Virus record (IMG/VR): IMGVR_UViG_3300044716_000940
Source: an uncultured virus (IMG/VR IMGVR_UViG_3300044716_000940)
Taxonomy: Duplodnaviria > Heunggongvirae > Uroviricota > Caudoviricetes
DNA: 64,000 bases
Strand: one strand, 5' to 3'
Under the pieces are notes generated by a model, which was given only the letters and a program-made list of their open reading frames with translations, had not been told where the DNA came from and made no database searches. The position numbers were made by a program, and so were the translations under genes. Positions 1 through 64,000 of the stretch are shown here, piece after piece; the stretch's first letter is position 1, and each line of letters starts with the position of its first letter.

Positions 1-354
1 CAAAACTAAGAAGTCTAGACGCTTTTCAATAATATCTGGATACGCACTGCTTACTAAGTCAACGGTTAATACAGGCGGCACAGACTGAGATCTGATCGCG
101 TCAATAATCTCGTTCGATATGTTTGCGATAACCAATTGAATGCGAGGTAATCGCTCACCTGTATCTGAAGGTAGATTTAGTTTAAATGGAAATGGTTGAT
201 ATTCTATGCCATTGCTTACAAAGACTTCATTATTGTTTACAAGATGTAAAGGCGGGTTGCCAAGCGTTTCTATAGTCAGTAGATAGAACCAAGCGACCGA
301 TGAGCTGGTGGCTTGGATATCGGCTTGATTTTGTGGGCTCACCATACGACTCAT
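1..354 (-). CDS. Minor tail protein, DUF1833-like (partial, runs off window)
   Basis: Open frame MSRMVSPQ...LHLVNNNEVFVSNGIEYQPFPFKLNLP; ATG overlaps upstream TGA; follows the distal tail gene. Confidence 0.65.
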   Translation of the reverse strand, partial: MSRMVSPQNQADIQATSSSVAWFYLLTIETLGNPPLHLVNNNEVFVSNGIEYQPFPFKLNLPSDTGERLPRIQLVIANISNEIIDAIRSQSVPPVLTVDLVSSAYPDIIEKRLDFLVL

Positions 355-722
355 AGCGTCACCCAAGCAGGCATCTGCTCCCACTTCATCTGGACTTGAA
401 AGATATTCTTATCAATCCATTGAATCTGTGGAGGTGCTGAACAACGCACTACCATTTCTTTACCATCTTGTGGCCGTTTAATCCGAGTAGGAATAGCGCC
501 ACCTTGTTGGGCAACTCTAAACCACTCGATAAACGCGTCGTATTGTGGAGCTTTAAGTGTTAAAGTAGTATCCATAGTCCTTACAAGACCGGTTGTCCTA
601 CGTCTAACTTTTACTTCCATATCATCCATAGAGCTACGAATGGTATTTGCGGAGTAAGTCTCATTCCATTTTTGCATACAACCATCGATCTCTGCTGGAC
701 GTGGTGCAATTACTAATGCCAT
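351..722 (-). CDS. Distal tail / minor tail protein
   Basis: 123 aa directly after tape measure; IRSSMD..KVRRR motif typical of siphovirus minor tail proteins. Confidence 0.6.
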   Translation of the reverse strand: MALVIAPRPAEIDGCMQKWNETYSANTIRSSMDDMEVKVRRRTTGLVRTMDTTLTLKAPQYDAFIEWFRVAQQGGAIPTRIKRPQDGKEMVVRCSAPPQIQWIDKNIFQVQMKWEQMPAWVTL

Positions 723-731
723 ATATTCTCC

Positions 732-3041
732 TTATGCCGCAGAACGGATTAAACCGTAAGAGGCACGCATAGATTTATCCATTGCGCCTGTGCCAAATAA
801 CTCTTTAACTTTTTTCTCAATCATAATATCGATAGTCTTTGAGCCATCTCCGTTGGTTGTTTCAGAAGTCTTCACAGTAGCGTCTGCACTATTATATACA
901 TTCACAATCGTTTCAGGAGGCTCCATGCTACCGCCGGCTTGAACGCCGAGTTGGCCGTTAGCACCGCGCTTAAGAGGTAGAATAGCTTCAGGACCTGCTT
1001 CGCCCATCAAACCATTGCGTGTGCCAAACGTACCACCATTAGCAAATTTAAAGAGAGTCGGCTCGGTGTAAACACCTTGTTTAAGAGACGTACCGCCTTC
1101 AAACGAGCCACCTTTAGCAAAGCCAAGGAAAGAGCCAAATGGTGTATTAGCCATAGACATTTTAATCGCTTTAAGAATCATCATTTGCACGATCATTTTG
1201 GCGATAGAGCGTAGGAAATTCTCAGCGAACTGTTGGAACGTTTGATCTGCTTCAAACAAGACATCAGTTAAATCACTAACGCTATTGCTCAACGTATTAC
1301 CAATTGCAACGCCGATTTCGTCTAGCGCACTTTTAGTTTTTTGAGTTTTATCCATTGCTTCGTTTACTTTGTCAGCCAACTCAAACTGCTTGTCTGCATA
1401 TTGATTAAAGGTAAGATAACCTTTTTCATAAGCCTCTGACAGTTTATTTAGCTCTGCAGTATATTGATTTAGCGGGTTTAACGAATCTTGTACGGTTTTT
1501 GCGTAAGCTTTAAGCGCAGTATCAGCAGGATCAATAGACTCTTTAAGTGCTTTAATATCTGCTGTAAGTTTCTGAGCCCATGTGCTATTAGGTGGAGCCT
1601 TCGCTAATAATGCCTCAAGATATTTAATCTTTGGCGTGATTAAGTCCATCTCTTCGCGAGCTTTTTTTAAGCCTTCAACGAAATTATCCCAAGCCTCGTT
1701 TTTCTTTGCTTTAACTGGAGGAGGAGTATTAAATTTTCCTTGCTGACTTGCACCGTTTTCGATGTCTTGAGCCATTGCTTGGTTAAGCTCTCTTTGACGC
1801 TTGCGCTCTCTATCCGTTGCGGATTCAATAAGACCAAGCGCGCCTAATGCGGTGTTTAATAGCTGATCCCAATAGGTTTTACCATTGCTTAATTCAAAGT
1901 TATAATCCTTTTGAGCACCTAAAAGCTTAGCATACGAGCCAAAAAGCTCTTGGCCAACTTGAATACTAAAGATGCCGATTACTTTATCCGTAATTACTTT
2001 ACTGACATCGACTAATTCTCTTTTCATAAAGCTCAAGAAATCATCCCACGCTGTTTTAGTTTCTGGTGCGGGTGCGCTAGTCTCGATTGCTTTACCAAGC
2101 TGTGTAAACATTGATACAACTGTTTTTGTATCTTGAATCATTAACGTAAACAGCTCGTCCAAGATTCCAGTTAATGCGGTAAAAGATTTTCCAATGCCTT
2201 CGTTAAGACTGGTTGCTTCAGCAAAATCAACTCTAAATTTAAACCAAGAGTTAGACATCCTGTTAATAGCTTTTTCCATAGTAAGAGGCATTTGTGCATA
2301 CTCTTGTGCTACTAGTGGCGCTATACCAAGCAATGCGTCTCGTAATATTTGAGAAGTAACTTTACCTTCTGCAGCAAGCTTTCTAAGCTCACCTGTTGTG
2401 CCTTCGGTCGCTTGACCAATAGACTTCATGTACTGCGCGATTTTCTGAGCAATCAGCGGTTGTCTTTCAAGCAGCGAGATTAACTCATCGCCTCTTAAAA
2501 CACCAGAGCCTAACGCTTGAGAGAACTGAAAGATAGCTCCAGTTGCTTCTTGAATAGAGCCGCCTTGAGCACCCAGTTTTAAGAAGGTTGTAGTGATTGT
2601 CTCAATTTCATCATTACTTGCGCCTAATTGGAGAAGACCAATCGACATACGGCGAAGTGCGTCAGCTGTTTGTGGAATAGAAGTACCGAGCTCATTAGAG
2701 ATCCGCATTACTCTGCCCATTATATCAGCAGCACGCTCTCCACTGCCAAACACGCCTTTAAACGACGACTCAAGATTTCTAAGCTGATCACGAGGAGCAG
2801 CGAGAGTTTTGAACGCATTAAAAGCTGTTGTCACAACTCCCATTGCATTACCAACGCCGGCTATGGCTTGGTTAAACTGGAGCAATGGCCCCATAAAACC
2901 GCCGAGCGTTTTCTCAACCGTCTTTGATGCTGAGCCGAAAGAGTTTAACGACTTTGTGGCTTGCGCCATTCCTTTATCAAAGGCTGCTGTTTGCGCTTCT
3001 AGTGTGACGACTAGTGCGCCGATATCTGCTTGTCCAGCCAT
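732..3041 (-). CDS. Tail tape measure protein
   Basis: 769 aa helical protein; QALGSGVLRGDELISLLE tape-measure motif and C-terminal MGEAGPEAILPL. Confidence 0.9.
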   Translation of the reverse strand: MAGQADIGALVVTLEAQTAAFDKGMAQATKSLNSFGSASKTVEKTLGGFMGPLLQFNQAIAGVGNAMGVVTTAFNAFKTLAAPRDQLRNLESSFKGVFGSGERAADIMGRVMRISNELGTSIPQTADALRRMSIGLLQLGASNDEIETITTTFLKLGAQGGSIQEATGAIFQFSQALGSGVLRGDELISLLERQPLIAQKIAQYMKSIGQATEGTTGELRKLAAEGKVTSQILRDALLGIAPLVAQEYAQMPLTMEKAINRMSNSWFKFRVDFAEATSLNEGIGKSFTALTGILDELFTLMIQDTKTVVSMFTQLGKAIETSAPAPETKTAWDDFLSFMKRELVDVSKVITDKVIGIFSIQVGQELFGSYAKLLGAQKDYNFELSNGKTYWDQLLNTALGALGLIESATDRERKRQRELNQAMAQDIENGASQQGKFNTPPPVKAKKNEAWDNFVEGLKKAREEMDLITPKIKYLEALLAKAPPNSTWAQKLTADIKALKESIDPADTALKAYAKTVQDSLNPLNQYTAELNKLSEAYEKGYLTFNQYADKQFELADKVNEAMDKTQKTKSALDEIGVAIGNTLSNSVSDLTDVLFEADQTFQQFAENFLRSIAKMIVQMMILKAIKMSMANTPFGSFLGFAKGGSFEGGTSLKQGVYTEPTLFKFANGGTFGTRNGLMGEAGPEAILPLKRGANGQLGVQAGGSMEPPETIVNVYNSADATVKTSETTNGDGSKTIDIMIEKKVKELFGTGAMDKSMRASYGLIRSAA

Positions 3042-3043
3042 TG

Positions 3044-3502
3044 TTATCTCCTTCGTTTATACCCACCGTAAACCGCCATTCGGCCTGCAGTTTTAAATAA
3101 TTCTATCTTCATACCTTGGATCATTAGCTCTGCGATCTCGCGCTTATGGCGAGCCCATGTTTGAGCAATGCCTGTGCCTTGAGTATCCCAAGTTCCAGTA
3201 GAAGCTTTTACTTGGGTGCCATCCTTGCGCTGATACGCTTTACGGCCAACATCCAATGTTTTATAATATTGGCGAGTATTCAAACCAACTTTTACTTTAT
3301 TATTTCCCATATACTTCATGGTAATAGATTTACGTAATAAGCCTTTTGTTCCTTTCGGAGCGGCTCTACGCATATACGTGCGAAGGCGAGAACCGGCCAT
3401 ACGAACACCGGCTCTCACGATCTGTTTATTGACCACCTCTGGTAAATTCTTCATAGCTTTTAAAAGCTGCTCCATCCCGTCTAGTTGATAGGTTACACTC
3501 AT
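3044..3502 (-). CDS. HK97 gp10-like tail completion protein
   Basis: Basic 152 aa with GMEQLLKAMKNL...AP..KGLLRKSI pattern. Confidence 0.65.
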   Translation of the reverse strand: MSVTYQLDGMEQLLKAMKNLPEVVNKQIVRAGVRMAGSRLRTYMRRAAPKGTKGLLRKSITMKYMGNNKVKVGLNTRQYYKTLDVGRKAYQRKDGTQVKASTGTWDTQGTGIAQTWARHKREIAELMIQGMKIELFKTAGRMAVYGGYKRRR

Positions 3503-3717
3503 AAAGTTAATCCTTTCACTAGATCTGTTGGGTTGTCGAGCAGATTCTTTTTGCCGCCAAGCTTTTCGTATGTCTCACGCTCTACCGATACACGTCGATA
3601 ATAAGCTAACCAATTATTATATTCAGACATTGGCATTTTTTGCTTTATCTCATATACAGGCATGTGAAGCTGCTCGGCTAAAATATGAAGCCCATACTCA
3701 TGGTCGTTTATTCCTTT
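3499..3717 (-). CDS. Tail assembly chaperone extension (gpGT-like), reached by -1 frameshift
   Basis: Open -1 frame KGINDHEYGLHILAEQLHMPVYEIKQKMPMSEYNNWLAYY...LTL*, beginning at A_AAG just before the upstream stop; its TGA overlaps the next ATG. Confidence 0.65.
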   Translation of the reverse strand, partial: KGINDHEYGLHILAEQLHMPVYEIKQKMPMSEYNNWLAYYRRVSVERETYEKLGGKKNLLDNPTDLVKGLTL

Positions 3718-3965
3718 GACGCAGGTCCTCCAAGACCAGAGATTTCGATAACAGCTGTCATTAACGCCATATAATCGCTTAGTCCTAGGTTTAAGACCTC
3801 ATCGCCTAGTGGTTGGCCATTTTTAAAGATAGAGCCTTTAACTAAACCTAATTGAAAGGCTTTAGGATCTTTTTCCATTAAATCCATAATAGGAAATAAG
3901 ACGCCTACAGTTGGCTCACGTAATTCATATACACCGCTTTCGAGTGTCATTGTTTTTGTTTTCAT
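3708..3965 (-). CDS. Tail assembly chaperone (gpG-like)
   Basis: 85 aa between tail tube and tape measure genes. Confidence 0.65.
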   Translation of the reverse strand: MKTKTMTLESGVYELREPTVGVLFPIMDLMEKDPKAFQLGLVKGSIFKNGQPLGDEVLNLGLSDYMALMTAVIEISGLGGPASKE

Positions 3966-3984
3966 AGTGCTCTCACTTTTAACG

Positions 3985-4052
3985 GCTCACCAAATAAAAG
4001 ACATGACCAGGAATGGGTGAGCAACATTCTTTTCGCTTGCGCTAGGTCAGTC
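3985..4052 (-). ncRNA. Candidate c4-like three-way-junction RNA
   Basis: Minus strand GACUGACC(U)AG/CUGGUCA(U)GUC outer stem, GC-GCAA-GC hairpin, GAAUG-UUGCUCACC-CAUUC hairpin; loop complementary to downstream GGUGAGC. Confidence 0.45.
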
Positions 4053-4098
4053 AAAAGTATACTACTCTAATCCACTCAGAGAATGGACTAGATAGATT
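4053..4098 (-). terminator. Terminator-like hairpin after tail tube gene
   Basis: UCUAGUCCAUUC-UCU-GAGUGGAUUAGA stem then AUACUUUU; near-identical to the hairpin after the capsid gene. Confidence 0.6.
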
Positions 4099-4108
4099 AC
4101 CTAAATAA

Positions 4109-4759
4109 TCAGAAACGGTGAGCTGGCTTAGAGCCGAGCGTCGCTGTACCAGTGAAACTGATAGCACCATCTAAAGGCAATTCCCACGTAATCTGACTTA
4201 CAATGATAGGTGCTACAATGTAGCCGTTGTTTGGCAACTCAATGCGGATTAAGCGGCTTAAACCATCTTCAGTCGCTGTTAACAACGCTGGATAGTCTTC
4301 AGAAGAAATATCCACATAGCCGCCGATAGTTAATGTACCAGCTTGAACTACCACTGAAGGGATAGATGCTGTTGGGTCGCAATATGTACCTACAGAAACA
4401 GTACCAGGAGTCTCAGCATTGATTGCCAAAGCATTCAAGCAGAGGTTGGTGAATTCTGTAAATACCTTAGCTGTACCGGTAAACACTGTTGGAGGCGTGA
4501 CACCAGTAGTATCAGCACCGATCAGTTCGATCTCAGTAGCAGAGGTATTAGGACCGGCAACGAAAGTCTTGCCGTCTAGCTGAACAGCTGTAGTACCGTT
4601 AATGGTGACTAAGTCGCCAACCTTTGCGGTATTAGTTGCAGTAATAATAGTTGGAGCGGTATCACTAATTCCTGTGATAGTCGCTGAAGTGTACGAACCA
4701 GATGTATCCACTGGACCGCTTAGGGCAATGATTACGCCTTTTGACGATTTTGCACTCAT
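4109..4759 (-). CDS. Major tail tube protein
   Basis: Start MSAKSSKG at 4759 behind AAGGAG; beta-rich; located between tail terminator and chaperone genes. Confidence 0.75.
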   Translation of the reverse strand: MSAKSSKGVIIALSGPVDTSGSYTSATITGISDTAPTIITATNTAKVGDLVTINGTTAVQLDGKTFVAGPNTSATEIELIGADTTGVTPPTVFTGTAKVFTEFTNLCLNALAINAETPGTVSVGTYCDPTASIPSVVVQAGTLTIGGYVDISSEDYPALLTATEDGLSRLIRIELPNNGYIVAPIIVSQITWELPLDGAISFTGTATLGSKPAHRF

Positions 4760-4769
4760 GTAATTCTCC

Positions 4770-5165
4770 TTAGTTAAACAAGTAAATGTATTCAATACCT
4801 ACAACTACTTGGTAATATTTATTAGCGTCACCACCAGAAAATTCTTCCGGCGCTTGATCGTTTAATAGTGTAAGTTTCCCAGATGGGTCACGGTTGTTCA
4901 TAAATTTAGCGGCAAGTTCTGTTGCATACTCTAGCACATCAGTATCGCCTGTACCAGGTTGGCCTGAAATAATAATATCAATAACGCCATGCTCTTCTTG
5001 ACTATTGCAATAGCTTGACGTATCTGTGTATTCATGGCTAAATTCAACAGTGCACCAAAACCTATCTTGAGGATCTTCTTCTACGTTGATCGTCTCATAG
5101 TAAGGAACTGGAGCGTCTGCTTGTATCCATTCACGAGCCATATCTCGAACATATTTTCTAGACAT
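4770..5165 (-). CDS. Tail terminator protein (probable)
   Basis: Acidic 131 aa preceding tail tube; GVIDIII..QPGTG pattern. Confidence 0.55.
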   Translation of the reverse strand: MSRKYVRDMAREWIQADAPVPYYETINVEEDPQDRFWCTVEFSHEYTDTSSYCNSQEEHGVIDIIISGQPGTGDTDVLEYATELAAKFMNNRDPSGKLTLLNDQAPEEFSGGDANKYYQVVVGIEYIYLFN

Positions 5166-5503
5166 TATTTACCTCGTGTAGTTATCTTATAGCCAACAAT
5201 TGTATCATTCATTCGAACAGGCGTTACCGTTTCAGCAATAAACCTTTCGCCATTGACGGTAAATGAATCAAACTTTTCAGGCGTTACGCTTGAGAAATCT
5301 CTTGCTTTCGCAGTGATCGTCTTACCGGCAAGTGCGTATGAATTGACATTGTTCTGGTCATCATTACCCATCTTAGAAAAGCCTACTCGCAGCGTTTTAG
5401 TGGTATCTGTTTTCACATTTACCCAAACAGCTTGGGTGCCTAGCAAATCTATCACAGCGTTAAACGCCATATCGATAGTGCCGTATAGTCGATCAGTTAG
5501 CAT
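5165..5503 (-). CDS. Head-tail joining/closure protein (probable)
   Basis: 112 aa beta-rich; synteny after the connector gene. Confidence 0.5.
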   Translation of the reverse strand: MLTDRLYGTIDMAFNAVIDLLGTQAVWVNVKTDTTKTLRVGFSKMGNDDQNNVNSYALAGKTITAKARDFSSVTPEKFDSFTVNGERFIAETVTPVRMNDTIVGYKITTRGK

Positions 5504-6114
5504 GAGTGGTCCTTATAGTTATCTAATAACATAAAGAAAGGACCAAAGCGACCCCATAACGCATTCTGGGCAGCCACAGCACTTGTAGTCGTCGATGAAG
5601 ATGTGCTAGCAAATGACACTGTGCCTACATCAGGAATATTTATGGATGATATGTCTCCATAGCCTGTGCCACTACCTCCGCTAATACCTTCACCAGACAT
5701 TGCTTTATCAATAGAGGCAAATGTAGCGTCGAAGATACCCCAGAGCGCAAGCTCTAAGTCAGCTGGAAATACTCTATAACCAGCGGTATAAGTTATTTCT
5801 AACTCTTCTGCATAGTTATAGTTCTTAAGCTCAATACGACCAATTAAATGGTGAGTGCGATACTCAGGAAAGTTACCATCTGAGTCTATCACTTCTATGA
5901 CTTCTTCAATTGGATATCTTTTTAATGAATATCTCTTTGAGGCTTCATAATAAAATCTAGCCTTTTCAGCTTCAACCCAAACAAAATATCGATCTGTATA
6001 GTTTTCAGCAACGGCTAGTGCGGCATTAATAGAGCCAATAAGCTGTGCGTCTTTAGACGTATCGTCAGCAGGCAGGCCAACTCTAACACGAGCTGATTTT
6101 AAATCAAAACTCAT
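5497..6114 (-). CDS. Head-tail connector (HK97 gp6/SPP1 gp15-like)
   Basis: D.QL...INAALAVAENYTDRYF and ITYTAGY...PADLELA motifs. Confidence 0.75.
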   Translation of the reverse strand: MSFDLKSARVRVGLPADDTSKDAQLIGSINAALAVAENYTDRYFVWVEAEKARFYYEASKRYSLKRYPIEEVIEVIDSDGNFPEYRTHHLIGRIELKNYNYAEELEITYTAGYRVFPADLELALWGIFDATFASIDKAMSGEGISGGSGTGYGDISSINIPDVGTVSFASTSSSTTTSAVAAQNALWGRFGPFFMLLDNYKDHSC

Positions 6115-6123
6115 AGGGCCTCC

Positions 6124-7176
6124 TTATGGCGAATTGGCGGTAATATCACCGTTAGCAATAATAGTATTAAACCGTACGTCGGTATTTATAGTAGCCTTAG
6201 TTGGCATTGCGGCTTCAAGAGCTGCTACACGAGCGGCTAGCGCGTCGAAGACAGCTTGAGTTATTTCGCCAGCAGGACCTTGTGGGCCTGTAGCACCTGT
6301 CTCGCCTTGAATACCTTGTATACCTTGCGGGCCAGCAACAGTTGAGTCGGCGCCAGTAAGACCAATAGGTCCTTGTGGCCCAACCTCTCCTTGAATACCT
6401 TGAATTCCTTGGTCGCCTTTAGCTCCTTGCGGGCCAACGTCACCTTGCGGACCAACATCACCTTTGTCGCCTTTAGCGCCAGTAGGACCTTGCGCGCCAG
6501 TATCTCCTTTAACGCCTTGCGGACCGACAACTCCCTGTTCGCCTTGTGGGCCAACAATCTTGCCTGCATCTTCAAAAGCATTTAGTGCACTATCCCATAC
6601 CCAAGCGTGTTGCGTATCTTCGAGTATGTATAGGTCACCATGAGTTGCTGTCGCAGGAAGGTCGCCTTGCGTCGCCACGCGAGCAATGAATGTGATACCT
6701 AATCCGGGAATACCTTGAATGCCTTGAGGCCCTTGTGGACCTATAGGACCTTGTGGACCTTGCGGACCGGGCACAATAGATGAAGCGCCAGTAGCGCCTT
6801 GCGGACCGGCTGGTCCTGTATTACCTTGCACACCTTGCGGGCCCATAGGACCGGCGTCGCCAGTAGGACCTACAGGACCGGCTGGGCCTTGTGGACCAGC
6901 ATCGCCTTTAGGACCTTGAACTGGGCCTGTGTTTTGCCATTCAACGCCGTTCCAAACCCATAGCTCGCCATTAATAAGCCAGCCATCGCCAAACTCACCA
7001 GTAGGTGGGAGTTCGGATTGAGAGTTTAAATTACCGTTGATTGTTATACCTACACCAGGAGGGCCAGCTGGACCTTGAGGACCAGTGGGACCAGCGGGAC
7101 CTTCCGGACCTGCAGGACCTTCCGGACCTTGCGGCAAATTATTTAAATCATTAAAATTGTCAGGATATCCAGACAT
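6124..7176 (-). CDS. Collagen-like fibre protein
   Basis: Long Gly-X-Y tracts separated by short W-rich modules; C-terminal ANGDITAN. Confidence 0.85.
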
Positions 7177-7244
7177 AGACTTCTCCTATAATATGGGTAG
7201 GACACCGCTAACTTTCGCTAGCGGCGCCATTCTCAATAACTCTA

Positions 7245-10200
7245 TTACACTGGGGCTGTTACAGTCACAGGTGCGGTTACGGGTTTACTCAACTCGTTTG
7301 GAGTGAAAGTAATCGTATACGTTCCAGCTGTGGTATAAGCATAAGTGCCAGTACCGTCAGTTGTTGTTATCGAACCTTCTGGAACAGCAGGAACACCTGG
7401 CGTAATCACCGTAACTCCATCTACGTCTAATACAGGAGGAATCTCAGCTACAGCATTACCAAATGTATACGTTCCGCCACATGGGATATCAAGCGCCAGT
7501 GAGACGCTTAAATTAGTAGGTGTTGGAGTAATTACATATGGAATACTTGCGTGTGAGATAAACTCAACAGTCGCTTCGTAGTTGTGATCGTCAGGAACGT
7601 AACGGATAGTAAACGTGCCATCGCGAGTATAAGCATAAGTGCCTGTACCGTCTGCACTGACTAGCGTGCCTTCTGGAACCGCTGGAATAGCCGGAACTTC
7701 TGGAACTTCAGGAGTAATAATCGTTACACCATCTTCACCTAATACAGGAGGTTGATATGGAGTGCCAGGAACTTCTGGAACGCCATCACTGAAGTAATAC
7801 ACACCAGGAAGAGCTGGCGAAGAAGCCAACGTAGCCGTTCTATCATCACGAGATGCGGTGATAGAGTATGTAGTGCGAGCAGGAGCGGTCACAGCTAAAG
7901 TGACAGGCTTGCTTAACTCATTAGGCTCAAACGTAATAGTGTAATCACCCGGACGAGGATAAGTATACTCAGCAATACCATTCGTAGTCGCGACGACTCC
8001 TTCAGGAATAGCTGGAGCTGGGACAATATACCAATCGTTATCACTAATCTGCTGAACGTTACCAGTGTCTAACACGTTTAACGCTAAGGTCGAAACAGCA
8101 CCAGTAGCATCATCAGTGAAGGTCACTGTATAAGCGCCAGCGGCTGGGTAAGTAAATACACCTGTTGTATCGACAGTTGCGGCTGGATCGCCATACGAAT
8201 ATGAGCCAGCAGAACGGCCAGACTTTTTAGCATTTAATTGCCTAATAGATCGACTGCCGACTTTGACAACGGAGCGAGAGAAAGCTGTTACACCGTCGTT
8301 CGTAAACGCAAACTTATATGGCACAGGCTCAGGCGTAACGCCGTCAGCACCGATAGTGGCATCTGGCGTGGCGATAATGTGAGCCTTATAGACACCAACA
8401 ATCTCAGCAACTGAGTCACCCATTCTATACTGACCGCCGCATGTCGGAGACAGGCTTAGAGTTTTGTATAAGAAATATTCAGGAGATGAAATCACATACG
8501 GAATACTTGTATGCGCAATAAAGCTCGAAGTAGCTTCATAGTTATGGTCGTCTGGTACATAACGAATTGTGTATGTGCCTTCGCGAGGATAAACATATGA
8601 GCCAGTTCCATCTGCTGAGACAAGAGTGCCTTCAGGAATTGCTGGGACGAGCGGAACAACATCAGTTAAGATTTCATCCGGACTTGTTTGAGCAACTGGG
8701 TCTACATCAGGAACTATTAACGATAACGTAGACACAGCGGCTGTAGCAGTCTCTGTGAACGTCACTGTGTAAGTGCCAGCAACAGTGTAAATCATTTGTG
8801 ATGCACCGTTAGGCGTAGCACTTGTAGTTGCTTCAGCATCTCCAAACGCATAGACACCATCTACACCTGTATCAAAGATAAAGGTAAGTGGAACTGGATC
8901 GTAAGTAGGAGTAGCTGTAATATGTTTCTTATAAACCGCAGGAACTTCCGGAACTTCAGGCACTGAGTCGCCAAAGTAATAAACTCCAGGCAAAGCTGGA
9001 GAAGAACTTAGCGTTGCTGTGCATTCATCCCGTGGAGTAGAGATTGTATATGTCGTACGTTCAATAGCACTTACAGCCAATGTGACAGGAAGACTCAACT
9101 CATTCGGGTAGAATGTGATTGTGTAATCACCAACGCGTGGGTAAGTATATGTAGCAATACCATCGGTAGTAGGAACATTACCAGCAGGAATAGCAGGAAC
9201 TACAGGAACATACGGTGTAAGCTCTTCTGCTGCGCCAGTCTGAGCGACAGGAGCATCATCAACAACTAAAGAAAGATTCGAAACGTTACCTGTTGCGCCA
9301 TCGGTAAAGGTGACAGCATAGGTGCCAGGACCAGGATAAGTGAACACAGCGCCAGTATCAACCGTTGGGACAGAGTCGCCATAGTTGTATGAACCAGCAG
9401 GAGCATTCTCTACACTGAACGTCCACTTATATGGAACAGGCGCAGGCGTTACACCATCAGCACCAATGGTGGCGTCAGGCGTTGCAGTGATTTTGTTCTT
9501 ATAAGTTGCAGGAACTTCTGGGACTTCGGCGACAGAGTCACCCATATCATAGTAGCCACCACATGTAGGAGCAAGACTTAGCGCCTTATACATGAAATAC
9601 TCAGGAGAGCTAATCACATATGGAACGCTTGTATGTGCTATGCAGGTGCCAGTTGGATTATCATTGCCATCGTCAGGAGCGTAACGCACTGTGTAAGTGC
9701 CTTCACGTGGATAGAGGTAAGTGCCAGTGCCGTCAGCAGAAACTAAAGTGCCTTCAGGAATTGCTGGGACCGCTGGAATTAAATCCGTAATAATCTCATC
9801 AGCACTTGTCTGAGTGGCAGTATCACCGTCAGCAACAACTAAACTCAAGTTGGACACAACACCATCATCACGCGTAAACGTAACGGCGTAAGTGCCAACA
9901 GCAGGATATGTAAATGTGCCAGCAGTATCAACGGTTGGAGTTGCATCACCGTAATTCCAAGTGCCTGTAATTCCACCTTCAATAGCGAACGCCCACATAT
10001 ATGGAGTGCCAGCTGTGAAAGTGCCATCACCATTATCTGTGCGATTAGGCGTAGCAGTGATGTGCGGCTTTAACACAGCAGGGACTTCAGGAATCTCAGC
10101 AACCGAGTCACCGAAATAGTAGGTGCCTGGCAGAGCTGGAGACATTGTGAACGTGCCTGTCATTTCACTACGAGAAATAGTCATAGTGTAAAGCGTTGGC

Positions 10201-11324
10201 ATAATAATATTTACTGCAGCTGTGACAGCATAGTTGCCGTCATCAGGTGTGAAAGTGATTGTAAAGTCACCGGCACGAGTATAACTATATGTTGCGTTAC
10301 CAGAGGCGTCACTAGTCACATAGTGAGTAGCAACAGGTGGAACGTAAGGACTAATCTCTTCGATTGCACCTGTCTGAGCAACAGTGTCGCCATCAGCAAC
10401 AACTAAACTCAAGTTAGAGACGATACCAGAGGTGCCATCAGTGAATGTCACTGCATACGTACCAGGACCGACGTAAGTAAATACACCAGCCGCGTCTGTA
10501 GTTGCCTCAGCATTTCCATATGTCCATGTGCCAGCAGCACCACCGTCGATAGCGAAAGCATACATATATGGAACAGGCGTAGGATCAGGAGTCGCAGTAA
10601 TACGATTCTTATTTACAGCTGCTTGCTCGGCAATACCATCGCCCATATCGTAAACGCCTGACATTGCAGGAGATACGGATAGATTACATACATCAAAGCG
10701 AACGCTAGGACTTACAGTGTAACCTGTACGAGCAATAGCAGTTATCTCTGTCGTAGCTTCGGTTGACTCAGCATTATCTGGATCGAAACGAATTGTATAA
10801 GTGCCAGGAACAGTGTATTGATATGTCGCTACTAAATTAGAAGTATGAACTATACCACCTGGATAAGCAGGAACTTCAGGAACGCCAGGCGTAACTTCAG
10901 TTACACCGTCTTCGCCTAATACAGGAGGAACGGCTGGAATGGCGTCACGAGGATCGCCAAAATAGAAAGTGCCTTCGTAGTTTGCACGAGCAGATTGGTC
11001 TAACAGAGTAGCCGTTGCCGTACAATCCATAAATACCATAGACGCCGATGCAGTGTAATCACGGCCAATTTCAAAGTAGGCAATGATTTCACCGTCAGCG
11101 GTAACACGCGTCAAAGAGCGAAGCGAGTTTAGAGTGGCATCGCCACCTTGCGTAACTTTAGTTAGGATGTCTGCTTCAAGAGCAACTACGCGATCTTCCA
11201 ATGTCTCAATATTTACAGGACTTTGGGCAACCCAAGCGTAGCCTGACCATACATAAGCGGAGCCATCTGGTTGTTGAAATACATCACCATGCGTAGGATT
11301 AGTAGGAAAACTAAATGCGGTCAT
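7245..11324 (-). CDS. Large repetitive PKD/Ig-like virion surface protein
   Basis: 1359 aa with many YFGD...Y.Y...GTYT(V/I)(T/R)(F/Y) repeats joined by Pro-rich linkers. Confidence 0.7.
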   Translation of the reverse strand: MTAFSFPTNPTHGDVFQQPDGSAYVWSGYAWVAQSPVNIETLEDRVVALEADILTKVTQGGDATLNSLRSLTRVTADGEIIAYFEIGRDYTASASMVFMDCTATATLLDQSARANYEGTFYFGDPRDAIPAVPPVLGEDGVTEVTPGVPEVPAYPGGIVHTSNLVATYQYTVPGTYTIRFDPDNAESTEATTEITAIARTGYTVSPSVRFDVCNLSVSPAMSGVYDMGDGIAEQAAVNKNRITATPDPTPVPYMYAFAIDGGAAGTWTYGNAEATTDAAGVFTYVGPGTYAVTFTDGTSGIVSNLSLVVADGDTVAQTGAIEEISPYVPPVATHYVTSDASGNATYSYTRAGDFTITFTPDDGNYAVTAAVNIIMPTLYTMTISRSEMTGTFTMSPALPGTYYFGDSVAEIPEVPAVLKPHITATPNRTDNGDGTFTAGTPYMWAFAIEGGITGTWNYGDATPTVDTAGTFTYPAVGTYAVTFTRDDGVVSNLSLVVADGDTATQTSADEIITDLIPAVPAIPEGTLVSADGTGTYLYPREGTYTVRYAPDDGNDNPTGTCIAHTSVPYVISSPEYFMYKALSLAPTCGGYYDMGDSVAEVPEVPATYKNKITATPDATIGADGVTPAPVPYKWTFSVENAPAGSYNYGDSVPTVDTGAVFTYPGPGTYAVTFTDGATGNVSNLSLVVDDAPVAQTGAAEELTPYVPVVPAIPAGNVPTTDGIATYTYPRVGDYTITFYPNELSLPVTLAVSAIERTTYTISTPRDECTATLSSSPALPGVYYFGDSVPEVPEVPAVYKKHITATPTYDPVPLTFIFDTGVDGVYAFGDAEATTSATPNGASQMIYTVAGTYTVTFTETATAAVSTLSLIVPDVDPVAQTSPDEILTDVVPLVPAIPEGTLVSADGTGSYVYPREGTYTIRYVPDDHNYEATSSFIAHTSIPYVISSPEYFLYKTLSLSPTCGGQYRMGDSVAEIVGVYKAHIIATPDATIGADGVTPEPVPYKFAFTNDGVTAFSRSVVKVGSRSIRQLNAKKSGRSAGSYSYGDPAATVDTTGVFTYPAAGAYTVTFTDDATGAVSTLALNVLDTGNVQQISDNDWYIVPAPAIPEGVVATTNGIAEYTYPRPGDYTITFEPNELSKPVTLAVTAPARTTYSITASRDDRTATLASSPALPGVYYFSDGVPEVPGTPYQPPVLGEDGVTIITPEVPEVPAIPAVPEGTLVSADGTGTYAYTRDGTFTIRYVPDDHNYEATVEFISHASIPYVITPTPTNLSVSLALDIPCGGTYTFGNAVAEIPPVLDVDGVTVITPGVPAVPEGSITTTDGTGTYAYTTAGTYTITFTPNELSKPVTAPVTVTAPV

Positions 11325-11360
11325 GTGAGACCTCCTCTTTCAATTTATGTTTAGTCATAC

Positions 11361-11861
11361 TTATCCTGAGAATGCGTTGACATCACCAACTGACGTTACA
11401 GAATTAAATCTGACATCAGCACCTAACGTTGCTTTTGTTTCCATCTGCGCAATCAATGCCGCAACCTGAGTCTCAAGCGCGACAAGACGCTCTTCACTGG
11501 CCGCATCGCCAGGGATACCTTGAATGCCTTGCGGACCAACTTCGCCTTGAATACCTTGAATGCCTTGAATACCTTGCGGGCCCATAGGACCAGCTGTAGA
11601 GAGCGAAGAGACCCAAATCAGAGCGCTGTCTGTAGGATTGCGATAAGCAACAAAAGATTGACCGGTGTCGCTTTCATACCACTCTTCACCTTCTTGCAGT
11701 GGTACAGGAGGCTCTTCTGAAACCGTCAGTGTTGAGCCGCCGCCACCACCTGCGGCTGGGAGAATGTCCCAACCATATCCATTAAATTTGTACAAGATTC
11801 CAGCACCAGCGTCAACGATCTGTCCTAGCGTAGGATTTTGTGGAAATACTAAATTTGCCAT
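11361..11861 (-). CDS. Short collagen-containing fibre protein
   Basis: FPQNPTLGQ N-terminus, WYESDTG module, GIQ repeats, C-terminal GDVNAF. Confidence 0.7.
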   Translation of the reverse strand: MANLVFPQNPTLGQIVDAGAGILYKFNGYGWDILPAAGGGGGSTLTVSEEPPVPLQEGEEWYESDTGQSFVAYRNPTDSALIWVSSLSTAGPMGPQGIQGIQGIQGEVGPQGIQGIPGDAASEERLVALETQVAALIAQMETKATLGADVRFNSVTSVGDVNAFSG

Positions 11862-11871
11862 GATTTATCCT

Positions 11872-13602
11872 TTAATCTGCGACCTTGATCGCCATGCCAG
11901 TAATGGAAGCTGTTGTTGATTGTGTGCTTGCGCCGTTTTCCCAAGTCCATCCATAGCTTGGTGAATGCCATGCCCATTGGCCTGTATAGGAGTCAATTGG
12001 GTTTCCTGTAATCCAGCCACCACCATATGTGCCAGTGCGAGCAAATGGGCCTGCGGTGTTTGGTGAGATCTGCATGCTGCCAGTGCCAAGTGCATAGACA
12101 GTGCCAGTTGTGACTGATCCTGCATTTGGGCCGATCACCATCGTGCATGGCACAACTGCTCCAATTGAATTCCAACCAGCTGCGGCACCGTCGCCTTTAG
12201 GACCTTGTGGACCTACTTCACCTTGAATTCCTTGTGGACCTTGCGGACCCACTGCGCCATCTGCGCCAGCAGGACCTTGCGGACCTGGCACTGTAGAATC
12301 GGCGCCAACAGGACCTTGAGGACCAACTTCGCCTTGCGGACCGGCAGGACCTTGTGGACCAGCCACTGTTGAGTCTGCGCCAGCAGGACCAGCGGGACCA
12401 ATTTCGCCAGCAGGACCAGGAGGACCTTGGACACCATCAGTTAAATCACCAGTTACCTTAATAATATAAAGCAACGAATAGTAAGGAGGTAAGTTCCTAC
12501 CTGTAGGATCTTCACCAGATGTTGTTATTCCAGAGACACCACCTTGGACATCAAGAGTGAATGTGTGTGTGTGAGCACCGGCAGTACTAGATGTACCACG
12601 GTCTGCAGGGGTCTGACTACCACCCATATCACTAGCAAAGTCACCGCCCGGAGATACACGTTTACCCAAGACAGTACCGGGAGCACAGCTGGCCTCGCCA
12701 ACTTGGTCACCGTTTAATACGTTATGCGAGTGATCACCAGCCGCATCAGTTGTACCTGTGGCTACAGCACGACTCTGAACGAGCTCATGGGTATGGCTAG
12801 GCAACGCAGCATCTAAGTAGCCACCGATAGAACCGGCAGCATAGAGATTACCAGCGCCAATAACAAATTTGTCGCGTAAGTCTGGACGACCTTCTGCACC
12901 ATCGCATGGCGCCCAACCTTGTGGAACGCTTTCAACTGTGCCAGACCAAATAGCAATAGTGCCAATTGGTGTGCCACCAGGAGCAGGAGCACCTTGAGGA
13001 CCTGTGGCACCTACAATCTTACCAGCATCATCCCACAAACTTGTCGTGCTATTCCATACATACGCGTTGCCTGTATCATCGGCGATGTAGACATCACCAT
13101 GCGTTGCACTAGCAGGCAGAGCAGCGACTGTGGCCACTCGACCTACGTAACGTAAGCCAATACCTTGCGCGCCAGGCTCGCCTTGCGGACCTTGCGGACC
13201 AGGCACTGTTGAAGAGGCACCAGCAGGACCGACTTCACCTTGAATTCCTTGCGGACCTTGCGGACCGACTTCACCTTGAATACCTTGTGGACCACTTACA
13301 GCGTCTACTTGAGACACTGCGATCCAACACCCAACGAGAGTGTCTGGATTTACATACCAAATATATGAGCGACCGGAGTCGGTCTCAAACCACGTCTGAC
13401 CCTCAATAGGAGCGTCAGGAGGAGTAGGACTTGACACAACACCACTACCGCCACCGTTTCCAGTGGCAGCAGTAGCTTGTATGGTACCGTCAGGAAATGC
13501 TAACGGACCGACTAATTGTGCGACATCATCAACCGCAAGTTCTCCTAGAGCCACGACGTTTCCGTCTGCATCATATATTGCTTTTACTAATAGTGCTGTC
13601 AT
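11872..13602 (-). CDS. Collagen fibre protein with tail-collar domain
   Basis: [10 protein letters not shown]...PQGWAPCDG...[10 protein letters not shown] collar motif and [13 protein letters not shown]; Gly-X-Y tracts. Confidence 0.85.
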
Positions 13603-13614
13603 GGCTCAAACTCC

Positions 13615-14634
13615 TTAGATAAACTTAATAGGCTTCAATGTACCGTTAGTGTCATAAAATGGTAATGCTTTGTTTGCAACTTCTTGAACAGCAGCTTGAA
13701 CGTTTGTGGCAGCAATTGCTGTATCAGCAGGAGTACCTACTACTGGTGTAAATGCAACATCAACAGCAGCTACGTCTTTAATAGCACCTTCAGTAGATTC
13801 TTGTAACTGAACGATAGCAGCTTCAAGTTGATTCAATGAGCCTTGAACTTCAGCAGACTTCAGAATTGGACCAACGCCGTATGTACGAACTTGAACAGCA
13901 GCATAGTCGCCGTCTGTTGGAACTACTGCGCCTGAACGACCATTGAAAGCGTTTACATAGTTACGACCTTCGATGTTCTGAACTTGAGACTCAATAATGC
14001 CCAATGCTTGGTCGGCTTGGTCTAAAGCGGCTTGAACGTCTGTGCCTTTTAGAATCTTATTGCCATTTGCGTCGTATGTGGTGCCAGCAGCAGTAGCAAC
14101 ACGAGCAGAGTAAGGTAAGTGAGCCCACTTAGCTGAACTGTCGTTGTAGATTAACCAATCGCCAATCTCAACCGCAACTCCAGCCGCATCTCCAACAGTA
14201 CGTTGACCAGCTGTATTGAAAATGTAGTAAGGAACAACGGCGCCACCGGCAGCAGGCTTTGCAGGATCTGCAGAGTTGAAGCCTAATGTGCCAGCGAACT
14301 TAGTAGCACCTTGGATATTAGAAACTTGGTTAGCGATTGCTTGGAATGCGTCTTGAACGTTAGCTGCTCCAGCAACTACAGGTGATAATACAACTTGGCT
14401 ACCAGTGTAGTCGCCAGTTGCGGGTAGAACATTACCTTTACGGCCAGCGAAGCCAGTGACGTTTTCACCAGGAACGTATGCAGTAGTTTGTTGAGTTTTA
14501 TCTTGGAACTCTAAGGGACCAGGAACGATCGCGATATCGCCTTGGACGAGTTCGCCTAATCCAACGACTTTACCTTCGACGTCGCGGATTGGTTTAATTA
14601 GAATTGCTGAAACAGTTTTTGGGGCGATTGCCAT
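13615..14634 (-). CDS. Fibre/structural protein
   Basis: Repeated F.GR.G.V.P..GDY and NVQ.A motifs seen in phage fibres. Confidence 0.6.
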   Translation of the reverse strand: MAIAPKTVSAILIKPIRDVEGKVVGLGELVQGDIAIVPGPLEFQDKTQQTTAYVPGENVTGFAGRKGNVLPATGDYTGSQVVLSPVVAGAANVQDAFQAIANQVSNIQGATKFAGTLGFNSADPAKPAAGGAVVPYYIFNTAGQRTVGDAAGVAVEIGDWLIYNDSSAKWAHLPYSARVATAAGTTYDANGNKILKGTDVQAALDQADQALGIIESQVQNIEGRNYVNAFNGRSGAVVPTDGDYAAVQVRTYGVGPILKSAEVQGSLNQLEAAIVQLQESTEGAIKDVAAVDVAFTPVVGTPADTAIAATNVQAAVQEVANKALPFYDTNGTLKPIKFI

Positions 14635-14643
14635 ATGGACTCC

Positions 14644-15012
14644 TTAGGGATTTAGTGGGAATGCTGACGGTGATCCGTCTGTATTGTAAAACGGGAATGT
14701 AGCGCTGACTGAGACTTTTACAGATCCTGGCTCAGTGCCAGGTTCGCCAGTCAATCCGCTACCTAATTCTATATTACTATTTGAAGAACCACCCTCACCA
14801 CTACCAGGCTCACCCTGTGGGCCGACTAGACTATCTAGCCATTCTTGTTCTGTACCAACGAAACCGTTGGCTAATGCAACTTCATACGCTGACGCACCGG
14901 CAGGACCTTGTGGGCCCGTAGGACCAGCAGGACCAGCAGGACCTTGCGGTCCCGGCGGGCCTTCTGTGCCAGTGTCGCGCATCATTCTATATGTATCTGG
15001 AAAACCAGCCAT
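14644..15012 (-). CDS. Small collagen-like protein
   Basis: GASAYEVALANGFVGTEQEWLDSLVG motif plus Gly-X-Y repeats. Confidence 0.75.
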   Translation of the reverse strand: MAGFPDTYRMMRDTGTEGPPGPQGPAGPAGPTGPQGPAGASAYEVALANGFVGTEQEWLDSLVGPQGEPGSGEGGSSNSNIELGSGLTGEPGTEPGSVKVSVSATFPFYNTDGSPSAFPLNP

Positions 15013-15023
15013 GATTTTCTCCT

Positions 15024-15428
15024 TTACGCTGTAACTGTGATAGAGTATGTGTTACCACCAAACTCTGGATGCTCGGCAGTGCCTAAATCTTGACAGACGA
15101 CTTCTTTAGTGCCGTAAGATTTATAGGCATGAACCATAACGTTTGAGCCATAGCCACCGCCTTCGTTTGATGCGCTAGGACCATCCCAGTCCCAGTGGTA
15201 AGTACCAGAACCACCTACAGCAGTAAATTCAAACTCACGAGTGTTGCCAGTTTTGCGCCATAAAATGTTAGACAGAGGACCACCAGCAGCAGGAACAAGG
15301 TAGATGTCTTTCCAGACACCTCCAATGTTCACTTTAGCCGATGTTACAGGTTTCCATGCACCGCCAATATTTACTTTCTCAGGAGTGCCTTCTTTCCAGG
15401 CACCACTTACATTGACAGCTATGGTCAT
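15024..15428 (-). CDS. Small fibre-associated protein
   Basis: Three VNI/VxGxWK repeats then a PKD-like C-terminus. Confidence 0.55.
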   Translation of the reverse strand: MTIAVNVSGAWKEGTPEKVNIGGAWKPVTSAKVNIGGVWKDIYLVPAAGGPLSNILWRKTGNTREFEFTAVGGSGTYHWDWDGPSASNEGGGYGSNVMVHAYKSYGTKEVVCQDLGTAEHPEFGGNTYSITVTA

Positions 15429-18400
15429 GGTGTATACCTCACTAATAATGCACCTTCAGGATAATCTGCAGCAGCAGGCTCAGTAGCTCCATCAGCAACA
15501 GATACTATCGTTGCGCCAGCTTTAGAGTCTACATATTGTTTAGTAGCCGCATGCAATGGATCTGCAGGATCTGCAGGCAACTTAATAGGAACGAGTGAAG
15601 TATGTAAAACATCGTTCACACTAAACCGTTGTTGACCGCCAGCATAGAATGCGAAGCCAGTACCGACTTTCGCTAAGTAACCGCCACCACTACCAAACTC
15701 TAACCCAACGCCACTTGCAGGAGTTGTTATCTTTTGGAAGAATGTAGTACCTGTCGCTGTAGCGTTTAAGATGTTTGTAGTGCCATAGCGAATCGCAACA
15801 CCACCGCTTGCACCGAACACGTTATAAGTAGATGTGCCAAATGTTAGTGATTGCACAGTAGTTGGTAGTGTAATACCACCAGTCATCGTGCCACCAGCTA
15901 ATGGAAGGTAAGCACCTGCTCCACCGCCACCGCCTGCTGCGACTTTATCGTCAACATACTTCTTGGTTGCTGCTTGTAAATCCAAAGTCGGTGCACTAGG
16001 CAACGTAATTGGCTTTGCAGCGTCAAGCGACGTCTTAGTCCATGTGAATAGCGGATCGGAATTAAACTGCCACCGCATGCCACCTTCGCTTGCAAGCATA
16101 GTTAGATTATAGTTGCCAGCAGGTTCGCTACCAAACCGTAAAGGTTGAGTGCCAGAGCCTGTCATTCCTAACATACCAGTAAGTGCTCCACCGGTTAACG
16201 GTAGATAAGCACCAGTTGTGGCGCTTGCTGCAACCAAGTCATCGACATACTTCTTAGACGCCGCGTGCTCATCTAATGTAGGAACCGTGAGGATTCTAAG
16301 TGGAACTGTTGCAGCGACATAGTCTTCGTTGAAACCTAAGACAGATTTTGTGCCATAACGGAGAGCAGTGCTAGTCAAAACGGCTTGGAAATTAAATCCA
16401 TTATCCATCATGAAAGCGACAGCACCATCGCCTTTGACATTGATAGGGCCAGTCATGTCTCCACCAGATGTTGGTAGATAGCCAGTTGGCTTTCCAACAT
16501 ACAGGAAACCGTCAGTGCCTAACGTCGCAGTGTTATCTGCATCAGCAGAAACAGCGGTTGGACCGGCAGGACCTTGCGGACCTTCAGGACCTACAGCGCC
16601 TTCAGCACCAGCTTCGCCTTGTGGACCAGTAGGACCAACGATAGGACCAGCATTTTCAAACGCAGCGGCACCATCGTCCCAAACCCACGCATCGCCAGTC
16701 GCGTCGATGATATACATATCACCTTGAGTGGCAGTTGCAGGTAAATCACCAACAGTCGCTACACGACCTTTAAATGTAATACCTAAGCCAGGAATACCTT
16801 GGTCGCCTTGGTCGCCTTTAGGACCGACATCACCTTTAGGACCGGCAGGACCTGTAAGACCTTGCTCGCCTTGTGGACCAGCAGGACCAACTTCGCCTTG
16901 CGGACCAGTATTACCGATATCGCCTTTAGCACCAACGTCGCCTTGTGGACCGAGGTCACCTTTAGGACCTACTTCTCCTTGAATACCTTGTGGACCAGGC
17001 ACAGTTGAGTCAGCGCCGTTTGCGCCAGCAGGACCTTGCGGACCTTCAGCGCCAGCAGGACCAACAGCACCATCAGCGCCGTCTTTGCCATCTGCACCAG
17101 CAGGACCAGGCACCGTTGAATCGGCACCAGCAGGACCTTGAGCACCATCTGCTCCAGCAGGACCGCGAAGACCATCTTTACCGTCTGCGCCGGCTGGGCC
17201 TTGTGGACCAGCAGGACCTTGAGGACCAGTGTCGCCTTTAGGACCCATAGGACCGCGTGGACCTTGCGGACCAACACTGCCTTCGCCGCCGCCACCGCCT
17301 ACGCTACCAGTCAATGGAGGCGCAATAGCCATCATCAACTGCCAGTTATCGCCTGATTGCTTGATAGCTTCACCAGAGATAAACTCCATTGGAGCCACAC
17401 CACTTACGGTATTCTTAGCGATTGAGACGCCGTTAGTAAAGGTCACCACATCACCACGTTGATACGTCGTATTGGAGTTCCATAGACCACGGAAATCGTT
17501 GATTGGTAATTCAAATTGGTCTAAACGCTCTAACCATTGTTTTGTAACTAAATCCTGAACTAATGAAAGCACAGGCAAATCGAATGAGATACGTGAGCCA
17601 TCGCTCTTGATAAAGCTAAGCGACTCAGTATCGTAATCATATGCAGCGTCAATAATATCTACAGCATCAAAGCCTTTTTCGCCTTGAGGACCTTGGGGAC
17701 CTAAGTCACCTTTGATACCACGTTCACCGCGCTTGCATAGTAAATTCCAATCTGGAGTTGAGCCAGGCTCGCCTGCAGGCTGAGATTTATTTGCTATCCA
17801 AGCAGACCCCGACGACGAGATGACGACGTCGAGTCTTTCATAATTTGTATCAGCATTCCAAGCCTTACGAAACTCAAAGCCACGAAGCACGAGACTATAA
17901 GCTGTGCTATTACCAGGAACGCTATCACTATCTCGATTGGCAACATAATATCTTCCATCATGTTCGACCCACTGACCCGCTTTAATAACAGTATCAGGAG
18001 TCCATTGTTGAACTTTAGCACGATTAGCCTCGGTAATGGCCATTTCTAATTGAATAGATTTGGTATTAGCTACAGCAATCGCTTTATCGAATTCAAAGAT
18101 TTGCTCGGCAACAGCAGCCTTTTGCATATCAATGAGTTCACTTGTTGACTCTTTTACTTCATCCTCTAAAGCAGCCTTTGTGATTGTTAGCTCTTCTTCA
18201 GCAGCCTTTGCAATCAACTCTTGGTTAGCCAGGAACTCATCTACAGAGGCAAGTTTATCTTCAACTTGTGCCTGTGTGTCTTGAGCGAGGGATTTAAATT
18301 GCTCTGTATAGTTGCTATTGTATTCAGCAAACAAAGTGTCTAGGTGAGCTTTGGCAACCTCTGGTGATACTTTGAGAGCATCAATGAGGTCGTTATCACA

Positions 18401-19192
18401 TTTAAATAGAGTAAGAAATTCTTCTGGATCGAAATCTTTACCGTCAACACCATTCTGACCATCGGCACCTTTAATAACGCCTAAGTCGATTGCTTGACCG
18501 TCGCTCATTTCGATTGTGAGAGCACCTTCTTCGGTAATCTCAAAAGCCTTAATACTTAGGCCTTCAGGTCCAATCTCGCCTCGTTCTCCCTGCTCTCCTT
18601 TTTCACCAGTAAGGCCGGTAGGACCTTCTTGACCTTGAGGTCCTGTGATGGATTTAACGAACTCTTCGTCAGATAGGAAACTTGATTTGAGTTCCTGAAC
18701 TGTAACTGATTGACCAGATTCACCTTTTTCTCCTTGCGGACCTTGCTCGCCTTTTTCACCGATAAGTGATTTGACGAACTCAGCGTCGTTGATTAAGACT
18801 TCTTTAACCTGCTCAAGAGTGACTGACTCGCCGGCTTCGCCTTGCTCGCCTTTTTCACCTTGTAAACCTTGCTCGCCTTGGGCGCCTTGCGCTCCTTTAG
18901 CGGCAGCTAAAAATTCTTCATCAGCAATAAGCGATGCGATAGCCTCTTCAACAGAAACACTAGTGCCATCTTTACCGTCAAGACCTTTTTCGCCTTGTGG
19001 ACCAACTTCACCTTGCGGACCTTGCTCGCCTTGAATGCCTTGCTCACCGGCTGGAATCGCTTTAACTAAATCATACACTTCATTTAGTTTTTCGTTAGAT
19101 TCTTGGATAATGTCAAGGACGACTTGGTCCTTTTCATCTACGTATTGTTTGAGCTGCGAAGCAGCGGCAACGATTGCCTTTTCTACTGTCAT
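15425..19192 (-). CDS. Large collagen/coiled-coil fibre protein
   Basis: Probable start MTVEKA at 19192 behind AAGGAA; Gly-X-Y tracts, CBM5/12-like W...Y..GDVV modules, YLPL.GG.MTG and A.TKKYVD fibre repeats. Confidence 0.8.
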   Translation of the reverse strand: MTVEKAIVAAASQLKQYVDEKDQVVLDIIQESNEKLNEVYDLVKAIPAGEQGIQGEQGPQGEVGPQGEKGLDGKDGTSVSVEEAIASLIADEEFLAAAKGAQGAQGEQGLQGEKGEQGEAGESVTLEQVKEVLINDAEFVKSLIGEKGEQGPQGEKGESGQSVTVQELKSSFLSDEEFVKSITGPQGQEGPTGLTGEKGEQGERGEIGPEGLSIKAFEITEEGALTIEMSDGQAIDLGVIKGADGQNGVDGKDFDPEEFLTLFKCDNDLIDALKVSPEVAKAHLDTLFAEYNSNYTEQFKSLAQDTQAQVEDKLASVDEFLANQELIAKAAEEELTITKAALEDEVKESTSELIDMQKAAVAEQIFEFDKAIAVANTKSIQLEMAITEANRAKVQQWTPDTVIKAGQWVEHDGRYYVANRDSDSVPGNSTAYSLVLRGFEFRKAWNADTNYERLDVVISSSGSAWIANKSQPAGEPGSTPDWNLLCKRGERGIKGDLGPQGPQGEKGFDAVDIIDAAYDYDTESLSFIKSDGSRISFDLPVLSLVQDLVTKQWLERLDQFELPINDFRGLWNSNTTYQRGDVVTFTNGVSIAKNTVSGVAPMEFISGEAIKQSGDNWQLMMAIAPPLTGSVGGGGGEGSVGPQGPRGPMGPKGDTGPQGPAGPQGPAGADGKDGLRGPAGADGAQGPAGADSTVPGPAGADGKDGADGAVGPAGAEGPQGPAGANGADSTVPGPQGIQGEVGPKGDLGPQGDVGAKGDIGNTGPQGEVGPAGPQGEQGLTGPAGPKGDVGPKGDQGDQGIPGLGITFKGRVATVGDLPATATQGDMYIIDATGDAWVWDDGAAAFENAGPIVGPTGPQGEAGAEGAVGPEGPQGPAGPTAVSADADNTATLGTDGFLYVGKPTGYLPTSGGDMTGPINVKGDGAVAFMMDNGFNFQAVLTSTALRYGTKSVLGFNEDYVAATVPLRILTVPTLDEHAASKKYVDDLVAASATTGAYLPLTGGALTGMLGMTGSGTQPLRFGSEPAGNYNLTMLASEGGMRWQFNSDPLFTWTKTSLDAAKPITLPSAPTLDLQAATKKYVDDKVAAGGGGGAGAYLPLAGGTMTGGITLPTTVQSLTFGTSTYNVFGASGGVAIRYGTTNILNATATGTTFFQKITTPASGVGLEFGSGGGYLAKVGTGFAFYAGGQQRFSVNDVLHTSLVPIKLPADPADPLHAATKQYVDSKAGATIVSVADGATEPAAADYPEGALLVRYTP

Positions 19193-19286
19193 GTTTCTAT
19201 TCCTTATCGTGAAGCCGATTGTGATTATCTGGAGGTTGTATAAACAACTTTCCAAAGACCGTGATTAGCGGCCTTCAGAAAATCGT

Positions 19287-19550
19287 TTAAGATTTATTTA
19301 ATAGAGCTTTTGCAGCTTCAATAGCCGCAGTTAATCGCTCATTAGGAAATAACTTGGTGCCTTGAATACGTGGCACGTTATCGTCTTCCGTAAGTCCTTC
19401 GATAAGTTGTTCAAGCTTATCTATAACATCTTCTTTAGAAGGATTTGGTTCCATATCTAACCATTCGTTGAATATCTCAAACTCGGTTTCGAATTGATCT
19501 GGAAAGCCAAAATACTTGTCGAACATTCCTAATGCTTCATCTTTTGTCAT
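19287..19550 (-). CDS. Small acidic protein (possible immunity partner)
   Basis: 87 aa acidic; start overlaps stop of the upstream HNH protein. Confidence 0.5.
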   Translation of the reverse strand: MTKDEALGMFDKYFGFPDQFETEFEIFNEWLDMEPNPSKEDVIDKLEQLIEGLTEDDNVPRIQGTKLFPNERLTAAIEAAKALLNKS

Positions 19551-20803
19551 AAACGTGGATCTCCAATTTCTATAGGTTTACTATATAAATAATTGTTCAT
19601 CATTTTAGCTGCAACATTCTGTTGAGCCTTATAATACAATGCTTGGCTTTTGTAAGCATTACGTGGTTTAACTTGCGCCATTACGGCTTTAGAATAAACT
19701 ATTTCGCCATCTTTATTAGCTTGAAACCCGCTTTTAGGAAGAATTCCGCCAGCTATTCCCATTTTTACATTGGGACTATTCTTAATACGCTTAGTCTTCC
19801 ACGCAGCTAGCTCCGCGCCTTTAAGCACTTTCTTACCTTTGTAGCCGAACTGAACTTGTGCAGTATCATTGGCAAGAGGACCGAGCTGTTTAGTAACAGC
19901 GTTTGCTGATCTAGACGACTGACCACGTGCAATGCTAGAAACCATTCCAAGCGTGTTTGTTTTAGCTTTTCCGCCTGAACCAAGAGTAGGAGCAAGAACA
20001 GCTTCAAGTCCATGAAGTAAGTTATGCTCACCACCATTAACAAGCGCAAGATTACCGCCAAAATTAGAACCACCTTTGCCAGCAGGAATAATGTGATGCA
20101 TTTCCCACGCTGCAATAGTAGTTAATTTATTATCGCTTAATAGTTTCTTAGCTGATGTCTTATTGTATTCTATTCCGGCATTGTCTCCGCCTGCTCGAGC
20201 GCGTGCATGTGCAACGACCTCATGAGTAAGAACGCGTGCAAGGTGTTGATGAGCAGGATTTTTATAATCAAGCTTATTAACAATATCCATAGTAACGCCT
20301 TTAGGCAAAGCATAGGTTTCTTTAGAACCATACTTACCTGCTCTTGCTTTGACTGCTCCAGGCTGAGTAGGCCAATCCTTTGGATAACCCGCAGGTGGCT
20401 TCATTGATTTATCCCAATGACCACTAAAGGTTGCTCCGCCGTCTGGGCCTTTCTTATAGTAAGCATCAATGCCTGCTGCGTCTTTATGCGAAGCGTTTAA
20501 GACGGCTGTGCGAGGCTTATCGCGCCACTCACCACCTTCAGCATTTAACTTTGCACGCAGTTTGGCTTGCTCTGCGTCGGACAACACAGCTTTAGTAGGC
20601 GCTTGCTTACCACCGCTGCCGCCACCAGATCCACCGCCGCTAGGCTTTTTATCTGAACCAGCGCTTGCTGCACTGCCACCACCGCTACGGCGACTAGTAA
20701 ACTGTCCGCCTTTAGGGCCTTTAGGAACTCGATACGGATTATTCTTTTCTACATCAATTCCAAGAATAGCCTTTAGCTGATTAAGAATGGCAATGTTATC
20801 CAT
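19547..20803 (-). CDS. Basic protein with HNH motif and N-terminal NPY..PKG..GGQF motif
   Basis: WEMHHIIP..KGGSN...NL....GEHNLLH; directly downstream of portal. Confidence 0.65.
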   Translation of the reverse strand: MDNIAILNQLKAILGIDVEKNNPYRVPKGPKGGQFTSRRSGGGSAASAGSDKKPSGGGSGGGSGGKQAPTKAVLSDAEQAKLRAKLNAEGGEWRDKPRTAVLNASHKDAAGIDAYYKKGPDGGATFSGHWDKSMKPPAGYPKDWPTQPGAVKARAGKYGSKETYALPKGVTMDIVNKLDYKNPAHQHLARVLTHEVVAHARARAGGDNAGIEYNKTSAKKLLSDNKLTTIAAWEMHHIIPAGKGGSNFGGNLALVNGGEHNLLHGLEAVLAPTLGSGGKAKTNTLGMVSSIARGQSSRSANAVTKQLGPLANDTAQVQFGYKGKKVLKGAELAAWKTKRIKNSPNVKMGIAGGILPKSGFQANKDGEIVYSKAVMAQVKPRNAYKSQALYYKAQQNVAAKMMNNYLYSKPIEIGDPRL

Positions 20804-22247
20804 TGAACACTCCTTTTAACATAAGATTAAGCGACTCCATATCAATGTCTTTTGTCTTAGGAGGTGGCGCTTCTTCAGGAGCAGGAGCCGGAGCAGCTGC
20901 TTGCGCTTCAGTTGCAATTGCTTGTGCCTCAGTCTGAGCGATTTGCGCGTCTGCTAAAGCATTATCGCGAATATTTTTATCATCAGCTTGGTCGGCAGTT
21001 TGCTGCAATGGCTTGATCTGAGCTTGTGCAACTAATTCATCAGCAATGCCTTCAACAGGAGCTAAGTCTAAGCGAGCACGAGCTTCGTTTGGCTTCATAA
21101 TACCGTTGAGCACTAAGCCCTTCAGCATATCAGCTTTGTTCATTAAGTCAGCACGAGCTAAGTCGCTAATGTCTAACATCATCTCTTCATCTTTAGGCAA
21201 TTTGTAAGAATACTCAAACGCTTGTTCGATAATTTGACAAACAGATAATAGACCAGTTGTGCGCCAACCAGAAATAAGCTGCTCTAAGTTATTATACGTT
21301 ACGCCAGAATTTTCACCTAAAAGGATTGGTGGAATACCAAACGCTTTAGCGATGTCTTTGGTTGTAAAGCCTAATAACTGGACAACTTGACTTTCATTGG
21401 CCGATACTGAAGTTGCTTGCCAACGCAATCCATTAGATAGGATAGGCGTTTGGCCTTGCATAATCTTTTGGGACATTTCATTCCAACGATCACGTAATCG
21501 ATTAGCCTGTTCAGCTGAAAGAGCGGCGTCAGTAGTCAATACACCAGATGGTTGGCCTTTGTTTGTATGGAATACTTCTTGACCAGCACGCAAAACCGAG
21601 CCTAAGCCGATTGAGTTTGCGTAAGCATGTAAAGGAGCCATGGCTTTCAAAGGATTGCGAGGATCGACTTCAAATCGACCGTGCACTACATACCGTTGAG
21701 GAATGTAAAGTCGACCTTCTTCGTCAGTCCAACTTGACCACTCAGGACCTAAATACTTGATCGAGTCGTGAAAGTTTATTTGATAGAAGATAGAGCCGTC
21801 TTGCGCAGCAATCATTTGGTAATCATGAAGTGGGTGTAAAGTCGATTGACGACCTCTACCATCTTCCTCAACGAAGCAAGCAAACTCGCCTTTCGTTAAT
21901 AGACCATCAACAATAACGCCGACTAACTCAGCCCAAGTCATATAAATGTTTGGGCGAAATACGACACCAGCCAGCGCAGATGAATCGAGAATTTCGATAA
22001 TTGCGCCGTCGGTAGTTCGTTTTACGTGTCTAGTTGGCACAGCCATAAGAGCTCGTTTATAAAGCGAGATAGCGGCTGCTACATCAGGATTAAAGGCTTT
22101 ACTGGCACCAGGCGTATAGCCTTGTTGAAACCAGCCAGGTGTAAAGTTCCTAGGAAATAAACCTTCCATAGTATCCCATCCACCGGCGGTCAATGTTTTC
22201 TCTTTGTCGGAAGCGACGAGCGATTTAATACTATTGAGTAGTCCCAT
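20796..22247 (-). CDS. Portal protein (HK97 family)
   Basis: RPN.YMT, PSGVL, IAKAFGIPPILLG..TYNNLEQ, GIMKPNEARARLDL.P motifs. Confidence 0.92.
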   Translation of the reverse strand: MGLLNSIKSLVASDKEKTLTAGGWDTMEGLFPRNFTPGWFQQGYTPGASKAFNPDVAAAISLYKRALMAVPTRHVKRTTDGAIIEILDSSALAGVVFRPNIYMTWAELVGVIVDGLLTKGEFACFVEEDGRGRQSTLHPLHDYQMIAAQDGSIFYQINFHDSIKYLGPEWSSWTDEEGRLYIPQRYVVHGRFEVDPRNPLKAMAPLHAYANSIGLGSVLRAGQEVFHTNKGQPSGVLTTDAALSAEQANRLRDRWNEMSQKIMQGQTPILSNGLRWQATSVSANESQVVQLLGFTTKDIAKAFGIPPILLGENSGVTYNNLEQLISGWRTTGLLSVCQIIEQAFEYSYKLPKDEEMMLDISDLARADLMNKADMLKGLVLNGIMKPNEARARLDLAPVEGIADELVAQAQIKPLQQTADQADDKNIRDNALADAQIAQTEAQAIATEAQAAAPAPAPEEAPPPKTKDIDMESLNLMLKGVFNG

Positions 22248-22271
22248 GGGGATTCCTCCTTCCGATTATAG

Positions 22272-22673
22272 TTATACTGTTGGTGCTGGCTCTTCTGGAG
22301 TTGGCTCAGGTGTTGGCTCTGGAGTTGGCTCAGGTGTTGGCTCTGGAGTTGGCTCTGGGGTTGGCTCTGGAGTTGGCTCAGGCGTTGGCTCTGGCGCTGG
22401 CCTAGGCGTCTTTGGTGGAACTGGTGTATTACCAGACAAAGTCTTGATGCCTACAGTTGCCAACGAGAAATCCGCACCAGCTGGAGCTTTCACCGCAGCG
22501 GCGTTATTGTCAGGTGTAGGTGCGGTGGCAAAGTTTGTGCCAGCCATATCTAAGGCGTCGCCAGATGCTACAAAAGTCTTGGCTACTTTAGGCGGTAGGC
22601 CGATGATTTGACCTGCATGCCATACGTTACCTTTAGCGTCGGTAACTGGTTTGAGTGTTAAAACTGCATTCAT
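22272..22673 (-). CDS. Hypothetical protein with (PEPT)n tail
   Basis: 133 aa with RBS; about 8 PEPT repeats encoded by a 12-bp tandem repeat. Confidence 0.65.
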   Translation of the reverse strand: MNAVLTLKPVTDAKGNVWHAGQIIGLPPKVAKTFVASGDALDMAGTNFATAPTPDNNAAAVKAPAGADFSLATVGIKTLSGNTPVPPKTPRPAPEPTPEPTPEPTPEPTPEPTPEPTPEPTPEPTPEEPAPTV

Positions 22674-22828
22674 TGTTCTTCTCCTTCATTGGAATTGGAT
22701 TCACTGTCTGCGTAAACTCCGCATCCAGATGAGACTATTACGAGGGCAAGAGGAGTCTCTACAAAGTAGAACTCGTCTGCCTCAAATTTTTGGTTTTGTA
22801 AAACGATTGTCTTGCCAACATAGACTTC
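22670..22828 (-). CDS. Small hypothetical protein (start uncertain, near MMREVY)
   Basis: Short ORF filling the gap between nrdB and the PEPT gene. Confidence 0.4.
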   Translation of the reverse strand, partial: EVYVGKTIVLQNQKFEADEFYFVETPLALVIVSSGCGVYADSESNSNEGEEQ

Positions 22829-22833
22829 ACGCA

Positions 22834-23820
22834 TCATGCAGCCTTGCCCCATACGTCATTCCACGTACCAGATAAAGCGCCTTTAGCGTAATCAGTAACG
22901 CGGTTTTCAAAGAAATTGCCATGCACAGGAGCATTAATCATATTCTCTACCCACGGCAATGGATTCTTTTTACGTTTGAAGATGCCTTTCATTCCTAACG
23001 AGATAAGTCTACGATCCGCAATATAACGAATGTATTCTTTAACGTCGTGAGAAGTTAAGTCGCGCATATCAGCGCCAGCAAAAGACAAATCGATAAATTT
23101 ATCCTCTAACTCTACCATCTTTTCAGCGATAGAGTAGATTTTTGATTTGAGCTCATCATTCCAAATCTCAGGATTCTCTTTGATATATTCTTTAAATAAT
23201 CTAATCATCGACTCGGAGTGCATTGTCTCATCAACAATCGACCAAGTAACGATTTGACCCATACCTTTCATTAAACCGTGGCGAGCAAAATTCAATAACA
23301 TAATAAATGAACTGAATAATTGCAGGCCTTCGGTAAAGGCAGAGAATACAGCGATATGTTCGGCAGTAGAGGCAATGGTGCCATTCTTCGAACTAATATC
23401 TAAAACATAATCATGCTTATCGCGCATTTCTTTATACTCTAAGAATTGATTATACGTTGACTCTGGCAAACCAAGAGTTTCAATCAAATGAGAGTAAGCA
23501 GCGATATGTAAGGCTTCACGTGCAGCAAAGCCTAGCAACATCATACGAGTTTCAGGCTGTGGAAAATATGGTAAATAGTTTTTAACATAGGCGCCTGCCA
23601 CGTCAATATCGCCTTGTGTAAAGAAGCGAAAGATATTGGTCAAGAACTGTTTCTCTTCGGGAGTTAATTTCTTTTTCCAATCTTTAGCATCTTCAGCCAT
23701 AGGCACTTCACTATGGAGCCAATGAGCTTGTTCATGTTTTAGCCAAACGTCATATTGCCACGGGTAATTAAATGGTTTAAACGACTGACGCTCATCAGTT
23801 AGTGTAAGCTTTGTTGTCAT
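22834..23820 (-). CDS. nrdB: Ribonucleotide reductase class Ia beta subunit
   Basis: FFTQGD, EALHIAAYS, EGLQLFSSF, DETMH di-iron motifs; NFFE. Confidence 0.95.
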   Translation of the reverse strand: MTTKLTLTDERQSFKPFNYPWQYDVWLKHEQAHWLHSEVPMAEDAKDWKKKLTPEEKQFLTNIFRFFTQGDIDVAGAYVKNYLPYFPQPETRMMLLGFAAREALHIAAYSHLIETLGLPESTYNQFLEYKEMRDKHDYVLDISSKNGTIASTAEHIAVFSAFTEGLQLFSSFIMLLNFARHGLMKGMGQIVTWSIVDETMHSESMIRLFKEYIKENPEIWNDELKSKIYSIAEKMVELEDKFIDLSFAGADMRDLTSHDVKEYIRYIADRRLISLGMKGIFKRKKNPLPWVENMINAPVHGNFFENRVTDYAKGALSGTWNDVWGKAA

Positions 23821-23821
23821 G

Positions 23822-25621
23822 TTATCCTTCGCAGGCTAAGCATTCGCCGCCTTCTGTTAAGTCATGTAGGTTAATTTCTTTTATTACTTCGCGCTCAATC
23901 TTCTTGGAGATTTTATCCGCCTTAGCGATCTTATCGGAGCGACAATAATACATAGTCTTTAGTCCTTGCTTCCATGCTTGGAAGTGGACTGCATGAATAT
24001 ATTTTATGTGGGAGTCTGGCCTGAAGAACACATTGAGAGACTGGGCTTGGTCGATCCATCGTGCTCTATCACTAGCATGCTGGACCACCCAACGTTGGTC
24101 AATCTCCATCGATGTTTTAAACACATCCCGGTCCCACTCTGACATCCAATCAAGATGCTGAACAGACCCGTCATTAGCGATAATCGAAGACCAGACTTCA
24201 TCTATCCAACCCTCTTTATGATGCTTTGCCTCCTCAATAATGATGGCGCTGAGCCAACGATTGCGAGTAAAATGCGAGCCCGAAAGCGTGTCTTGCCGAT
24301 ACGCGTTTGCTCGGTAAGGTTCGATTGAAGGAGACGTATTGCCCATAAGTATCGATGAAGATGCGTTAGGTGCAATGGCCATTAAGTGACTAAAGCGTTG
24401 ACCAGTGCCAAGTGCGTCAGGAGCTTCACCGCGCTCTGAGCCTAATTGCTGATTAGCGGCGTCTAGCTGGGCGCGAATATGCTCAAACATTTTCTTGTTG
24501 CGGCCAATTGCCATAGGAGATTCCCACGGAAGATTGTTTCGCTGGAGATATGCATGGAAGCCAAGCGCACCAATGCCAATGCTACGCTCGCGCAGTGCAG
24601 AATACTTTGCACGCTTGATTGAGCTCGGAGCGTTGTCAATAAAATACTGTAATACATTGTCTAGCATTTCTGCCACATCTTTTAAAAATAGCGAATTATC
24701 TTTCCACGCGTCATAGTGCTCAAGGTTGAGCGAAGACAGGCAGCAAACCGCCGTGCGCTTTTCGTTTGTGGGAAGAATGATTTCACTACATAGATTCGAT
24801 TGATGGACTTTAAGACCTAAGTCTTTTAAATGCTGAGGTAAGGCACGATTAGAAGCGTCGATGAAGTGGAGATAAGGCTCACCAGTCGTCATACGTAGCT
24901 CTAAAATCTTTTGCCATAAATCTTTAGCAGATACTTTTTCACGAACTTCTTTCGAAGCCGGATCAATTAACTCCCATGAATCGTCAAAGTCAGCGTCAAG
25001 CATAGACTTCTCAATAAGCTCCATAAACGCGTCAGGTATATTTATACCGTGATGCAAATTTAAGGTGCGCATATTTTGATCGCCTGTCGGCTTTCGCATT
25101 TCTAAGAACGAGATAATATCGGGATGGGAGACATCAAGATATGCTGCATACGATCCTCTACGGGTTCGTCCTTGACGGAAGGCCAAGGAAGATGCGTCGT
25201 ACATTTTGAGATGTGGCATAACACCAGTAGACTTGTCGTCAGCAGAGCGAATGCCGAAACCGATACCAACGCCGCCCCCAAGCATTGAAAGCCAGTTCGT
25301 CTCAGACAGGTTATCCACCAGACCTTCAGACGAATCTTCAATGTAATTAAGAAAACAAGAAATCGGTAGACCACGTTTGCTCCGTCCAAAAGACAATATC
25401 GGCGTCGAATACGACAACCAATGTTTACTGCTATATTCATATAAACGCTGTGCGTGATCGGGATTACTACCAAAAGTAGATGACACAAATGCAAAGCGCT
25501 CTTGAGGGCTCGATTCAGACTCCATCATATAACTCTCTTTGAGTCGAATTAAACCTAATTCATCAAATAGACTATCTCTTGAATAATCTATTTCGATATC
25601 ATGTACGATACCTTTGCTCAT
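23822..25621 (-). CDS. nrdA: Ribonucleotide reductase class Ia alpha subunit
   Basis: PISCF, QG.TRRGS, SNLCSEI, AIAPNASSS, DQAQS, KTMYY and C-terminal CLACEG. Confidence 0.95.
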   Translation of the reverse strand: MSKGIVHDIEIDYSRDSLFDELGLIRLKESYMMESESSPQERFAFVSSTFGSNPDHAQRLYEYSSKHWLSYSTPILSFGRSKRGLPISCFLNYIEDSSEGLVDNLSETNWLSMLGGGVGIGFGIRSADDKSTGVMPHLKMYDASSLAFRQGRTRRGSYAAYLDVSHPDIISFLEMRKPTGDQNMRTLNLHHGINIPDAFMELIEKSMLDADFDDSWELIDPASKEVREKVSAKDLWQKILELRMTTGEPYLHFIDASNRALPQHLKDLGLKVHQSNLCSEIILPTNEKRTAVCCLSSLNLEHYDAWKDNSLFLKDVAEMLDNVLQYFIDNAPSSIKRAKYSALRERSIGIGALGFHAYLQRNNLPWESPMAIGRNKKMFEHIRAQLDAANQQLGSERGEAPDALGTGQRFSHLMAIAPNASSSILMGNTSPSIEPYRANAYRQDTLSGSHFTRNRWLSAIIIEEAKHHKEGWIDEVWSSIIANDGSVQHLDWMSEWDRDVFKTSMEIDQRWVVQHASDRARWIDQAQSLNVFFRPDSHIKYIHAVHFQAWKQGLKTMYYCRSDKIAKADKISKKIEREVIKEINLHDLTEGGECLACEG

Positions 25622-25640
25622 CTACTACTCCTTGTATGTT

Positions 25641-25690
25641 AAATAAATAAAACTACTCTAACCCACTCCGAAGAATGGGCTAGATAGATT
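25641..25690 (-). terminator. Intrinsic terminator after major capsid gene
   Basis: UCUAGCCCAUUC-UUCG-GAGUGGGUUAGA stem-loop followed by a U-rich tract. Confidence 0.75.
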
Positions 25691-25722
25691 TACTTAATAG
25701 TTAAATTAAGAATCGGTACAGA

Positions 25723-26997
25723 TTAAACGCCTTCTAAGCCGTCGATCAACTGTACAGAGCCACCACGAACATCAGCCCAACCAGCGGTTGTGATCATGCG
25801 GATAGCCAACATGTCTTGCTGGAACATAGAAGCGTTCAGTGCAGGACCGGTTGTAGGAGCGTCGTCCATTTGGAGCGAAGCTGTGTCGCTTACGGCGAAT
25901 GAAGGAGCGCCTAGACCGAAGTAAACTTCAGCAGCGTCAACAATCATGATGCTGTCAGCAGGAGCAGCATTAGATACCAATACGTCCATACCTAACAAGC
26001 GGCCAGAAGCCAACTCGCCTTGGAATACGAACGAACCAGTAGCTGTCATGGTCATGCTCAAGCCGAGGTGAACGGCAGGAGTCATCAAAGCAACAGGCTT
26101 GCTGGTGCGATTCTGAGCTGACATTGCGTTCAGTGCTTGCTTCATAGCAGCGATAACTTCAGCAGTTGTCACGCCAGTAGCAGTGATAGGTGTTACGCCG
26201 TTCAACAGACCAGCTGGGCTCAAAGGAGTTGCAGCGGCTGCAGAGAAAGCAACAGAGTCTAACAGAGCAGCGGTATCACGGATGATAGCGTCGCGCAGGA
26301 TTGGCTCGATAGCTGGAGTAGACTTACGGAGAATCTCAGAAGTCGCTACAGTAATAACGCCCAATTTGCTTGACTGAATGGTCTTGCTACCGAATGAAGT
26401 CTTCTTCACAGGGATAGATTTACCTTCACCGATGAAAGCACCAGCCAATGCGGTTGTAGAACCAGCATAGAATGGGACGATAACTTGGTTGCTGCCGTCA
26501 AATGACAAGCTTACGCCACCTTTAGCTGCCAACTGTGGCAACAAAGCAGCAGGACGGAGTAACTCGAGGAATGAACCATAAGATTCACGAACGAGCTCAG
26601 CAGCCCAGCCGGTAACATCAGTGCGAGCTTCTGGAGTAGCAGCTTTAGTAACAGCGTATGTGCCAGAGTCTTGGCCATACAATGCTTCAGCAGCAGCCAA
26701 TTGGCTCATGTTTTCTACTTTTGCCTTAACAGCAACCAATGCTTGCTTCTCGAAAGAATACTCATTAGCAGACTTGTTACGGATAAATGCAGGAGCAGAC
26801 TTCTGTACTAATACAGCTTCAGCTTTAACTAAAGACTCAACTTTAGCATTGTCTTGCTCGATAGACTTAGTTAAAGTCTCGAGGGTTTCTGCGTCAACGT
26901 CTTGACCGTCAGCAGCAGCTTGAGCCAAAGTAGCGAGTTCAGATTTCTTAGCTTCGATAGCGGACTTAGCGGCTTCGATTTTTTGTGCGATAGACAT
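25723..26997 (-). CDS. Major capsid protein (HK97 fold, with delta domain)
   Basis: N-terminal coiled coil, FIGEGKSIP, G.LLG..V, SMFQQDMLAIR; follows the protease gene. Confidence 0.92.
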   Translation of the reverse strand: MSIAQKIEAAKSAIEAKKSELATLAQAAADGQDVDAETLETLTKSIEQDNAKVESLVKAEAVLVQKSAPAFIRNKSANEYSFEKQALVAVKAKVENMSQLAAAEALYGQDSGTYAVTKAATPEARTDVTGWAAELVRESYGSFLELLRPAALLPQLAAKGGVSLSFDGSNQVIVPFYAGSTTALAGAFIGEGKSIPVKKTSFGSKTIQSSKLGVITVATSEILRKSTPAIEPILRDAIIRDTAALLDSVAFSAAAATPLSPAGLLNGVTPITATGVTTAEVIAAMKQALNAMSAQNRTSKPVALMTPAVHLGLSMTMTATGSFVFQGELASGRLLGMDVLVSNAAPADSIMIVDAAEVYFGLGAPSFAVSDTASLQMDDAPTTGPALNASMFQQDMLAIRMITTAGWADVRGGSVQLIDGLEGV

Positions 26998-27005
26998 ATT
27001 TATTC

Positions 27006-27737
27006 CTATTTGTTTAAAACACTCTTAGCTTTATTATAAGCATCGAGTAATTGTTTGTCTTTAATCTTTACTTGTCCGAAGACAGAGTTAGGATTGTGTG
27101 TGATGCTAGGTTTGTGTCCAGCAGCTAGAAGTGTTTGAGCCTTTTCAAGCGCCACAGAAAGTGGTAATGGTGTATCATCGTCGACATCAATACCGGAATC
27201 GGTTCCGTCAACAGATACAAAGGTTTTAACTACATCATTACTAATGTCCAAGGATTTAGCGATCCTTATTGCGTTTGCGTTCGCTGGCACTGATACGAGA
27301 GAAACCTCGCGTAACACAGCCTTATGAACGATCATACCACGGCTTGGTCGACCATTAGCGTCTTTTCTTTTCTCAAAGTTTTTGACACCAAAGCCAACAG
27401 ACGTGGCGTTTAAGATTCCAGCTTCAACCAAAGCGTTTGCGTATTTCAGCACATCACTTACAGGTGGAGCTAGAGTTAAATCTGCTACAGTCTCATATCC
27501 ACCTTTTTGGCGAGCACGAGTTTGAATATTTGACCAACGGCCTACTGGCTGTTTATGGTCGTGTTGCAAAAGAGCGATTGGGTTTGCGTTAAATTCACCA
27601 AACTCCCAACCATCTTGTTTTACAATATCGCCGTCACGGTCTTCATCATCTGTGGAGATAATAAATCGATACGTGGGCGCAGTCGTGCCTACAACCTGTT
27701 CGACAGGTGAGGTTAGCGCTTTATTAATGATATCCAT
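27006..27737 (-). CDS. Prohead protease (HK97 family)
   Basis: DRDGDIV..DGW, LLQHDH..PVG, SVGF, LREVSLVSVPANANA. Confidence 0.92.
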   Translation of the reverse strand: MDIINKALTSPVEQVVGTTAPTYRFIISTDDEDRDGDIVKQDGWEFGEFNANPIALLQHDHKQPVGRWSNIQTRARQKGGYETVADLTLAPPVSDVLKYANALVEAGILNATSVGFGVKNFEKRKDANGRPSRGMIVHKAVLREVSLVSVPANANAIRIAKSLDISNDVVKTFVSVDGTDSGIDVDDDTPLPLSVALEKAQTLLAAGHKPSITHNPNSVFGQVKIKDKQLLDAYNKAKSVLNK

Positions 27738-27755
27738 TTGATATCTCCTTTATTA

Positions 27756-28379
27756 TTACTTCATCTTGATTAGCATCTCGGAAGCGATCGTTAAGTAGTG
27801 TGTGTCAACTTTATCGATACCAAGCGGAGGTTGTTCTTTCCAACCAACAGTGATTTGTCCAATAAATTCATTGGGCTCTGGTGGCACTGAAACCCTACAA
27901 GTCCAGTTGATACCTTTAGTTTTGTAAAAGTATCCAATTTGCGATCTTGGAATAGCGTACTCAGTGCAAGGTATTTCACCTGCCATTAACCTAATCACGT
28001 CGGTGTTATTGCTACCATTCTTATTAAACAACGTATTAGTAAGGCCGTCAATATCCTTCACTCTACCTTCTTTAGTGTAGACGCGCGCTACAACTCGTTT
28101 ACCGAGAATAGGGTCTATTTCAAGAAAAGCAACTAAGTCTACCTTTAACGTGGTAAATAGCAACTTTGCAGCATCGTCGTATTTAGACGAATCCATCCTT
28201 GGTAGCTCTTGGCTTTTCTGATAGGCACCTATTAATAGAGCCTGATTTGCGTAAATAAAATAGCCAGAAAAAGCCAATACAGCAAGCAGTATAACAACGC
28301 CAAGCTTAAATGGACTATCAATATAAGATAGCACTCCCAACAATGTGTCTTTTGCATTTGATTGGTCTACTTCTGCCAT
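27756..28379 (-). CDS. Membrane-anchored protein in the lysis cassette (possible T4 T-like holin topology)
   Basis: Single N-terminal TM segment plus soluble domain; adjacent to spanins. Confidence 0.4.
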   Translation of the reverse strand: MAEVDQSNAKDTLLGVLSYIDSPFKLGVVILLAVLAFSGYFIYANQALLIGAYQKSQELPRMDSSKYDDAAKLLFTTLKVDLVAFLEIDPILGKRVVARVYTKEGRVKDIDGLTNTLFNKNGSNNTDVIRLMAGEIPCTEYAIPRSQIGYFYKTKGINWTCRVSVPPEPNEFIGQITVGWKEQPPLGIDKVDTHYLTIASEMLIKMK

Positions 28380-28603
28380 TTTGATAAGCCCTCGTGTCTA
28401 CTGCGACAATCACCGTATTGGTTGATTACGTCTACAGTAAATTCGACCAGCTCACCTAGCGTTTTTACTTCCGATATCATTACAATTGGAGGGCACGGCT
28501 GAGCCAAATCATTTGGCGCCGTTTGCTGTATCAATTGCACTCTTGATGAGGCGCAGCCCATCAGGAGGAAGGGCACAATTATAATCAGACTTTTTAATTT
28601 CAT
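28367..28603 (-). CDS. o-spanin (Rz1-like lipoprotein)
   Basis: Lipobox LLMGC, Pro/Cys pattern, overlaps the i-spanin gene. Confidence 0.8.
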   Translation of the reverse strand: MKLKSLIIIVPFLLMGCASSRVQLIQQTAPNDLAQPCPPIVMISEVKTLGELVEFTVDVINQYGDCRSRHEGLSKWQK

Positions 28604-28841
28604 TTCTCACCTCAACGGATAGCTTCTTCTGTGAAGCTGTGGCAATTGCCGCTTGTTGTTGATAAGCATCAGATAGAAGTTTTCCCTTCTTTTCTAAAGC
28701 CTCTTTTTCTTCTAACACACTTTGCACTAACTGTGCTTCGCGCTCTAGCCAATAGTTTTCTTCAAGTTTCTTGCCGATATAAAAGGCGACAAGTAGAGCA
28801 ACTACTGCAGCGGCGATTTTAGCGCCTAGGATAGGGTTCAT
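28509..28841 (-). CDS. i-spanin (Rz-like)
   Basis: N-terminal TM, coiled coil, C-terminal Cys; follows the endolysin. Confidence 0.75.
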   Translation of the reverse strand: MNPILGAKIAAAVVALLVAFYIGKKLEENYWLEREAQLVQSVLEEKEALEKKGKLLSDAYQQQAAIATASQKKLSVEVRNEIKKSDYNCALPPDGLRLIKSAIDTANGAK

Positions 28842-29452
28842 GCGAACACCTCTAACGCTTTAGTATAATGAGAAGAGCGATCAGCAAGACCGATTGTGCC
28901 ACCGTTAATACGTTTAGTGACAGCCGTTACGTCGCTTGCGATTGCGTTTAGTTTATTCTTGTCCCAAAACCATGCGGCAGATAGTGCAGCATATTCTGGT
29001 TGAGCAACTAAATCTGGATTATCCATAATATCTGGATTGCCAATATCATTTGAAAAGGATTGGTAGTTGGATTTGCCGGTCAATTGAATAAAGCCACGTC
29101 CCCGGTATTTGAAGCCCTCACCTGAAGCCTCGTCACCATTGCCCATGCGGTCAGCATAGACTTTGTTAGCGATCTTTTCAGGTTGGCGGTGATAAGGCTC
29201 TGCAGATGCGACGGTGGGGAATCGTTTTGGCCAAGTGCCATGCAGTCCTTCTTTGGAATAGTTCAAGTTCTCTGAAGTGGCCTTGAATTTACCAGATTCG
29301 TGGGCCGCTTGGGCCAAGAACATAGCAATTTGTTGTGGTTCAGAGATATTAAAGCGCTCACAAGCAGCGGCAAGTGAGTCACTAACTTTAGCAGCAGTGG
29401 CTGCGTCAGTCAAATCGGCAGCTACTAAGCTGTCGGCAGTAATTTGGGTCAT
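28838..29452 (-). CDS. Endolysin, glycoside hydrolase family 19
   Basis: FLAQAAHES, ENLNYS, YRGRGFIQLTG, SAAWFW, TKRINGG; probable start MTQITA at 29452. Confidence 0.93.
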   Translation of the reverse strand: MTQITADSLVAADLTDAATAAKVSDSLAAACERFNISEPQQIAMFLAQAAHESGKFKATSENLNYSKEGLHGTWPKRFPTVASAEPYHRQPEKIANKVYADRMGNGDEASGEGFKYRGRGFIQLTGKSNYQSFSNDIGNPDIMDNPDLVAQPEYAALSAAWFWDKNKLNAIASDVTAVTKRINGGTIGLADRSSHYTKALEVFA

Positions 29453-29479
29453 ATTGATCCTTATGGGGTTAGGATAGGT

Positions 29480-29512
29480 AAAACAGGAGGACAGCTTTTG
29501 ACTATCCTCCTG
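29480..29512 (-). terminator. Probable intrinsic terminator upstream of the endolysin gene
   Basis: CAGGAGGAUAG-loop-CUGUCCUCCUG then UUUU. Confidence 0.55.
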
Positions 29513-29571
29513 AACCTTATAGGGAATTCGCTCCCCCAAGCTTCAACCCAACAGGTTTTTCATAGCACTAA

Positions 29572-30378
29572 TTAGCGAATAGCTGTGTTAGCGTTAGAAG
29601 CACTGTTACCAGACATGGTACCAGAACCAATGTTAATTTGGTCATTGGTAGCACGCTGATAAATCAAAGGTACTACACCGGCCAATAAGCTGGAGATACC
29701 TTGGAGTTGAGCTTGCTGTTGAGCTTGTTGTTGCATTTGATTTACGTTCTGTGTAACATTTACTTCAGTACCTAGAGCACGGTTAGATGCGTCTAATGCG
29801 AAGAGCTTGTCACGCAGAGCTTGTGCTTCGTTCTGAGCAATTGCTTGCAGAATTACTGCGTTACCTTGCGCTACTTGTGTGGATAAATCCTTAGTAGCTA
29901 AGAGGTTTTGTGTGTTACCATTCATAACGGTATTACCTAACTGTGTCAAACCTTGAGCGATTTGATTGCTTTGAGATAGGATAGCGTTTTGAGTTTGGGC
30001 TGCAGTCAAAGGAATAGCTCCTTGAATGTCGCCTAGTTTGCTGATTACTTCAGTAGTAGCGATTTGGTTTACAACGCCGCTAGCAGCGCCTTCACCGCCT
30101 GCGCCGCCCAACCAGCCACCATTTCGGTTGCCGATGAGAGCACCGAAGAGAAGACCGGCCAAGAGACCACCGCCATTGCCACCAAAGCCAAGACCGTCCA
30201 TGCCATAGCCGCCGGCACCTCCAGTATGAGGTTTAAAGACGTTAGTAATTTCAGGTATTTCATACATAGTTTTACTCCCTTTATTGAAATGCTCCCAGAT
30301 TGAGTCAATTGACTTTTCGTGGGAGGCTAGTTTGTCCATGACGTGCGCGTACATTTGTTGTACTGTTGCATCATCCAT
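29572..30378 (-). CDS. Gly-rich / Gln-rich hypothetical protein with hydrophobic segment
   Basis: 268 aa, strong RBS; GFGG..GLLAGLLFGALIG segment then coiled coil. Confidence 0.6.
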   Translation of the reverse strand: MDDATVQQMYAHVMDKLASHEKSIDSIWEHFNKGSKTMYEIPEITNVFKPHTGGAGGYGMDGLGFGGNGGGLLAGLLFGALIGNRNGGWLGGAGGEGAASGVVNQIATTEVISKLGDIQGAIPLTAAQTQNAILSQSNQIAQGLTQLGNTVMNGNTQNLLATKDLSTQVAQGNAVILQAIAQNEAQALRDKLFALDASNRALGTEVNVTQNVNQMQQQAQQQAQLQGISSLLAGVVPLIYQRATNDQINIGSGTMSGNSASNANTAIR

Positions 30379-30509
30379 ACTAAACTCCTTTCTGTTAATT
30401 AAGAATATGAAACGTATTGAGGGTACGCTTCACTTTCTCAACGAAAGGGGGAATGAACGGTTTAGGGACTTACTATATCAAACTAAGGGCTGAAGCTTAG
30501 GGGAAAACG

Positions 30510-31304
30510 TTATGCGATTATTGGAATCTCTCCCTTAGTCACAAATGATTGTCTAACTGTTTCGAACTTTTCATAGAGTTCGGGTGAAATAACTGCTTTA
30601 TCAATATTCACGCGCATGCGAGTTGCAAGGTCATCAAGTTGCTGTATATCGCCGTCATAGTGAAATGTTTTAGTTACTTTCTTGGTATCGTAAAAGTCCA
30701 TAATAATATGGTAACGATCTTCATCAGAATCATTGCGAATCTGATGCCATTGGTTTACCCATACTGCGTAGGCTTTACCGGCCTCCATGTGGAGATTAAC
30801 TCCATTACAGATAAAAACACATTTATTGTTTGTGAATAAAGGAATATGTAGACGAGCCATATAGTCGTCTGAGTCCGAATCACGATGCACAAGAGACTTT
30901 GCTCTTGCTTTTAAACAGGTTACACGTACGCGTCTAGGAGTTAGGCCTAGTAGCGTGATTTCGTCGATAACTCTTGCAATCTCACCAACATATCCTTGTG
31001 TAGGATTTTTATGCTCCATCGAGTGAGCAATGTCAAAGAACTTCAATGCTTCGTAGTTATCACGATCTTTTGGAAAATAAACTTCCATTGCCTCGCCTTC
31101 ATCGTTTTGGAAAAAATCCCAGCCATCTTTCCAATCGCCAGTGCGAGAGGTTAATGACCATCCACCAAAACCATGATATGCAGGAGTCTCATACTCTTCG
31201 CCTTGAATAATTTGGCGGCCTAGCGTAAAGACGTGCTGCTTGACATCTGCTTGCAGTTTTGCAAGATCGAATGGAATTAAACTTGTAACATCTTCGTAGA
31301 ACAT
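30510..31304 (-). CDS. 2OG-Fe(II) oxygenase, Asp/Asn beta-hydroxylase-like
   Basis: HRD...RLHIPL.TN...H...N..DEDRYHI. Confidence 0.75.
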   Translation of the reverse strand: MFYEDVTSLIPFDLAKLQADVKQHVFTLGRQIIQGEEYETPAYHGFGGWSLTSRTGDWKDGWDFFQNDEGEAMEVYFPKDRDNYEALKFFDIAHSMEHKNPTQGYVGEIARVIDEITLLGLTPRRVRVTCLKARAKSLVHRDSDSDDYMARLHIPLFTNNKCVFICNGVNLHMEAGKAYAVWVNQWHQIRNDSDEDRYHIIMDFYDTKKVTKTFHYDGDIQQLDDLATRMRVNIDKAVISPELYEKFETVRQSFVTKGEIPIIA

Positions 31305-31315
31305 TTATTATCCTG

Positions 31316-31999
31316 TTATAGTATGCGACATAGGCCTAGTTTAGAACTGACCCAAATATAAAAATAACCTAAATCATATTTACCAAAGCGAGCATTCGCA
31401 GCGCGAGTGTGGTGGTTAATATGATACTCTTCACCAATTAAAAACATACTTGCGCCAGGCCAATTACGGCGACGCTTATGATGTAGAAGCCCGGTCACAA
31501 CAGTTGTAGTGAGCAAAGGAGTCCAACACATCTGTATAACCCAAATAGCAACGCCAACCCATTGAAAGAGTAAGACATCGATAAGAAGCAATACTAGTGG
31601 ACCACCGCGCAGAAAGCGAGTGTAAACGTTTTTCTCTAACCAATCGTCAGGCGTTCCGCGACCGTGCACTTTCAACTCTTCGGCAGTATTCCAAGGAGTT
31701 GAGCCGTAGCGAGCCCAAATGTTAATAAAGAAACCTTTAACAGCGATATTCCAAATGCCAAGGATGTTAGGCGAATGTGGATCGCCGGGCACGTCTGTGT
31801 ACATGTGATGTCTGCGATGCTGAGCGACCCACTCTTTAGTATGAATGCCATCAAACCACGCGATGACTCTCCAAAAGTGGACCATAAATGGGTTCCATTG
31901 GATTGCTCTATGTGTATGATGTCTGTGAATATATAAAGTATTCATTGCCATTAAAAGGTGGCAAGTCACGAGCGTATAAATGATGGCTATCATAAGCAA
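31316..31999 (-). CDS. Membrane fatty acid desaturase-like protein
   Basis: His boxes HRHHTH, HRRHH, GEEYHINHH; DPHSP; TM segments. Confidence 0.85.
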   Translation of the reverse strand: MLMIAIIYTLVTCHLLMAMNTLYIHRHHTHRAIQWNPFMVHFWRVIAWFDGIHTKEWVAQHRRHHMYTDVPGDPHSPNILGIWNIAVKGFFINIWARYGSTPWNTAEELKVHGRGTPDDWLEKNVYTRFLRGGPLVLLLIDVLLFQWVGVAIWVIQMCWTPLLTTTVVTGLLHHKRRRNWPGASMFLIGEEYHINHHTRAANARFGKYDLGYFYIWVSSKLGLCRIL

Positions 32000-32514
32000 C
32001 CTGTCTCCTTTAGAAGTGATAACACCTCTGAGTAGGAGAAAGTGCCAGTAGATAATGAAAACGCTAGGCGCTCTTTAAAGTGTGGATTAGCTTTTACACT
32101 GTGAGGCAGCGTGACGTCTAATAACCAAGCCTCGCCTGGCTGTGCCACAAAGCTATCAACAAAGGTAAGCTCTGACTCATCAAAGATAACGCCGTTAGTT
32201 TGATTTTCTATTTGCTGTGTAGATGCTTTTTTATTTACTCGAAAGTATTTAGTCTCGCAGTCTTCGGTTAGAATATAGAAATTAATCGATGTTCTAATCT
32301 TATCATCTATATGCGGAGGAATATCTCGATCGATATGCATTAAGTGAAGGCAGAACTCTTTTCTAAAGCGCTCAGGTATAACCGCAAAGAATTGTGCTTT
32401 GTCAGTAGCAATATCGTAGTATTGAATACCTTTACCATCTATAAGAAATCCTACGCCTGTGCTTGTAATATCGTAAGGCACAGGATCAAACGCTTTGTTA
32501 AGTTTAGCGAACAT
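31990..32514 (-). CDS. Cupin / 2OG-Fe(II) oxygenase-like protein
   Basis: IPPHID...INF...DVTLPHSV...R.AFS. Confidence 0.6.
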   Translation of the reverse strand: MFAKLNKAFDPVPYDITSTGVGFLIDGKGIQYYDIATDKAQFFAVIPERFRKEFCLHLMHIDRDIPPHIDDKIRTSINFYILTEDCETKYFRVNKKASTQQIENQTNGVIFDESELTFVDSFVAQPGEAWLLDVTLPHSVKANPHFKERLAFSLSTGTFSYSEVLSLLKETGCL

Positions 32515-33148
32515 TTTGTCCTCTGATTTTCATCATATCATCGCACCAACTCTTCAAGACAAGAGCATTATCAGCGTGCTCGTCTACGATTTGGAAATAG
32601 TCTGCAGAGATTGAGATTCGAAGTTCGTCAGAAGTATTCATCTCAACTTCGTGTAACATATAAAACGGCAACACAACTAGCAAGCCAGGACGAGGTGTAA
32701 CTCGTTTAATAGAACCGTCTTGCATATAGCACAACAAGTCACCGCCATCTTTAGGCGTCTTCACATAGTAAGTAGCCGCAAATGAGGTGTCTGGGTGTGC
32801 GTGATTATCTATAGTCAAACCTGGCGAGCGGACGTTAGGCCAACCCATGTGAGATTTGAATGTAAGTTTAAGGTCTTTTAATTCTGGAATGCTATACGCA
32901 CACGCTGTAACAGTCGTGTCGAGCATCTTCCGAAGAATTGTAAGATTAGGCCTTGGGTAATCCCAAAGACTGTGATGTGGGGTCGGTGAGCGAGAAATCT
33001 CCTGTGCTACTGAGTAGAGCTCATCCATAAGTACTTCATTAAATGTATCGTCAAAGTCGGTTTCAACGGCCCAAATAGGATAATTCCATAATGGGTTTTC
33101 GTTTAGAAACTTACCAGTAATGGTAGGACTAATCGGTGTAACGTTCAT
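32504..33148 (-). CDS. Putative 2OG-Fe(II) oxygenase
   Basis: HAHP...ATYYV...GGDL...P.PG.LVV.P...LHEV..N...LRISIS. Confidence 0.75.
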   Translation of the reverse strand: MNVTPISPTITGKFLNENPLWNYPIWAVETDFDDTFNEVLMDELYSVAQEISRSPTPHHSLWDYPRPNLTILRKMLDTTVTACAYSIPELKDLKLTFKSHMGWPNVRSPGLTIDNHAHPDTSFAATYYVKTPKDGGDLLCYMQDGSIKRVTPRPGLLVVLPFYMLHEVEMNTSDELRISISADYFQIVDEHADNALVLKSWCDDMMKIRGQNVR

Positions 33149-33208
33149 GATGCTCCTAATAAATCCCTATCAAGAAAGCGGTTAGGCCTTCAAGATAGGG
33201 TTATTTGT

Positions 33209-33520
33209 TTAAACTTGTTTTGCTTTCCAAATATCGTATTCTTTAATGATTGGATCATCGTAAGAAAAATCAATACCAGGATGTGGACTTGCGTTTGCAG
33301 CAGCAAAGCGTTTACCTTGAATATGCTCAAGAATGTCTACACCAGGAGGAAGTAATTGCTCAATAATGGCTGGATAGGTATCCATCATCTTGAAGAATTT
33401 ATCCTTCTGTGCTTGTGGCAACGCTAAGATTTTGCCAGACAAATCGATATCAGTGTAATGCACAATATCTGCGCGGTAGTTATCAAGATCAGCAGGAGAG
33501 TCTATTTTTAATTCTAACAT
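33209..33520 (-). CDS. Hypothetical protein
   Basis: 103 aa ORF with AAGGAG RBS. Confidence 0.6.
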   Translation of the reverse strand: MLELKIDSPADLDNYRADIVHYTDIDLSGKILALPQAQKDKFFKMMDTYPAIIEQLLPPGVDILEHIQGKRFAAANASPHPGIDFSYDDPIIKEYDIWKAKQV

Positions 33521-33529
33521 AAATTCTCC

Positions 33530-33778
33530 TTATTTCTTTTTAGCAGGCACGGCAGGAATTGGAATACCAGCAAGCACTGTAGCATTATAATCATGCGGAA
33601 GAAAAACAGCTGATAATGTATCGGCGTAATTCTTTGTCATCTCTAATGCTTTAGTGCGATCGGCTGCTGACATTGCTACGATTTTGCCAGGCACTTCTAC
33701 TTTGAAGTAATACTCAATATTACGAGCATAGCGATCTTTATCGGCTTGTGTTGGAAACGTTCTAGTCGATCTTGGCAT
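33530..33778 (-). CDS. Hypothetical protein (start probably MPRSTR)
   Basis: ORF track 33530..33808; AAGGA precedes the internal ATG. Confidence 0.5.
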   Translation of the reverse strand: MPRSTRTFPTQADKDRYARNIEYYFKVEVPGKIVAMSAADRTKALEMTKNYADTLSAVFLPHDYNATVLAGIPIPAVPAKKK

Positions 33779-34667
33779 GAGAGACATCCTTTGCAGAAAA
33801 CTTTTCAACTACTGAATGGATATGAGCAGCTGTGCCAGCAATAAAATCACTAACATAGAAAGCAGCCCACATTGCATACAATACTGGCAAGCGGTGGCGT
33901 TTATTCTTTTCACGAATACGAGGAACTTTATCTAACAAACGGCAGATAGGAACGCCAATGTTCATCAATACACGACCACGGAAATTATCTTGCTTCAATG
34001 CGCCCATGCGGTAAGCCATATGCTCAGACCAAGGTGTACCAATCTTAATGGCCATCTTAGTAATTGCAAGCTTCTGTGCTTCAGAGCGAGCTACAGGATC
34101 TTTAATCCAAGGCATATATGCAGGGCCTTTACCATCCATCCAAGCCGTTACAATACGAGCCCAACGGATATAACCACGATAAACTGCCTTATCATTCTTG
34201 TAGAGCCAACGGCCGTAAGCCTGGTCTGCAGAGAAAATTACCGGAGCCATAAGGCCTTTTTCATGTAATTTAGAGCAAATGATTTTAGAACAGTTGCAAG
34301 CACAGTTACATGCATATGAAACTTCGCTAGTGGTGCAGTTATACGTACAAGCGCAGTTAGCACCTGTTTGCAAGAACGGCTGTGGGTCGCAGTTTACACA
34401 GTCAACACCGCCTGCAATTAAGCAGTTGGTGCACTGAATATTGCCGCAGTTACAGTTCTCTGTACAGTTACCATTAGCGCAGTTGCCTTCAGTGGTGTTT
34501 TGAAAGAAACTTAAGCCATAAAACGCAGACATCTTAGGAGTTGCTGGGCGAATCGCTGGTTTGATTTGCCCGTTCAAGAAACTCAAAGAAGTCGTGTAGG
34601 TCGGTGCCTGTCCTATTTCTGTGCTAATATTACTTACGGCTATCGGGCCGCTACCTTGGATTGTCAT
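33762..34667 (-). CDS. Cys-rich protein, probable virion adhesin and radical-SAM substrate
   Basis: MTIQGSGPI..S.I..E.G N-terminus; dense Cys tract NCANGNCTENCNCGNIQCTNC...CNCACNC; KIICSKL...GYIRWA domain. Confidence 0.6.
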   Translation of the reverse strand: MTIQGSGPIAVSNISTEIGQAPTYTTSLSFLNGQIKPAIRPATPKMSAFYGLSFFQNTTEGNCANGNCTENCNCGNIQCTNCLIAGGVDCVNCDPQPFLQTGANCACTYNCTTSEVSYACNCACNCSKIICSKLHEKGLMAPVIFSADQAYGRWLYKNDKAVYRGYIRWARIVTAWMDGKGPAYMPWIKDPVARSEAQKLAITKMAIKIGTPWSEHMAYRMGALKQDNFRGRVLMNIGVPICRLLDKVPRIREKNKRHRLPVLYAMWAAFYVSDFIAGTAAHIHSVVEKFSAKDVSHAKID

Positions 34668-36105
34668 AAGCGACCTCCGATTTAGAGTAGATAGGAACGT
34701 TATCCACTATCTCTGCGATATGATTCACAATTTTGATAGGAATAACCTTACGAACAGACTCTTCTTTGTGCTCAAACAACGTACCAAAGACATCTTGGCG
34801 TTCCAAAGGTAAGTCATCATTTTTAATGTGGATTGGGATATACCCAGTCATCTTTTCAAAGGCTAAGGCAAAGTGTGCAACGTTATCTGAGTAAGCGTTA
34901 GCGCAAGAAATTTTCCAGAACTTATTGTCTAGAAACATACATGCACCTTTACAAAGATGAAGCACTGGACACTTAGGACATTCTTCGCGTTTTGCCCAAT
35001 GAGTAGAAGTAGTGATAGAAACATTATCATAGTCGTCGAGTGAACCACCTAAGTGGGACTCGCCGTTTTTAGAAGTTTCTACAGCACTAACGTTTTGACA
35101 TGTGATTACATTTCCATGCAAATCAACAGCTAACACGTCTTCTAAATCCATACCACATTTTTGAGGTAATGTCGACGCGTGTTTATGCGAAAGCACATCT
35201 CTAGTAAAGTTGTTAATCTTATCTAGTTGCATTTTAAACGCGATATCGCCGCCTGATGTAAAGATATCAGAAAACGCTAGACGTCTAAACTCAAAGTGGT
35301 CTTGCTTAGTAATTAACGAGTTAGTAATACCATCTTCGTCATACGCATCAACAATGCCGCCTTCGCCGATCGAAATATTCGGATCGCCTGTTAATTCTCT
35401 AAACCAATCTGAAATGGCCTTACGGCTCTTATTCTTTGACGATAGCATAGAGTTAAAGCTAATGCCTTTGTTAAGGCGTGTCATCATGCGATAGAAGCCT
35501 AATAAACGCTTCTTTGTCTCAGGATCGTCGAATGGGTCTGGGCCTCGCACGTGCTGGCCAGGACCGTCGTGTGAAATCGATACTGAGAAGTCTTGCATCA
35601 TCAACCAGTCGATAATATCATCAGTGAGAATCGATCCGTTTGTAATCATTGCGAACTTAGGCTGTCTCTTCCAATCCTTGAACTTCTCGCGGATAGCTTC
35701 TGCCAAAGGCTTCAATGTTTTCCAATAAACCAAAGGCTCGCCGCCCCAAAACTCAACTTTAAGACCTTTTTCTTCGGTGATATCTAGTTTATCTAGTTTA
35801 GCCATAAAATCGGCGATATCTTTAGGAGACGTCGAATCGGCGCGCTCAACGAACTTCTGAGAGCAGTAATCACAAGAGTAATTACAACCTAATCCTAACT
35901 GAATCTTTAGAAAGCCAATTTGCTTAGACTTCTTAAGCGGTTCATCCTTGCTAAATATTTTAGCAGGAACTGAGTTGTCCGCTCTTTTATCAGGAAAAGC
36001 GTATAACAATCCTGTTTCGTCGGTTAAGACGTTTGTCATGTTATCGTAAAAGAATGTGCGTTGATCGTTTGCTGACTTTTCAGCCAAAATTTCAAATACA
36101 GCCAA
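34651..36105 (-). CDS. Radical SAM / SPASM-domain enzyme
   Basis: CNYSCDYC, FWGGEPL, ITNG, SISHDG; SPASM Cys motif ECPKCPVLHLCKGAC; TTG start. Confidence 0.9.
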   Translation of the reverse strand: MAVFEILAEKSANDQRTFFYDNMTNVLTDETGLLYAFPDKRADNSVPAKIFSKDEPLKKSKQIGFLKIQLGLGCNYSCDYCSQKFVERADSTSPKDIADFMAKLDKLDITEEKGLKVEFWGGEPLVYWKTLKPLAEAIREKFKDWKRQPKFAMITNGSILTDDIIDWLMMQDFSVSISHDGPGQHVRGPDPFDDPETKKRLLGFYRMMTRLNKGISFNSMLSSKNKSRKAISDWFRELTGDPNISIGEGGIVDAYDEDGITNSLITKQDHFEFRRLAFSDIFTSGGDIAFKMQLDKINNFTRDVLSHKHASTLPQKCGMDLEDVLAVDLHGNVITCQNVSAVETSKNGESHLGGSLDDYDNVSITTSTHWAKREECPKCPVLHLCKGACMFLDNKFWKISCANAYSDNVAHFALAFEKMTGYIPIHIKNDDLPLERQDVFGTLFEHKEESVRKVIPIKIVNHIAEIVDNVPIYSKSEVAYDNPR

Positions 36106-36119
36106 TTTATATCTCCTAA

Positions 36120-36446
36120 TTATTCTATAAGGTCAATTATTTTATTTAAACGGTATTCAATGACATCCTCAATCGAGTCATAGTCATAGTCACCGGTAGT
36201 ATCTTCGTCGATAATGATGGTCTTCTCTTCTTCATCTAACATAAAGTCGTAGAACACCCACTCTTCAAGAGCAGTATAAGCTGTATCCATTTGATCAGAG
36301 GTTTGGGCAAGTTGCATCCCAGCCCGGAGATTATTTCCTAAATCAATTTGAACAGTGCCGTCTTCTTCAGACAATAACAGCTGCAAGATTGCTGTAGCGT
36401 TCGCGGCATTGCTAGAGACTAGGTCTTGTTTAGTGAGTAATTTCAT
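36120..36446 (-). CDS. Small very acidic protein (possible immunity partner)
   Basis: 108 aa D/E-rich, directly after the 634-aa basic protein. Confidence 0.5.
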   Translation of the reverse strand: MKLLTKQDLVSSNAANATAILQLLLSEEDGTVQIDLGNNLRAGMQLAQTSDQMDTAYTALEEWVFYDFMLDEEEKTIIIDEDTTGDYDYDSIEDVIEYRLNKIIDLIE

Positions 36447-36455
36447 GACTACCTC

Positions 36456-38360
36456 TTATTCTAATTCTAAATGACCAGTATCCGAAGGGATAGAGATCGA
36501 GGGTGGTTTACCATTTGGAAAGAAATTCTTAACAGCTGTGTCGATATTTTTAACTGTCTTCTCGTAGTCATCTGCGGTATAAAGCTTTCGCTTAGGATTC
36601 TTAGCAGTGCCACCAATTACAACGGTCTTGCCTATTTGGCTTTTCCATTGAGATTTCATCTGCTCGCCTAAATCTTTAATAGGATTAGCACGATTGATTC
36701 GCTCATAGGCTTTGGCCACAGTTTCTTTTAGCGTTTTAACTTCCGCTGCTTTTCCTTCGCGAGAAGTTCTAGAATCCACCCTGTTTACGGCAAAAGCATC
36801 ATGCTTGGTATAAGGGTTTTTGAGATTAACAGTTACAATATCTTTTACTGCTGCATCAAATGATTGCACAAATAAGGGCATTGTTGAGTTACGAGACTTT
36901 AGTGGGCTCGGCTCGCCAGGAGTTCTAATAGACATCTTAAACTCTTTGCCATTATCGTCTTTCATCATTGGGCGGTAAGGCTCTATTGCGTGCTTTTGAA
37001 AAGACATTCTAAAGCCACTTACAGGATTAGTGTAAACAAAGTTATTTGGCATTTCTTTTGCCATACCTTTAAATTTCTCTTCAAACTGGGCAATAGGCGT
37101 TTCTTTAAAGTTAGTAACCAGTGTTGTTGCTAATGCCTTGGCCTTTGCTTTGTCTGCCGCTGTAGCTGGTTTTAAGTTTGGTTTCTCTTTAGTAGGAGTC
37201 CCAAACCCAGCCGCGCTTAAAATTGTTTTCGTAGTGCCTTTAATCGTGCCGTTGGCTCGAGCGCCATATAAGCGAGGAGTATCGACAGCCTTAACCACTT
37301 CTTTCATTCCACTGGGGTTAGAAAGCAAGTTGCCAATATTCATCATATCTCTTGTAATCTCTTTACCTTTTCCGTTAGACGGGTTTAGTAGAGAATAATA
37401 CGGCTTATCAGGTTCTTTTAGACCAAGATTAGCAGCAGTTGCCATAGCAGGAGTTTTTGGGTTGTTTTTAGAAAGCTTTACAGCGTCAAGTAACTCTTGA
37501 TTACCGGTCATTGCTCCTACGTTTGCTCGAGCAGAGGACGTGGCGTCATACCAGGAAAGTTTTGAATATTTCTTTTCTAAGACTTCTTTTGTCATTAGCT
37601 CAGGCGCATCTTTATCGTTAGAATGAACGCGACCTTGAGGAGCTAATTGAGAATTAGGAAAAGTCTTTTGACGGAGAGCTAACCCTTTTTCAGCTAAACT
37701 ACCTTTAACCGGGTCAAACTTAACTGGTCGAGTTATAGATAAAGATTGGTTTAATCTAAAACCTTCTTGATCAGCGGCGGTTAGCTTTGCCTTGCCAGCA
37801 GCAGTCACAGAGATGCTATGCACATCACGCGTAGCAACTTCCTTAGCGCCACTAATGGTATTACCACGGGCAGCCTTACCGGTCATGGGATTGATGATCG
37901 TTTTACCGGTGTTTACGTCTTTGTAAGTCCAGTGACCGCCTTCCATAGCAATTCGCTGAGTCTTAGTCTTGATCGAAATTTCACCATTCTTTTGGAGTTG
38001 ACGTATAGCCCCTGTAACATCGTTAGAGAGAGTCTTCCCCTGCAAGGTTCCGGTGATTTGCGAAATAGCTGCGGTAATATCGGATGCTGTAACAGATCCA
38101 CCTTTAGAGCCGCCTCTTGCCGCCAAAGTAATGATGGCTTGCTTGACAAGCGTCCCTTTTTGAACGCCAGAAAGTGTGTTAAACTCTTTCCTCCCGCCTG
38201 CGGCGGTGATTTTGGAATCAAATTGACCAAAACCGGTAACACTCCAACCTTGTTTAGTATCGAACTGGCCACCGTCAGCACCACGCGGTTTATGTCTAAC
38301 GTTAATCTTTTCAACTAACATTTCCACGGGTGAAACGGTGAAATAAGCTCTCCAATCCAT
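36456..38360 (-). CDS. Large Lys-rich protein with N-terminal H.PRG..GGQF motif
   Basis: 634 aa following the terminase; no recognised catalytic domain. Confidence 0.6.
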   Translation of the reverse strand: MDWRAYFTVSPVEMLVEKINVRHKPRGADGGQFDTKQGWSVTGFGQFDSKITAAGGRKEFNTLSGVQKGTLVKQAIITLAARGGSKGGSVTASDITAAISQITGTLQGKTLSNDVTGAIRQLQKNGEISIKTKTQRIAMEGGHWTYKDVNTGKTIINPMTGKAARGNTISGAKEVATRDVHSISVTAAGKAKLTAADQEGFRLNQSLSITRPVKFDPVKGSLAEKGLALRQKTFPNSQLAPQGRVHSNDKDAPELMTKEVLEKKYSKLSWYDATSSARANVGAMTGNQELLDAVKLSKNNPKTPAMATAANLGLKEPDKPYYSLLNPSNGKGKEITRDMMNIGNLLSNPSGMKEVVKAVDTPRLYGARANGTIKGTTKTILSAAGFGTPTKEKPNLKPATAADKAKAKALATTLVTNFKETPIAQFEEKFKGMAKEMPNNFVYTNPVSGFRMSFQKHAIEPYRPMMKDDNGKEFKMSIRTPGEPSPLKSRNSTMPLFVQSFDAAVKDIVTVNLKNPYTKHDAFAVNRVDSRTSREGKAAEVKTLKETVAKAYERINRANPIKDLGEQMKSQWKSQIGKTVVIGGTAKNPKRKLYTADDYEKTVKNIDTAVKNFFPNGKPPSISIPSDTGHLELE

Positions 38361-38369
38361 AGTATCTCC

Positions 38370-40004
38370 TTAGATAATCATTGAATCAATATCTGTTTGC
38401 GCTAAATTTGCATCACTCAATAAGTAGACACTCATTGCTAAAGCAACCAGCGGGTCGATACGTTGAGAACTTTTACTTTTATCAAGTTTTCTATTACCAG
38501 CAGGATCTGTAATCACAATCGCATTGGCTGCGGCCATATTCAATAATGGATGATTAGCATGTCTTAACAGTTTTTGTAATAACAACGACTCTAAGCCGTC
38601 TAACCGTAAAGAGAAATCCTTAAATGTCTGGCCTACGGGAATCCATTCCGCCTCTTGAGCAAATCCTGCTTTCTCAGAAGCGATCTTAAAGTCCTCAATG
38701 CGCCAACGGTCGAAGCTCAACGATGCAATGTCCCACCCGTCCGTGCGTGAAATCAGCTCATCGACGATCATCTCATAATTCAGATGGGCGCCAGGCAACG
38801 CATAGAGAAAGCCATCCCGCACCCACTGATCGTAAGGCACTCGGTCAGTTTGACTGCGATCGCTTAGTGTATCTAGTGGAGTAAACACAAATGGGATGCT
38901 ATGCACCTCACCTGTTTCAGGATCTCGCACCGAGGCTATCGCTGCGGTCAAGTCGTTTCTTGCAGATAAGTCTAAGCCCAAATGGACTGGGTTATTCTTG
39001 AAGAGTTCTATGTCTGTCGATTTACCACAATCTTTCCAGGTGGAAGGAGCGATAAACAGTGTTAACAATGATACTCTTTGGTTGAGCAGTAGATTTCGTG
39101 CAGCAGCTTCAGCGGCCGGAATCCTGGAGGCTTTTTCTAACTGCTGTTTCAAATCGTCTTTTGATCTGAACAAACCTAGCGCAGGATTGGCATATGCCCA
39201 CTGTTGCTCGTCAAGTAGATTACAATCTTTCTCGGCTTCGTAAACGTGGCACACAATTGAAGGATCTGTTGAACGCTCAGCGTCGTCAATCCAAATCGAT
39301 AACATATCACCATCGGACGCGGCTTGTGTAGAGATCACAAATAACATTGGATCTTTATGCGCACCTTGTGAGGTTGTGATAGCTTCAATGAAGGCATCAC
39401 GTGGTCCGACAACCTGTCCGGTTTCGTCAAGCACGGCGATATAGGGCGAAAGGCCTTGTGCGGTAGGTCCGTCTTTGGCTAATGCTCTATACTCTGTGTT
39501 TGTTGCAATACCTTTTAGGCGTTTGCCGGAAGGAATGATTTGCGTCCGCTTTGACATGTTTGGGTTAAGGTTAACCATCTTCTGCATTGCGGTAAATAGA
39601 ATACCTGCTTGATCTCGTGATTGAGCTCCAGAGATAATCTGCGCATTCTTTGGGGCCAATGGGCCGATAATGGCAGCTAAGACGAGAGGTGCGACAATCG
39701 TTGTTTTGCCGTTTTTACGTGCAATTGATAGGATCGCGGTTCTTGTTAAACGCTCGCCTTCGTCGTCTTTGTTGTCATAGATAGCACGAATATACGCGCG
39801 TTGGAATGGGAGTAATTTGATCGGTTGACCGACTAAAGCACCTTCAGGCACTTTACACTCTTTTTCGATAAATAGGATTACTTTCTCACCGTCTGTGAGG
39901 TCGTCCCACTTCATTTTTGAGAAATCTCTCTCCCGGGGGATCGGGCCAGACTTAATGGCCTTTAGCACTTCGGGAGGATAGTCAAACCATTCTGATGTCA
40001 CCAC
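38370..40004 (-). CDS. terL: Terminase large subunit
   Basis: ARKNGKT Walker A, VLDE Walker B, ISTQ, GLDLS..DL, FDRW, RIDPLVA. Confidence 0.95.
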   Translation of the reverse strand: MVTSEWFDYPPEVLKAIKSGPIPRERDFSKMKWDDLTDGEKVILFIEKECKVPEGALVGQPIKLLPFQRAYIRAIYDNKDDEGERLTRTAILSIARKNGKTTIVAPLVLAAIIGPLAPKNAQIISGAQSRDQAGILFTAMQKMVNLNPNMSKRTQIIPSGKRLKGIATNTEYRALAKDGPTAQGLSPYIAVLDETGQVVGPRDAFIEAITTSQGAHKDPMLFVISTQAASDGDMLSIWIDDAERSTDPSIVCHVYEAEKDCNLLDEQQWAYANPALGLFRSKDDLKQQLEKASRIPAAEAAARNLLLNQRVSLLTLFIAPSTWKDCGKSTDIELFKNNPVHLGLDLSARNDLTAAIASVRDPETGEVHSIPFVFTPLDTLSDRSQTDRVPYDQWVRDGFLYALPGAHLNYEMIVDELISRTDGWDIASLSFDRWRIEDFKIASEKAGFAQEAEWIPVGQTFKDFSLRLDGLESLLLQKLLRHANHPLLNMAAANAIVITDPAGNRKLDKSKSSQRIDPLVALAMSVYLLSDANLAQTDIDSMII

Positions 40005-40309
40005 TCAGTTCCTTCTGGATAACCGTTGTAATTTATGATAGGACGCTCTTTGTAATCGGCTTTACGTCCGAATGAGGTCGCTTGGTGCGCGTGGCACGTG
40101 GGGCATAGGGTTCTCAAGTTCGACACTTTTAGTGCGAGTTGAGGATAGTCCTTGCGGCTGTAAATATGGTCAACTTGCATCCTATCGGCTTTTACGCCAC
40201 ATTGAACACAAGTATGTTGATCGCGGTGCAGGACTTGCCTGCGCACGCGGCGCCACTCTTCCGAGTTGTAGAACGGATGTGGAGCTTTGTTGGGCTTTTT
40301 AGGCAGCAT
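39998..40309 (-). CDS. Terminase-associated HNH endonuclease (HK97 gp74-like)
   Basis: FYNS.EW...R..VL.RD...C..C...VDHI...NLRTLC..CH; start uncertain (40309 or 40342). Confidence 0.88.
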   Translation of the reverse strand: MLPKKPNKAPHPFYNSEEWRRVRRQVLHRDQHTCVQCGVKADRMQVDHIYSRKDYPQLALKVSNLRTLCPTCHAHQATSFGRKADYKERPIINYNGYPEGTEW

Positions 40310-40748
40310 ATAGATCCGTGACGTCGTGGAGAATATCGGCAATCTCTTGCGCGGCGACAGAACCTGCAGCGTGCTGCGAAGCTTGCCCGTGCAAAGATGA
40401 TGGTGTTAGTTGGAGAGTGACTTGCAGAGCGCGAATCACTGGAATCTTGGAATTGGCAAGTTTGTTGAATTTCATAGCATCGTTGACGTTCTGTGCATGA
40501 GCGGCGTCAATCTCTTTACGATGATAGAATGAACATAGGTACATCGCTTCACATAAATTGCGCAATTGCTGTATGAATATTGGGTTCCACCAAGTGGCCG
40601 GGCGCAACGGAATTGCAATTTCCATCAATCCTCGTGCAGCGGGAGGTAATCCTAGCACCGCTTTGTCGACGTGAGGTTGTAGCGCGAGAGCGGCTTGGTA
40701 AGCGTCTGTCATGCCGTCTTGTGTGTTGCGCTTGGCATCACCTTTCAT
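40299..40748 (-). CDS. Terminase small subunit (probable)
   Basis: Start MKGDAK at 40748 behind AAGGAG; L..TLQLTPSS motif; upstream of HNH and terL. Confidence 0.6.
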   Translation of the reverse strand: MKGDAKRNTQDGMTDAYQAALALQPHVDKAVLGLPPAARGLMEIAIPLRPATWWNPIFIQQLRNLCEAMYLCSFYHRKEIDAAHAQNVNDAMKFNKLANSKIPVIRALQVTLQLTPSSLHGQASQHAAGSVAAQEIADILHDVTDLYAA

Positions 40749-41020
40749 TAGAACTCCTTTAGCGCCCGCGTAGGGATACAGGCATGTATATAATTGTTGC
40801 TGTCCTCGAGATATGTCCGGGATTGACCCTGGGGACACAGCACATATGAAAAACACCCACACACGGGTAACAAGCCAGTGCACCTATTTTAACAATAGCC
40901 CGCATATGTTTGCCGGCTGCACGGTTAGTGCATTGACATTAATATGTGGATATATGTTTAAATAGATAACACTGGTCGTGTAGTGCGTGCGAGCGCGCGC
41001 GTATGAGTGCGTATGTGAGG

Positions 41021-41695
41021 CTATGAGTGAGCAGCTCTGTATTCGTGTACGAGTTGAGCGTGCCTGCTGTAGACGTGTAGTGATGCAGCATTCCACACAA
41101 TAGGACCTATTTGCAGATCAGGATAATTAAACAATAAATCCCTGTAGGCCTTATCATATACATGCTTATGCCACGCGTAATCGCCTTTATAACCGTATAC
41201 AGCGTCGTTAGACCTCATATAAACAAGGTAGTATAAAGTATTATTACGTATAAGCAGCTGCACCGTGTTAGTGCACATAAAGTCTTTCATACCGTTAAGC
41301 TTACTGTCAACGTGCATGCTAGGCCTGTTGTATATCATTACAGCCTGTCTACTACTCTTATCTGATAATACAGCGCTTATAGCCTTATCGTATTGATAGC
41401 CGTTATCAGCTGAGTATATACACCAACCGTAGTTGCTATTGATATAACCGTCTGTAGAGGCTACACTCTGCCAAATAGCAGGTATAGGAGCAGGTATATC
41501 ATTAACAGATAGGCTCTTACTCAGATACCACTGCAGCTCACGCTTATTCCAATCATGATTGACAGTTCCAAATATGGAATCTTCATCTGCTATAAAGGTA
41601 GCGTTAGCTATCTCTAATAGGCCGTTCTCGTCAGGTTCAATCTTGGTAAAAGCTTTTCTAATATCACTTACTCTAAGCTTAGTTCCTAATATCAT
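41021..41695 (-). CDS. dCMP hydroxymethylase (T4 gp42-like, thymidylate synthase fold)
   Basis: INSNYGW, DFMCTNTVQ, MRSND..G...DYAW, SLHVYSRH closely follow T4 gp42 as I recall it; start uncertain. Confidence 0.85.
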   Translation of the reverse strand: MILGTKLRVSDIRKAFTKIEPDENGLLEIANATFIADEDSIFGTVNHDWNKRELQWYLSKSLSVNDIPAPIPAIWQSVASTDGYINSNYGWCIYSADNGYQYDKAISAVLSDKSSRQAVMIYNRPSMHVDSKLNGMKDFMCTNTVQLLIRNNTLYYLVYMRSNDAVYGYKGDYAWHKHVYDKAYRDLLFNYPDLQIGPIVWNAASLHVYSRHAQLVHEYRAAHS

Positions 41696-41717
41696 GTTAT
41701 AGTCTTTATGTTTATTA

Positions 41718-42344
41718 TTACTTATTAAATTCAGCACCATCCTTAAAGCGGTCATCGCCTGCAGGATTAACATATGTGTGTTCTAATAACATCAATACAC
41801 AACATGCTGCATGGGCTAAATGGCTCTTGCCGGTCTCTGGGTCGTTATCCTCACCTGAGTGAAATGCCATTAGGTGTCTGAGAATCGCCGAGTAACTTCT
41901 TGACCAGGCAATCATTTCACCTTCACGCCAACTTTGTGCACCATACTTATCAGCGCCAAATGCTAATACCTCAGCGACGTCTTTAAGTGGCTTTACAGGG
42001 ATTAAGTGCATCGGTGCTTTGCCGCCATCGAACTTTGGAGCTTTTCCTGGCTCAAAGACAACTTTATCGTTTGTGGCTACTTTGCATTCTCTATCTACTG
42101 CATCTATTTCTTTCATGATATCTTCCGTTTCATAATTTATGCAAGGGCGATCTTCAGCGAGCAAGGCCGCTAGGCGTCTCTCTCGGGCTGTTTGCATCTC
42201 CCAGCGTTTTCCAGCTTCTTCCATTCTGGCTCTGTCTGCGTCCATCTGAGCACGCTCAATATATTCACCTAGCGTAAGCTCTGTGGTATAATATTTTCTA
42301 TCGTCCTCGTCATGGAACTTTGCGTTAGGATCGCTAGCCAACAT
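41718..42344 (-). CDS. dATP/dGTP diphosphohydrolase-like (DUF5664) protein
   Basis: KFDGGK....LIP, GADKYG..SW, RHL..F..GED.DPETG.SHLAHA. Confidence 0.75.
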   Translation of the reverse strand: MLASDPNAKFHDEDDRKYYTTELTLGEYIERAQMDADRARMEEAGKRWEMQTARERRLAALLAEDRPCINYETEDIMKEIDAVDRECKVATNDKVVFEPGKAPKFDGGKAPMHLIPVKPLKDVAEVLAFGADKYGAQSWREGEMIAWSRSYSAILRHLMAFHSGEDNDPETGKSHLAHAACCVLMLLEHTYVNPAGDDRFKDGAEFNK

Positions 42345-42756
42345 TAGATTTCTCCAGGTTGTGTTTTACGAGTATTTGTGTTAGTTTGTCCTCAGGACCA
42401 GTCCAGCCAGCAGGTTTAACTAGGTCGACACCTTTATATTCGGCACGATCTTTATCTGCTTTGTGAGGATTGTTTCCGGGCACCTTCTGTAGATTACATT
42501 CCATAACCGCATTAAATCCTTCCTGTAAGGGAAAGCCATGGCGGTAGAGCGAGCCTACAGTAAATACTAACAAATCGATTAATGCGTCATACTGGTCGGT
42601 AAGAGTGTCGGCTTCGTTATATTCCTCAATCTCTTCTCTCAAGCAGGATATACGATACATTTTCTCGTCTTGCTTTAAATGCCTTGGTGGGCCATTATAT
42701 GCTAAGCCATATTTAGTGTAGGCTTCGTTAATCTTTGTGATTAGTGGGTCGTTCAT
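42334..42756 (-). CDS. MazG-like nucleotide pyrophosphohydrolase
   Basis: EEIEEY..A...DALIDLL...V...N..K...KP.GW..P. Confidence 0.8.
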   Translation of the reverse strand: MNDPLITKINEAYTKYGLAYNGPPRHLKQDEKMYRISCLREEIEEYNEADTLTDQYDALIDLLVFTVGSLYRHGFPLQEGFNAVMECNLQKVPGNNPHKADKDRAEYKGVDLVKPAGWTGPEDKLTQILVKHNLEKSNVG

Positions 42757-43008
42757 ATATTATATTCTTTAAGTTTATACAGCGTTAAGGATATGTTAAA
42801 CATCGTAGGACAGACTTTACTAAGGTGTAGTTAAGTCCTATAGGATTTGTTATAAGATATAACCTAACATATATCGCTAAGTATTTATGCTAAGCGACTC
42901 TTAAGGTATCTATAGCTACTCTATAAGAGAACCTATGTTTAGCATATCTTAAGGTATCTATAACATATGCTATAGTATAGGGTATATATATTATCACCAG
43001 CACCCCTC

Positions 43009-43035
43009 TGTCTTAGTATACCTAAGGCGGATATG
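43009..43035 (-). promoter_or_regulatory. Candidate phage-RNAP promoter, copy 1 (leftward)
   Basis: Minus strand ATATCCGCCTTAGGTATACTAAGACA; same motif at 43182, 43224 (core only) and on + at 55673. Confidence 0.6.
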
Positions 43036-43181
43036 TCCCTGGTGCAGCCTATGGTTAGTGGGTGGGTAAAAGATGTAGTGGTCATTGTATCAACTTGCTT
43101 ACTCATAATCTTCGTCAAGTCCTTGCCTCCAAGCCATGGTTTCAGCTGGAGAATGCTCTATGATCTCTACCCATCGTAGAA

Positions 43182-43211
43182 CCATGTCTTAGTATACCTA
43201 AGGCGGATATG
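43182..43211 (-). promoter_or_regulatory. Candidate phage-RNAP promoter, copy 2 (leftward)
   Basis: 29-nt exact reverse complement of 55673-55701. Confidence 0.6.
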
Positions 43212-43223
43212 CCTTGGATGGTC

Positions 43224-43240
43224 TCTTAGTATACCTAAGG
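43224..43240 (-). promoter_or_regulatory. Candidate phage-RNAP promoter core, copy 3 (leftward)
   Basis: CCTTAGGTATACTAAGA core on the minus strand. Confidence 0.5.
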
Positions 43241-43250
43241 GAGGGTGCTC

Positions 43251-43482
43251 TAAGTTATTGATTCTAAAGGCTATTTTAGTGCCCTAAGTTATTGATTTTG
43301 CACAACTTTCCATGGAGCTACTAACGCCTAAGTTATTGATTCTATTGACTATTTTACCCACGGGCAGCCTCTCTAAGTTATTGATTCTAAACGACTTTTA
43401 CCGAAAAGCTAAGTTATTGATTCTAAAGGCTTTTTTGACAGATTTTGGTCATTTTGGGCAGCCTCACCCTAAGTTATTGATT
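43251..43482. repeat. Array of six TAAGTTATTGATT repeats (IHF consensus)
   Basis: Copies start at 43251, 43285, 43329, 43374, 43410, 43470; reverse complement AATCAATAACTTA fits WATCAANNNNTTR. Confidence 0.8.
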
Positions 43483-43567
43483 TTAAACGACTTTTTTGTG
43501 CCTGAGGTCCATAACCAAGGAAAGAGTGAGAGTATTGACTGAATGATCCTTATTTATTATTAGATTA

Positions 43568-43670
43568 ACTGAATATCCTACGGATAACTGGAATAATATT
43601 ATAAAGATTTACTGGTTGTATTATTAGCATTATAAATGACTGAATATCCCAACGGATAACTGGAATAATA
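43568..43670 (+). repeat. Two direct repeats ACTGAATATCC-N2/3-CGGATAACTGGAATAATA
   Basis: Copies at 43568 and 43639, each with a TATCC/GGATA inverted repeat, upstream of the first early gene. Confidence 0.7.
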
Positions 43671-43737
43671 TATTAACAATACTCTTAATCATTATCTTTG
43701 TATTAACTTCATATTAACTTAAAGGAAATTATATATT

Positions 43738-44079
43738 ATGAAAAATCAATTAAATGTAACATTATCTAATGGTAAATTGGTATTAACTGAAACTAAAGTT
43801 GTTATTACAGAAAATGTATTAACTGAGACTATGGATCCAGTTGAATTATCGAATATTATTCAAGCAAATGGATATAAATCTGCAAAATTCACAGATGAAG
43901 CGAAAGCCGAATTCCGTAGAATTGAGAAAGAAATCAAAGCTGCGAATAAAGCGAAAAAAGACGTAAAGCGTCAAGAACGTGAAGCTAAGAAAGCAGAACG
44001 TACTAAATTGCAAGAAAGCAAAATTGCCGAAAGAATGGCAAAATTGCAAGCGCAATTAGATAAATTAAAAACTAACTAA
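43738..44079 (+). CDS. First early protein, K/E-rich coiled coil
   Basis: 113 aa ORF with AAGGA RBS. Confidence 0.7.
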   Translation: MKNQLNVTLSNGKLVLTETKVVITENVLTETMDPVELSNIIQANGYKSAKFTDEAKAEFRRIEKEIKAANKAKKDVKRQEREAKKAERTKLQESKIAERMAKLQAQLDKLKTN

Positions 44080-44092
44080 AAAAGGAAATAAC

Positions 44093-44281
44093 ATGTTTTA
44101 TTATTTAATCTCAAATGGTGTAGAAACGAAAGTTTCGAAATCTAAAAAGATACACGATAAATCTTACTTTACAAGCAACAACCATCCAAGCAAATTATCG
44201 CTTTGGGTTGATGCAAACTATAGTAAAATTACGACAATGGTTGTAAGTAAACAAACTTATGATACATTTAAATCAGCATAA
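44093..44281 (+). CDS. Hypothetical early protein
   Basis: 62 aa with RBS; stop codon lies in HHR1 stem I. Confidence 0.65.
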   Translation: MFYYLISNGVETKVSKSKKIHDKSYFTSNNHPSKLSLWVDANYSKITTMVVSKQTYDTFKSA

Positions 44282-44327
44282 CTGATGAGGCTTTATTAGC
44301 CGAAACTACCGAAAGGTAGTATTATGC
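44276..44327 (+). ncRNA. Hammerhead ribozyme HHR1 (type I)
   Basis: GCAUAA-CUGAUGA-GGCU(UUAUU)AGCC-GAAA-CUACC(GAAA)GGUAG-UA^-UUAUGC; predicted cut after 44321. Confidence 0.93.
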
Positions 44328-44463
44328 ATAATATGGTGAAAGCCATAGAAGCACCGTCGAGCCAGAGTTGAACAGAACGACGTAAAAGTAATCGAACTCA
44401 ACCGTTTCGAGGATAACGTAAAAATCCTCACTAAATTATTTTATTATTGAAAGGAAAATTATT

Positions 44464-44634
44464 ATGAATAAAATTATATATAACGGTTTTAACCGTGGAG
44501 GTATGGTTAGCGCCATACATATGGAGTGTGATACTTCAAGCTTTACTTATAAGCTCAACGATGATGAACTCATCAAAGCGTTTAAAGAAATCTTCGCTGG
44601 AAATGCAAATTTCCTAGCTGTGGAGGACTTATAA
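44464..44634 (+). CDS. Hypothetical early protein (56 aa)
   Basis: ORF MNKIIYNGFNRGG with AAGGA RBS; below the ORF-track cutoff. Confidence 0.55.
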   Translation: MNKIIYNGFNRGGMVSAIHMECDTSSFTYKLNDDELIKAFKEIFAGNANFLAVEDL

Positions 44635-44783
44635 TGTTTGAAATGAAATACTTAATCATTGTGATTGGATTAGTTTACTTTGGTATTGGATTAGACCAAT
44701 ATTTCAAAGGATCTTTACCAAACCTTATTGTTTACACTGGCTACGCCTTTAGTAACATTGGTTTATATTTATTAGCTAAATAA
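44634..44783 (+). CDS. Small membrane protein (49 aa)
   Basis: Hydrophobic ORF, GGAGG RBS, start overlaps upstream stop. Confidence 0.55.
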   Translation: MFEMKYLIIVIGLVYFGIGLDQYFKGSLPNLIVYTGYAFSNIGLYLLAK

Positions 44784-44794
44784 AGGAATTAAAA

Positions 44795-44965
44795 ATGGAA
44801 TTAGCATTTTCTATCGTGTTTATCGTTGTTGTGATTGCCGCTGTATTGGGTTATATCGCAAACATCGTTAAACTTTTTTCACAGCTACAAGTGGACGGTA
44901 AAACAATTGCAAGAGCTTGTGGAGTATTTATATTCCCACTAGGAGCAATCTTAGGATGGTTCTAA
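44795..44965 (+). CDS. Small membrane protein (56 aa)
   Basis: MELAFSIVFIVVVIAAVLGYIANIVK...PLGAILGWF; AAGGA RBS. Confidence 0.6.
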   Translation: MELAFSIVFIVVVIAAVLGYIANIVKLFSQLQVDGKTIARACGVFIFPLGAILGWF

Positions 44966-44966
44966 C

Positions 44967-45017
44967 AATCTAACTGACGAGTCGGTAACGACGAAACCAC
45001 GAAAGTGGTCTTAGATT
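44967..45017 (+). ncRNA. Hammerhead ribozyme HHR2 (type I)
   Basis: AAUCUAA-CUGACGA-GUCG(GUAA)CGAC-GAAA-CCAC(GAAA)GUGG-UC^-UUAGAUU; cut after 45010. Confidence 0.95.
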
Positions 45018-45036
45018 ATTCACAAAAGGAGATCTT

Positions 45037-45831
45037 ATGAAAAATGACGTAATTGACGTCGAAGTAAAAGATGTAAAAATTGAGCAATTTCTAACTGAAA
45101 AGAAGGAATTGGTTCTTAATGCAGCTCAACGCACCGTTGAAGCGTATCTTGAAGTTGGTAAGCATCTCAAAGAAGTAAATGAGAAATTAGCAACTCGCAA
45201 TGGCGTAAATAGTCGTTGGGGTAGTTGGTTAGAAGAAGTAGGATTTGAGAAACAAAACGCAATTAACTGCATTCTAGTCTATGAGCGCTTTGGGAGGAAA
45301 ATTGATTTTCTTCCAAGCCAATCGATTACTATTCTTCAACAGTTATCAAAACCATCTAACGATCCTGAAAAGGTTGCTTTAGTTGAGCAAAAACTAGCTA
45401 AAGGTGAAAAGATGACCGTTGCTCAAGTTAAGGAAGTTCTTAAAAAGCTACCTGAAACTGAGCGAGAAATTGTCGCTAAAGCGGGTTATGAGCTCGCTGA
45501 AGAAGAACGAACTGGTATGACTAGCCAAGAATTAGATGCTTTCTACGAAAAGCAAGCAATTGAATATCAAGAAATTGAAAATGATATTTCAGATTTAAAG
45601 CCTATCGTTAAAAAGCAATATTCTGAAATGGTAATTGAAAGCCATCGCGAAGCATTTCTAGACGATATTGAATTATATTCATGGATCTTAGAAATGAAAA
45701 CATTTGCTGAAAACAATGGATATGTGTGTAAAGCTCTTGAAAGAGAAAATAACACTGTATTTAATAACACAAAAGAGATTAAAGAGCATATTAAGCACGC
45801 TAAATCTCAATTAAAAGAAGTATTTAAATAA
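45037..45831 (+). CDS. DUF3102-like domain protein
   Basis: LEVGKHLKEV...WGSWLEE.GF N-terminal pattern. Confidence 0.55.
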   Translation: MKNDVIDVEVKDVKIEQFLTEKKELVLNAAQRTVEAYLEVGKHLKEVNEKLATRNGVNSRWGSWLEEVGFEKQNAINCILVYERFGRKIDFLPSQSITILQQLSKPSNDPEKVALVEQKLAKGEKMTVAQVKEVLKKLPETEREIVAKAGYELAEEERTGMTSQELDAFYEKQAIEYQEIENDISDLKPIVKKQYSEMVIESHREAFLDDIELYSWILEMKTFAENNGYVCKALERENNTVFNNTKEIKEHIKHAKSQLKEVFK

Positions 45832-45852
45832 TATAAAGAAGGAATAAATCTT

Positions 45853-46278
45853 ATGAAAAGCTTTAAAGTAACAGCAGCACAGATAAATAAAATTGCAAAA
45901 ACAATGACCAAAGGTTTAAAAGCCAGTGGTCCAGTTTTATCTACAGCTATTAAAGATGTAGCAACAACGCTGAGCGCTGAGCGCGCCCAAGAAATTGCTT
46001 CATGGAAAGTATTAAAAGAAGCGATTAATGAAGTTAATGCTGCTAATAAAAAGGCATTTATTAGTGGTGATGCCCGGGCATTAGCTAAAATGTGGGATAT
46101 ATTTCCAGTAGGTATGGAAGGACATTCACGTATTAGAGAATTAATGACACACAAAGACGCTAGAGCTAAAAACTCAGGAGTGATATGGTCTCAATATGTT
46201 GGCGACCATAAAGCAAACTTAAAGCGTGCAAAAGCATCTATTAACTATTCAACAGCATTGATCAATGCTTACATATAA
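45853..46278 (+). CDS. Hypothetical early protein
   Basis: 141 aa with RBS. Confidence 0.7.
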   Translation: MKSFKVTAAQINKIAKTMTKGLKASGPVLSTAIKDVATTLSAERAQEIASWKVLKEAINEVNAANKKAFISGDARALAKMWDIFPVGMEGHSRIRELMTHKDARAKNSGVIWSQYVGDHKANLKRAKASINYSTALINAYI

Positions 46279-46323
46279 CTGATGAGTCGGGAACGACGAA
46301 ACTGGAGAAATCCAGTCTTATAT
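46273..46323 (+). ncRNA. Hammerhead ribozyme HHR3 (type I)
   Basis: AUAUAA-CUGAUGA-GUCG(GGAA)CGAC-GAAA-CUGGA(GAAA)UCCAG-UC^-UUAUAU; cut after 46317. Confidence 0.95.
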
Positions 46324-46337
46324 TAAAAGGAAATATT

Positions 46338-46661
46338 ATGAAAAAAGAATTTAAACCATACGATTTTATCGTAGAAATAGACGGAAAGTGGTATACGTCT
46401 GTCGAGTTTCGCGTTATTGTGGATTATGAAAATATCCTAAGTGGTCGCGAGCTTGAAGAGTCTGTTATGCTTGACACATTGGTGTATGACCGTTGGAATA
46501 TGGTTATGCCTATTACTAAGCGTGCTCGTCTCCTAATGGATGATGGCACTGGTGTAATCAAAGAGTGTGGTCGCTTTAAGTATAAAGTAAACTTTAACTC
46601 ACGTCAAGAGTTGGACGACGATTATGTCGTTGATCCACGCAATAGTAAAGGAAAATACTAA
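46338..46661 (+). CDS. Hypothetical early protein
   Basis: 107 aa with RBS. Confidence 0.7.
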   Translation: MKKEFKPYDFIVEIDGKWYTSVEFRVIVDYENILSGRELEESVMLDTLVYDRWNMVMPITKRARLLMDDGTGVIKECGRFKYKVNFNSRQELDDDYVVDPRNSKGKY

Positions 46662-46770
46662 TGGATTATAAAGAACCGACTGTTGGAGAGATCATTGGAT
46701 GGGTAATCATCTTAATGGTCTTTTTTGCTTTTTTGTTTTTTGGTTTACACTTAGAAAGTAGAGGAATATA

Positions 46771-47007
46771 ATGACTGTAAAAGACACTATGATTTCGTTG
46801 GCGCTCACTCAGCTCCATACCGATCTTTACCGTATTTATGAGATATGGCTAGAAGTTGGCAATGGCGATATGAGCGTATTAGAGCAACGTATGGATAAAA
46901 CTCGTGATGAGTTTATGGCTCGCACAAGTGGCCATTTAACGGAGCAAGAGCAAACCCGCTTTTTCGTTAAAGCGTATGAAGATACGTTGATTGCTGTATT
47001 AAGTTAA
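46771..47007 (+). CDS. Hypothetical early protein
   Basis: 78 aa with GAGGA RBS. Confidence 0.65.
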   Translation: MTVKDTMISLALTQLHTDLYRIYEIWLEVGNGDMSVLEQRMDKTRDEFMARTSGHLTEQEQTRFFVKAYEDTLIAVLS

Positions 47008-47052
47008 ACTGATGAGTCCTCAATGGACGAAACCTCGTGAGAGGTCTTTAAC
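47003..47052 (+). ncRNA. Hammerhead ribozyme HHR4 (type I)
   Basis: GUUAAA-CUGAUGA-GUCC(UCAAU)GGAC-GAAA-CCUC(GUGA)GAGG-UC^-UUUAAC; cut after 47046. Confidence 0.95.
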
Positions 47053-47073
47053 ACTTATTATAAAAGGAATATT

Positions 47074-47292
47074 ATGCCAAATAGTAACATACCGAACATG
47101 TCTTATTGCATGTTTGAAAATACTGAAAGCGCACTTGAACAGTGTGTGGACGCTATGAGCGAAGCGTATGATGTAGAATCGCTTGATATGAATGAGCATG
47201 AGCGCAGCGCATTTTTGCGTATGAGAAATCTATGTAAAGACTTCTTAGCATTTCATGACGAAATTTTAAATAACACAAAGGAATCATTATGA
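47074..47292 (+). CDS. Hypothetical early protein
   Basis: 72 aa with MSYCMFENT motif and RBS. Confidence 0.7.
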   Translation: MPNSNIPNMSYCMFENTESALEQCVDAMSEAYDVESLDMNEHERSAFLRMRNLCKDFLAFHDEILNNTKESL

Positions 47293-47546
47293 AAATGAAA
47301 TATAAAGCAGCCTTTACGGCTTTGAAGAAAATCGGTTGTCCAGTGTATGAGCACTGCGACGATAACGGCAACTTTAGCATTTCTGCTGAAGAGGCTACGT
47401 CTTACTTATGGTGTGATTATTATGATGGATACCGAATTCCCGATTGGGAGTTTGGCGTAAGTCCTAAAATCACAGAGCTATTGCGCTCTAAAGGATTATT
47501 TGCTGAATGGCAAAATCCTGGTCGCTTAGTCGTATTTGAGATTTAA
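47289..47546 (+). CDS. Hypothetical early protein
   Basis: 85 aa, coupled start. Confidence 0.7.
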   Translation: MKMKYKAAFTALKKIGCPVYEHCDDNGNFSISAEEATSYLWCDYYDGYRIPDWEFGVSPKITELLRSKGLFAEWQNPGRLVVFEI

Positions 47547-47554
47547 GGAATACT

Positions 47555-48025
47555 ATGACAGACGAATTTTCTAATAAAGCTGAAAACAGTATAGCGAAAG
47601 AGCTTGGCATTGCCCAACGCTTTATCGTCTTAAACCAAATACGAACTCCTGATGGCACGATCTTACGATCGCTAAGCCGTCACCATTACCAAACCTATAT
47701 CGATAAGAACGGTAAAGAGTATATGGTTGATGGAGGTAATGATTACCTTCGTCGTAATCGCCATGACGATGCGCCATACGATGAGTTGTCGATTTATTCT
47801 GATGACTCTTTCGACGTAATCAGGAGAAGTTTGCATTGGGGCACTTACGGTCCCAAAGGTGATCAGCCAAAGCGCTATGTCCCACTAGCTGAACTGTCAG
47901 ACAACCATATAATGGCGATACTCGACACTCAAGCTCAAGTGCAAGGACAATTGCGCGAATGGTTTAAAGAAGAATTAAGATGCCGTGAATACGGTAAATA
48001 TGAATATATAAAGGATACATTATGA
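47555..48025 (+). CDS. Hypothetical phage protein
   Basis: 156 aa with MVDGGNDYLRR and WGTYG motifs. Confidence 0.7.
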   Translation: MTDEFSNKAENSIAKELGIAQRFIVLNQIRTPDGTILRSLSRHHYQTYIDKNGKEYMVDGGNDYLRRNRHDDAPYDELSIYSDDSFDVIRRSLHWGTYGPKGDQPKRYVPLAELSDNHIMAILDTQAQVQGQLREWFKEELRCREYGKYEYIKDTL

Positions 48026-48249
48026 ATGTAAATGATTTTGAAGTATTAAATCGCCGCTACGCTATCGACATTAATCGATTCCGTGATGGACAAGGTTTAA
48101 CCGTTAATTTATTTAACGCACTGTTTGACTATTATTGTCAATCAAACGAAATGCCTTATGGAGTCGCCAAGGCGAGAACCGGGGATCCGTATGAATGGAT
48201 CGATTCTCAATTTAGCGATTTCTTAAAAGATTTCGATAATTCACCGTAA
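48022..48249 (+). CDS. Hypothetical early protein
   Basis: 75 aa with EMPYGVAKARTGDP motif. Confidence 0.7.
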   Translation: MNVNDFEVLNRRYAIDINRFRDGQGLTVNLFNALFDYYCQSNEMPYGVAKARTGDPYEWIDSQFSDFLKDFDNSP

Positions 48250-48320
48250 CTGATGAGCCGTGCATTCGGCGAAACTATTGTTGTGCAAAATTAAACACTT
48301 GCGCTGCAGTAGTCTTACGG
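48244..48320 (+). ncRNA. Hammerhead ribozyme HHR5 (type I, extended stem III)
   Basis: CCGUAA-CUGAUGA-GCCG(UGCAUU)CGGC-GAAA-CUAUUGU.GUGCAA(loop)UUGCGC.GCAGUAG-UC^-UUACGG; cut after 48314. Confidence 0.92.
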
Positions 48321-48427
48321 CCACCGTTGGAGCCATCGCTATGGCGGTAAACAACGTCCTTGTATTAGTTGACTCCCTTTGTTGACGAAATGCGAGCGCT
48401 TTCGCAGGTTGAGCGTTATCAATTTGC

Positions 48428-48476
48428 CTGTCCATGGATGTGTGTCCATGCTGATGAGCCACAAATGGCGAAACAG
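48428..48476 (+). ncRNA. Hammerhead ribozyme HHR6 (type III)
   Basis: CUG-UC^-CAUGGA(UGUGUG)UCCAUG-CUGAUGA-GCCA(CAAA)UGGC-GAAA-CAG; short stem III; cut after 48432. Confidence 0.88.
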
Positions 48477-48497
48477 ACTTATTATAAAGGAAATAAA

Positions 48498-48746
48498 ATG
48501 GAATATACGAAACTAGAGGAATTGCAATGCACTTTCTCCGATTTTCACAAAGACTATTATGGTTATAGACCGCGCTTTGCTACCACTGAAGAGTGGAATA
48601 GCGAAGAATGGCTACAAGCTGCGATTGACAGTATTCACGATGCGATCGCTTATAGAGCAAGAACACCTGAAGGTCGAGCATCGCTGCTTGCTGAAGGGTG
48701 GAGTTATGAAGTAATTGATACTAATTTAAAAGGAAATATATCATGA
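48498..48746 (+). CDS. Hypothetical early protein
   Basis: Start MEYTKL at 48498 behind AAGGA; SDFHKDYYGYRPR motif. Confidence 0.7.
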   Translation: MEYTKLEELQCTFSDFHKDYYGYRPRFATTEEWNSEEWLQAAIDSIHDAIAYRARTPEGRASLLAEGWSYEVIDTNLKGNIS

Positions 48747-49177
48747 AAGTAGTAAATAATCCACAGGTGTATATGGAACCTGGAACCTATTATATTGGCG
48801 ATTTGTGCTATGTATTAGACGCTTCTTGGAGCGCATTCTGCAAACTCACTATACGTGATAACGAATGTCTTAACGGCGGATTTAGATTCGCTGATGGACG
48901 TGAGTTCGTGTCGTTTACAACCATCTATGGTGATGGCACATATACCGACGCAGAAGGTTTTAAATATCCAGTTGATGCAGGCTTAATTGGCTGTATTCGT
49001 GTTGAAGATATGGACTGCAGAATCGATACAATCACTGACTGCGGCCAAATCCGCGTTTTTACTAAACCGTTTGTATGCGAAAAGGTTGATGGTATCCTTT
49101 ACTTCGGTAAAGTGGCAATCGATCTTGACCCGTCTGACTGTAATCAAGAAGAAGAGGAGTATGACGATGAGTATTAA
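48743..49177 (+). CDS. Hypothetical phage protein
   Basis: 144 aa; YYIGDLCYV, T.YGDG.Y, VDAGLIG. Confidence 0.7.
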   Translation: MKVVNNPQVYMEPGTYYIGDLCYVLDASWSAFCKLTIRDNECLNGGFRFADGREFVSFTTIYGDGTYTDAEGFKYPVDAGLIGCIRVEDMDCRIDTITDCGQIRVFTKPFVCEKVDGILYFGKVAIDLDPSDCNQEEEEYDDEY

Positions 49178-49595
49178 CTTAGAACTGCTTGAAAAAGATA
49201 TGGATATACCTGCATGGAAGATTGCAGAAATGCAACGAGCAGAATTAGCTGATCCAGCCGGTATGCGTATGAATTTCTTAAACGGAACTTTATTTGCTAC
49301 ACATTATGCATATACTGATATTAATCCGTATGAAGTGATTCGTATTGTATCGGACAATTGCTTGGAAGTTCGTGAAATGACTCATGAGAATGATCCAAAC
49401 GATATGCCAAAGTTTGTGCCCGGTGGTTTTAGTGTCATTTGCACTCACTTTGGTAAACGTGTAATTACGTCTAATCCGAATGGTAAAACGTTTAAAATTA
49501 CTCGTAAAAAGAAAGATCCAACTCGTTGGGGATATAAAGGTTTGCGGTTCGGTTTAGATAAAGAGCCACACGCTTATTACGATCATAACTTTTAA
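49167..49595 (+). CDS. Hypothetical phage protein
   Basis: Probable start MSINLEL behind GAGGAG; ends YYDHNF. Confidence 0.65.
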   Translation: MSINLELLEKDMDIPAWKIAEMQRAELADPAGMRMNFLNGTLFATHYAYTDINPYEVIRIVSDNCLEVREMTHENDPNDMPKFVPGGFSVICTHFGKRVITSNPNGKTFKITRKKKDPTRWGYKGLRFGLDKEPHAYYDHNF

Positions 49596-49603
49596 GGATC
49601 ATT

Positions 49604-49807
49604 ATGAACATTGAGCATGAAAAGCATGCAGCTGTAATGGCGGATGAGATGTATAGTCAATTTAAAGAAAATACATTAGACTATGTCAGAGAATTTACCG
49701 TCACTAAAGATGGTTTCGATGATTTAGAAGACGCCATAGCAGTGGAAAACTATGCTATAACATTATTTGCAATTAAATTATTAAAGGAAATACACAACTA
49801 TGAATAA
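49604..49807 (+). CDS. Hypothetical protein
   Basis: 67 aa with RBS. Confidence 0.6.
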   Translation: MNIEHEKHAAVMADEMYSQFKENTLDYVREFTVTKDGFDDLEDAIAVENYAITLFAIKLLKEIHNYE

Positions 49808-50117
49808 CGCATTAAGAACCTCAACATGGGTAGCTACGCTCCCTACGCTCACGTCTGACGAAGATGTGCTTGCTTTACGCGCCATTAAATCGGCTGTAAA
49901 GTCAATTAACGAAAGCAACGCAATGGCCGATGGCTATGCAAAGAAAGGCTATCGCGCTCGCTTTAATAAGAGCTGCGAACAAGTCGGTTTGCCGCGCTAT
50001 CGCGTAACCATTCGTGCTCGCGGTCCTATCAATGGATACAAGTATGGATGGGGAGGCTACTTAAAGTTAGCTGGTGGTAGTCGCTTTGATATCTATATTC
50101 ACGAACGGAGAGCGTAA
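49800..50117 (+). CDS. Hypothetical protein
   Basis: 105 aa with RBS. Confidence 0.6.
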   Translation: MNNALRTSTWVATLPTLTSDEDVLALRAIKSAVKSINESNAMADGYAKKGYRARFNKSCEQVGLPRYRVTIRARGPINGYKYGWGGYLKLAGGSRFDIYIHERRA

Positions 50118-50383
50118 TGCCTAAGTTTAAGATACCAAAGAAATACCAAAAGTATATTGACGAAAGCTCTATCGATGTTTATCACGATCTGGATGCGTCA
50201 ACATATTTCGTATGGTTACGTTATGGATATTGTTATGACTATGAAAATAGCCGTAGCCATACTCAAGGATACGACTCACTTAAAGAGGCGTTAGCCGGTC
50301 TTGATAGCGTTTATCTTTGCAATTGCGATGATTGCGCTAAAGAGCCGCTTGGAACTCCAGTAAAGGACCTAATGAATGCCTAA
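50117..50383 (+). CDS. Hypothetical protein
   Basis: 88 aa, coupled start. Confidence 0.6.
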   Translation: MPKFKIPKKYQKYIDESSIDVYHDLDASTYFVWLRYGYCYDYENSRSHTQGYDSLKEALAGLDSVYLCNCDDCAKEPLGTPVKDLMNA

Positions 50384-50582
50384 ATTTGTGGTGTATGAAA
50401 CCAAAGACAACGGTAAGGATTATGTCCTTGCCACTGTCGAAGGTATGTCAGCTGCTATGAAAGAGCTGAAGCGCCGTAAGAAGTTGGTGAAAGAAACCTC
50501 TGTCGTCGGTATGCAAGACAAAGAGATTTATTTATTTATTAAAAAACATCAAGAAAAGGAATTAAAGAAAAATGGCAACTAA
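50376..50582 (+). CDS. Hypothetical protein
   Basis: 68 aa with RBS. Confidence 0.55.
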   Translation: MPKFVVYETKDNGKDYVLATVEGMSAAMKELKRRKKLVKETSVVGMQDKEIYLFIKKHQEKELKKNGN

Positions 50583-50805
50583 ACCTAACACAGTAAAGAA
50601 GCAAAAGAATGGTAACCTTACTCGTAACGGTAAGCCAAAGCTTAAGTCGTTAAGTGTTGCACAAATTCAAAAGCTAATCGATCAAGGTGCGCAGAAGAAT
50701 GCTACATCGAAGATTGGCAAGAAGATGGCGAAGCTTAAGAATGCACTATGTGCTCGCTTTACACCATTAGTCGATAGCGATCCTATCGGTTTTCAACAAA
50801 GTTAA
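50572..50805 (+). CDS. Hypothetical basic protein
   Basis: 77 aa; stop codon lies in HHR7 stem I. Confidence 0.6.
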   Translation: MATKPNTVKKQKNGNLTRNGKPKLKSLSVAQIQKLIDQGAQKNATSKIGKKMAKLKNALCARFTPLVDSDPIGFQQS

Positions 50806-50850
50806 ACTGATGAGTCCTTAATGGACGAAACCGCTTCGGCGGTCTTTAAC
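50801..50850 (+). ncRNA. Hammerhead ribozyme HHR7 (type I)
   Basis: GUUAAA-CUGAUGA-GUCC(UUAAU)GGAC-GAAA-CCGC(UUCG)GCGG-UC^-UUUAAC; cut after 50844. Confidence 0.95.
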
Positions 50851-50868
50851 ATATTATAAGGAGAATGT

Positions 50869-51699
50869 ATGGATGATTTTAAGCCAATGTTGGCTAGTGT
50901 ATTTAAACCAGAGAAATTAAAATTTCCAAAGTTAGCATCAAGAAAATTGGATGGTATTCGCTGTGTAATTCGTGATGGCGTTGCGCTATCTCGTAATGGC
51001 AAGCCCATTCGCAATACGCATATTCAATCCATTATTGGCCGTAAAGCGTTTAACGACTTAGATGGCGAATTAATGGTTGGTAAGCCGAACGATAAGCACG
51101 CATTTCGCACAGCGACAAGCGGTGTAATGTCAGAAGATGGCGAACCAGATTTTACGTTCTTTGTATTCGATATTATGGCTGATGGCGTTGGCTTTCAAGA
51201 GCGCTTAGCTGTAGCTAAAAGTATCGTAAAGAAAGCTGCAATGAAGCAAGTAAAGATTGTTGAGCATAAGATGGTCCGTAATATGGAACAGCTTGACGAG
51301 CTTGAAGCTGCCTTCCTTGAAGATGGATTCGAAGGCGTTATGTTGCGCTCACTTGATGGTCCATACAAGCTTGGACGGTCTAGCGTCACTGAAGGCCATT
51401 TGCTTAAAGTGAAGCGCTTTAGTGATGGCGAAGCTGTCATTGTCGATTACGTTGAAGAAGTTACAAGTAAAGATAGAACTCCTAAGAATTCATTAGGTAA
51501 ATTTATCTGTCGCTTGGAGAATGGCGTAGAGTTCGGCGTTGGCGGTGGGTATACTAAGATAGAGCGCGAAGAATTTTGGAAGAAGAAGGATAAGATGATT
51601 GGTCTAATATTAAAGTATAAACACTTTCCTATTGGCCAGCATGAGCGTCCACGTTTCCCAACGTTCCTTGGTATTCGCGACGAAAGCGATATGTCGTAA
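50869..51699 (+). CDS. ATP-dependent DNA ligase
   Basis: KLDGIR, LDGEL, FFVFD, EGVMLR, LLKVKRF, PRFP.F. Confidence 0.93.
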   Translation: MDDFKPMLASVFKPEKLKFPKLASRKLDGIRCVIRDGVALSRNGKPIRNTHIQSIIGRKAFNDLDGELMVGKPNDKHAFRTATSGVMSEDGEPDFTFFVFDIMADGVGFQERLAVAKSIVKKAAMKQVKIVEHKMVRNMEQLDELEAAFLEDGFEGVMLRSLDGPYKLGRSSVTEGHLLKVKRFSDGEAVIVDYVEEVTSKDRTPKNSLGKFICRLENGVEFGVGGGYTKIEREEFWKKKDKMIGLILKYKHFPIGQHERPRFPTFLGIRDESDMS

Positions 51700-51740
51700 A
51701 AACGGTTCACTCGGTTAATCCCGGGTGAGCTACTATCCCC

Positions 51741-51753
51741 TAAGTTATTGATT
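51741..51753. promoter_or_regulatory. Isolated seventh TAAGTTATTGATT (IHF consensus) site
   Basis: Same 13-mer as the 43.25-43.48 kb array, between a hairpin and the next RBS. Confidence 0.55.
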
Positions 51754-51767
51754 ATAAAGGACTTATT

Positions 51768-52157
51768 ATGAATAAACAGTATACAAAAGACAAACAAAGA
51801 GCTAACAACTCTCCGCTAGCTTACGCAAAATATCGATATAATGCTCAAAAGCAAGCTGCCAAAACGCGAGGAATTGCTTGGGAGCTTGAGCCTTATAAAG
51901 ATGAAGTAATTTTTAAAATTGCTACTGCGGTAGTCTGTGCTGAAAGCGGGCGTAAACTTGTTCACCAAATCGGCAAGTCTAATTCTTATAAACCTAGCAT
52001 CGATCGCATAACAAGTAAAATAGGATACACCATATCAAACATTCAAATAACAACTTCTAGCATTAATGTAGCTAAGATGTCTCTAGAATCTAAAGAGTTT
52101 TACGAGATGTGTAGAGACGTTGTTGCACATTCAGCTTCTAAATATGAAAGGCAATAA
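51768..52157 (+). CDS. Putative HNH-like endonuclease
   Basis: AK.RGI.W, C..SG, PSIDRI.S..GY...NIQ...N..K. Confidence 0.65.
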   Translation: MNKQYTKDKQRANNSPLAYAKYRYNAQKQAAKTRGIAWELEPYKDEVIFKIATAVVCAESGRKLVHQIGKSNSYKPSIDRITSKIGYTISNIQITTSSINVAKMSLESKEFYEMCRDVVAHSASKYERQ

Positions 52158-52525
52158 TGGCTGGACCTCAAGGTAAGGCAATGGCGGTTGGCTCTCACTG
52201 CGCACGCAAAAACGTGTCAGTTGACGGCTATACTCGCTATGCAGTAAGACCACACAATGTCGAGCCATCAGGCGTTTATTTGAATAAAGTAAAAGCATGG
52301 ATGCATGAACACATGGAGTGGGAGACAAAGCAATGGGAGAAGAAGTTTGGTGTCAAAGAGTGGTGGCAGATGGTTAAGATTGAAATGACCAATTACTGCT
52401 TCGGCTTTGAAGGCAATCAAGCGACTTATCTTTATTTAAAATATAAAGGAGAACTTGATGAATCGCAAGCGAAACCTAGTGGCGAAATACGCGGCAAGAT
52501 TCGCTATAAGCAAGCCGATTCTTAG
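52157..52525 (+). CDS. Hypothetical protein
   Basis: 122 aa, coupled start. Confidence 0.55.
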   Translation: MAGPQGKAMAVGSHCARKNVSVDGYTRYAVRPHNVEPSGVYLNKVKAWMHEHMEWETKQWEKKFGVKEWWQMVKIEMTNYCFGFEGNQATYLYLKYKGELDESQAKPSGEIRGKIRYKQADS

Positions 52526-52576
52526 CAAAAAGCAACGAGCTAAGAGTCGTAAAGTAAAACATAAGCGTAAGGATGG

Positions 52577-53056
52577 ATGATGAATATCTTTTATTTGCAC
52601 GAAGATCCTGTAATGGCGGCAGAAATGCATTGCGACAAGCATGTATGCAAGATGATTATCGAAACGGCTCAGATGATGAGCTCTGTTTATTCGCGATATG
52701 GTTGTGAAAATCCGCCATACAAACCAACGCATCAAAAGCACCCATCAACTGTGTGGACTGGCGACAGCCAACTACACTATAACTGGGTGCGCACGCTTGG
52801 TTTGCAGCTTTGCCGTGAATACACCAAGCGCTATAATAAAACCCATAAGACTGAAGCTGTTATAAAGGCTTTATGGTTAGCGCCAAAAGATATGCCGATA
52901 TTGGCATGGCAAGATCCGCCACAGTGTATGGATGCGGAGTATAAGCGTGATAATACGATCGAAGCTTATCGTAATTATTATATAATGGCGAAAGCTAAGT
53001 TTGCCAAATGGGCACACGCAACAAAGGCACCGCAATGGTGGCCTAACACAGTATAA
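52577..53056 (+). CDS. Pyrimidine-dimer glycosylase (DenV)-related family protein
   Basis: MNIFYL..DP..AA..HCDKHV.KMI.E.AQ, YK.TH..HP..W, EY..RY.K.H. Confidence 0.6.
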   Translation: MMNIFYLHEDPVMAAEMHCDKHVCKMIIETAQMMSSVYSRYGCENPPYKPTHQKHPSTVWTGDSQLHYNWVRTLGLQLCREYTKRYNKTHKTEAVIKALWLAPKDMPILAWQDPPQCMDAEYKRDNTIEAYRNYYIMAKAKFAKWAHATKAPQWWPNTV

Positions 53057-53100
53057 CTGATGAGTCCTAATGGACGAAACGCCGTGATGGCGTCTTATAC
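53051..53100 (+). ncRNA. Hammerhead ribozyme HHR8 (type I)
   Basis: GUAUAA-CUGAUGA-GUCC(UAAU)GGAC-GAAA-CGCC(GUGAU)GGCG-UC^-UUAUAC; cut after 53094. Confidence 0.95.
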
Positions 53101-53116
53101 ATTATAAAGGAGAACT

Positions 53117-54670
53117 ATGATAGATGAAATCAAGCAAAAGTTATCCATCGCCAAAGTAGAACTAAAGACAGAGCAAGCAGCTTTGCGCTCTTTAGTGGCG
53201 GTAAGAGATAGCGCAAAACGCGCAGCGAAAACAGCTGTTATGTTTCGTGGCACTCCGTTTTACTTCCGTATCGGAATGGACTTCCGCGGTCGTATGTATT
53301 ACAAAGGCGCTCACTTGAATCCTCAAATGGGCGATGACATTAAGTCAACATTAGTCTTAGCAAATAAAAAACCTTTAGGTGCTGATGGCTATAAATGGTT
53401 ATTGTGGGGAGTAGCATCCTCAGCTGGTTTCGATAAAGCTGATTTCCAAACACGTGTTAATTACACATTGGATAATTTATTCGAAATCAAAGAAGCAGTG
53501 GCTAATCCGAATGAATCTGAGTTCTTTAAGAAAGTTCACTCTGATGGAGAGCCTGCTTTATTCTTGCAGCGAGCCGGTGAGTTGGTGAAAGCGCTTGAGT
53601 CGGGTTCGATTCAGACGTATGAGACCGATATCACTATTGCTATGGACGCTACTTGCTCTGGCTTACAGCTATTATCCGCTGTGGCACGCGACGCTGAAGG
53701 CGGTTCGTTAGTGAATATCACAGCGACTGCTGAAGGTCAAACAGAAAAGCGAGATGTGTATAGCAAGGTTTGCCAGCTTATCTTAGAGAAGTATGCTGAT
53801 TTGCCGGATAATTTCTTTGCACAGTGGATTACCAAATATGGTCTTCCGCGTCGCTTTACAAAGAAAGTGGTAATGACATTGCCATACTCTGCTACGGTTC
53901 GTGGCGCGATCTCTTATGTTCAAGAGGAATTGTATGGTAATCCTGAGAAAGGTGCTTTGCCATACGATCTTCCAACTGAGCCAGCAGATCGCTTATCGCT
54001 ATTAATGGCGGCTAGAGCGTTAGCACATATTGATCGAGTGGATGAGGATATCTCAACTGACTCGTTATACTATGTGATGGCTACTGTGCTTGCTAAAGAT
54101 ATGCATGAGACTTGCCATAAAATCCTGCCAGCAGCTATGAAGCTATTGGACTTCTTTAAATCGACACCAAGTCATTTATTTGACCATGCGATTTGGAATA
54201 CTCCTGATGGCTTGCATGTTAAGCAGCTTTATGGTGTGAAAGAAGACTTTACTTTCCACTACAAGTTTATGCACACTGATCCAGCGACTGGTGAGATTGC
54301 TCCAACAACTATATTCCGTAAATATAACTATTTGGATCCGAGTGAGAAAAATAGAAGCAAAGCCGCTAATGGTATGCCACCAAATTGGGTGCACTCATTG
54401 GACGCTACGCTAGTTCGACGTGTGGTGTTAAAGTCTCCATTCGACATTGTGTGTATTCACGATTCGTTTGCAGCACACCCAGCTGATTGTAATAAATTAG
54501 CGTCGATTTTACGTGAAGAGTTTGTATGGTTAATTGAGCAAGATCCACTAGGAACTTTGATTAAACAGCTGAACGATCAAGTTGGCGCTCAAGTATTCTC
54601 CACTGAAGGATTGATGGTGAATACGCTAAAGACCGATGATCCACTAAGATCGGAGTTCTTATTCTGTTAA
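53117..54670 (+). CDS. T7-like RNA polymerase, C-terminal catalytic subunit
   Basis: DFRGRMY, DATCSGLQ (motif A), R..TKKVVMTLPY (motif B), PNWVHSLDA, IHDSF (motif C); lacks the N-terminal domain. Confidence 0.93.
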   Translation: MIDEIKQKLSIAKVELKTEQAALRSLVAVRDSAKRAAKTAVMFRGTPFYFRIGMDFRGRMYYKGAHLNPQMGDDIKSTLVLANKKPLGADGYKWLLWGVASSAGFDKADFQTRVNYTLDNLFEIKEAVANPNESEFFKKVHSDGEPALFLQRAGELVKALESGSIQTYETDITIAMDATCSGLQLLSAVARDAEGGSLVNITATAEGQTEKRDVYSKVCQLILEKYADLPDNFFAQWITKYGLPRRFTKKVVMTLPYSATVRGAISYVQEELYGNPEKGALPYDLPTEPADRLSLLMAARALAHIDRVDEDISTDSLYYVMATVLAKDMHETCHKILPAAMKLLDFFKSTPSHLFDHAIWNTPDGLHVKQLYGVKEDFTFHYKFMHTDPATGEIAPTTIFRKYNYLDPSEKNRSKAANGMPPNWVHSLDATLVRRVVLKSPFDIVCIHDSFAAHPADCNKLASILREEFVWLIEQDPLGTLIKQLNDQVGAQVFSTEGLMVNTLKTDDPLRSEFLFC

Positions 54671-54688
54671 AAATTTTATGAAAGAGAG

Positions 54689-55597
54689 ATGCTTATGGTA
54701 GAAACGACTAGAGAGTATCAAATGGAGCGAGAGTTCGAAATGATTAAGCTTGGGCTGCAAGTCCAGCAAAATCTAACGGTTAATCTTCGCATTGCATCCA
54801 TCGAATTTAAACGTGAAATCGAGCAATTGACACAAGCTATATTAACATGGAGAAAAGCCGATCGCTTTCGAGGTAGTGAGCGAAAGGCTTATTCTACGTT
54901 GTTGGATACTTTGCCAGCTCAAGTGGTTGCAGAGAATATTATTTATGCAATCCTTGAAACTCACTTAAAAACTGACGATGGCGCACCAATAACTTTCCAG
55001 TTTATTGTGACAAATGCTTTAATATTAAGCCGATTTAAGGCATTATTGCCAAAAGAAGCTACGGCTATTCCTCACCAATTTAAGTTTAAAATTGTGGATA
55101 TGCTTGTAACTAGAGGAGTGTATTTATTATCCTCAATCTTTGTGGTGAAAAAGCAATACCAAGAGATGGCGTCTATTGAGCTTACAACTCGTGCTAAAAA
55201 TCGTTTAGCTGAGGTAGACAGCCGATCGCTTATGTTTGATGGCCCAATGCACTGCAAGCCAGAAGATTGGGTTTCTGTATTTAATGGCGGTTATTTAACT
55301 TCTGAAATGCAGAAAACTGCACCATTGGTTCGGAGCTTGCAACATGACTTTAAAGAGCTAGTGGCCATTGATCGTTCTTTACAAGCTCACCCGGAAATCT
55401 TGCAATCCGTTAATAAACTGCAAGGCGTCTGTTTTAAAATCGATGAGAATTATGAGCAATATCATAATACTGTGGATAATTTTAGAATACACGCAATCAA
55501 AAAGGTTGAGACTAACTTAACCAAGCTAAAAGCCGAAATTCTTAAACTCGAGCAAGAGTTAAAAGAAGCTGAGGCCAGCACAGCTGATGAGACTTGA
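54689..55597 (+). CDS. T7-like RNA polymerase, N-terminal subunit
   Basis: PMHCKPEDW....GGY....PLVR...QSVNKLQ...FKID resembles T7 RNAP PCVVPPKPW..GGGY...LVR...AINIAQ...WKIN. Confidence 0.8.
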   Translation: MLMVETTREYQMEREFEMIKLGLQVQQNLTVNLRIASIEFKREIEQLTQAILTWRKADRFRGSERKAYSTLLDTLPAQVVAENIIYAILETHLKTDDGAPITFQFIVTNALILSRFKALLPKEATAIPHQFKFKIVDMLVTRGVYLLSSIFVVKKQYQEMASIELTTRAKNRLAEVDSRSLMFDGPMHCKPEDWVSVFNGGYLTSEMQKTAPLVRSLQHDFKELVAIDRSLQAHPEILQSVNKLQGVCFKIDENYEQYHNTVDNFRIHAIKKVETNLTKLKAEILKLEQELKEAEASTADET

Positions 55598-55627
55598 TTA
55601 GTCGAAACGCCGTGAGGCGTACTGTGC
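55578..55627 (+). ncRNA. Hammerhead ribozyme HHR9 (type I)
   Basis: GCACAG-CUGAUGA-GACU(UGAUU)AGUC-GAAA-CGCC(GUGA)GGCG-UA^-CUGUGC; overlaps the last codons of the RNAP N-subunit gene; cut after 55621. Confidence 0.93.
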
Positions 55628-55672
55628 AATACCCGGTATACCGCTAGGAAGTGTATTTCACCATGTGGAATA

Positions 55673-55701
55673 ATATCCGCCTTAGGTATACTAAGACATG
55701 G
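55673..55701 (+). promoter_or_regulatory. Candidate phage-RNAP promoter upstream of replication genes
   Basis: ATATCCGCCTTAGGTATACTAAGACATGG, exact inverted copy of 43182-43210. Confidence 0.65.
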
Positions 55702-55739
55702 AACCAAACCATGTTTTTTTTAACCTTATAGGAAATAAG

Positions 55740-56279
55740 ATGGCAAAACTTAAAAATGCAATCACGCCAAAAGGTGTATTGTCCTGGCCTTACATCGCTA
55801 AGCCAGATACACGATATAACCCTGAAGGTGTGTATAAAACCAGCATTGTCGTACCTGCAGCAGAAGCTGCTTCGCTGATGGAAATGTGCAAAACTCAATT
55901 TGTTGAAGAGCATGGACAGGCTAAGCTTGCAAAAGCTAATATGCCTTTTGAAGTAAATGAAGAGAGCGGTGAAGTTACGTTTAAATTCAAATCAAAGCGT
56001 CAACCAACTGTTTACGATGCCAAAGGCAAAGTAATTAAGAAAGTTCCGCAGATTTCTTCTGGCACTATTGCCAAAATCTCAACTGCAATTAACCCATACG
56101 CAACCGGCATTAATATTGGCGTATCGCTATATTTAAATGATGTTCAAGTAATTGAGCTCGTTGAATACGGCAAAGGCGCGGTATTTGGCGCTGAAGATGG
56201 TTATGAGTATGAAGATGATGGCTCTGTAGATGAAGAAAAGGAGCCAGCACTTGGCGAAAAGACCGACTCGGACTTCTAA
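55740..56279 (+). CDS. Single-stranded DNA-binding protein (T7 gp2.5-like)
   Basis: TPKG...PYI.KPD, GVSL.L..VQVIELVE, acidic tail ending in DF. Confidence 0.9.
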   Translation: MAKLKNAITPKGVLSWPYIAKPDTRYNPEGVYKTSIVVPAAEAASLMEMCKTQFVEEHGQAKLAKANMPFEVNEESGEVTFKFKSKRQPTVYDAKGKVIKKVPQISSGTIAKISTAINPYATGINIGVSLYLNDVQVIELVEYGKGAVFGAEDGYEYEDDGSVDEEKEPALGEKTDSDF

Positions 56280-56658
56280 GCAAGTTGGAAATTACTTAGG
56301 ATTTCGTTCTGGACTTGAAGAGCGTGTTGCCGAACAGTTAGTTGAAGCTAAAGTTCCGTTCACTTTCGAAGAGATGAAGATTAGTTATTTAAAGCCTGAG
56401 CGTAAAGCAATTTATACTCCTGACTTTGTATTATCTAATGGGATTATCGTCGAAACTAAAGGAAGGTTTTTAACTGCTGATCGGCAAAAACATCTGCTTG
56501 TCAAAGAGCAACATCCAGAGTTAGATTTACGTTTTGTGTTTAGCAGCTCAAAAACTAAAATTTCAAAATCATCAAAAACCTCTTACGGCGATTGGTGTGA
56601 GAAGAATGGTTTTCAATATGCTGACAAAACTATCCCCAACGAATGGCTAAAGGAATAA
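56230..56658 (+). CDS. Endonuclease I (T7 gp3-like)
   Basis: FRSGLEE, YTPDF.L.NGI.VETKGRF, DRQKHL, YGDWCEK.GF; start uncertain. Confidence 0.92.
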   Translation: MKKRSQHLAKRPTRTSKQVGNYLGFRSGLEERVAEQLVEAKVPFTFEEMKISYLKPERKAIYTPDFVLSNGIIVETKGRFLTADRQKHLLVKEQHPELDLRFVFSSSKTKISKSSKTSYGDWCEKNGFQYADKTIPNEWLKE

Positions 56659-56659
56659 G

Positions 56660-58270
56660 ATGGTTGAAGAAGAATCAAGGTTTCTTAGACATGAAGCATG
56701 CGATAATTGTGGGTCGTCAGACGCTAAAGGCGTTTACTCAAACGGCTCAACATTCTGCTTTAGCTGCCAAGCTTCTACACGAAGTGATGGCAGTGGCAAA
56801 GTAAAAGTGATGAATGCTACGGCACCATCGTTAGACCCATTTCATGCTGCCCAAGTTGAAGCATTGGCGGCTAGAGGTATTAGCGAAGCTACATGCCAAA
56901 AGTATAATGTTCGCAAAGGTGAGCACAGCGGTAAAATGGTGCATTTCTATCCATACGTTAAAGATGGCGTTATTATCGCCGCTAAGACTAGGGATAAAAA
57001 TAAAAACTTTAGCGTTATCGGTGATGGTAAGGACCTTCCATTCTTTGGACAACACTTATTCCCAAAGCCGAACGATAAGTTATCAATCACCATTACTGAA
57101 GGTGAAATTGACGCGCTATCTATGAGCCAAATAATGGGTAATAAATATCCTGTTGTTTCGGTGCCAATTGGTGCTCAAGGCGCTATGAAGACATTCCGCA
57201 ATAATATCGAATGGCTTGATGGCTGGAAAGACGTTGTTATTATGTTTGACAGCGATGGGGCTGGTAGAGAAGCTGCCTTAAAATGTGCAGAGATTCTCCG
57301 ACCAGGTAAAGCTCGTATTGCTGAGTTACCATTAAAAGACGCTAATGAAATGCTGATGGCGAATCGTGCCGAAGAGCTAATGAAATGCTTTTGGGATGCG
57401 AAATCGTTTAGGCCTGATGGCATTATTGCTGGCGCTGATTTATGGGACGCTGTAAACAAAGAAGATGCTATCGAAACAGTGGAGTATCCGTTTCAAAAGC
57501 TCAATGAACTTACTAATGGCATACGCCGTGGTGAGCTCGTAACCGTTACTGCTGGTAGTGGTATCGGTAAATCTGCATTTATGCGAGAGATAACTTATCA
57601 TCTCTTAAATAAAGGCGAACGCGTTGGTATGGTAATGTTGGAAGAAAGCGCACGTCGAACCGCTCTAGGTTTGATGGGCTTAGCTCTCAATAAGCCATTG
57701 CATATCAGCCGTGAAGGTATTTCACAAGAAGAATTACGCCAAGCATTTGATGAAACGCTTGGAAGTAATCGTGTATTCCTCTATGACCACTTCGGTTCAA
57801 CTGAAGTAGACCACTTAATGAATAAACTTCGTTATATGGTTAAAGGCTTAGAGTGTGATTGGTTAATATTAGACCATTTATCCATTCTCGTCTCAGGACT
57901 TGAAGGTATTGATGAGCGACGATTGATCGATCAAGCAATGACAATGTTGCGAACGTTTGTTGAAGAAACGGGTTGTGGATTATTATTGGTAAGCCATTTA
58001 CGACGGCCAGATGGAAAAGGCCATGAAGAAGGAGCTGCCACATCATTATCCCAACTACGCGGTTCACATGCAATTGCACAGTTGTCTGATATTGTGATTG
58101 GCCTTGAGAGAAATCAACAAGGCGAGAATCCTAACGAAACACTTATTAGAGTTCTCAAAAATCGCTTTAGTGGTAATACAGGATTCGGAGGCACTATGGT
58201 CTTTAGCAAAGAGACCGGTCGGCTTACCGAAGCATTTTCACAAGAAACATCACCATTTGGAGAATTTTAA
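56660..58270 (+). CDS. Primase-helicase (T7 gp4-like)
   Basis: Zn finger C..CGSSD...CFSC, TOPRIM ITEGEIDA, GSGIGKS, LDHLSI, LRGS.AIAQLSD, KNRF.G. Confidence 0.95.
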   Translation: MVEEESRFLRHEACDNCGSSDAKGVYSNGSTFCFSCQASTRSDGSGKVKVMNATAPSLDPFHAAQVEALAARGISEATCQKYNVRKGEHSGKMVHFYPYVKDGVIIAAKTRDKNKNFSVIGDGKDLPFFGQHLFPKPNDKLSITITEGEIDALSMSQIMGNKYPVVSVPIGAQGAMKTFRNNIEWLDGWKDVVIMFDSDGAGREAALKCAEILRPGKARIAELPLKDANEMLMANRAEELMKCFWDAKSFRPDGIIAGADLWDAVNKEDAIETVEYPFQKLNELTNGIRRGELVTVTAGSGIGKSAFMREITYHLLNKGERVGMVMLEESARRTALGLMGLALNKPLHISREGISQEELRQAFDETLGSNRVFLYDHFGSTEVDHLMNKLRYMVKGLECDWLILDHLSILVSGLEGIDERRLIDQAMTMLRTFVEETGCGLLLVSHLRRPDGKGHEEGAATSLSQLRGSHAIAQLSDIVIGLERNQQGENPNETLIRVLKNRFSGNTGFGGTMVFSKETGRLTEAFSQETSPFGEF

Positions 58271-58271
58271 G

Positions 58272-58517
58272 ATGAGCACAAACAACTACTTCGTAATCCG
58301 CGCAATCAAAGAAAAAGGCGTAGCAGCCTCTTCGTATATTGCAAAGAAATATAAAGTCAAAAACGTATCAGCCACTGTATCTGCCTTGCGCAAACGTGGT
58401 CATGAGATTGTAACACTCGCCGAAGGCTATGCATTACCGTTCGGCACGCGCGATGAAGCAGCTAAATTAAGTAAGACTGCGCGCAACAAAATTGCCAAGG
58501 AATTTGGCTTAGCATAA
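58272..58517 (+). CDS. Small HTH-like protein
   Basis: Start MSTNNY; IA..Y...NVSATVS.LR..G..I. Confidence 0.55.
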   Translation: MSTNNYFVIRAIKEKGVAASSYIAKKYKVKNVSATVSALRKRGHEIVTLAEGYALPFGTRDEAAKLSKTARNKIAKEFGLA

Positions 58518-58520
58518 TCA

Positions 58521-58580
58521 GTCTGACTGAAGAGTCCTTAATGGACGAAACCGCCACTCGGGAGAGTCGCGGTCTCAGAC
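58521..58580 (+). ncRNA. Hammerhead ribozyme HHR10 (type I)
   Basis: GUCUGA-CUGAAGA-GUCC(UUAAU)GGAC-GAAA-CCGC.ACUC(GGGA)GAGU.GCGG-UC^-UCAGAC; cut after 58574. Confidence 0.93.
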
Positions 58581-58649
58581 AACCCAAAACTATATCGATA
58601 ACCTGAATCGAATCCTCCTGTAGTTTAACATCCATTAGGAGTTAAAACT

Positions 58650-59048
58650 ATGAGCCTTAGAAATAAACTAATTTTAGCAAGTCGTGCACATTATGATGCA
58701 CATATTAGAAAACACATTATGAATGTGGAAGTTATCTTAGCAAATCCATTGGCGCTGCCTGAGCATGCTGATTTAATGGACGCTATTGAAAAAGAGCTTC
58801 TCATTGTTGATGAGTATCAAGGAAAACTCGACGCTCTAAATAAATATTTTAAAGTCGATGTGCCATTCACAACTAGCGATAGCGGTAGCGAAAACGGCAA
58901 TAACGGCAACAATGGTAATAAAGACGATAATAGCGATAACAGCGATAATAGCACGTCAAGCACCACTAGCACAACCACTCAAGCGGATGCTACAGTGACA
59001 GCAGGCGCTGGCTCACATATTGTTATTGAGCGACCATTCACAGTCTAA
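58650..59048 (+). CDS. Hypothetical protein with N/D/S/T low-complexity linker
   Basis: 132 aa with AGGAG RBS. Confidence 0.7.
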   Translation: MSLRNKLILASRAHYDAHIRKHIMNVEVILANPLALPEHADLMDAIEKELLIVDEYQGKLDALNKYFKVDVPFTTSDSGSENGNNGNNGNKDDNSDNSDNSTSSTTSTTTQADATVTAGAGSHIVIERPFTV

Positions 59049-59094
59049 CTGATGAGTCCTTTATGGACGAAACCGTAGCGATACGGTCTTAGAC
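59043..59094 (+). ncRNA. Hammerhead ribozyme HHR11 (type I)
   Basis: GUCUAA-CUGAUGA-GUCC(UUUAU)GGAC-GAAA-CCGUA(GCGA)UACGG-UC^-UUAGAC; cut after 59088. Confidence 0.95.
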
Positions 59095-59133
59095 AAATCT
59101 CCACCCATTGTAGGTGGAATAAATAGGAGCACT

Positions 59134-60933
59134 ATGAAATTCGTGTTTGACATAGAGGCAGATGGACTCTTAAATACCATCACCAAGGTGCATTGCCTTG
59201 TTATGCAGAACGTAGAAACCGGTGAGGTTCATAAATTCATCGGACATAAAGAGATTACTGATAAAGGCTTGCCATTACTTGATGGCGCCGAAGAAGTAGC
59301 CGGACATAATATCATCTCATACGATTTACCAGCGCTTAAGAAGATTTTTGCCTGGAAATTAAATGGGAATGTGAAAGTGTTCGACACATTACTTGCCGGA
59401 AAGCTCAGTAATCCAGATATTTATAATACTGATGTGACCGGTAGATACCGCAATCTTGAGAAGAAAAACTATGGCTCCTATAGTTTGGAATCGTTTGGCC
59501 AACGCCTTGGTAATTTCAAAGGCAGCAAGCCAGTAGATTTTGCGGTGTTTACTGAAGAAATGTTGACATACTGCGTTCAAGACGTAGACACCAACACAAC
59601 TGTATATAAATACCTTAAATCATTAAACTTGTCAGAACAAGCTCTTGCAATTGAGCATAACTTTTGGCATAATACAATGGCGATGGAAGAATCAGGCTTT
59701 CCATTTGATAGTAAAGCTGCATCTTCATTGTATGCTAAGCTTACAGCAGAGCGTGAGAATATTCGTAAAGAATTGACTACACTCTTCCCAGTTCGAGTGA
59801 TCGAGCGGGTATCTGAAAAGACTGGCAAACCATTAAAGCCTAAGACCATTGAATTTAATCCATCTTCACGCGATCATATTGCGTATTGGTTTAAAGAGAA
59901 ATATCAATGGACACCTAAAGCATTTACGCCATCAGGCAAAGCTGAGATTAACGCGGATATTTTAGAAGATTTAGATTATCCCGAAGCAGCTGAGCTTAAG
60001 CGTTACTTTATTTTAGATAAGGTAATTGGTATGATTGCTGAAGGCAAAGGCGCTTGGCTTACTCTTGTTGGTAACGATGGTCGTATGCATGGTCGTATCA
60101 ATACGATTGGTGCTGCAACTACTCGCTGCACGCATAGTGGCCCAAATATGGCGCAAGTTCCGTCAGTTCGTAAACCGTTTGGTGAAGACTGCCGTAGCTT
60201 CTTTCACGCTCCAAAAGGTTATAAACAAATCGGCACCGACTTGAATGCTATTGAGTTGCGCTGCTTTGCTCATTACCTTGGTGCTTATGATGATGGCGAA
60301 TATACCAACATTATCTTAGGTGGTGATATTCACTGGGCTAACGCGGTAGCGGCAGGATTCCATCCTCCATTACCAGAAGGCCAAGCATATGATTCATCTA
60401 ATAAAGAGCAAAAGCTTGCTCGTGATAGAGCAAAGACTTTGATTTATGCTATGATTTATGGCGCTGGCGATCCAAAGCTTGGACAGATTACTGGTGGTGG
60501 CTCAAAAGAAGGCAAAGCGATTCGTAAGAAACTTTATGAAAACTTTCCAGCGATTGAGAAACTTACCAATGATGTGAAGAAAGCTGCTGAAAGCCGTGGC
60601 TCCATTAAACTTATGCATGGTGCACAGATACCTATTCGTAAAGCGTTTGCTGCTCTTAATACCTTATTACAAGGTGCTGGAGCTGTGATTGCTAAAGAAT
60701 GGTTGAACGTTGCTCGTGAGATGGCGGACGCTAAAGGTTGGGTTTATGATAAAGACTTTTGGTTCGCTGCACATATTCATGACGAAGTGCAGGCATTTGC
60801 TAAAGATGAAATCGCAAAAGACTTTGCATATTTGATGGAAGCGGCTGCTCAAGAAGCAGGTGCAAGATTAGGTATGCGTTGTCGTGTTGATGCTGAAGCC
60901 AAAATTGGCACTAATTGGGCAGATTGCCACTAA
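59134..60933 (+). CDS. DNA polymerase family A (T7 gp5-like)
   Basis: FDIEADG exonuclease, HNII.YD, YC.QDV, DLNAIELR, R..AKT.IY..IYGAG, NTLLQG, HDEVQ. Confidence 0.95.
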   Translation: MKFVFDIEADGLLNTITKVHCLVMQNVETGEVHKFIGHKEITDKGLPLLDGAEEVAGHNIISYDLPALKKIFAWKLNGNVKVFDTLLAGKLSNPDIYNTDVTGRYRNLEKKNYGSYSLESFGQRLGNFKGSKPVDFAVFTEEMLTYCVQDVDTNTTVYKYLKSLNLSEQALAIEHNFWHNTMAMEESGFPFDSKAASSLYAKLTAERENIRKELTTLFPVRVIERVSEKTGKPLKPKTIEFNPSSRDHIAYWFKEKYQWTPKAFTPSGKAEINADILEDLDYPEAAELKRYFILDKVIGMIAEGKGAWLTLVGNDGRMHGRINTIGAATTRCTHSGPNMAQVPSVRKPFGEDCRSFFHAPKGYKQIGTDLNAIELRCFAHYLGAYDDGEYTNIILGGDIHWANAVAAGFHPPLPEGQAYDSSNKEQKLARDRAKTLIYAMIYGAGDPKLGQITGGGSKEGKAIRKKLYENFPAIEKLTNDVKKAAESRGSIKLMHGAQIPIRKAFAALNTLLQGAGAVIAKEWLNVAREMADAKGWVYDKDFWFAAHIHDEVQAFAKDEIAKDFAYLMEAAAQEAGARLGMRCRVDAEAKIGTNWADCH

Positions 60934-60946
60934 TAGGAGAAACGCT

Positions 60947-61213
60947 GTGGAAATTAAACATATTCACATTATGCCGTTTATTGAGAATGGTGAATTGGTC
61001 GTAGATTTAAATATTGATGGCCAAGAAGTTGCTCCTGTAGCTCAAAAGCTTGAGATGATATTCGAAGAGTATTTAGATTATCGCCGTAATCCTCACGATA
61101 GTAATTTGGATTCACAATATCGAGAAGAAACTGTAAATCTAATCGCAACTTTACGCTACATTGCTAAACAGCTTGAAGTTGAGACTGATGGCATGAGAAG
61201 GGAACTGCATTGA
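60947..61213 (+). CDS. Hypothetical protein
   Basis: GTG start behind AGGAG. Confidence 0.6.
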   Translation: MEIKHIHIMPFIENGELVVDLNIDGQEVAPVAQKLEMIFEEYLDYRRNPHDSNLDSQYREETVNLIATLRYIAKQLEVETDGMRRELH

Positions 61214-61941
61214 AACTCGCCATCGATACTGATATTATCTTATTTCAAGCCTCCTTTGGAGCGCAAAATGTGCTTGATTGGGGAGACGTAAAATCGGTTG
61301 ACGCTGATATTACGAAAGCAAAGAACACTGTTCGCTCTACGATAAAAGAATACCAATCTTTTACTGGAGTTAAAGAGTTTGTCCTATGCTTATCTTCGCC
61401 ATCAAACTTTCGTAAAACAGTCTGGAAAGATTATAAAGCTAACCGTGTTAATGGCGATCGACCTGTTCTATTAGAAGAATTAAAAGAATGGGTTAAAGAG
61501 TCTTATCCCACAACCACGATTGAGCATTTAGAGGCTGACGATGTGCTTGGCATTTTAGCTACGAAATATCCTGGAGAATATATCCACTGTAGTATGGATA
61601 AAGACCTTCAGTGTATTCCTGGTAAAATGATGCACGTTAAGAAAAATCACAAACACTTACTTCTGGATATTACTCCTGAAATGGCTAAACGCTTTCATTA
61701 TCTACAAACAATGACAGGCGATGGCTGTGATGGCGTTCCGGGTATTTATGGTGTAGGTCCTGCAAAGGCAAATAAATATATGGATAAGTATGGCGTTAAG
61801 TGGTCAACCGTCTTAAAATGCTATGAAGATAATAATGTTCCAGCCGAAGAAGCCGTACGTAATGCTATAATGGTTAAGATTTTAGACCATGCGCATTATA
61901 ACGATGGCGATATTAGGATTTGGGAGCCGCCGAATGATTGA
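61210..61941 (+). CDS. 5'-3' exonuclease (T7 gp6-like)
   Basis: IDTD, NFRK...YKANR, LEADDVLGI, DKDL..IPG, GD..DG.PG..GVG. Confidence 0.92.
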   Translation: MKLAIDTDIILFQASFGAQNVLDWGDVKSVDADITKAKNTVRSTIKEYQSFTGVKEFVLCLSSPSNFRKTVWKDYKANRVNGDRPVLLEELKEWVKESYPTTTIEHLEADDVLGILATKYPGEYIHCSMDKDLQCIPGKMMHVKKNHKHLLLDITPEMAKRFHYLQTMTGDGCDGVPGIYGVGPAKANKYMDKYGVKWSTVLKCYEDNNVPAEEAVRNAIMVKILDHAHYNDGDIRIWEPPND

Positions 61942-62191
61942 GCAAAGTATTACTGAATTGCTTTCATCATATAATAAAACGTTTCTGGAGGTGCATGGAT
62001 ACAGAGCACCGTATTTTCCACCGACAGTTACGCATGAATGGCTATTAGACCAGCTACACGCTCTTCAATGGTATGCTCGCTATGAGCATGCTTTGATGGG
62101 CACAAGAGCAGAAGAAGCTGAAAAGCGAAAGCCAAAAGAAGTTGTGCAAAAGAAACGTAAAGTAGAAAAGAAAGTAAACCCATTTATATAA
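61934..62191 (+). CDS. Hypothetical protein
   Basis: Probable start MIEQSI overlapping the exonuclease end. Confidence 0.55.
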   Translation: MIEQSITELLSSYNKTFLEVHGYRAPYFPPTVTHEWLLDQLHALQWYARYEHALMGTRAEEAEKRKPKEVVQKKRKVEKKVNPFI

Positions 62192-62198
62192 GGATTTT

Positions 62199-63266
62199 AT
62201 GACTAAACCAAAGTTGTTGATAACCGGTATGAATAAATCGCAGTGCACTCCAAACTTTTGGAAGCGCCAGCAGATTAAACTTGCTACACATTACTCTATT
62301 TTAGCAGCATTGCCCGATATGGGTTATGATGTTGAACAGAGGCCTGTAGAATTAGGCGAAGATTTATCGAAATATGACAAAGTTATTGTGTATATCCACT
62401 CGCCATCAGGCTTTGCTGGGTTTGTATATAACTCGTTGTATGCGATTGCTAAACGACCTGATTGCATTGTCGCCATTGATGATTGGCAAACAGATAGCAT
62501 CTTTAAAGGTGTGGCTGATTTAACCGAGGATGTGCGATTATTTAGGCAATATGTAGTAGATAGCCATGAATCGCTTCCACCAAATTGGGAGCAATACAAG
62601 CAAGTTATTCGTGATGGCGTAGCCGCTGTCGTCGGTAAAACGCATAAGATGCTCTTCCCAGTATTTGCTGGTGGAGAAGTGTCTAAGCTCTTACCTGTAG
62701 AATATAATAAAGACTTGCTCTTTGGTTATAATCCAAATCCATATCATTTAAACCGCAAGCCGGGTGCTTATGGTGATAGTATGGAACCTGATGGGACCTC
62801 ACACGTTCCGTTCGAGGCTAAAGAAAAGGTATTCAACTTCGCTTCTCTCGTGCAAGGCAAGACCGCTAAGTGGTTGAAAAAGCAAGAGATTAAGAATTGG
62901 GATACGAAGTATTATGGCTCTCGTAAAGATGGCCAAGATCGCTTAACAGATGAAGAGATGTGTAAAGTATTTGCTCAACATTGGGCTAGCTTATTGCCGG
63001 GTTATTGGCATGCTGGATCCGGTTGGTGGAGATTCCGCCATTTGCAAGTAGCTGACGCTAACTCTATCTTAATTGGCGATCCAACTGAGCTTAAGATTTT
63101 ATACCGCGATGAGTCGTTGTGTAATCTTAAAGCCTCTGATCTTGAAAGTATGGACTTAGCGCAGCTTACCGCCATCGCATTAGGCCAAAAAGAAGCGTTA
63201 TATGCAAACCATCCATTAAGTAAAGAGACCGAGCGCTTAGAGCTCCGAGCAGCTCTTGAATCATAA
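62199..63266 (+). CDS. Putative DNA glycosyltransferase (GT-B-like)
   Basis: 355 aa; Rossmann-like start KLLITG, L.DMGYDV, DDWQ, GSGWWRFR; context of the dCMP hydroxymethylase; family call from memory only. Confidence 0.45.
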   Translation: MTKPKLLITGMNKSQCTPNFWKRQQIKLATHYSILAALPDMGYDVEQRPVELGEDLSKYDKVIVYIHSPSGFAGFVYNSLYAIAKRPDCIVAIDDWQTDSIFKGVADLTEDVRLFRQYVVDSHESLPPNWEQYKQVIRDGVAAVVGKTHKMLFPVFAGGEVSKLLPVEYNKDLLFGYNPNPYHLNRKPGAYGDSMEPDGTSHVPFEAKEKVFNFASLVQGKTAKWLKKQEIKNWDTKYYGSRKDGQDRLTDEEMCKVFAQHWASLLPGYWHAGSGWWRFRHLQVADANSILIGDPTELKILYRDESLCNLKASDLESMDLAQLTAIALGQKEALYANHPLSKETERLELRAALES

Positions 63267-63445
63267 CCAGGTTGACTAGATGGGCACCTATCACTCTCAA
63301 CGGCATTCCTTATAGTAACATATAAGCTATGCTATTGATGGCGACCAGGACCCATTTAAGAGAAATTCTCCTGGAAATTCAAGTGCACCTGTAATGGGCT
63401 TTGCCCGTAGACCTCATAAATCAATATTTACAAGGAATAAATAAT

Positions 63446-63718
63446 ATGAATCAACCAACAGAACGCGAAGCGCTGCCACCAGAAGTAGTGGAAGCTGCTC
63501 GCAAATCGCTAGTGATTAGTCTGCCTGACGCATTAGCTGCTTTGTCAGCTTATGACTCAGCGTTTGTCCCTATCCTTACTGGTGCGGTTGCCGAAGCCGA
63601 GACGAACTTAAAACTTCGTGCTGCTTTAAATCGCTTGCTATTCTCAAGCCGTAATCAGACATTTGCTTATAGCTGCAAAGAAGAATTAGCGAAGTATAAG
63701 GAGAAACAGAATGGCTAA
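63446..63718 (+). CDS. Hypothetical protein
   Basis: Start MNQPTE behind AAGGA. Confidence 0.6.
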   Translation: MNQPTEREALPPEVVEAARKSLVISLPDALAALSAYDSAFVPILTGAVAEAETNLKLRAALNRLLFSSRNQTFAYSCKEELAKYKEKQNG

Positions 63719-64000
63719 GAAAAAGCCAATCACTAAAACCTATAAGACCATCACCGAAAATCCCGAAGTCTTTGATCCAGGCTATACGCTTGTCTCAGAG
63801 ATTGTGGACAATCCTGACGGTTCTTCAACTATCCAACTCGAGTTTACTCAAGACCAAAAAGATATTCTATTTGACGTATGCCTTCGCAACGGCTTAGTCA
63901 ATGGTCTTAAAGCACTTGACGCGGACTCCGCTCATTATGCGAATTTGCTTGGCGCTGTTGCAGCAGCCAATCAGTTTGCAAAGCTAGCGACCAAATGGGA
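63711..64000 (+). CDS. Hypothetical protein (partial)
   Basis: ATG behind AAGGAG; frame stays open to the window end. Confidence 0.55.
   Translation, partial: MAKKKPITKTYKTITENPEVFDPGYTLVSEIVDNPDGSSTIQLEFTQDQKDILFDVCLRNGLVNGLKALDADSAHYANLLGAVAAANQFAKLATKW

Follow-up and report, generated by a model that had tools for sequence, protein, structure and literature searches.

A T7-type RNA polymerase in two genes

The window analysed here, a stretch of 64,000 nucleotides from an uncultured virus of the Caudoviricetes (IMG/VR IMGVR_UViG_3300044716_000940), encodes a T7-type RNA polymerase (RNAP) as two proteins, and the genes for these stand in swapped order, with the back half first. The first gene (53117..54670, + strand) encodes 517 amino acids that comprise the second thumb helix, the palm and the fingers (the C-half), and the second (54689..55597, + strand) encodes 302 amino acids, or 300 when the ATG at 54695 is taken as the start, corresponding to the promoter-binding/melting domain and the first thumb helix (the N-half). 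They are separated by an 18-nt spacer (54671..54688, + strand) that contains a GAGAG Shine-Dalgarno-like stretch, and the pair is flanked by two candidate hammerhead ribozymes, HHR8 and HHR9. The genome neighbourhood is T7-like, with a ligase, a gp2.5-type SSB, endonuclease I, a primase-helicase and a DNA polymerase. The window represents about 64 of roughly 80 kb, and a second, intact RNAP may lie in the remainder.

The C-half harbors the DFRGR motif, motif A (MDATCSGLQ), motif B (TKKVVMTLPY), motif C (IHDSFA), the specificity-loop region and a C-terminal FLFC, and DFRGR and motifs A to C all align to their T7 counterparts. This agrees with an earlier note on this DNA, which had described a 517-residue open reading frame with all catalytic motifs that begins about 55 residues ahead of DFRGR (residues 55-59). 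Profile comparisons match the C-half to residues 412-883 of T7 RNAP (hhalign, probability 99.9), to Pfam RNA_pol (7e-60) and to positions 337-816 of the 816 in phrog_414, and its coverage on the T7 map runs from about 367 to 883. The catalytic residues and the DxxGR motif are invariant in all eight C-halves that were aligned, and in the same eight the FLFC tail lies opposite FAFA (T7 880-883) and is followed by the stop codon. All C-halves start and end at identical alignment columns and finish in FLFC. The 18 database clusters that are at least 49% identical to the C-half contain proteins of 466-532 aa with PF00940 only; below these, identity falls to 33% or less and the proteins are enzymes of about 800 aa, the best phage matches being approximately 32% identical. 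PF00940-only proteins of ~500-560 aa also occur (P0048, P0089, P0104). The AF2 model of the C-half contains a helix at residues 2-38, but the model is poor (pLDDT 53) and this N-terminal helix is therefore weakly supported; a fold search was not usable at this pLDDT, and the assignment of the C-half is that of the sequence profiles.

The N-half was previously thought to resemble the missing N-terminal part of the polymerase, a suggestion that is borne out by phrog_414 (positions 201-322, 3e-14), by an alignment to T7 269-346, by a PDB profile match to T7 residues 269-352 (5e-8) and by the fold of its AF2 model (pLDDT 72). In a fold search with this model, the top 40 rows are all T7 or mitochondrial RNAP, with Z scores up to 12.3, the latter for T7 RNAP 66-258, and the first unrelated row follows at Z 7.8. 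Pfam RPOL_N matches the N-half at 5.5e-7 and 29.7 bits, 0.4 below the cut-off of 30.1. The model includes a beta-hairpin at residues 151-165 and a helix at 255-301; the tail contains four a/d heptads, and the protein extends to about T7 residue 380. All N-halves terminate past one and the same helix. An exhaustive search yielded 18 matches, among them 12 stand-alone proteins of 284-311 aa. Fused or longer versions of this family were also sought and none was found, which counts for little as evidence. The best phage matches of the N-half are about 26% identical. Nothing in the nearest virus record (G001, 26.8 kb) matches the N-half, and DNA scans for close N-half relatives returned the window's own contig alone among viral contigs and nothing among metagenome and genome contigs. 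At the protein level, P0002 and P0003 are close relatives (84% and 70% identical N-halves); they end in TTEET and TTEEA at the C-terminus, for which the DNA could read CUGAAGAG.

Split site, gene order and inheritance

The polymerase is broken within the thumb, around T7 residue 365-385; in T7 RNAP, the thumb spans 326-411 and the palm begins at 412 (PMC5524818). The break separates the two thumb helices, such that neither protein contains a complete thumb. The proposal that both break ends are amphipathic helices was only partly upheld, as helices are indeed modelled at these ends but their hydrophobic moments are not significantly above those of shuffled sequences (p 0.065 and 0.15).

Rather than the single-chain, N-terminal-domain-first layout of T7-like RNAPs, the locus has two open reading frames, a stop codon between them, and the C-part first. 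The same order is found, besides the window, in 17/17 related loci with both genes, that is in 10/10 viral-contig relatives and in 7/7 metagenome loci holding both, in a locus set in which L085/L086 duplicate L008/L009 and L088 duplicates L011. A search for loci of the distant N-half-like proteins P0020, P0023 and P0024 returned none. In more distant loci, the RNAP is one canonical N-to-C frame (66/66). The spacer in the relatives is 6-9 nt, and the TAG stop is embedded in TAGGAG (TAGGAG..ATG), so that the stop codon of the C-half usually overlaps the Shine-Dalgarno of the N-half gene. This conserved overlap shows that translation follows the linear order, C before N. The C/N junction of the window is bridged by contigs from two other runs (X3, a 1569-nt piece, and X2, a 448-nt piece).

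Intact open reading frames with the same boundaries occur in about 12 distinct lineages, down to 33% identity for the N-half and 51% for the C-half. Purifying selection acts on both halves, with dN/dS values of 0.02-0.11 for both in nine comparisons with estimable dS, one further pair being saturated. In a quick tree of 67 rows, the 12 distinct permuted sequences lie on one side of a branch with an SH-aLRT of 99. The search behind this tree was a quick one, a single clade supplies 53 of the 55 canonical rows, and a single origin of the split is therefore not rigorously rooted. Within these limits, the permuted arrangement would have arisen once and have been passed on within a clade of siphovirus-like phages from lake water. 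The two genes have not always traveled together: when loci L004 and L007 are compared, DNA identity is 94-99% over the flanks and most of the C-half and 55-85% over the N-half region, and the encoded proteins are 99% identical in the C-half and 79% in the N-half.

Hammerhead ribozymes around the polymerase genes

HHR8 (53051..53100, + strand) has a predicted cut after C53094 and matches Rfam RF00163 at 36.6 bits (gathering 34). The cut would leave a 22-nt leader with the Shine-Dalgarno AAAGGAG ahead of the C-half start. HHR9 (55578..55627, + strand) has a GUA cleavage triplet with a predicted cut after A55621, and the final 7 codons of the N-half overlap with it, the stop codon being within the ribozyme. 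It is not among the Rfam matches at E<=10, but against model R2, which contains relatives' hammerheads only, it scores 48.7 bits (E 1e-11), compared with 66.1 bits for HHR8. Both motifs have the core CUGANGA...GAAA, a cleavage triplet of the form NUH and three helices, of which stem I is open, which makes them type I, and for both the minimum-energy fold is the hammerhead (z -2.8 for HHR9). Based on core, fold and R2 scores, both are credible, and the claim that two ribozymes flank the RNAP pair stands. Among 18 hammerhead copies, 11 of 15 base pairs vary on both sides; these copies were pre-chosen by a pairing filter, and the 100% pairing figure for them is therefore circular.

The two ribozymes differ in their conservation. 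Of the 15 related loci with upstream sequence, 13 have a hammerhead equivalent to HHR8, at a distance of 20-25 nt from the C-half start. A counterpart of HHR9 is present in none of the 17 related loci that keep the permuted gene pair, a set exclusive of P0002 and P0003, and in these HHR9-less relatives the next hammerhead follows some 3 kb further downstream. The hammerhead before the RNAP is thus a conserved feature and the one after it, judged from this distribution, a lineage-specific addition. Both belong to a set of at least 10 strong hammerhead matches within 15 kb of the window, all of them on the + strand and all type I, with an architecture in common. Five of ten lie 20-27 nt upstream of a Shine-Dalgarno-led start, and other gene blocks of the same operon are likewise bracketed by hammerheads. 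These ribozymes would cut a long + strand transcript just before selected genes, yielding short, defined leaders. They form a separate, operon-wide layer, for which cleavage in vivo is predicted. None of the 24 runs listed for the stretch is an RNA run.

A probable two-chain polymerase joined at the thumb

The locus is best read as encoding a two-subunit T7-type RNAP that derives from a thumb-broken ancestral gene with swapped pieces and is inherited in one clade, the hammerheads being a separate matter; we put the probability of this reading at roughly 0.8. Its product is most likely an obligate heterodimer held together by a two-chain thumb. We infer the following scheme for assembly, activity and evolutionary route. 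An ancestral single RNAP gene would have broken inside the thumb, and its pieces would have come to lie in swapped order. The first gene would provide the polymerase body, with the second thumb helix, palm, fingers, catalytic motifs and a free C-terminus, and the second the N-terminal promoter-binding/melting domain, ending with the first thumb helix. The two would be co-transcribed and translationally coupled, and their products would join via the two long thumb helices into the equivalent of a T7 RNAP with a nick at the tip of its thumb. The C-terminus of T7 RNAP is highly sensitive to alteration (PMC4299498), and the stop codon after the C-half would keep the free C-terminus that T7-type enzymes need. 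This need would explain why no fused circular permutant arose, and the permuted enzyme probably stayed split for this reason. The idea of a circularly permuted heterodimer put forward in the earlier note holds for the split and the reversed order, observed in 17/17 loci, and is the most likely reading as regards the heterodimer.

A possible, if doubtful, elaboration is that through the thumb split the N-terminal domain became a sigma-like module that can be swapped, which docks on the polymerase body via a two-chain coiled-coil thumb and is exchanged by recombination, and that in the lineage of the window the added HHR9 could turn the mRNA of the two genes into a discrete, perhaps even circular, RNA. 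The L004/L007 mosaic suggests that N-domains can be exchanged between phages. If this were true, promoter recognition or inhibitor escape could evolve by subunit swapping.

The same mosaic would suit a rather improbable reading, in which the C-half alone is a complete working polymerase and the N-half a separate, dissociable factor such as a sigma-like initiation or specificity subunit or a regulator. The C-half does contain the specificity-loop region and all of the catalytic motifs, exchange of the N-half gene is independent of the C-half, and the N-terminal domain of T7 RNAP is known to refold upon promoter escape. A dissociable factor is, however, hard to reconcile with two genes that are always adjacent and translationally coupled (17/17), with a break between the thumb helices that leaves a complete thumb in neither protein, and with the nature of the N-half itself, which carries the region like T7 66-258, including the beta-hairpin, that T7-type enzymes need for initiation.

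Very unlikely is the notion that HHR8 and HHR9 excise the segment 53095-55621 and that an RtcB-type ligase circularises it, such that the N-half reading frame precedes the C-half on the mRNA. Its appeal is that both ribozymes are credible, that their predicted cuts bracket exactly the two RNAP genes, that hammerhead cleavage products bear the ends used by RtcB, and that, as read from the sequence, the ends joined at the junction would form a poorly paired hybrid stem I, so that a circle would not re-cleave. An analogy is provided by the permuted tRNA genes of a red alga, in which the halves are in swapped order and are re-ordered through a circular RNA. There, the circle is needed to obtain one continuous functional RNA, whereas the RNAP halves start and stop independently of each other, and their proteins would be the same with a circle as without. 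The spacer in such a circle was correctly calculated in the earlier note as 46 nt (24 + 22 nt), but 46 is not a multiple of three and two in-frame TGA codons (55595, 55613) persist, so that a circle would still yield two open reading frames and a single-chain enzyme is impossible. Bacterial reading frames with their own Shine-Dalgarno require no particular order, and the conserved stop/Shine-Dalgarno overlap runs from C to N. Conservation of both flanking ribozymes, as would be expected for a circular RNA, is seen upstream (13/15 loci) and not downstream (0/17). That phage hammerhead arrays might yield circular or spliced products is an earlier idea, and Perreault et al. sought both in such arrays and detected none (PMC3088659). 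With hammerheads operon-wide, HHR9 in 0/17 relatives and two reading frames remaining in any case, the RNA circle is unsupported, and the claim that the ribozymes define a special excised or circularised RNAP unit is not sustained. A broken, rearranged relic or a chimeric contig could in principle also yield a split with reversed order, but this is refuted for practical purposes by intact reading frames with the same boundaries in about 12 lineages, by the low dN/dS and invariant catalytic residues, and by the bridging of the junction in other runs.

Relation to known systems

T7-type RNAPs are textbook single-chain enzymes and major biotechnology tools, and to our knowledge the only natural two-chain form described is that of the N4 RNAPII type. 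Compared with single-chain T7 RNAPs, as found in Autographiviridae and in siphoviruses such as Colwellia phage 9A, the present enzyme has the same domains and motifs and a C-terminus at T7 883, but it consists of two polypeptides with a permuted gene order, whereas the RNAP of phage 9A is one 878-codon gene. N4 RNAPII was described in the earlier note as a heterodimeric T7-like enzyme whose N-part is encoded first, which agrees with PMC4496689, where the split is placed after DX2GR. Like N4 gp15 and gp16 (PMC4496689), the two present proteins cover non-overlapping parts of T7 RNAP and jointly hold all motifs, and there is a weak match between the C-half and the solved chain of gp16, 6dt7_B. 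Unlike in N4, DFRGR belongs to the C-half and it is the thumb that is cut, the C-part gene is upstream in the window and in 17/17 loci, and both halves are much better matches to phrog_414, the general T7-type family, than to phrog_2166, which is N4-like. In a search of the open-access literature, no relevant account emerged of a phage RNAP that is permuted or split in the thumb (in PMC4819975, "split" refers to other matters), and in that literature this natural way of splitting a T7-type RNAP has not been described before.

In engineered systems, T7 RNAP tolerates cuts at surface-exposed seams, its fragments reassemble, and added interaction domains improve assembly (PMC4299498). No thumb seam is named for such enzymes in the available text of that article, in which the word "thumb" has no occurrence. 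The natural thumb helices may act here as the interaction domains, in a split that, in contrast to the engineered ones, is natural and conserved and has its gene order swapped. A conserved cut at the thumb tip with swapped halves would represent a second, independent way in which the T7 fold tolerates fission and a rare example of permutation at the gene level. For the engineering of split polymerases, it may also provide a split site that is ready-made and self-assembles, and it is a concrete system for asking whether the N-terminal domain can serve as an exchangeable initiation module.

The hammerheads, too, have a precedent. Perreault et al. (2011) described long transcripts of phages and prophages in which several hammerheads flank individual genes or short gene blocks, and proposed that these process the transcript into operon- or gene-length mRNAs (PMC3088659). 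Compared with those arrays, the present set is denser and uniformly type I, and one member overlaps the end of a coding sequence, which makes the set a good natural model of ribozyme-defined mRNA leaders in phage operons.

A T7-like RNA polymerase divided between two genes

The C-half of the polymerase (517 aa, 53117-54670, + strand) matches Pfam RNA_pol at 7e-60 and covers positions 337-816 of phrog_414, the phage T7-type RNAP family (length 816). In a profile alignment (probability 99.9), its residues 46-517 pair with residues 412-883 of the T7 gene 1 product, up to the final residues (FLFC versus FAFA) and with DFRGR (DWRGR in T7) and motifs A, B and C all inside the aligned region, confirming the claim of an earlier note that this ORF has all catalytic motifs. 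The N-half (302 aa, 54689-55597, + strand; 300 aa from ATG 54695, the start in most gene calls) matches phrog_414 positions 201-322 at 3e-14 and scores 29.7 bits against Pfam RPOL_N (5.5e-7; cut-off 30.1). A profile of its family (14 sequences) matches T7 RNAP chains at 5e-8, and hhalign places residues 185-267 on T7 269-346. In a second-look structural comparison of its AF2 model (pLDDT 72), the top 40 rows are all T7 or mitochondrial RNAP, the best pairing model residues 32-177 with T7 66-258 (Z 12.3, rmsd 2.8, 133 residues), and the first unrelated fold appears at Z 7.8; Foldseek E-values for the model are weak (best 5e-3). The phrog_414 match, the T7 profile and the fold comparison thus bear out the proposal that this ORF is the missing N-terminal part. 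Jointly, the two proteins hold every T7-type RNAP element, without overlap or gap.

An ATG at 54678 (region 54678-54691) would give the MKER... start of the 84% identical relative. It is out of frame in the window, apparently through a 1-nt difference, and the N-half start has therefore moved to 54689 or 54695.

The break in the thumb

T7 RNAP consists of an N-terminal domain (1-325), a thumb (326-411) and a palm from 412, according to the limits given in PMC5524818. Judged by sequence, the N-half comprises the N-terminal domain and about the first half of the thumb, whose second half is supplied by C-half residues 1-45; the break thus falls at roughly T7 365-385, the thumb tip. At its C-terminal end the N-half model forms a single long helix (255-301) in which four a/d heptads are clear, and every stand-alone N-half terminates after this helix; the C-half model, which is poor (pLDDT 53), starts with a helix at 2-38. 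The suggestion that both break ends are amphipathic helices is partly borne out by the modelled helices and the N-half heptads; the hydrophobic moments exceed those of shuffles, but not significantly (p 0.065 and 0.15). The halves would form a 1:1 heterodimer joined via the two thumb helices, equivalent in behaviour to T7 RNAP with a nick at the tip of the thumb. The closest known system is N4 RNAPII; open-access papers and preprints yielded no account of a phage RNAP that is split in the thumb or swapped in order. The window RNAP is a real, conserved and new variant of heterodimeric T7-like RNAP, its assembly as a heterodimer being predicted.

Five proteins with PF00940 alone (P0048, P0089, P0104, P0110, P0112; 489-558 aa) share 26-29% identity with the C-half and begin upstream of the thumb, in P0104 and P0089 near T7 ~300-320. 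They may be further T7-like RNAPs naturally truncated or split at other positions, or their starts may be mis-called.

Conservation and origin of the swapped order

A word-indexed search gave three N-half proteins (100, 84 and 70% identity). An exhaustive profile search gave 18 matches at E<=1e-3: 12 of 284-311 aa, one of 249 aa, two fragments and three canonical enzymes of ~810-840 aa, matched weakly at their residues 129-302. The C-half search returned 18 clusters at >=49% identity, every one 466-532 aa with PF00940 only, beyond which identity falls to <=33% and most are ~800-aa enzymes with both Pfam domains. In 10/10 viral-contig relatives (L003-L012) and in all seven metagenome loci with both genes (L083-L089), the N-half gene directly follows the C-half gene, a count that includes duplicates (L085/L086 of L008/L009, L088 of L011); L090, a fragment, carries just the N-half. 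The proposed split with reversed order is therefore upheld, C preceding N in 17/17 related loci. The same profile fetched 69 other loci, 66 with both matches and three with one, and all 66 of these more distant loci run N-then-C in one unbroken frame. The C/N junction is also spanned by contigs from two other runs. A quick IQ-TREE of the C-part (67 sequences) puts the 12 distinct permuted sequences on one side of a branch (SH-aLRT 99), against a narrow outgroup in which one clade supplies 53/55 canonical rows; left out were partial matches shorter than 430 residues, duplicates of identical sequence and the copies from the window itself (L001/L002).

The two genes are adjacent and coupled in every case. 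The relatives' C-half stop sits within the N-half Shine-Dalgarno (TAGGAG, 3-4 nt, ATG), and the window spacer is 18 nt. Both halves are under purifying selection (dN/dS 0.02-0.11 in close pairs, one pair saturated). A historical event best accounts for the swapped order, which was probably retained because it is harmless. It could have arisen by tandem duplication with the outer halves lost afterwards, or by fission and then a swap; no intermediate was found. A C-to-N fusion protein would bury the C-terminus, and selection would thus retain the C-half stop codon.

Between L004 and L007 (L004:1500-2700), the flanking DNA and the bulk of the C-half gene are 94-99% identical, but identity drops to 55-85% from the end of the C-half through the entire N-half (protein identity 99% for the C-half versus 79% for the N-half; dS 0.26 versus 1.4). 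This mosaic looks like recombinational exchange of the N-half gene.

Hammerhead ribozymes around the gene pair

A motif scan of the window gave ten type I hammerheads on the + strand, spread over 44276-59094, and none on the − strand. In Rfam, HHR8 (53051-53100) alone exceeds the gathering score, several others fall below it and HHR9 (55578-55627) is absent. A covariance model built from relatives' hammerheads only recovers all ten (nine at E<=1.3e-8, the tenth at 0.011), HHR8 at 66.1 bits and HHR9 at 48.7 bits (E 1.4e-11), and the minimum-energy fold of both is a three-way junction. A type III-like match (48425-48479) reaches 41.7 bits, short of the gathering score of 48.5, and RAGATH-1-hammerhead-like extensions at 58488-58579, 53024-53099 and 44943-45015 are weak (30-34 bits versus 56.3).

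Predicted cuts fall 20-27 nt before a Shine-Dalgarno-led start codon in five of the ten, HHR8 included. Processing into short defined leaders has been proposed for prophage hammerhead arrays (PMC3088659), and the cut positions would fit processing that leaves selected genes such a leader. Of the 15 related loci with upstream sequence, 13 have a hammerhead 20-25 nt ahead of the C-half start; in L083 and L087 it is 370-540 nt upstream. None follows the N-half in the 17 related loci, indicating that HHR9, which overlaps the final seven N-half codons, is a lineage-specific addition. The next hammerhead there lies ~3 kb beyond the N-half, so that the relatives' ribozyme-bounded unit also takes in SSB, endonuclease I and primase-helicase. 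The bracket is real in the window phage, both hammerheads being credible and their cuts flanking the pair, but it is incidental to the RNAP split; the idea of a special RNAP unit is not supported, HHR9 being absent from 17/17 related loci.

P0002 (84%) and P0003 (70%), N-half relatives known as proteins only, end in ...TTEET and ...TTEEA, which, given suitable codons, would spell CUGAAGAG, the core variant of the hammerhead at 58521; HHR9 may thus be common to the window phage and these closest relatives.

That the RNA excised by HHR8 and HHR9 circularises, placing the N-half ORF before the C-half ORF, is highly improbable. The arithmetic of the earlier note holds: with cuts after 53094 and 55621, the spacer is 46 nt long. 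But this length does not divide by three, so the ORFs would remain separate, and a circle would still include two in-frame stops, that of the N-half (55595-55597) and a TGA further on (55613-55615). Each ORF is also preceded by a ribosome-binding site of its own, and their conserved coupling has the direction C to N.

Genomic setting

The window is phage DNA with two gene blocks of opposite strand, between which GC skew changes sign. The − block (1-43000) encodes tape measure, major tail protein, collagen-like tail fibres, portal, major capsid protein, large terminase, ribonucleotide reductase and thymidylate synthase; the + block (43700-64000) carries a T7-like replication set (ATP-dependent ligase, RNAP, gp2.5-type SSB, endonuclease I, primase-helicase, DNA polymerase, exonuclease). 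Contigs encoding the N-half protein reach ~80 kb, and the sequencing runs containing the stretch are labelled lake water metagenome, none of them being recorded as RNA. The tail-fibre genes (6124-7176, 11872-13602, 15425-19255, − strand) are packed with 9-nt-periodic collagen-like (Gly-X-Y) repeats, the source of dozens of direct-repeat families, and nine tandem 12-nt units (GGAGTTGGCTCW-like) occupy 22270-22413 in a small − strand ORF adjoining the portal gene. A 21-nt motif, CTAAGTTATTGATTCTAAAGG, has six + strand copies in the window (<=3 mismatches; chance expectation 0.01), five in the divergent intergenic region heading the + operon (43250-43502) and one at 51740-51760, directly before ORF 51768; these repeats may be promoters, operators or origin repeats.
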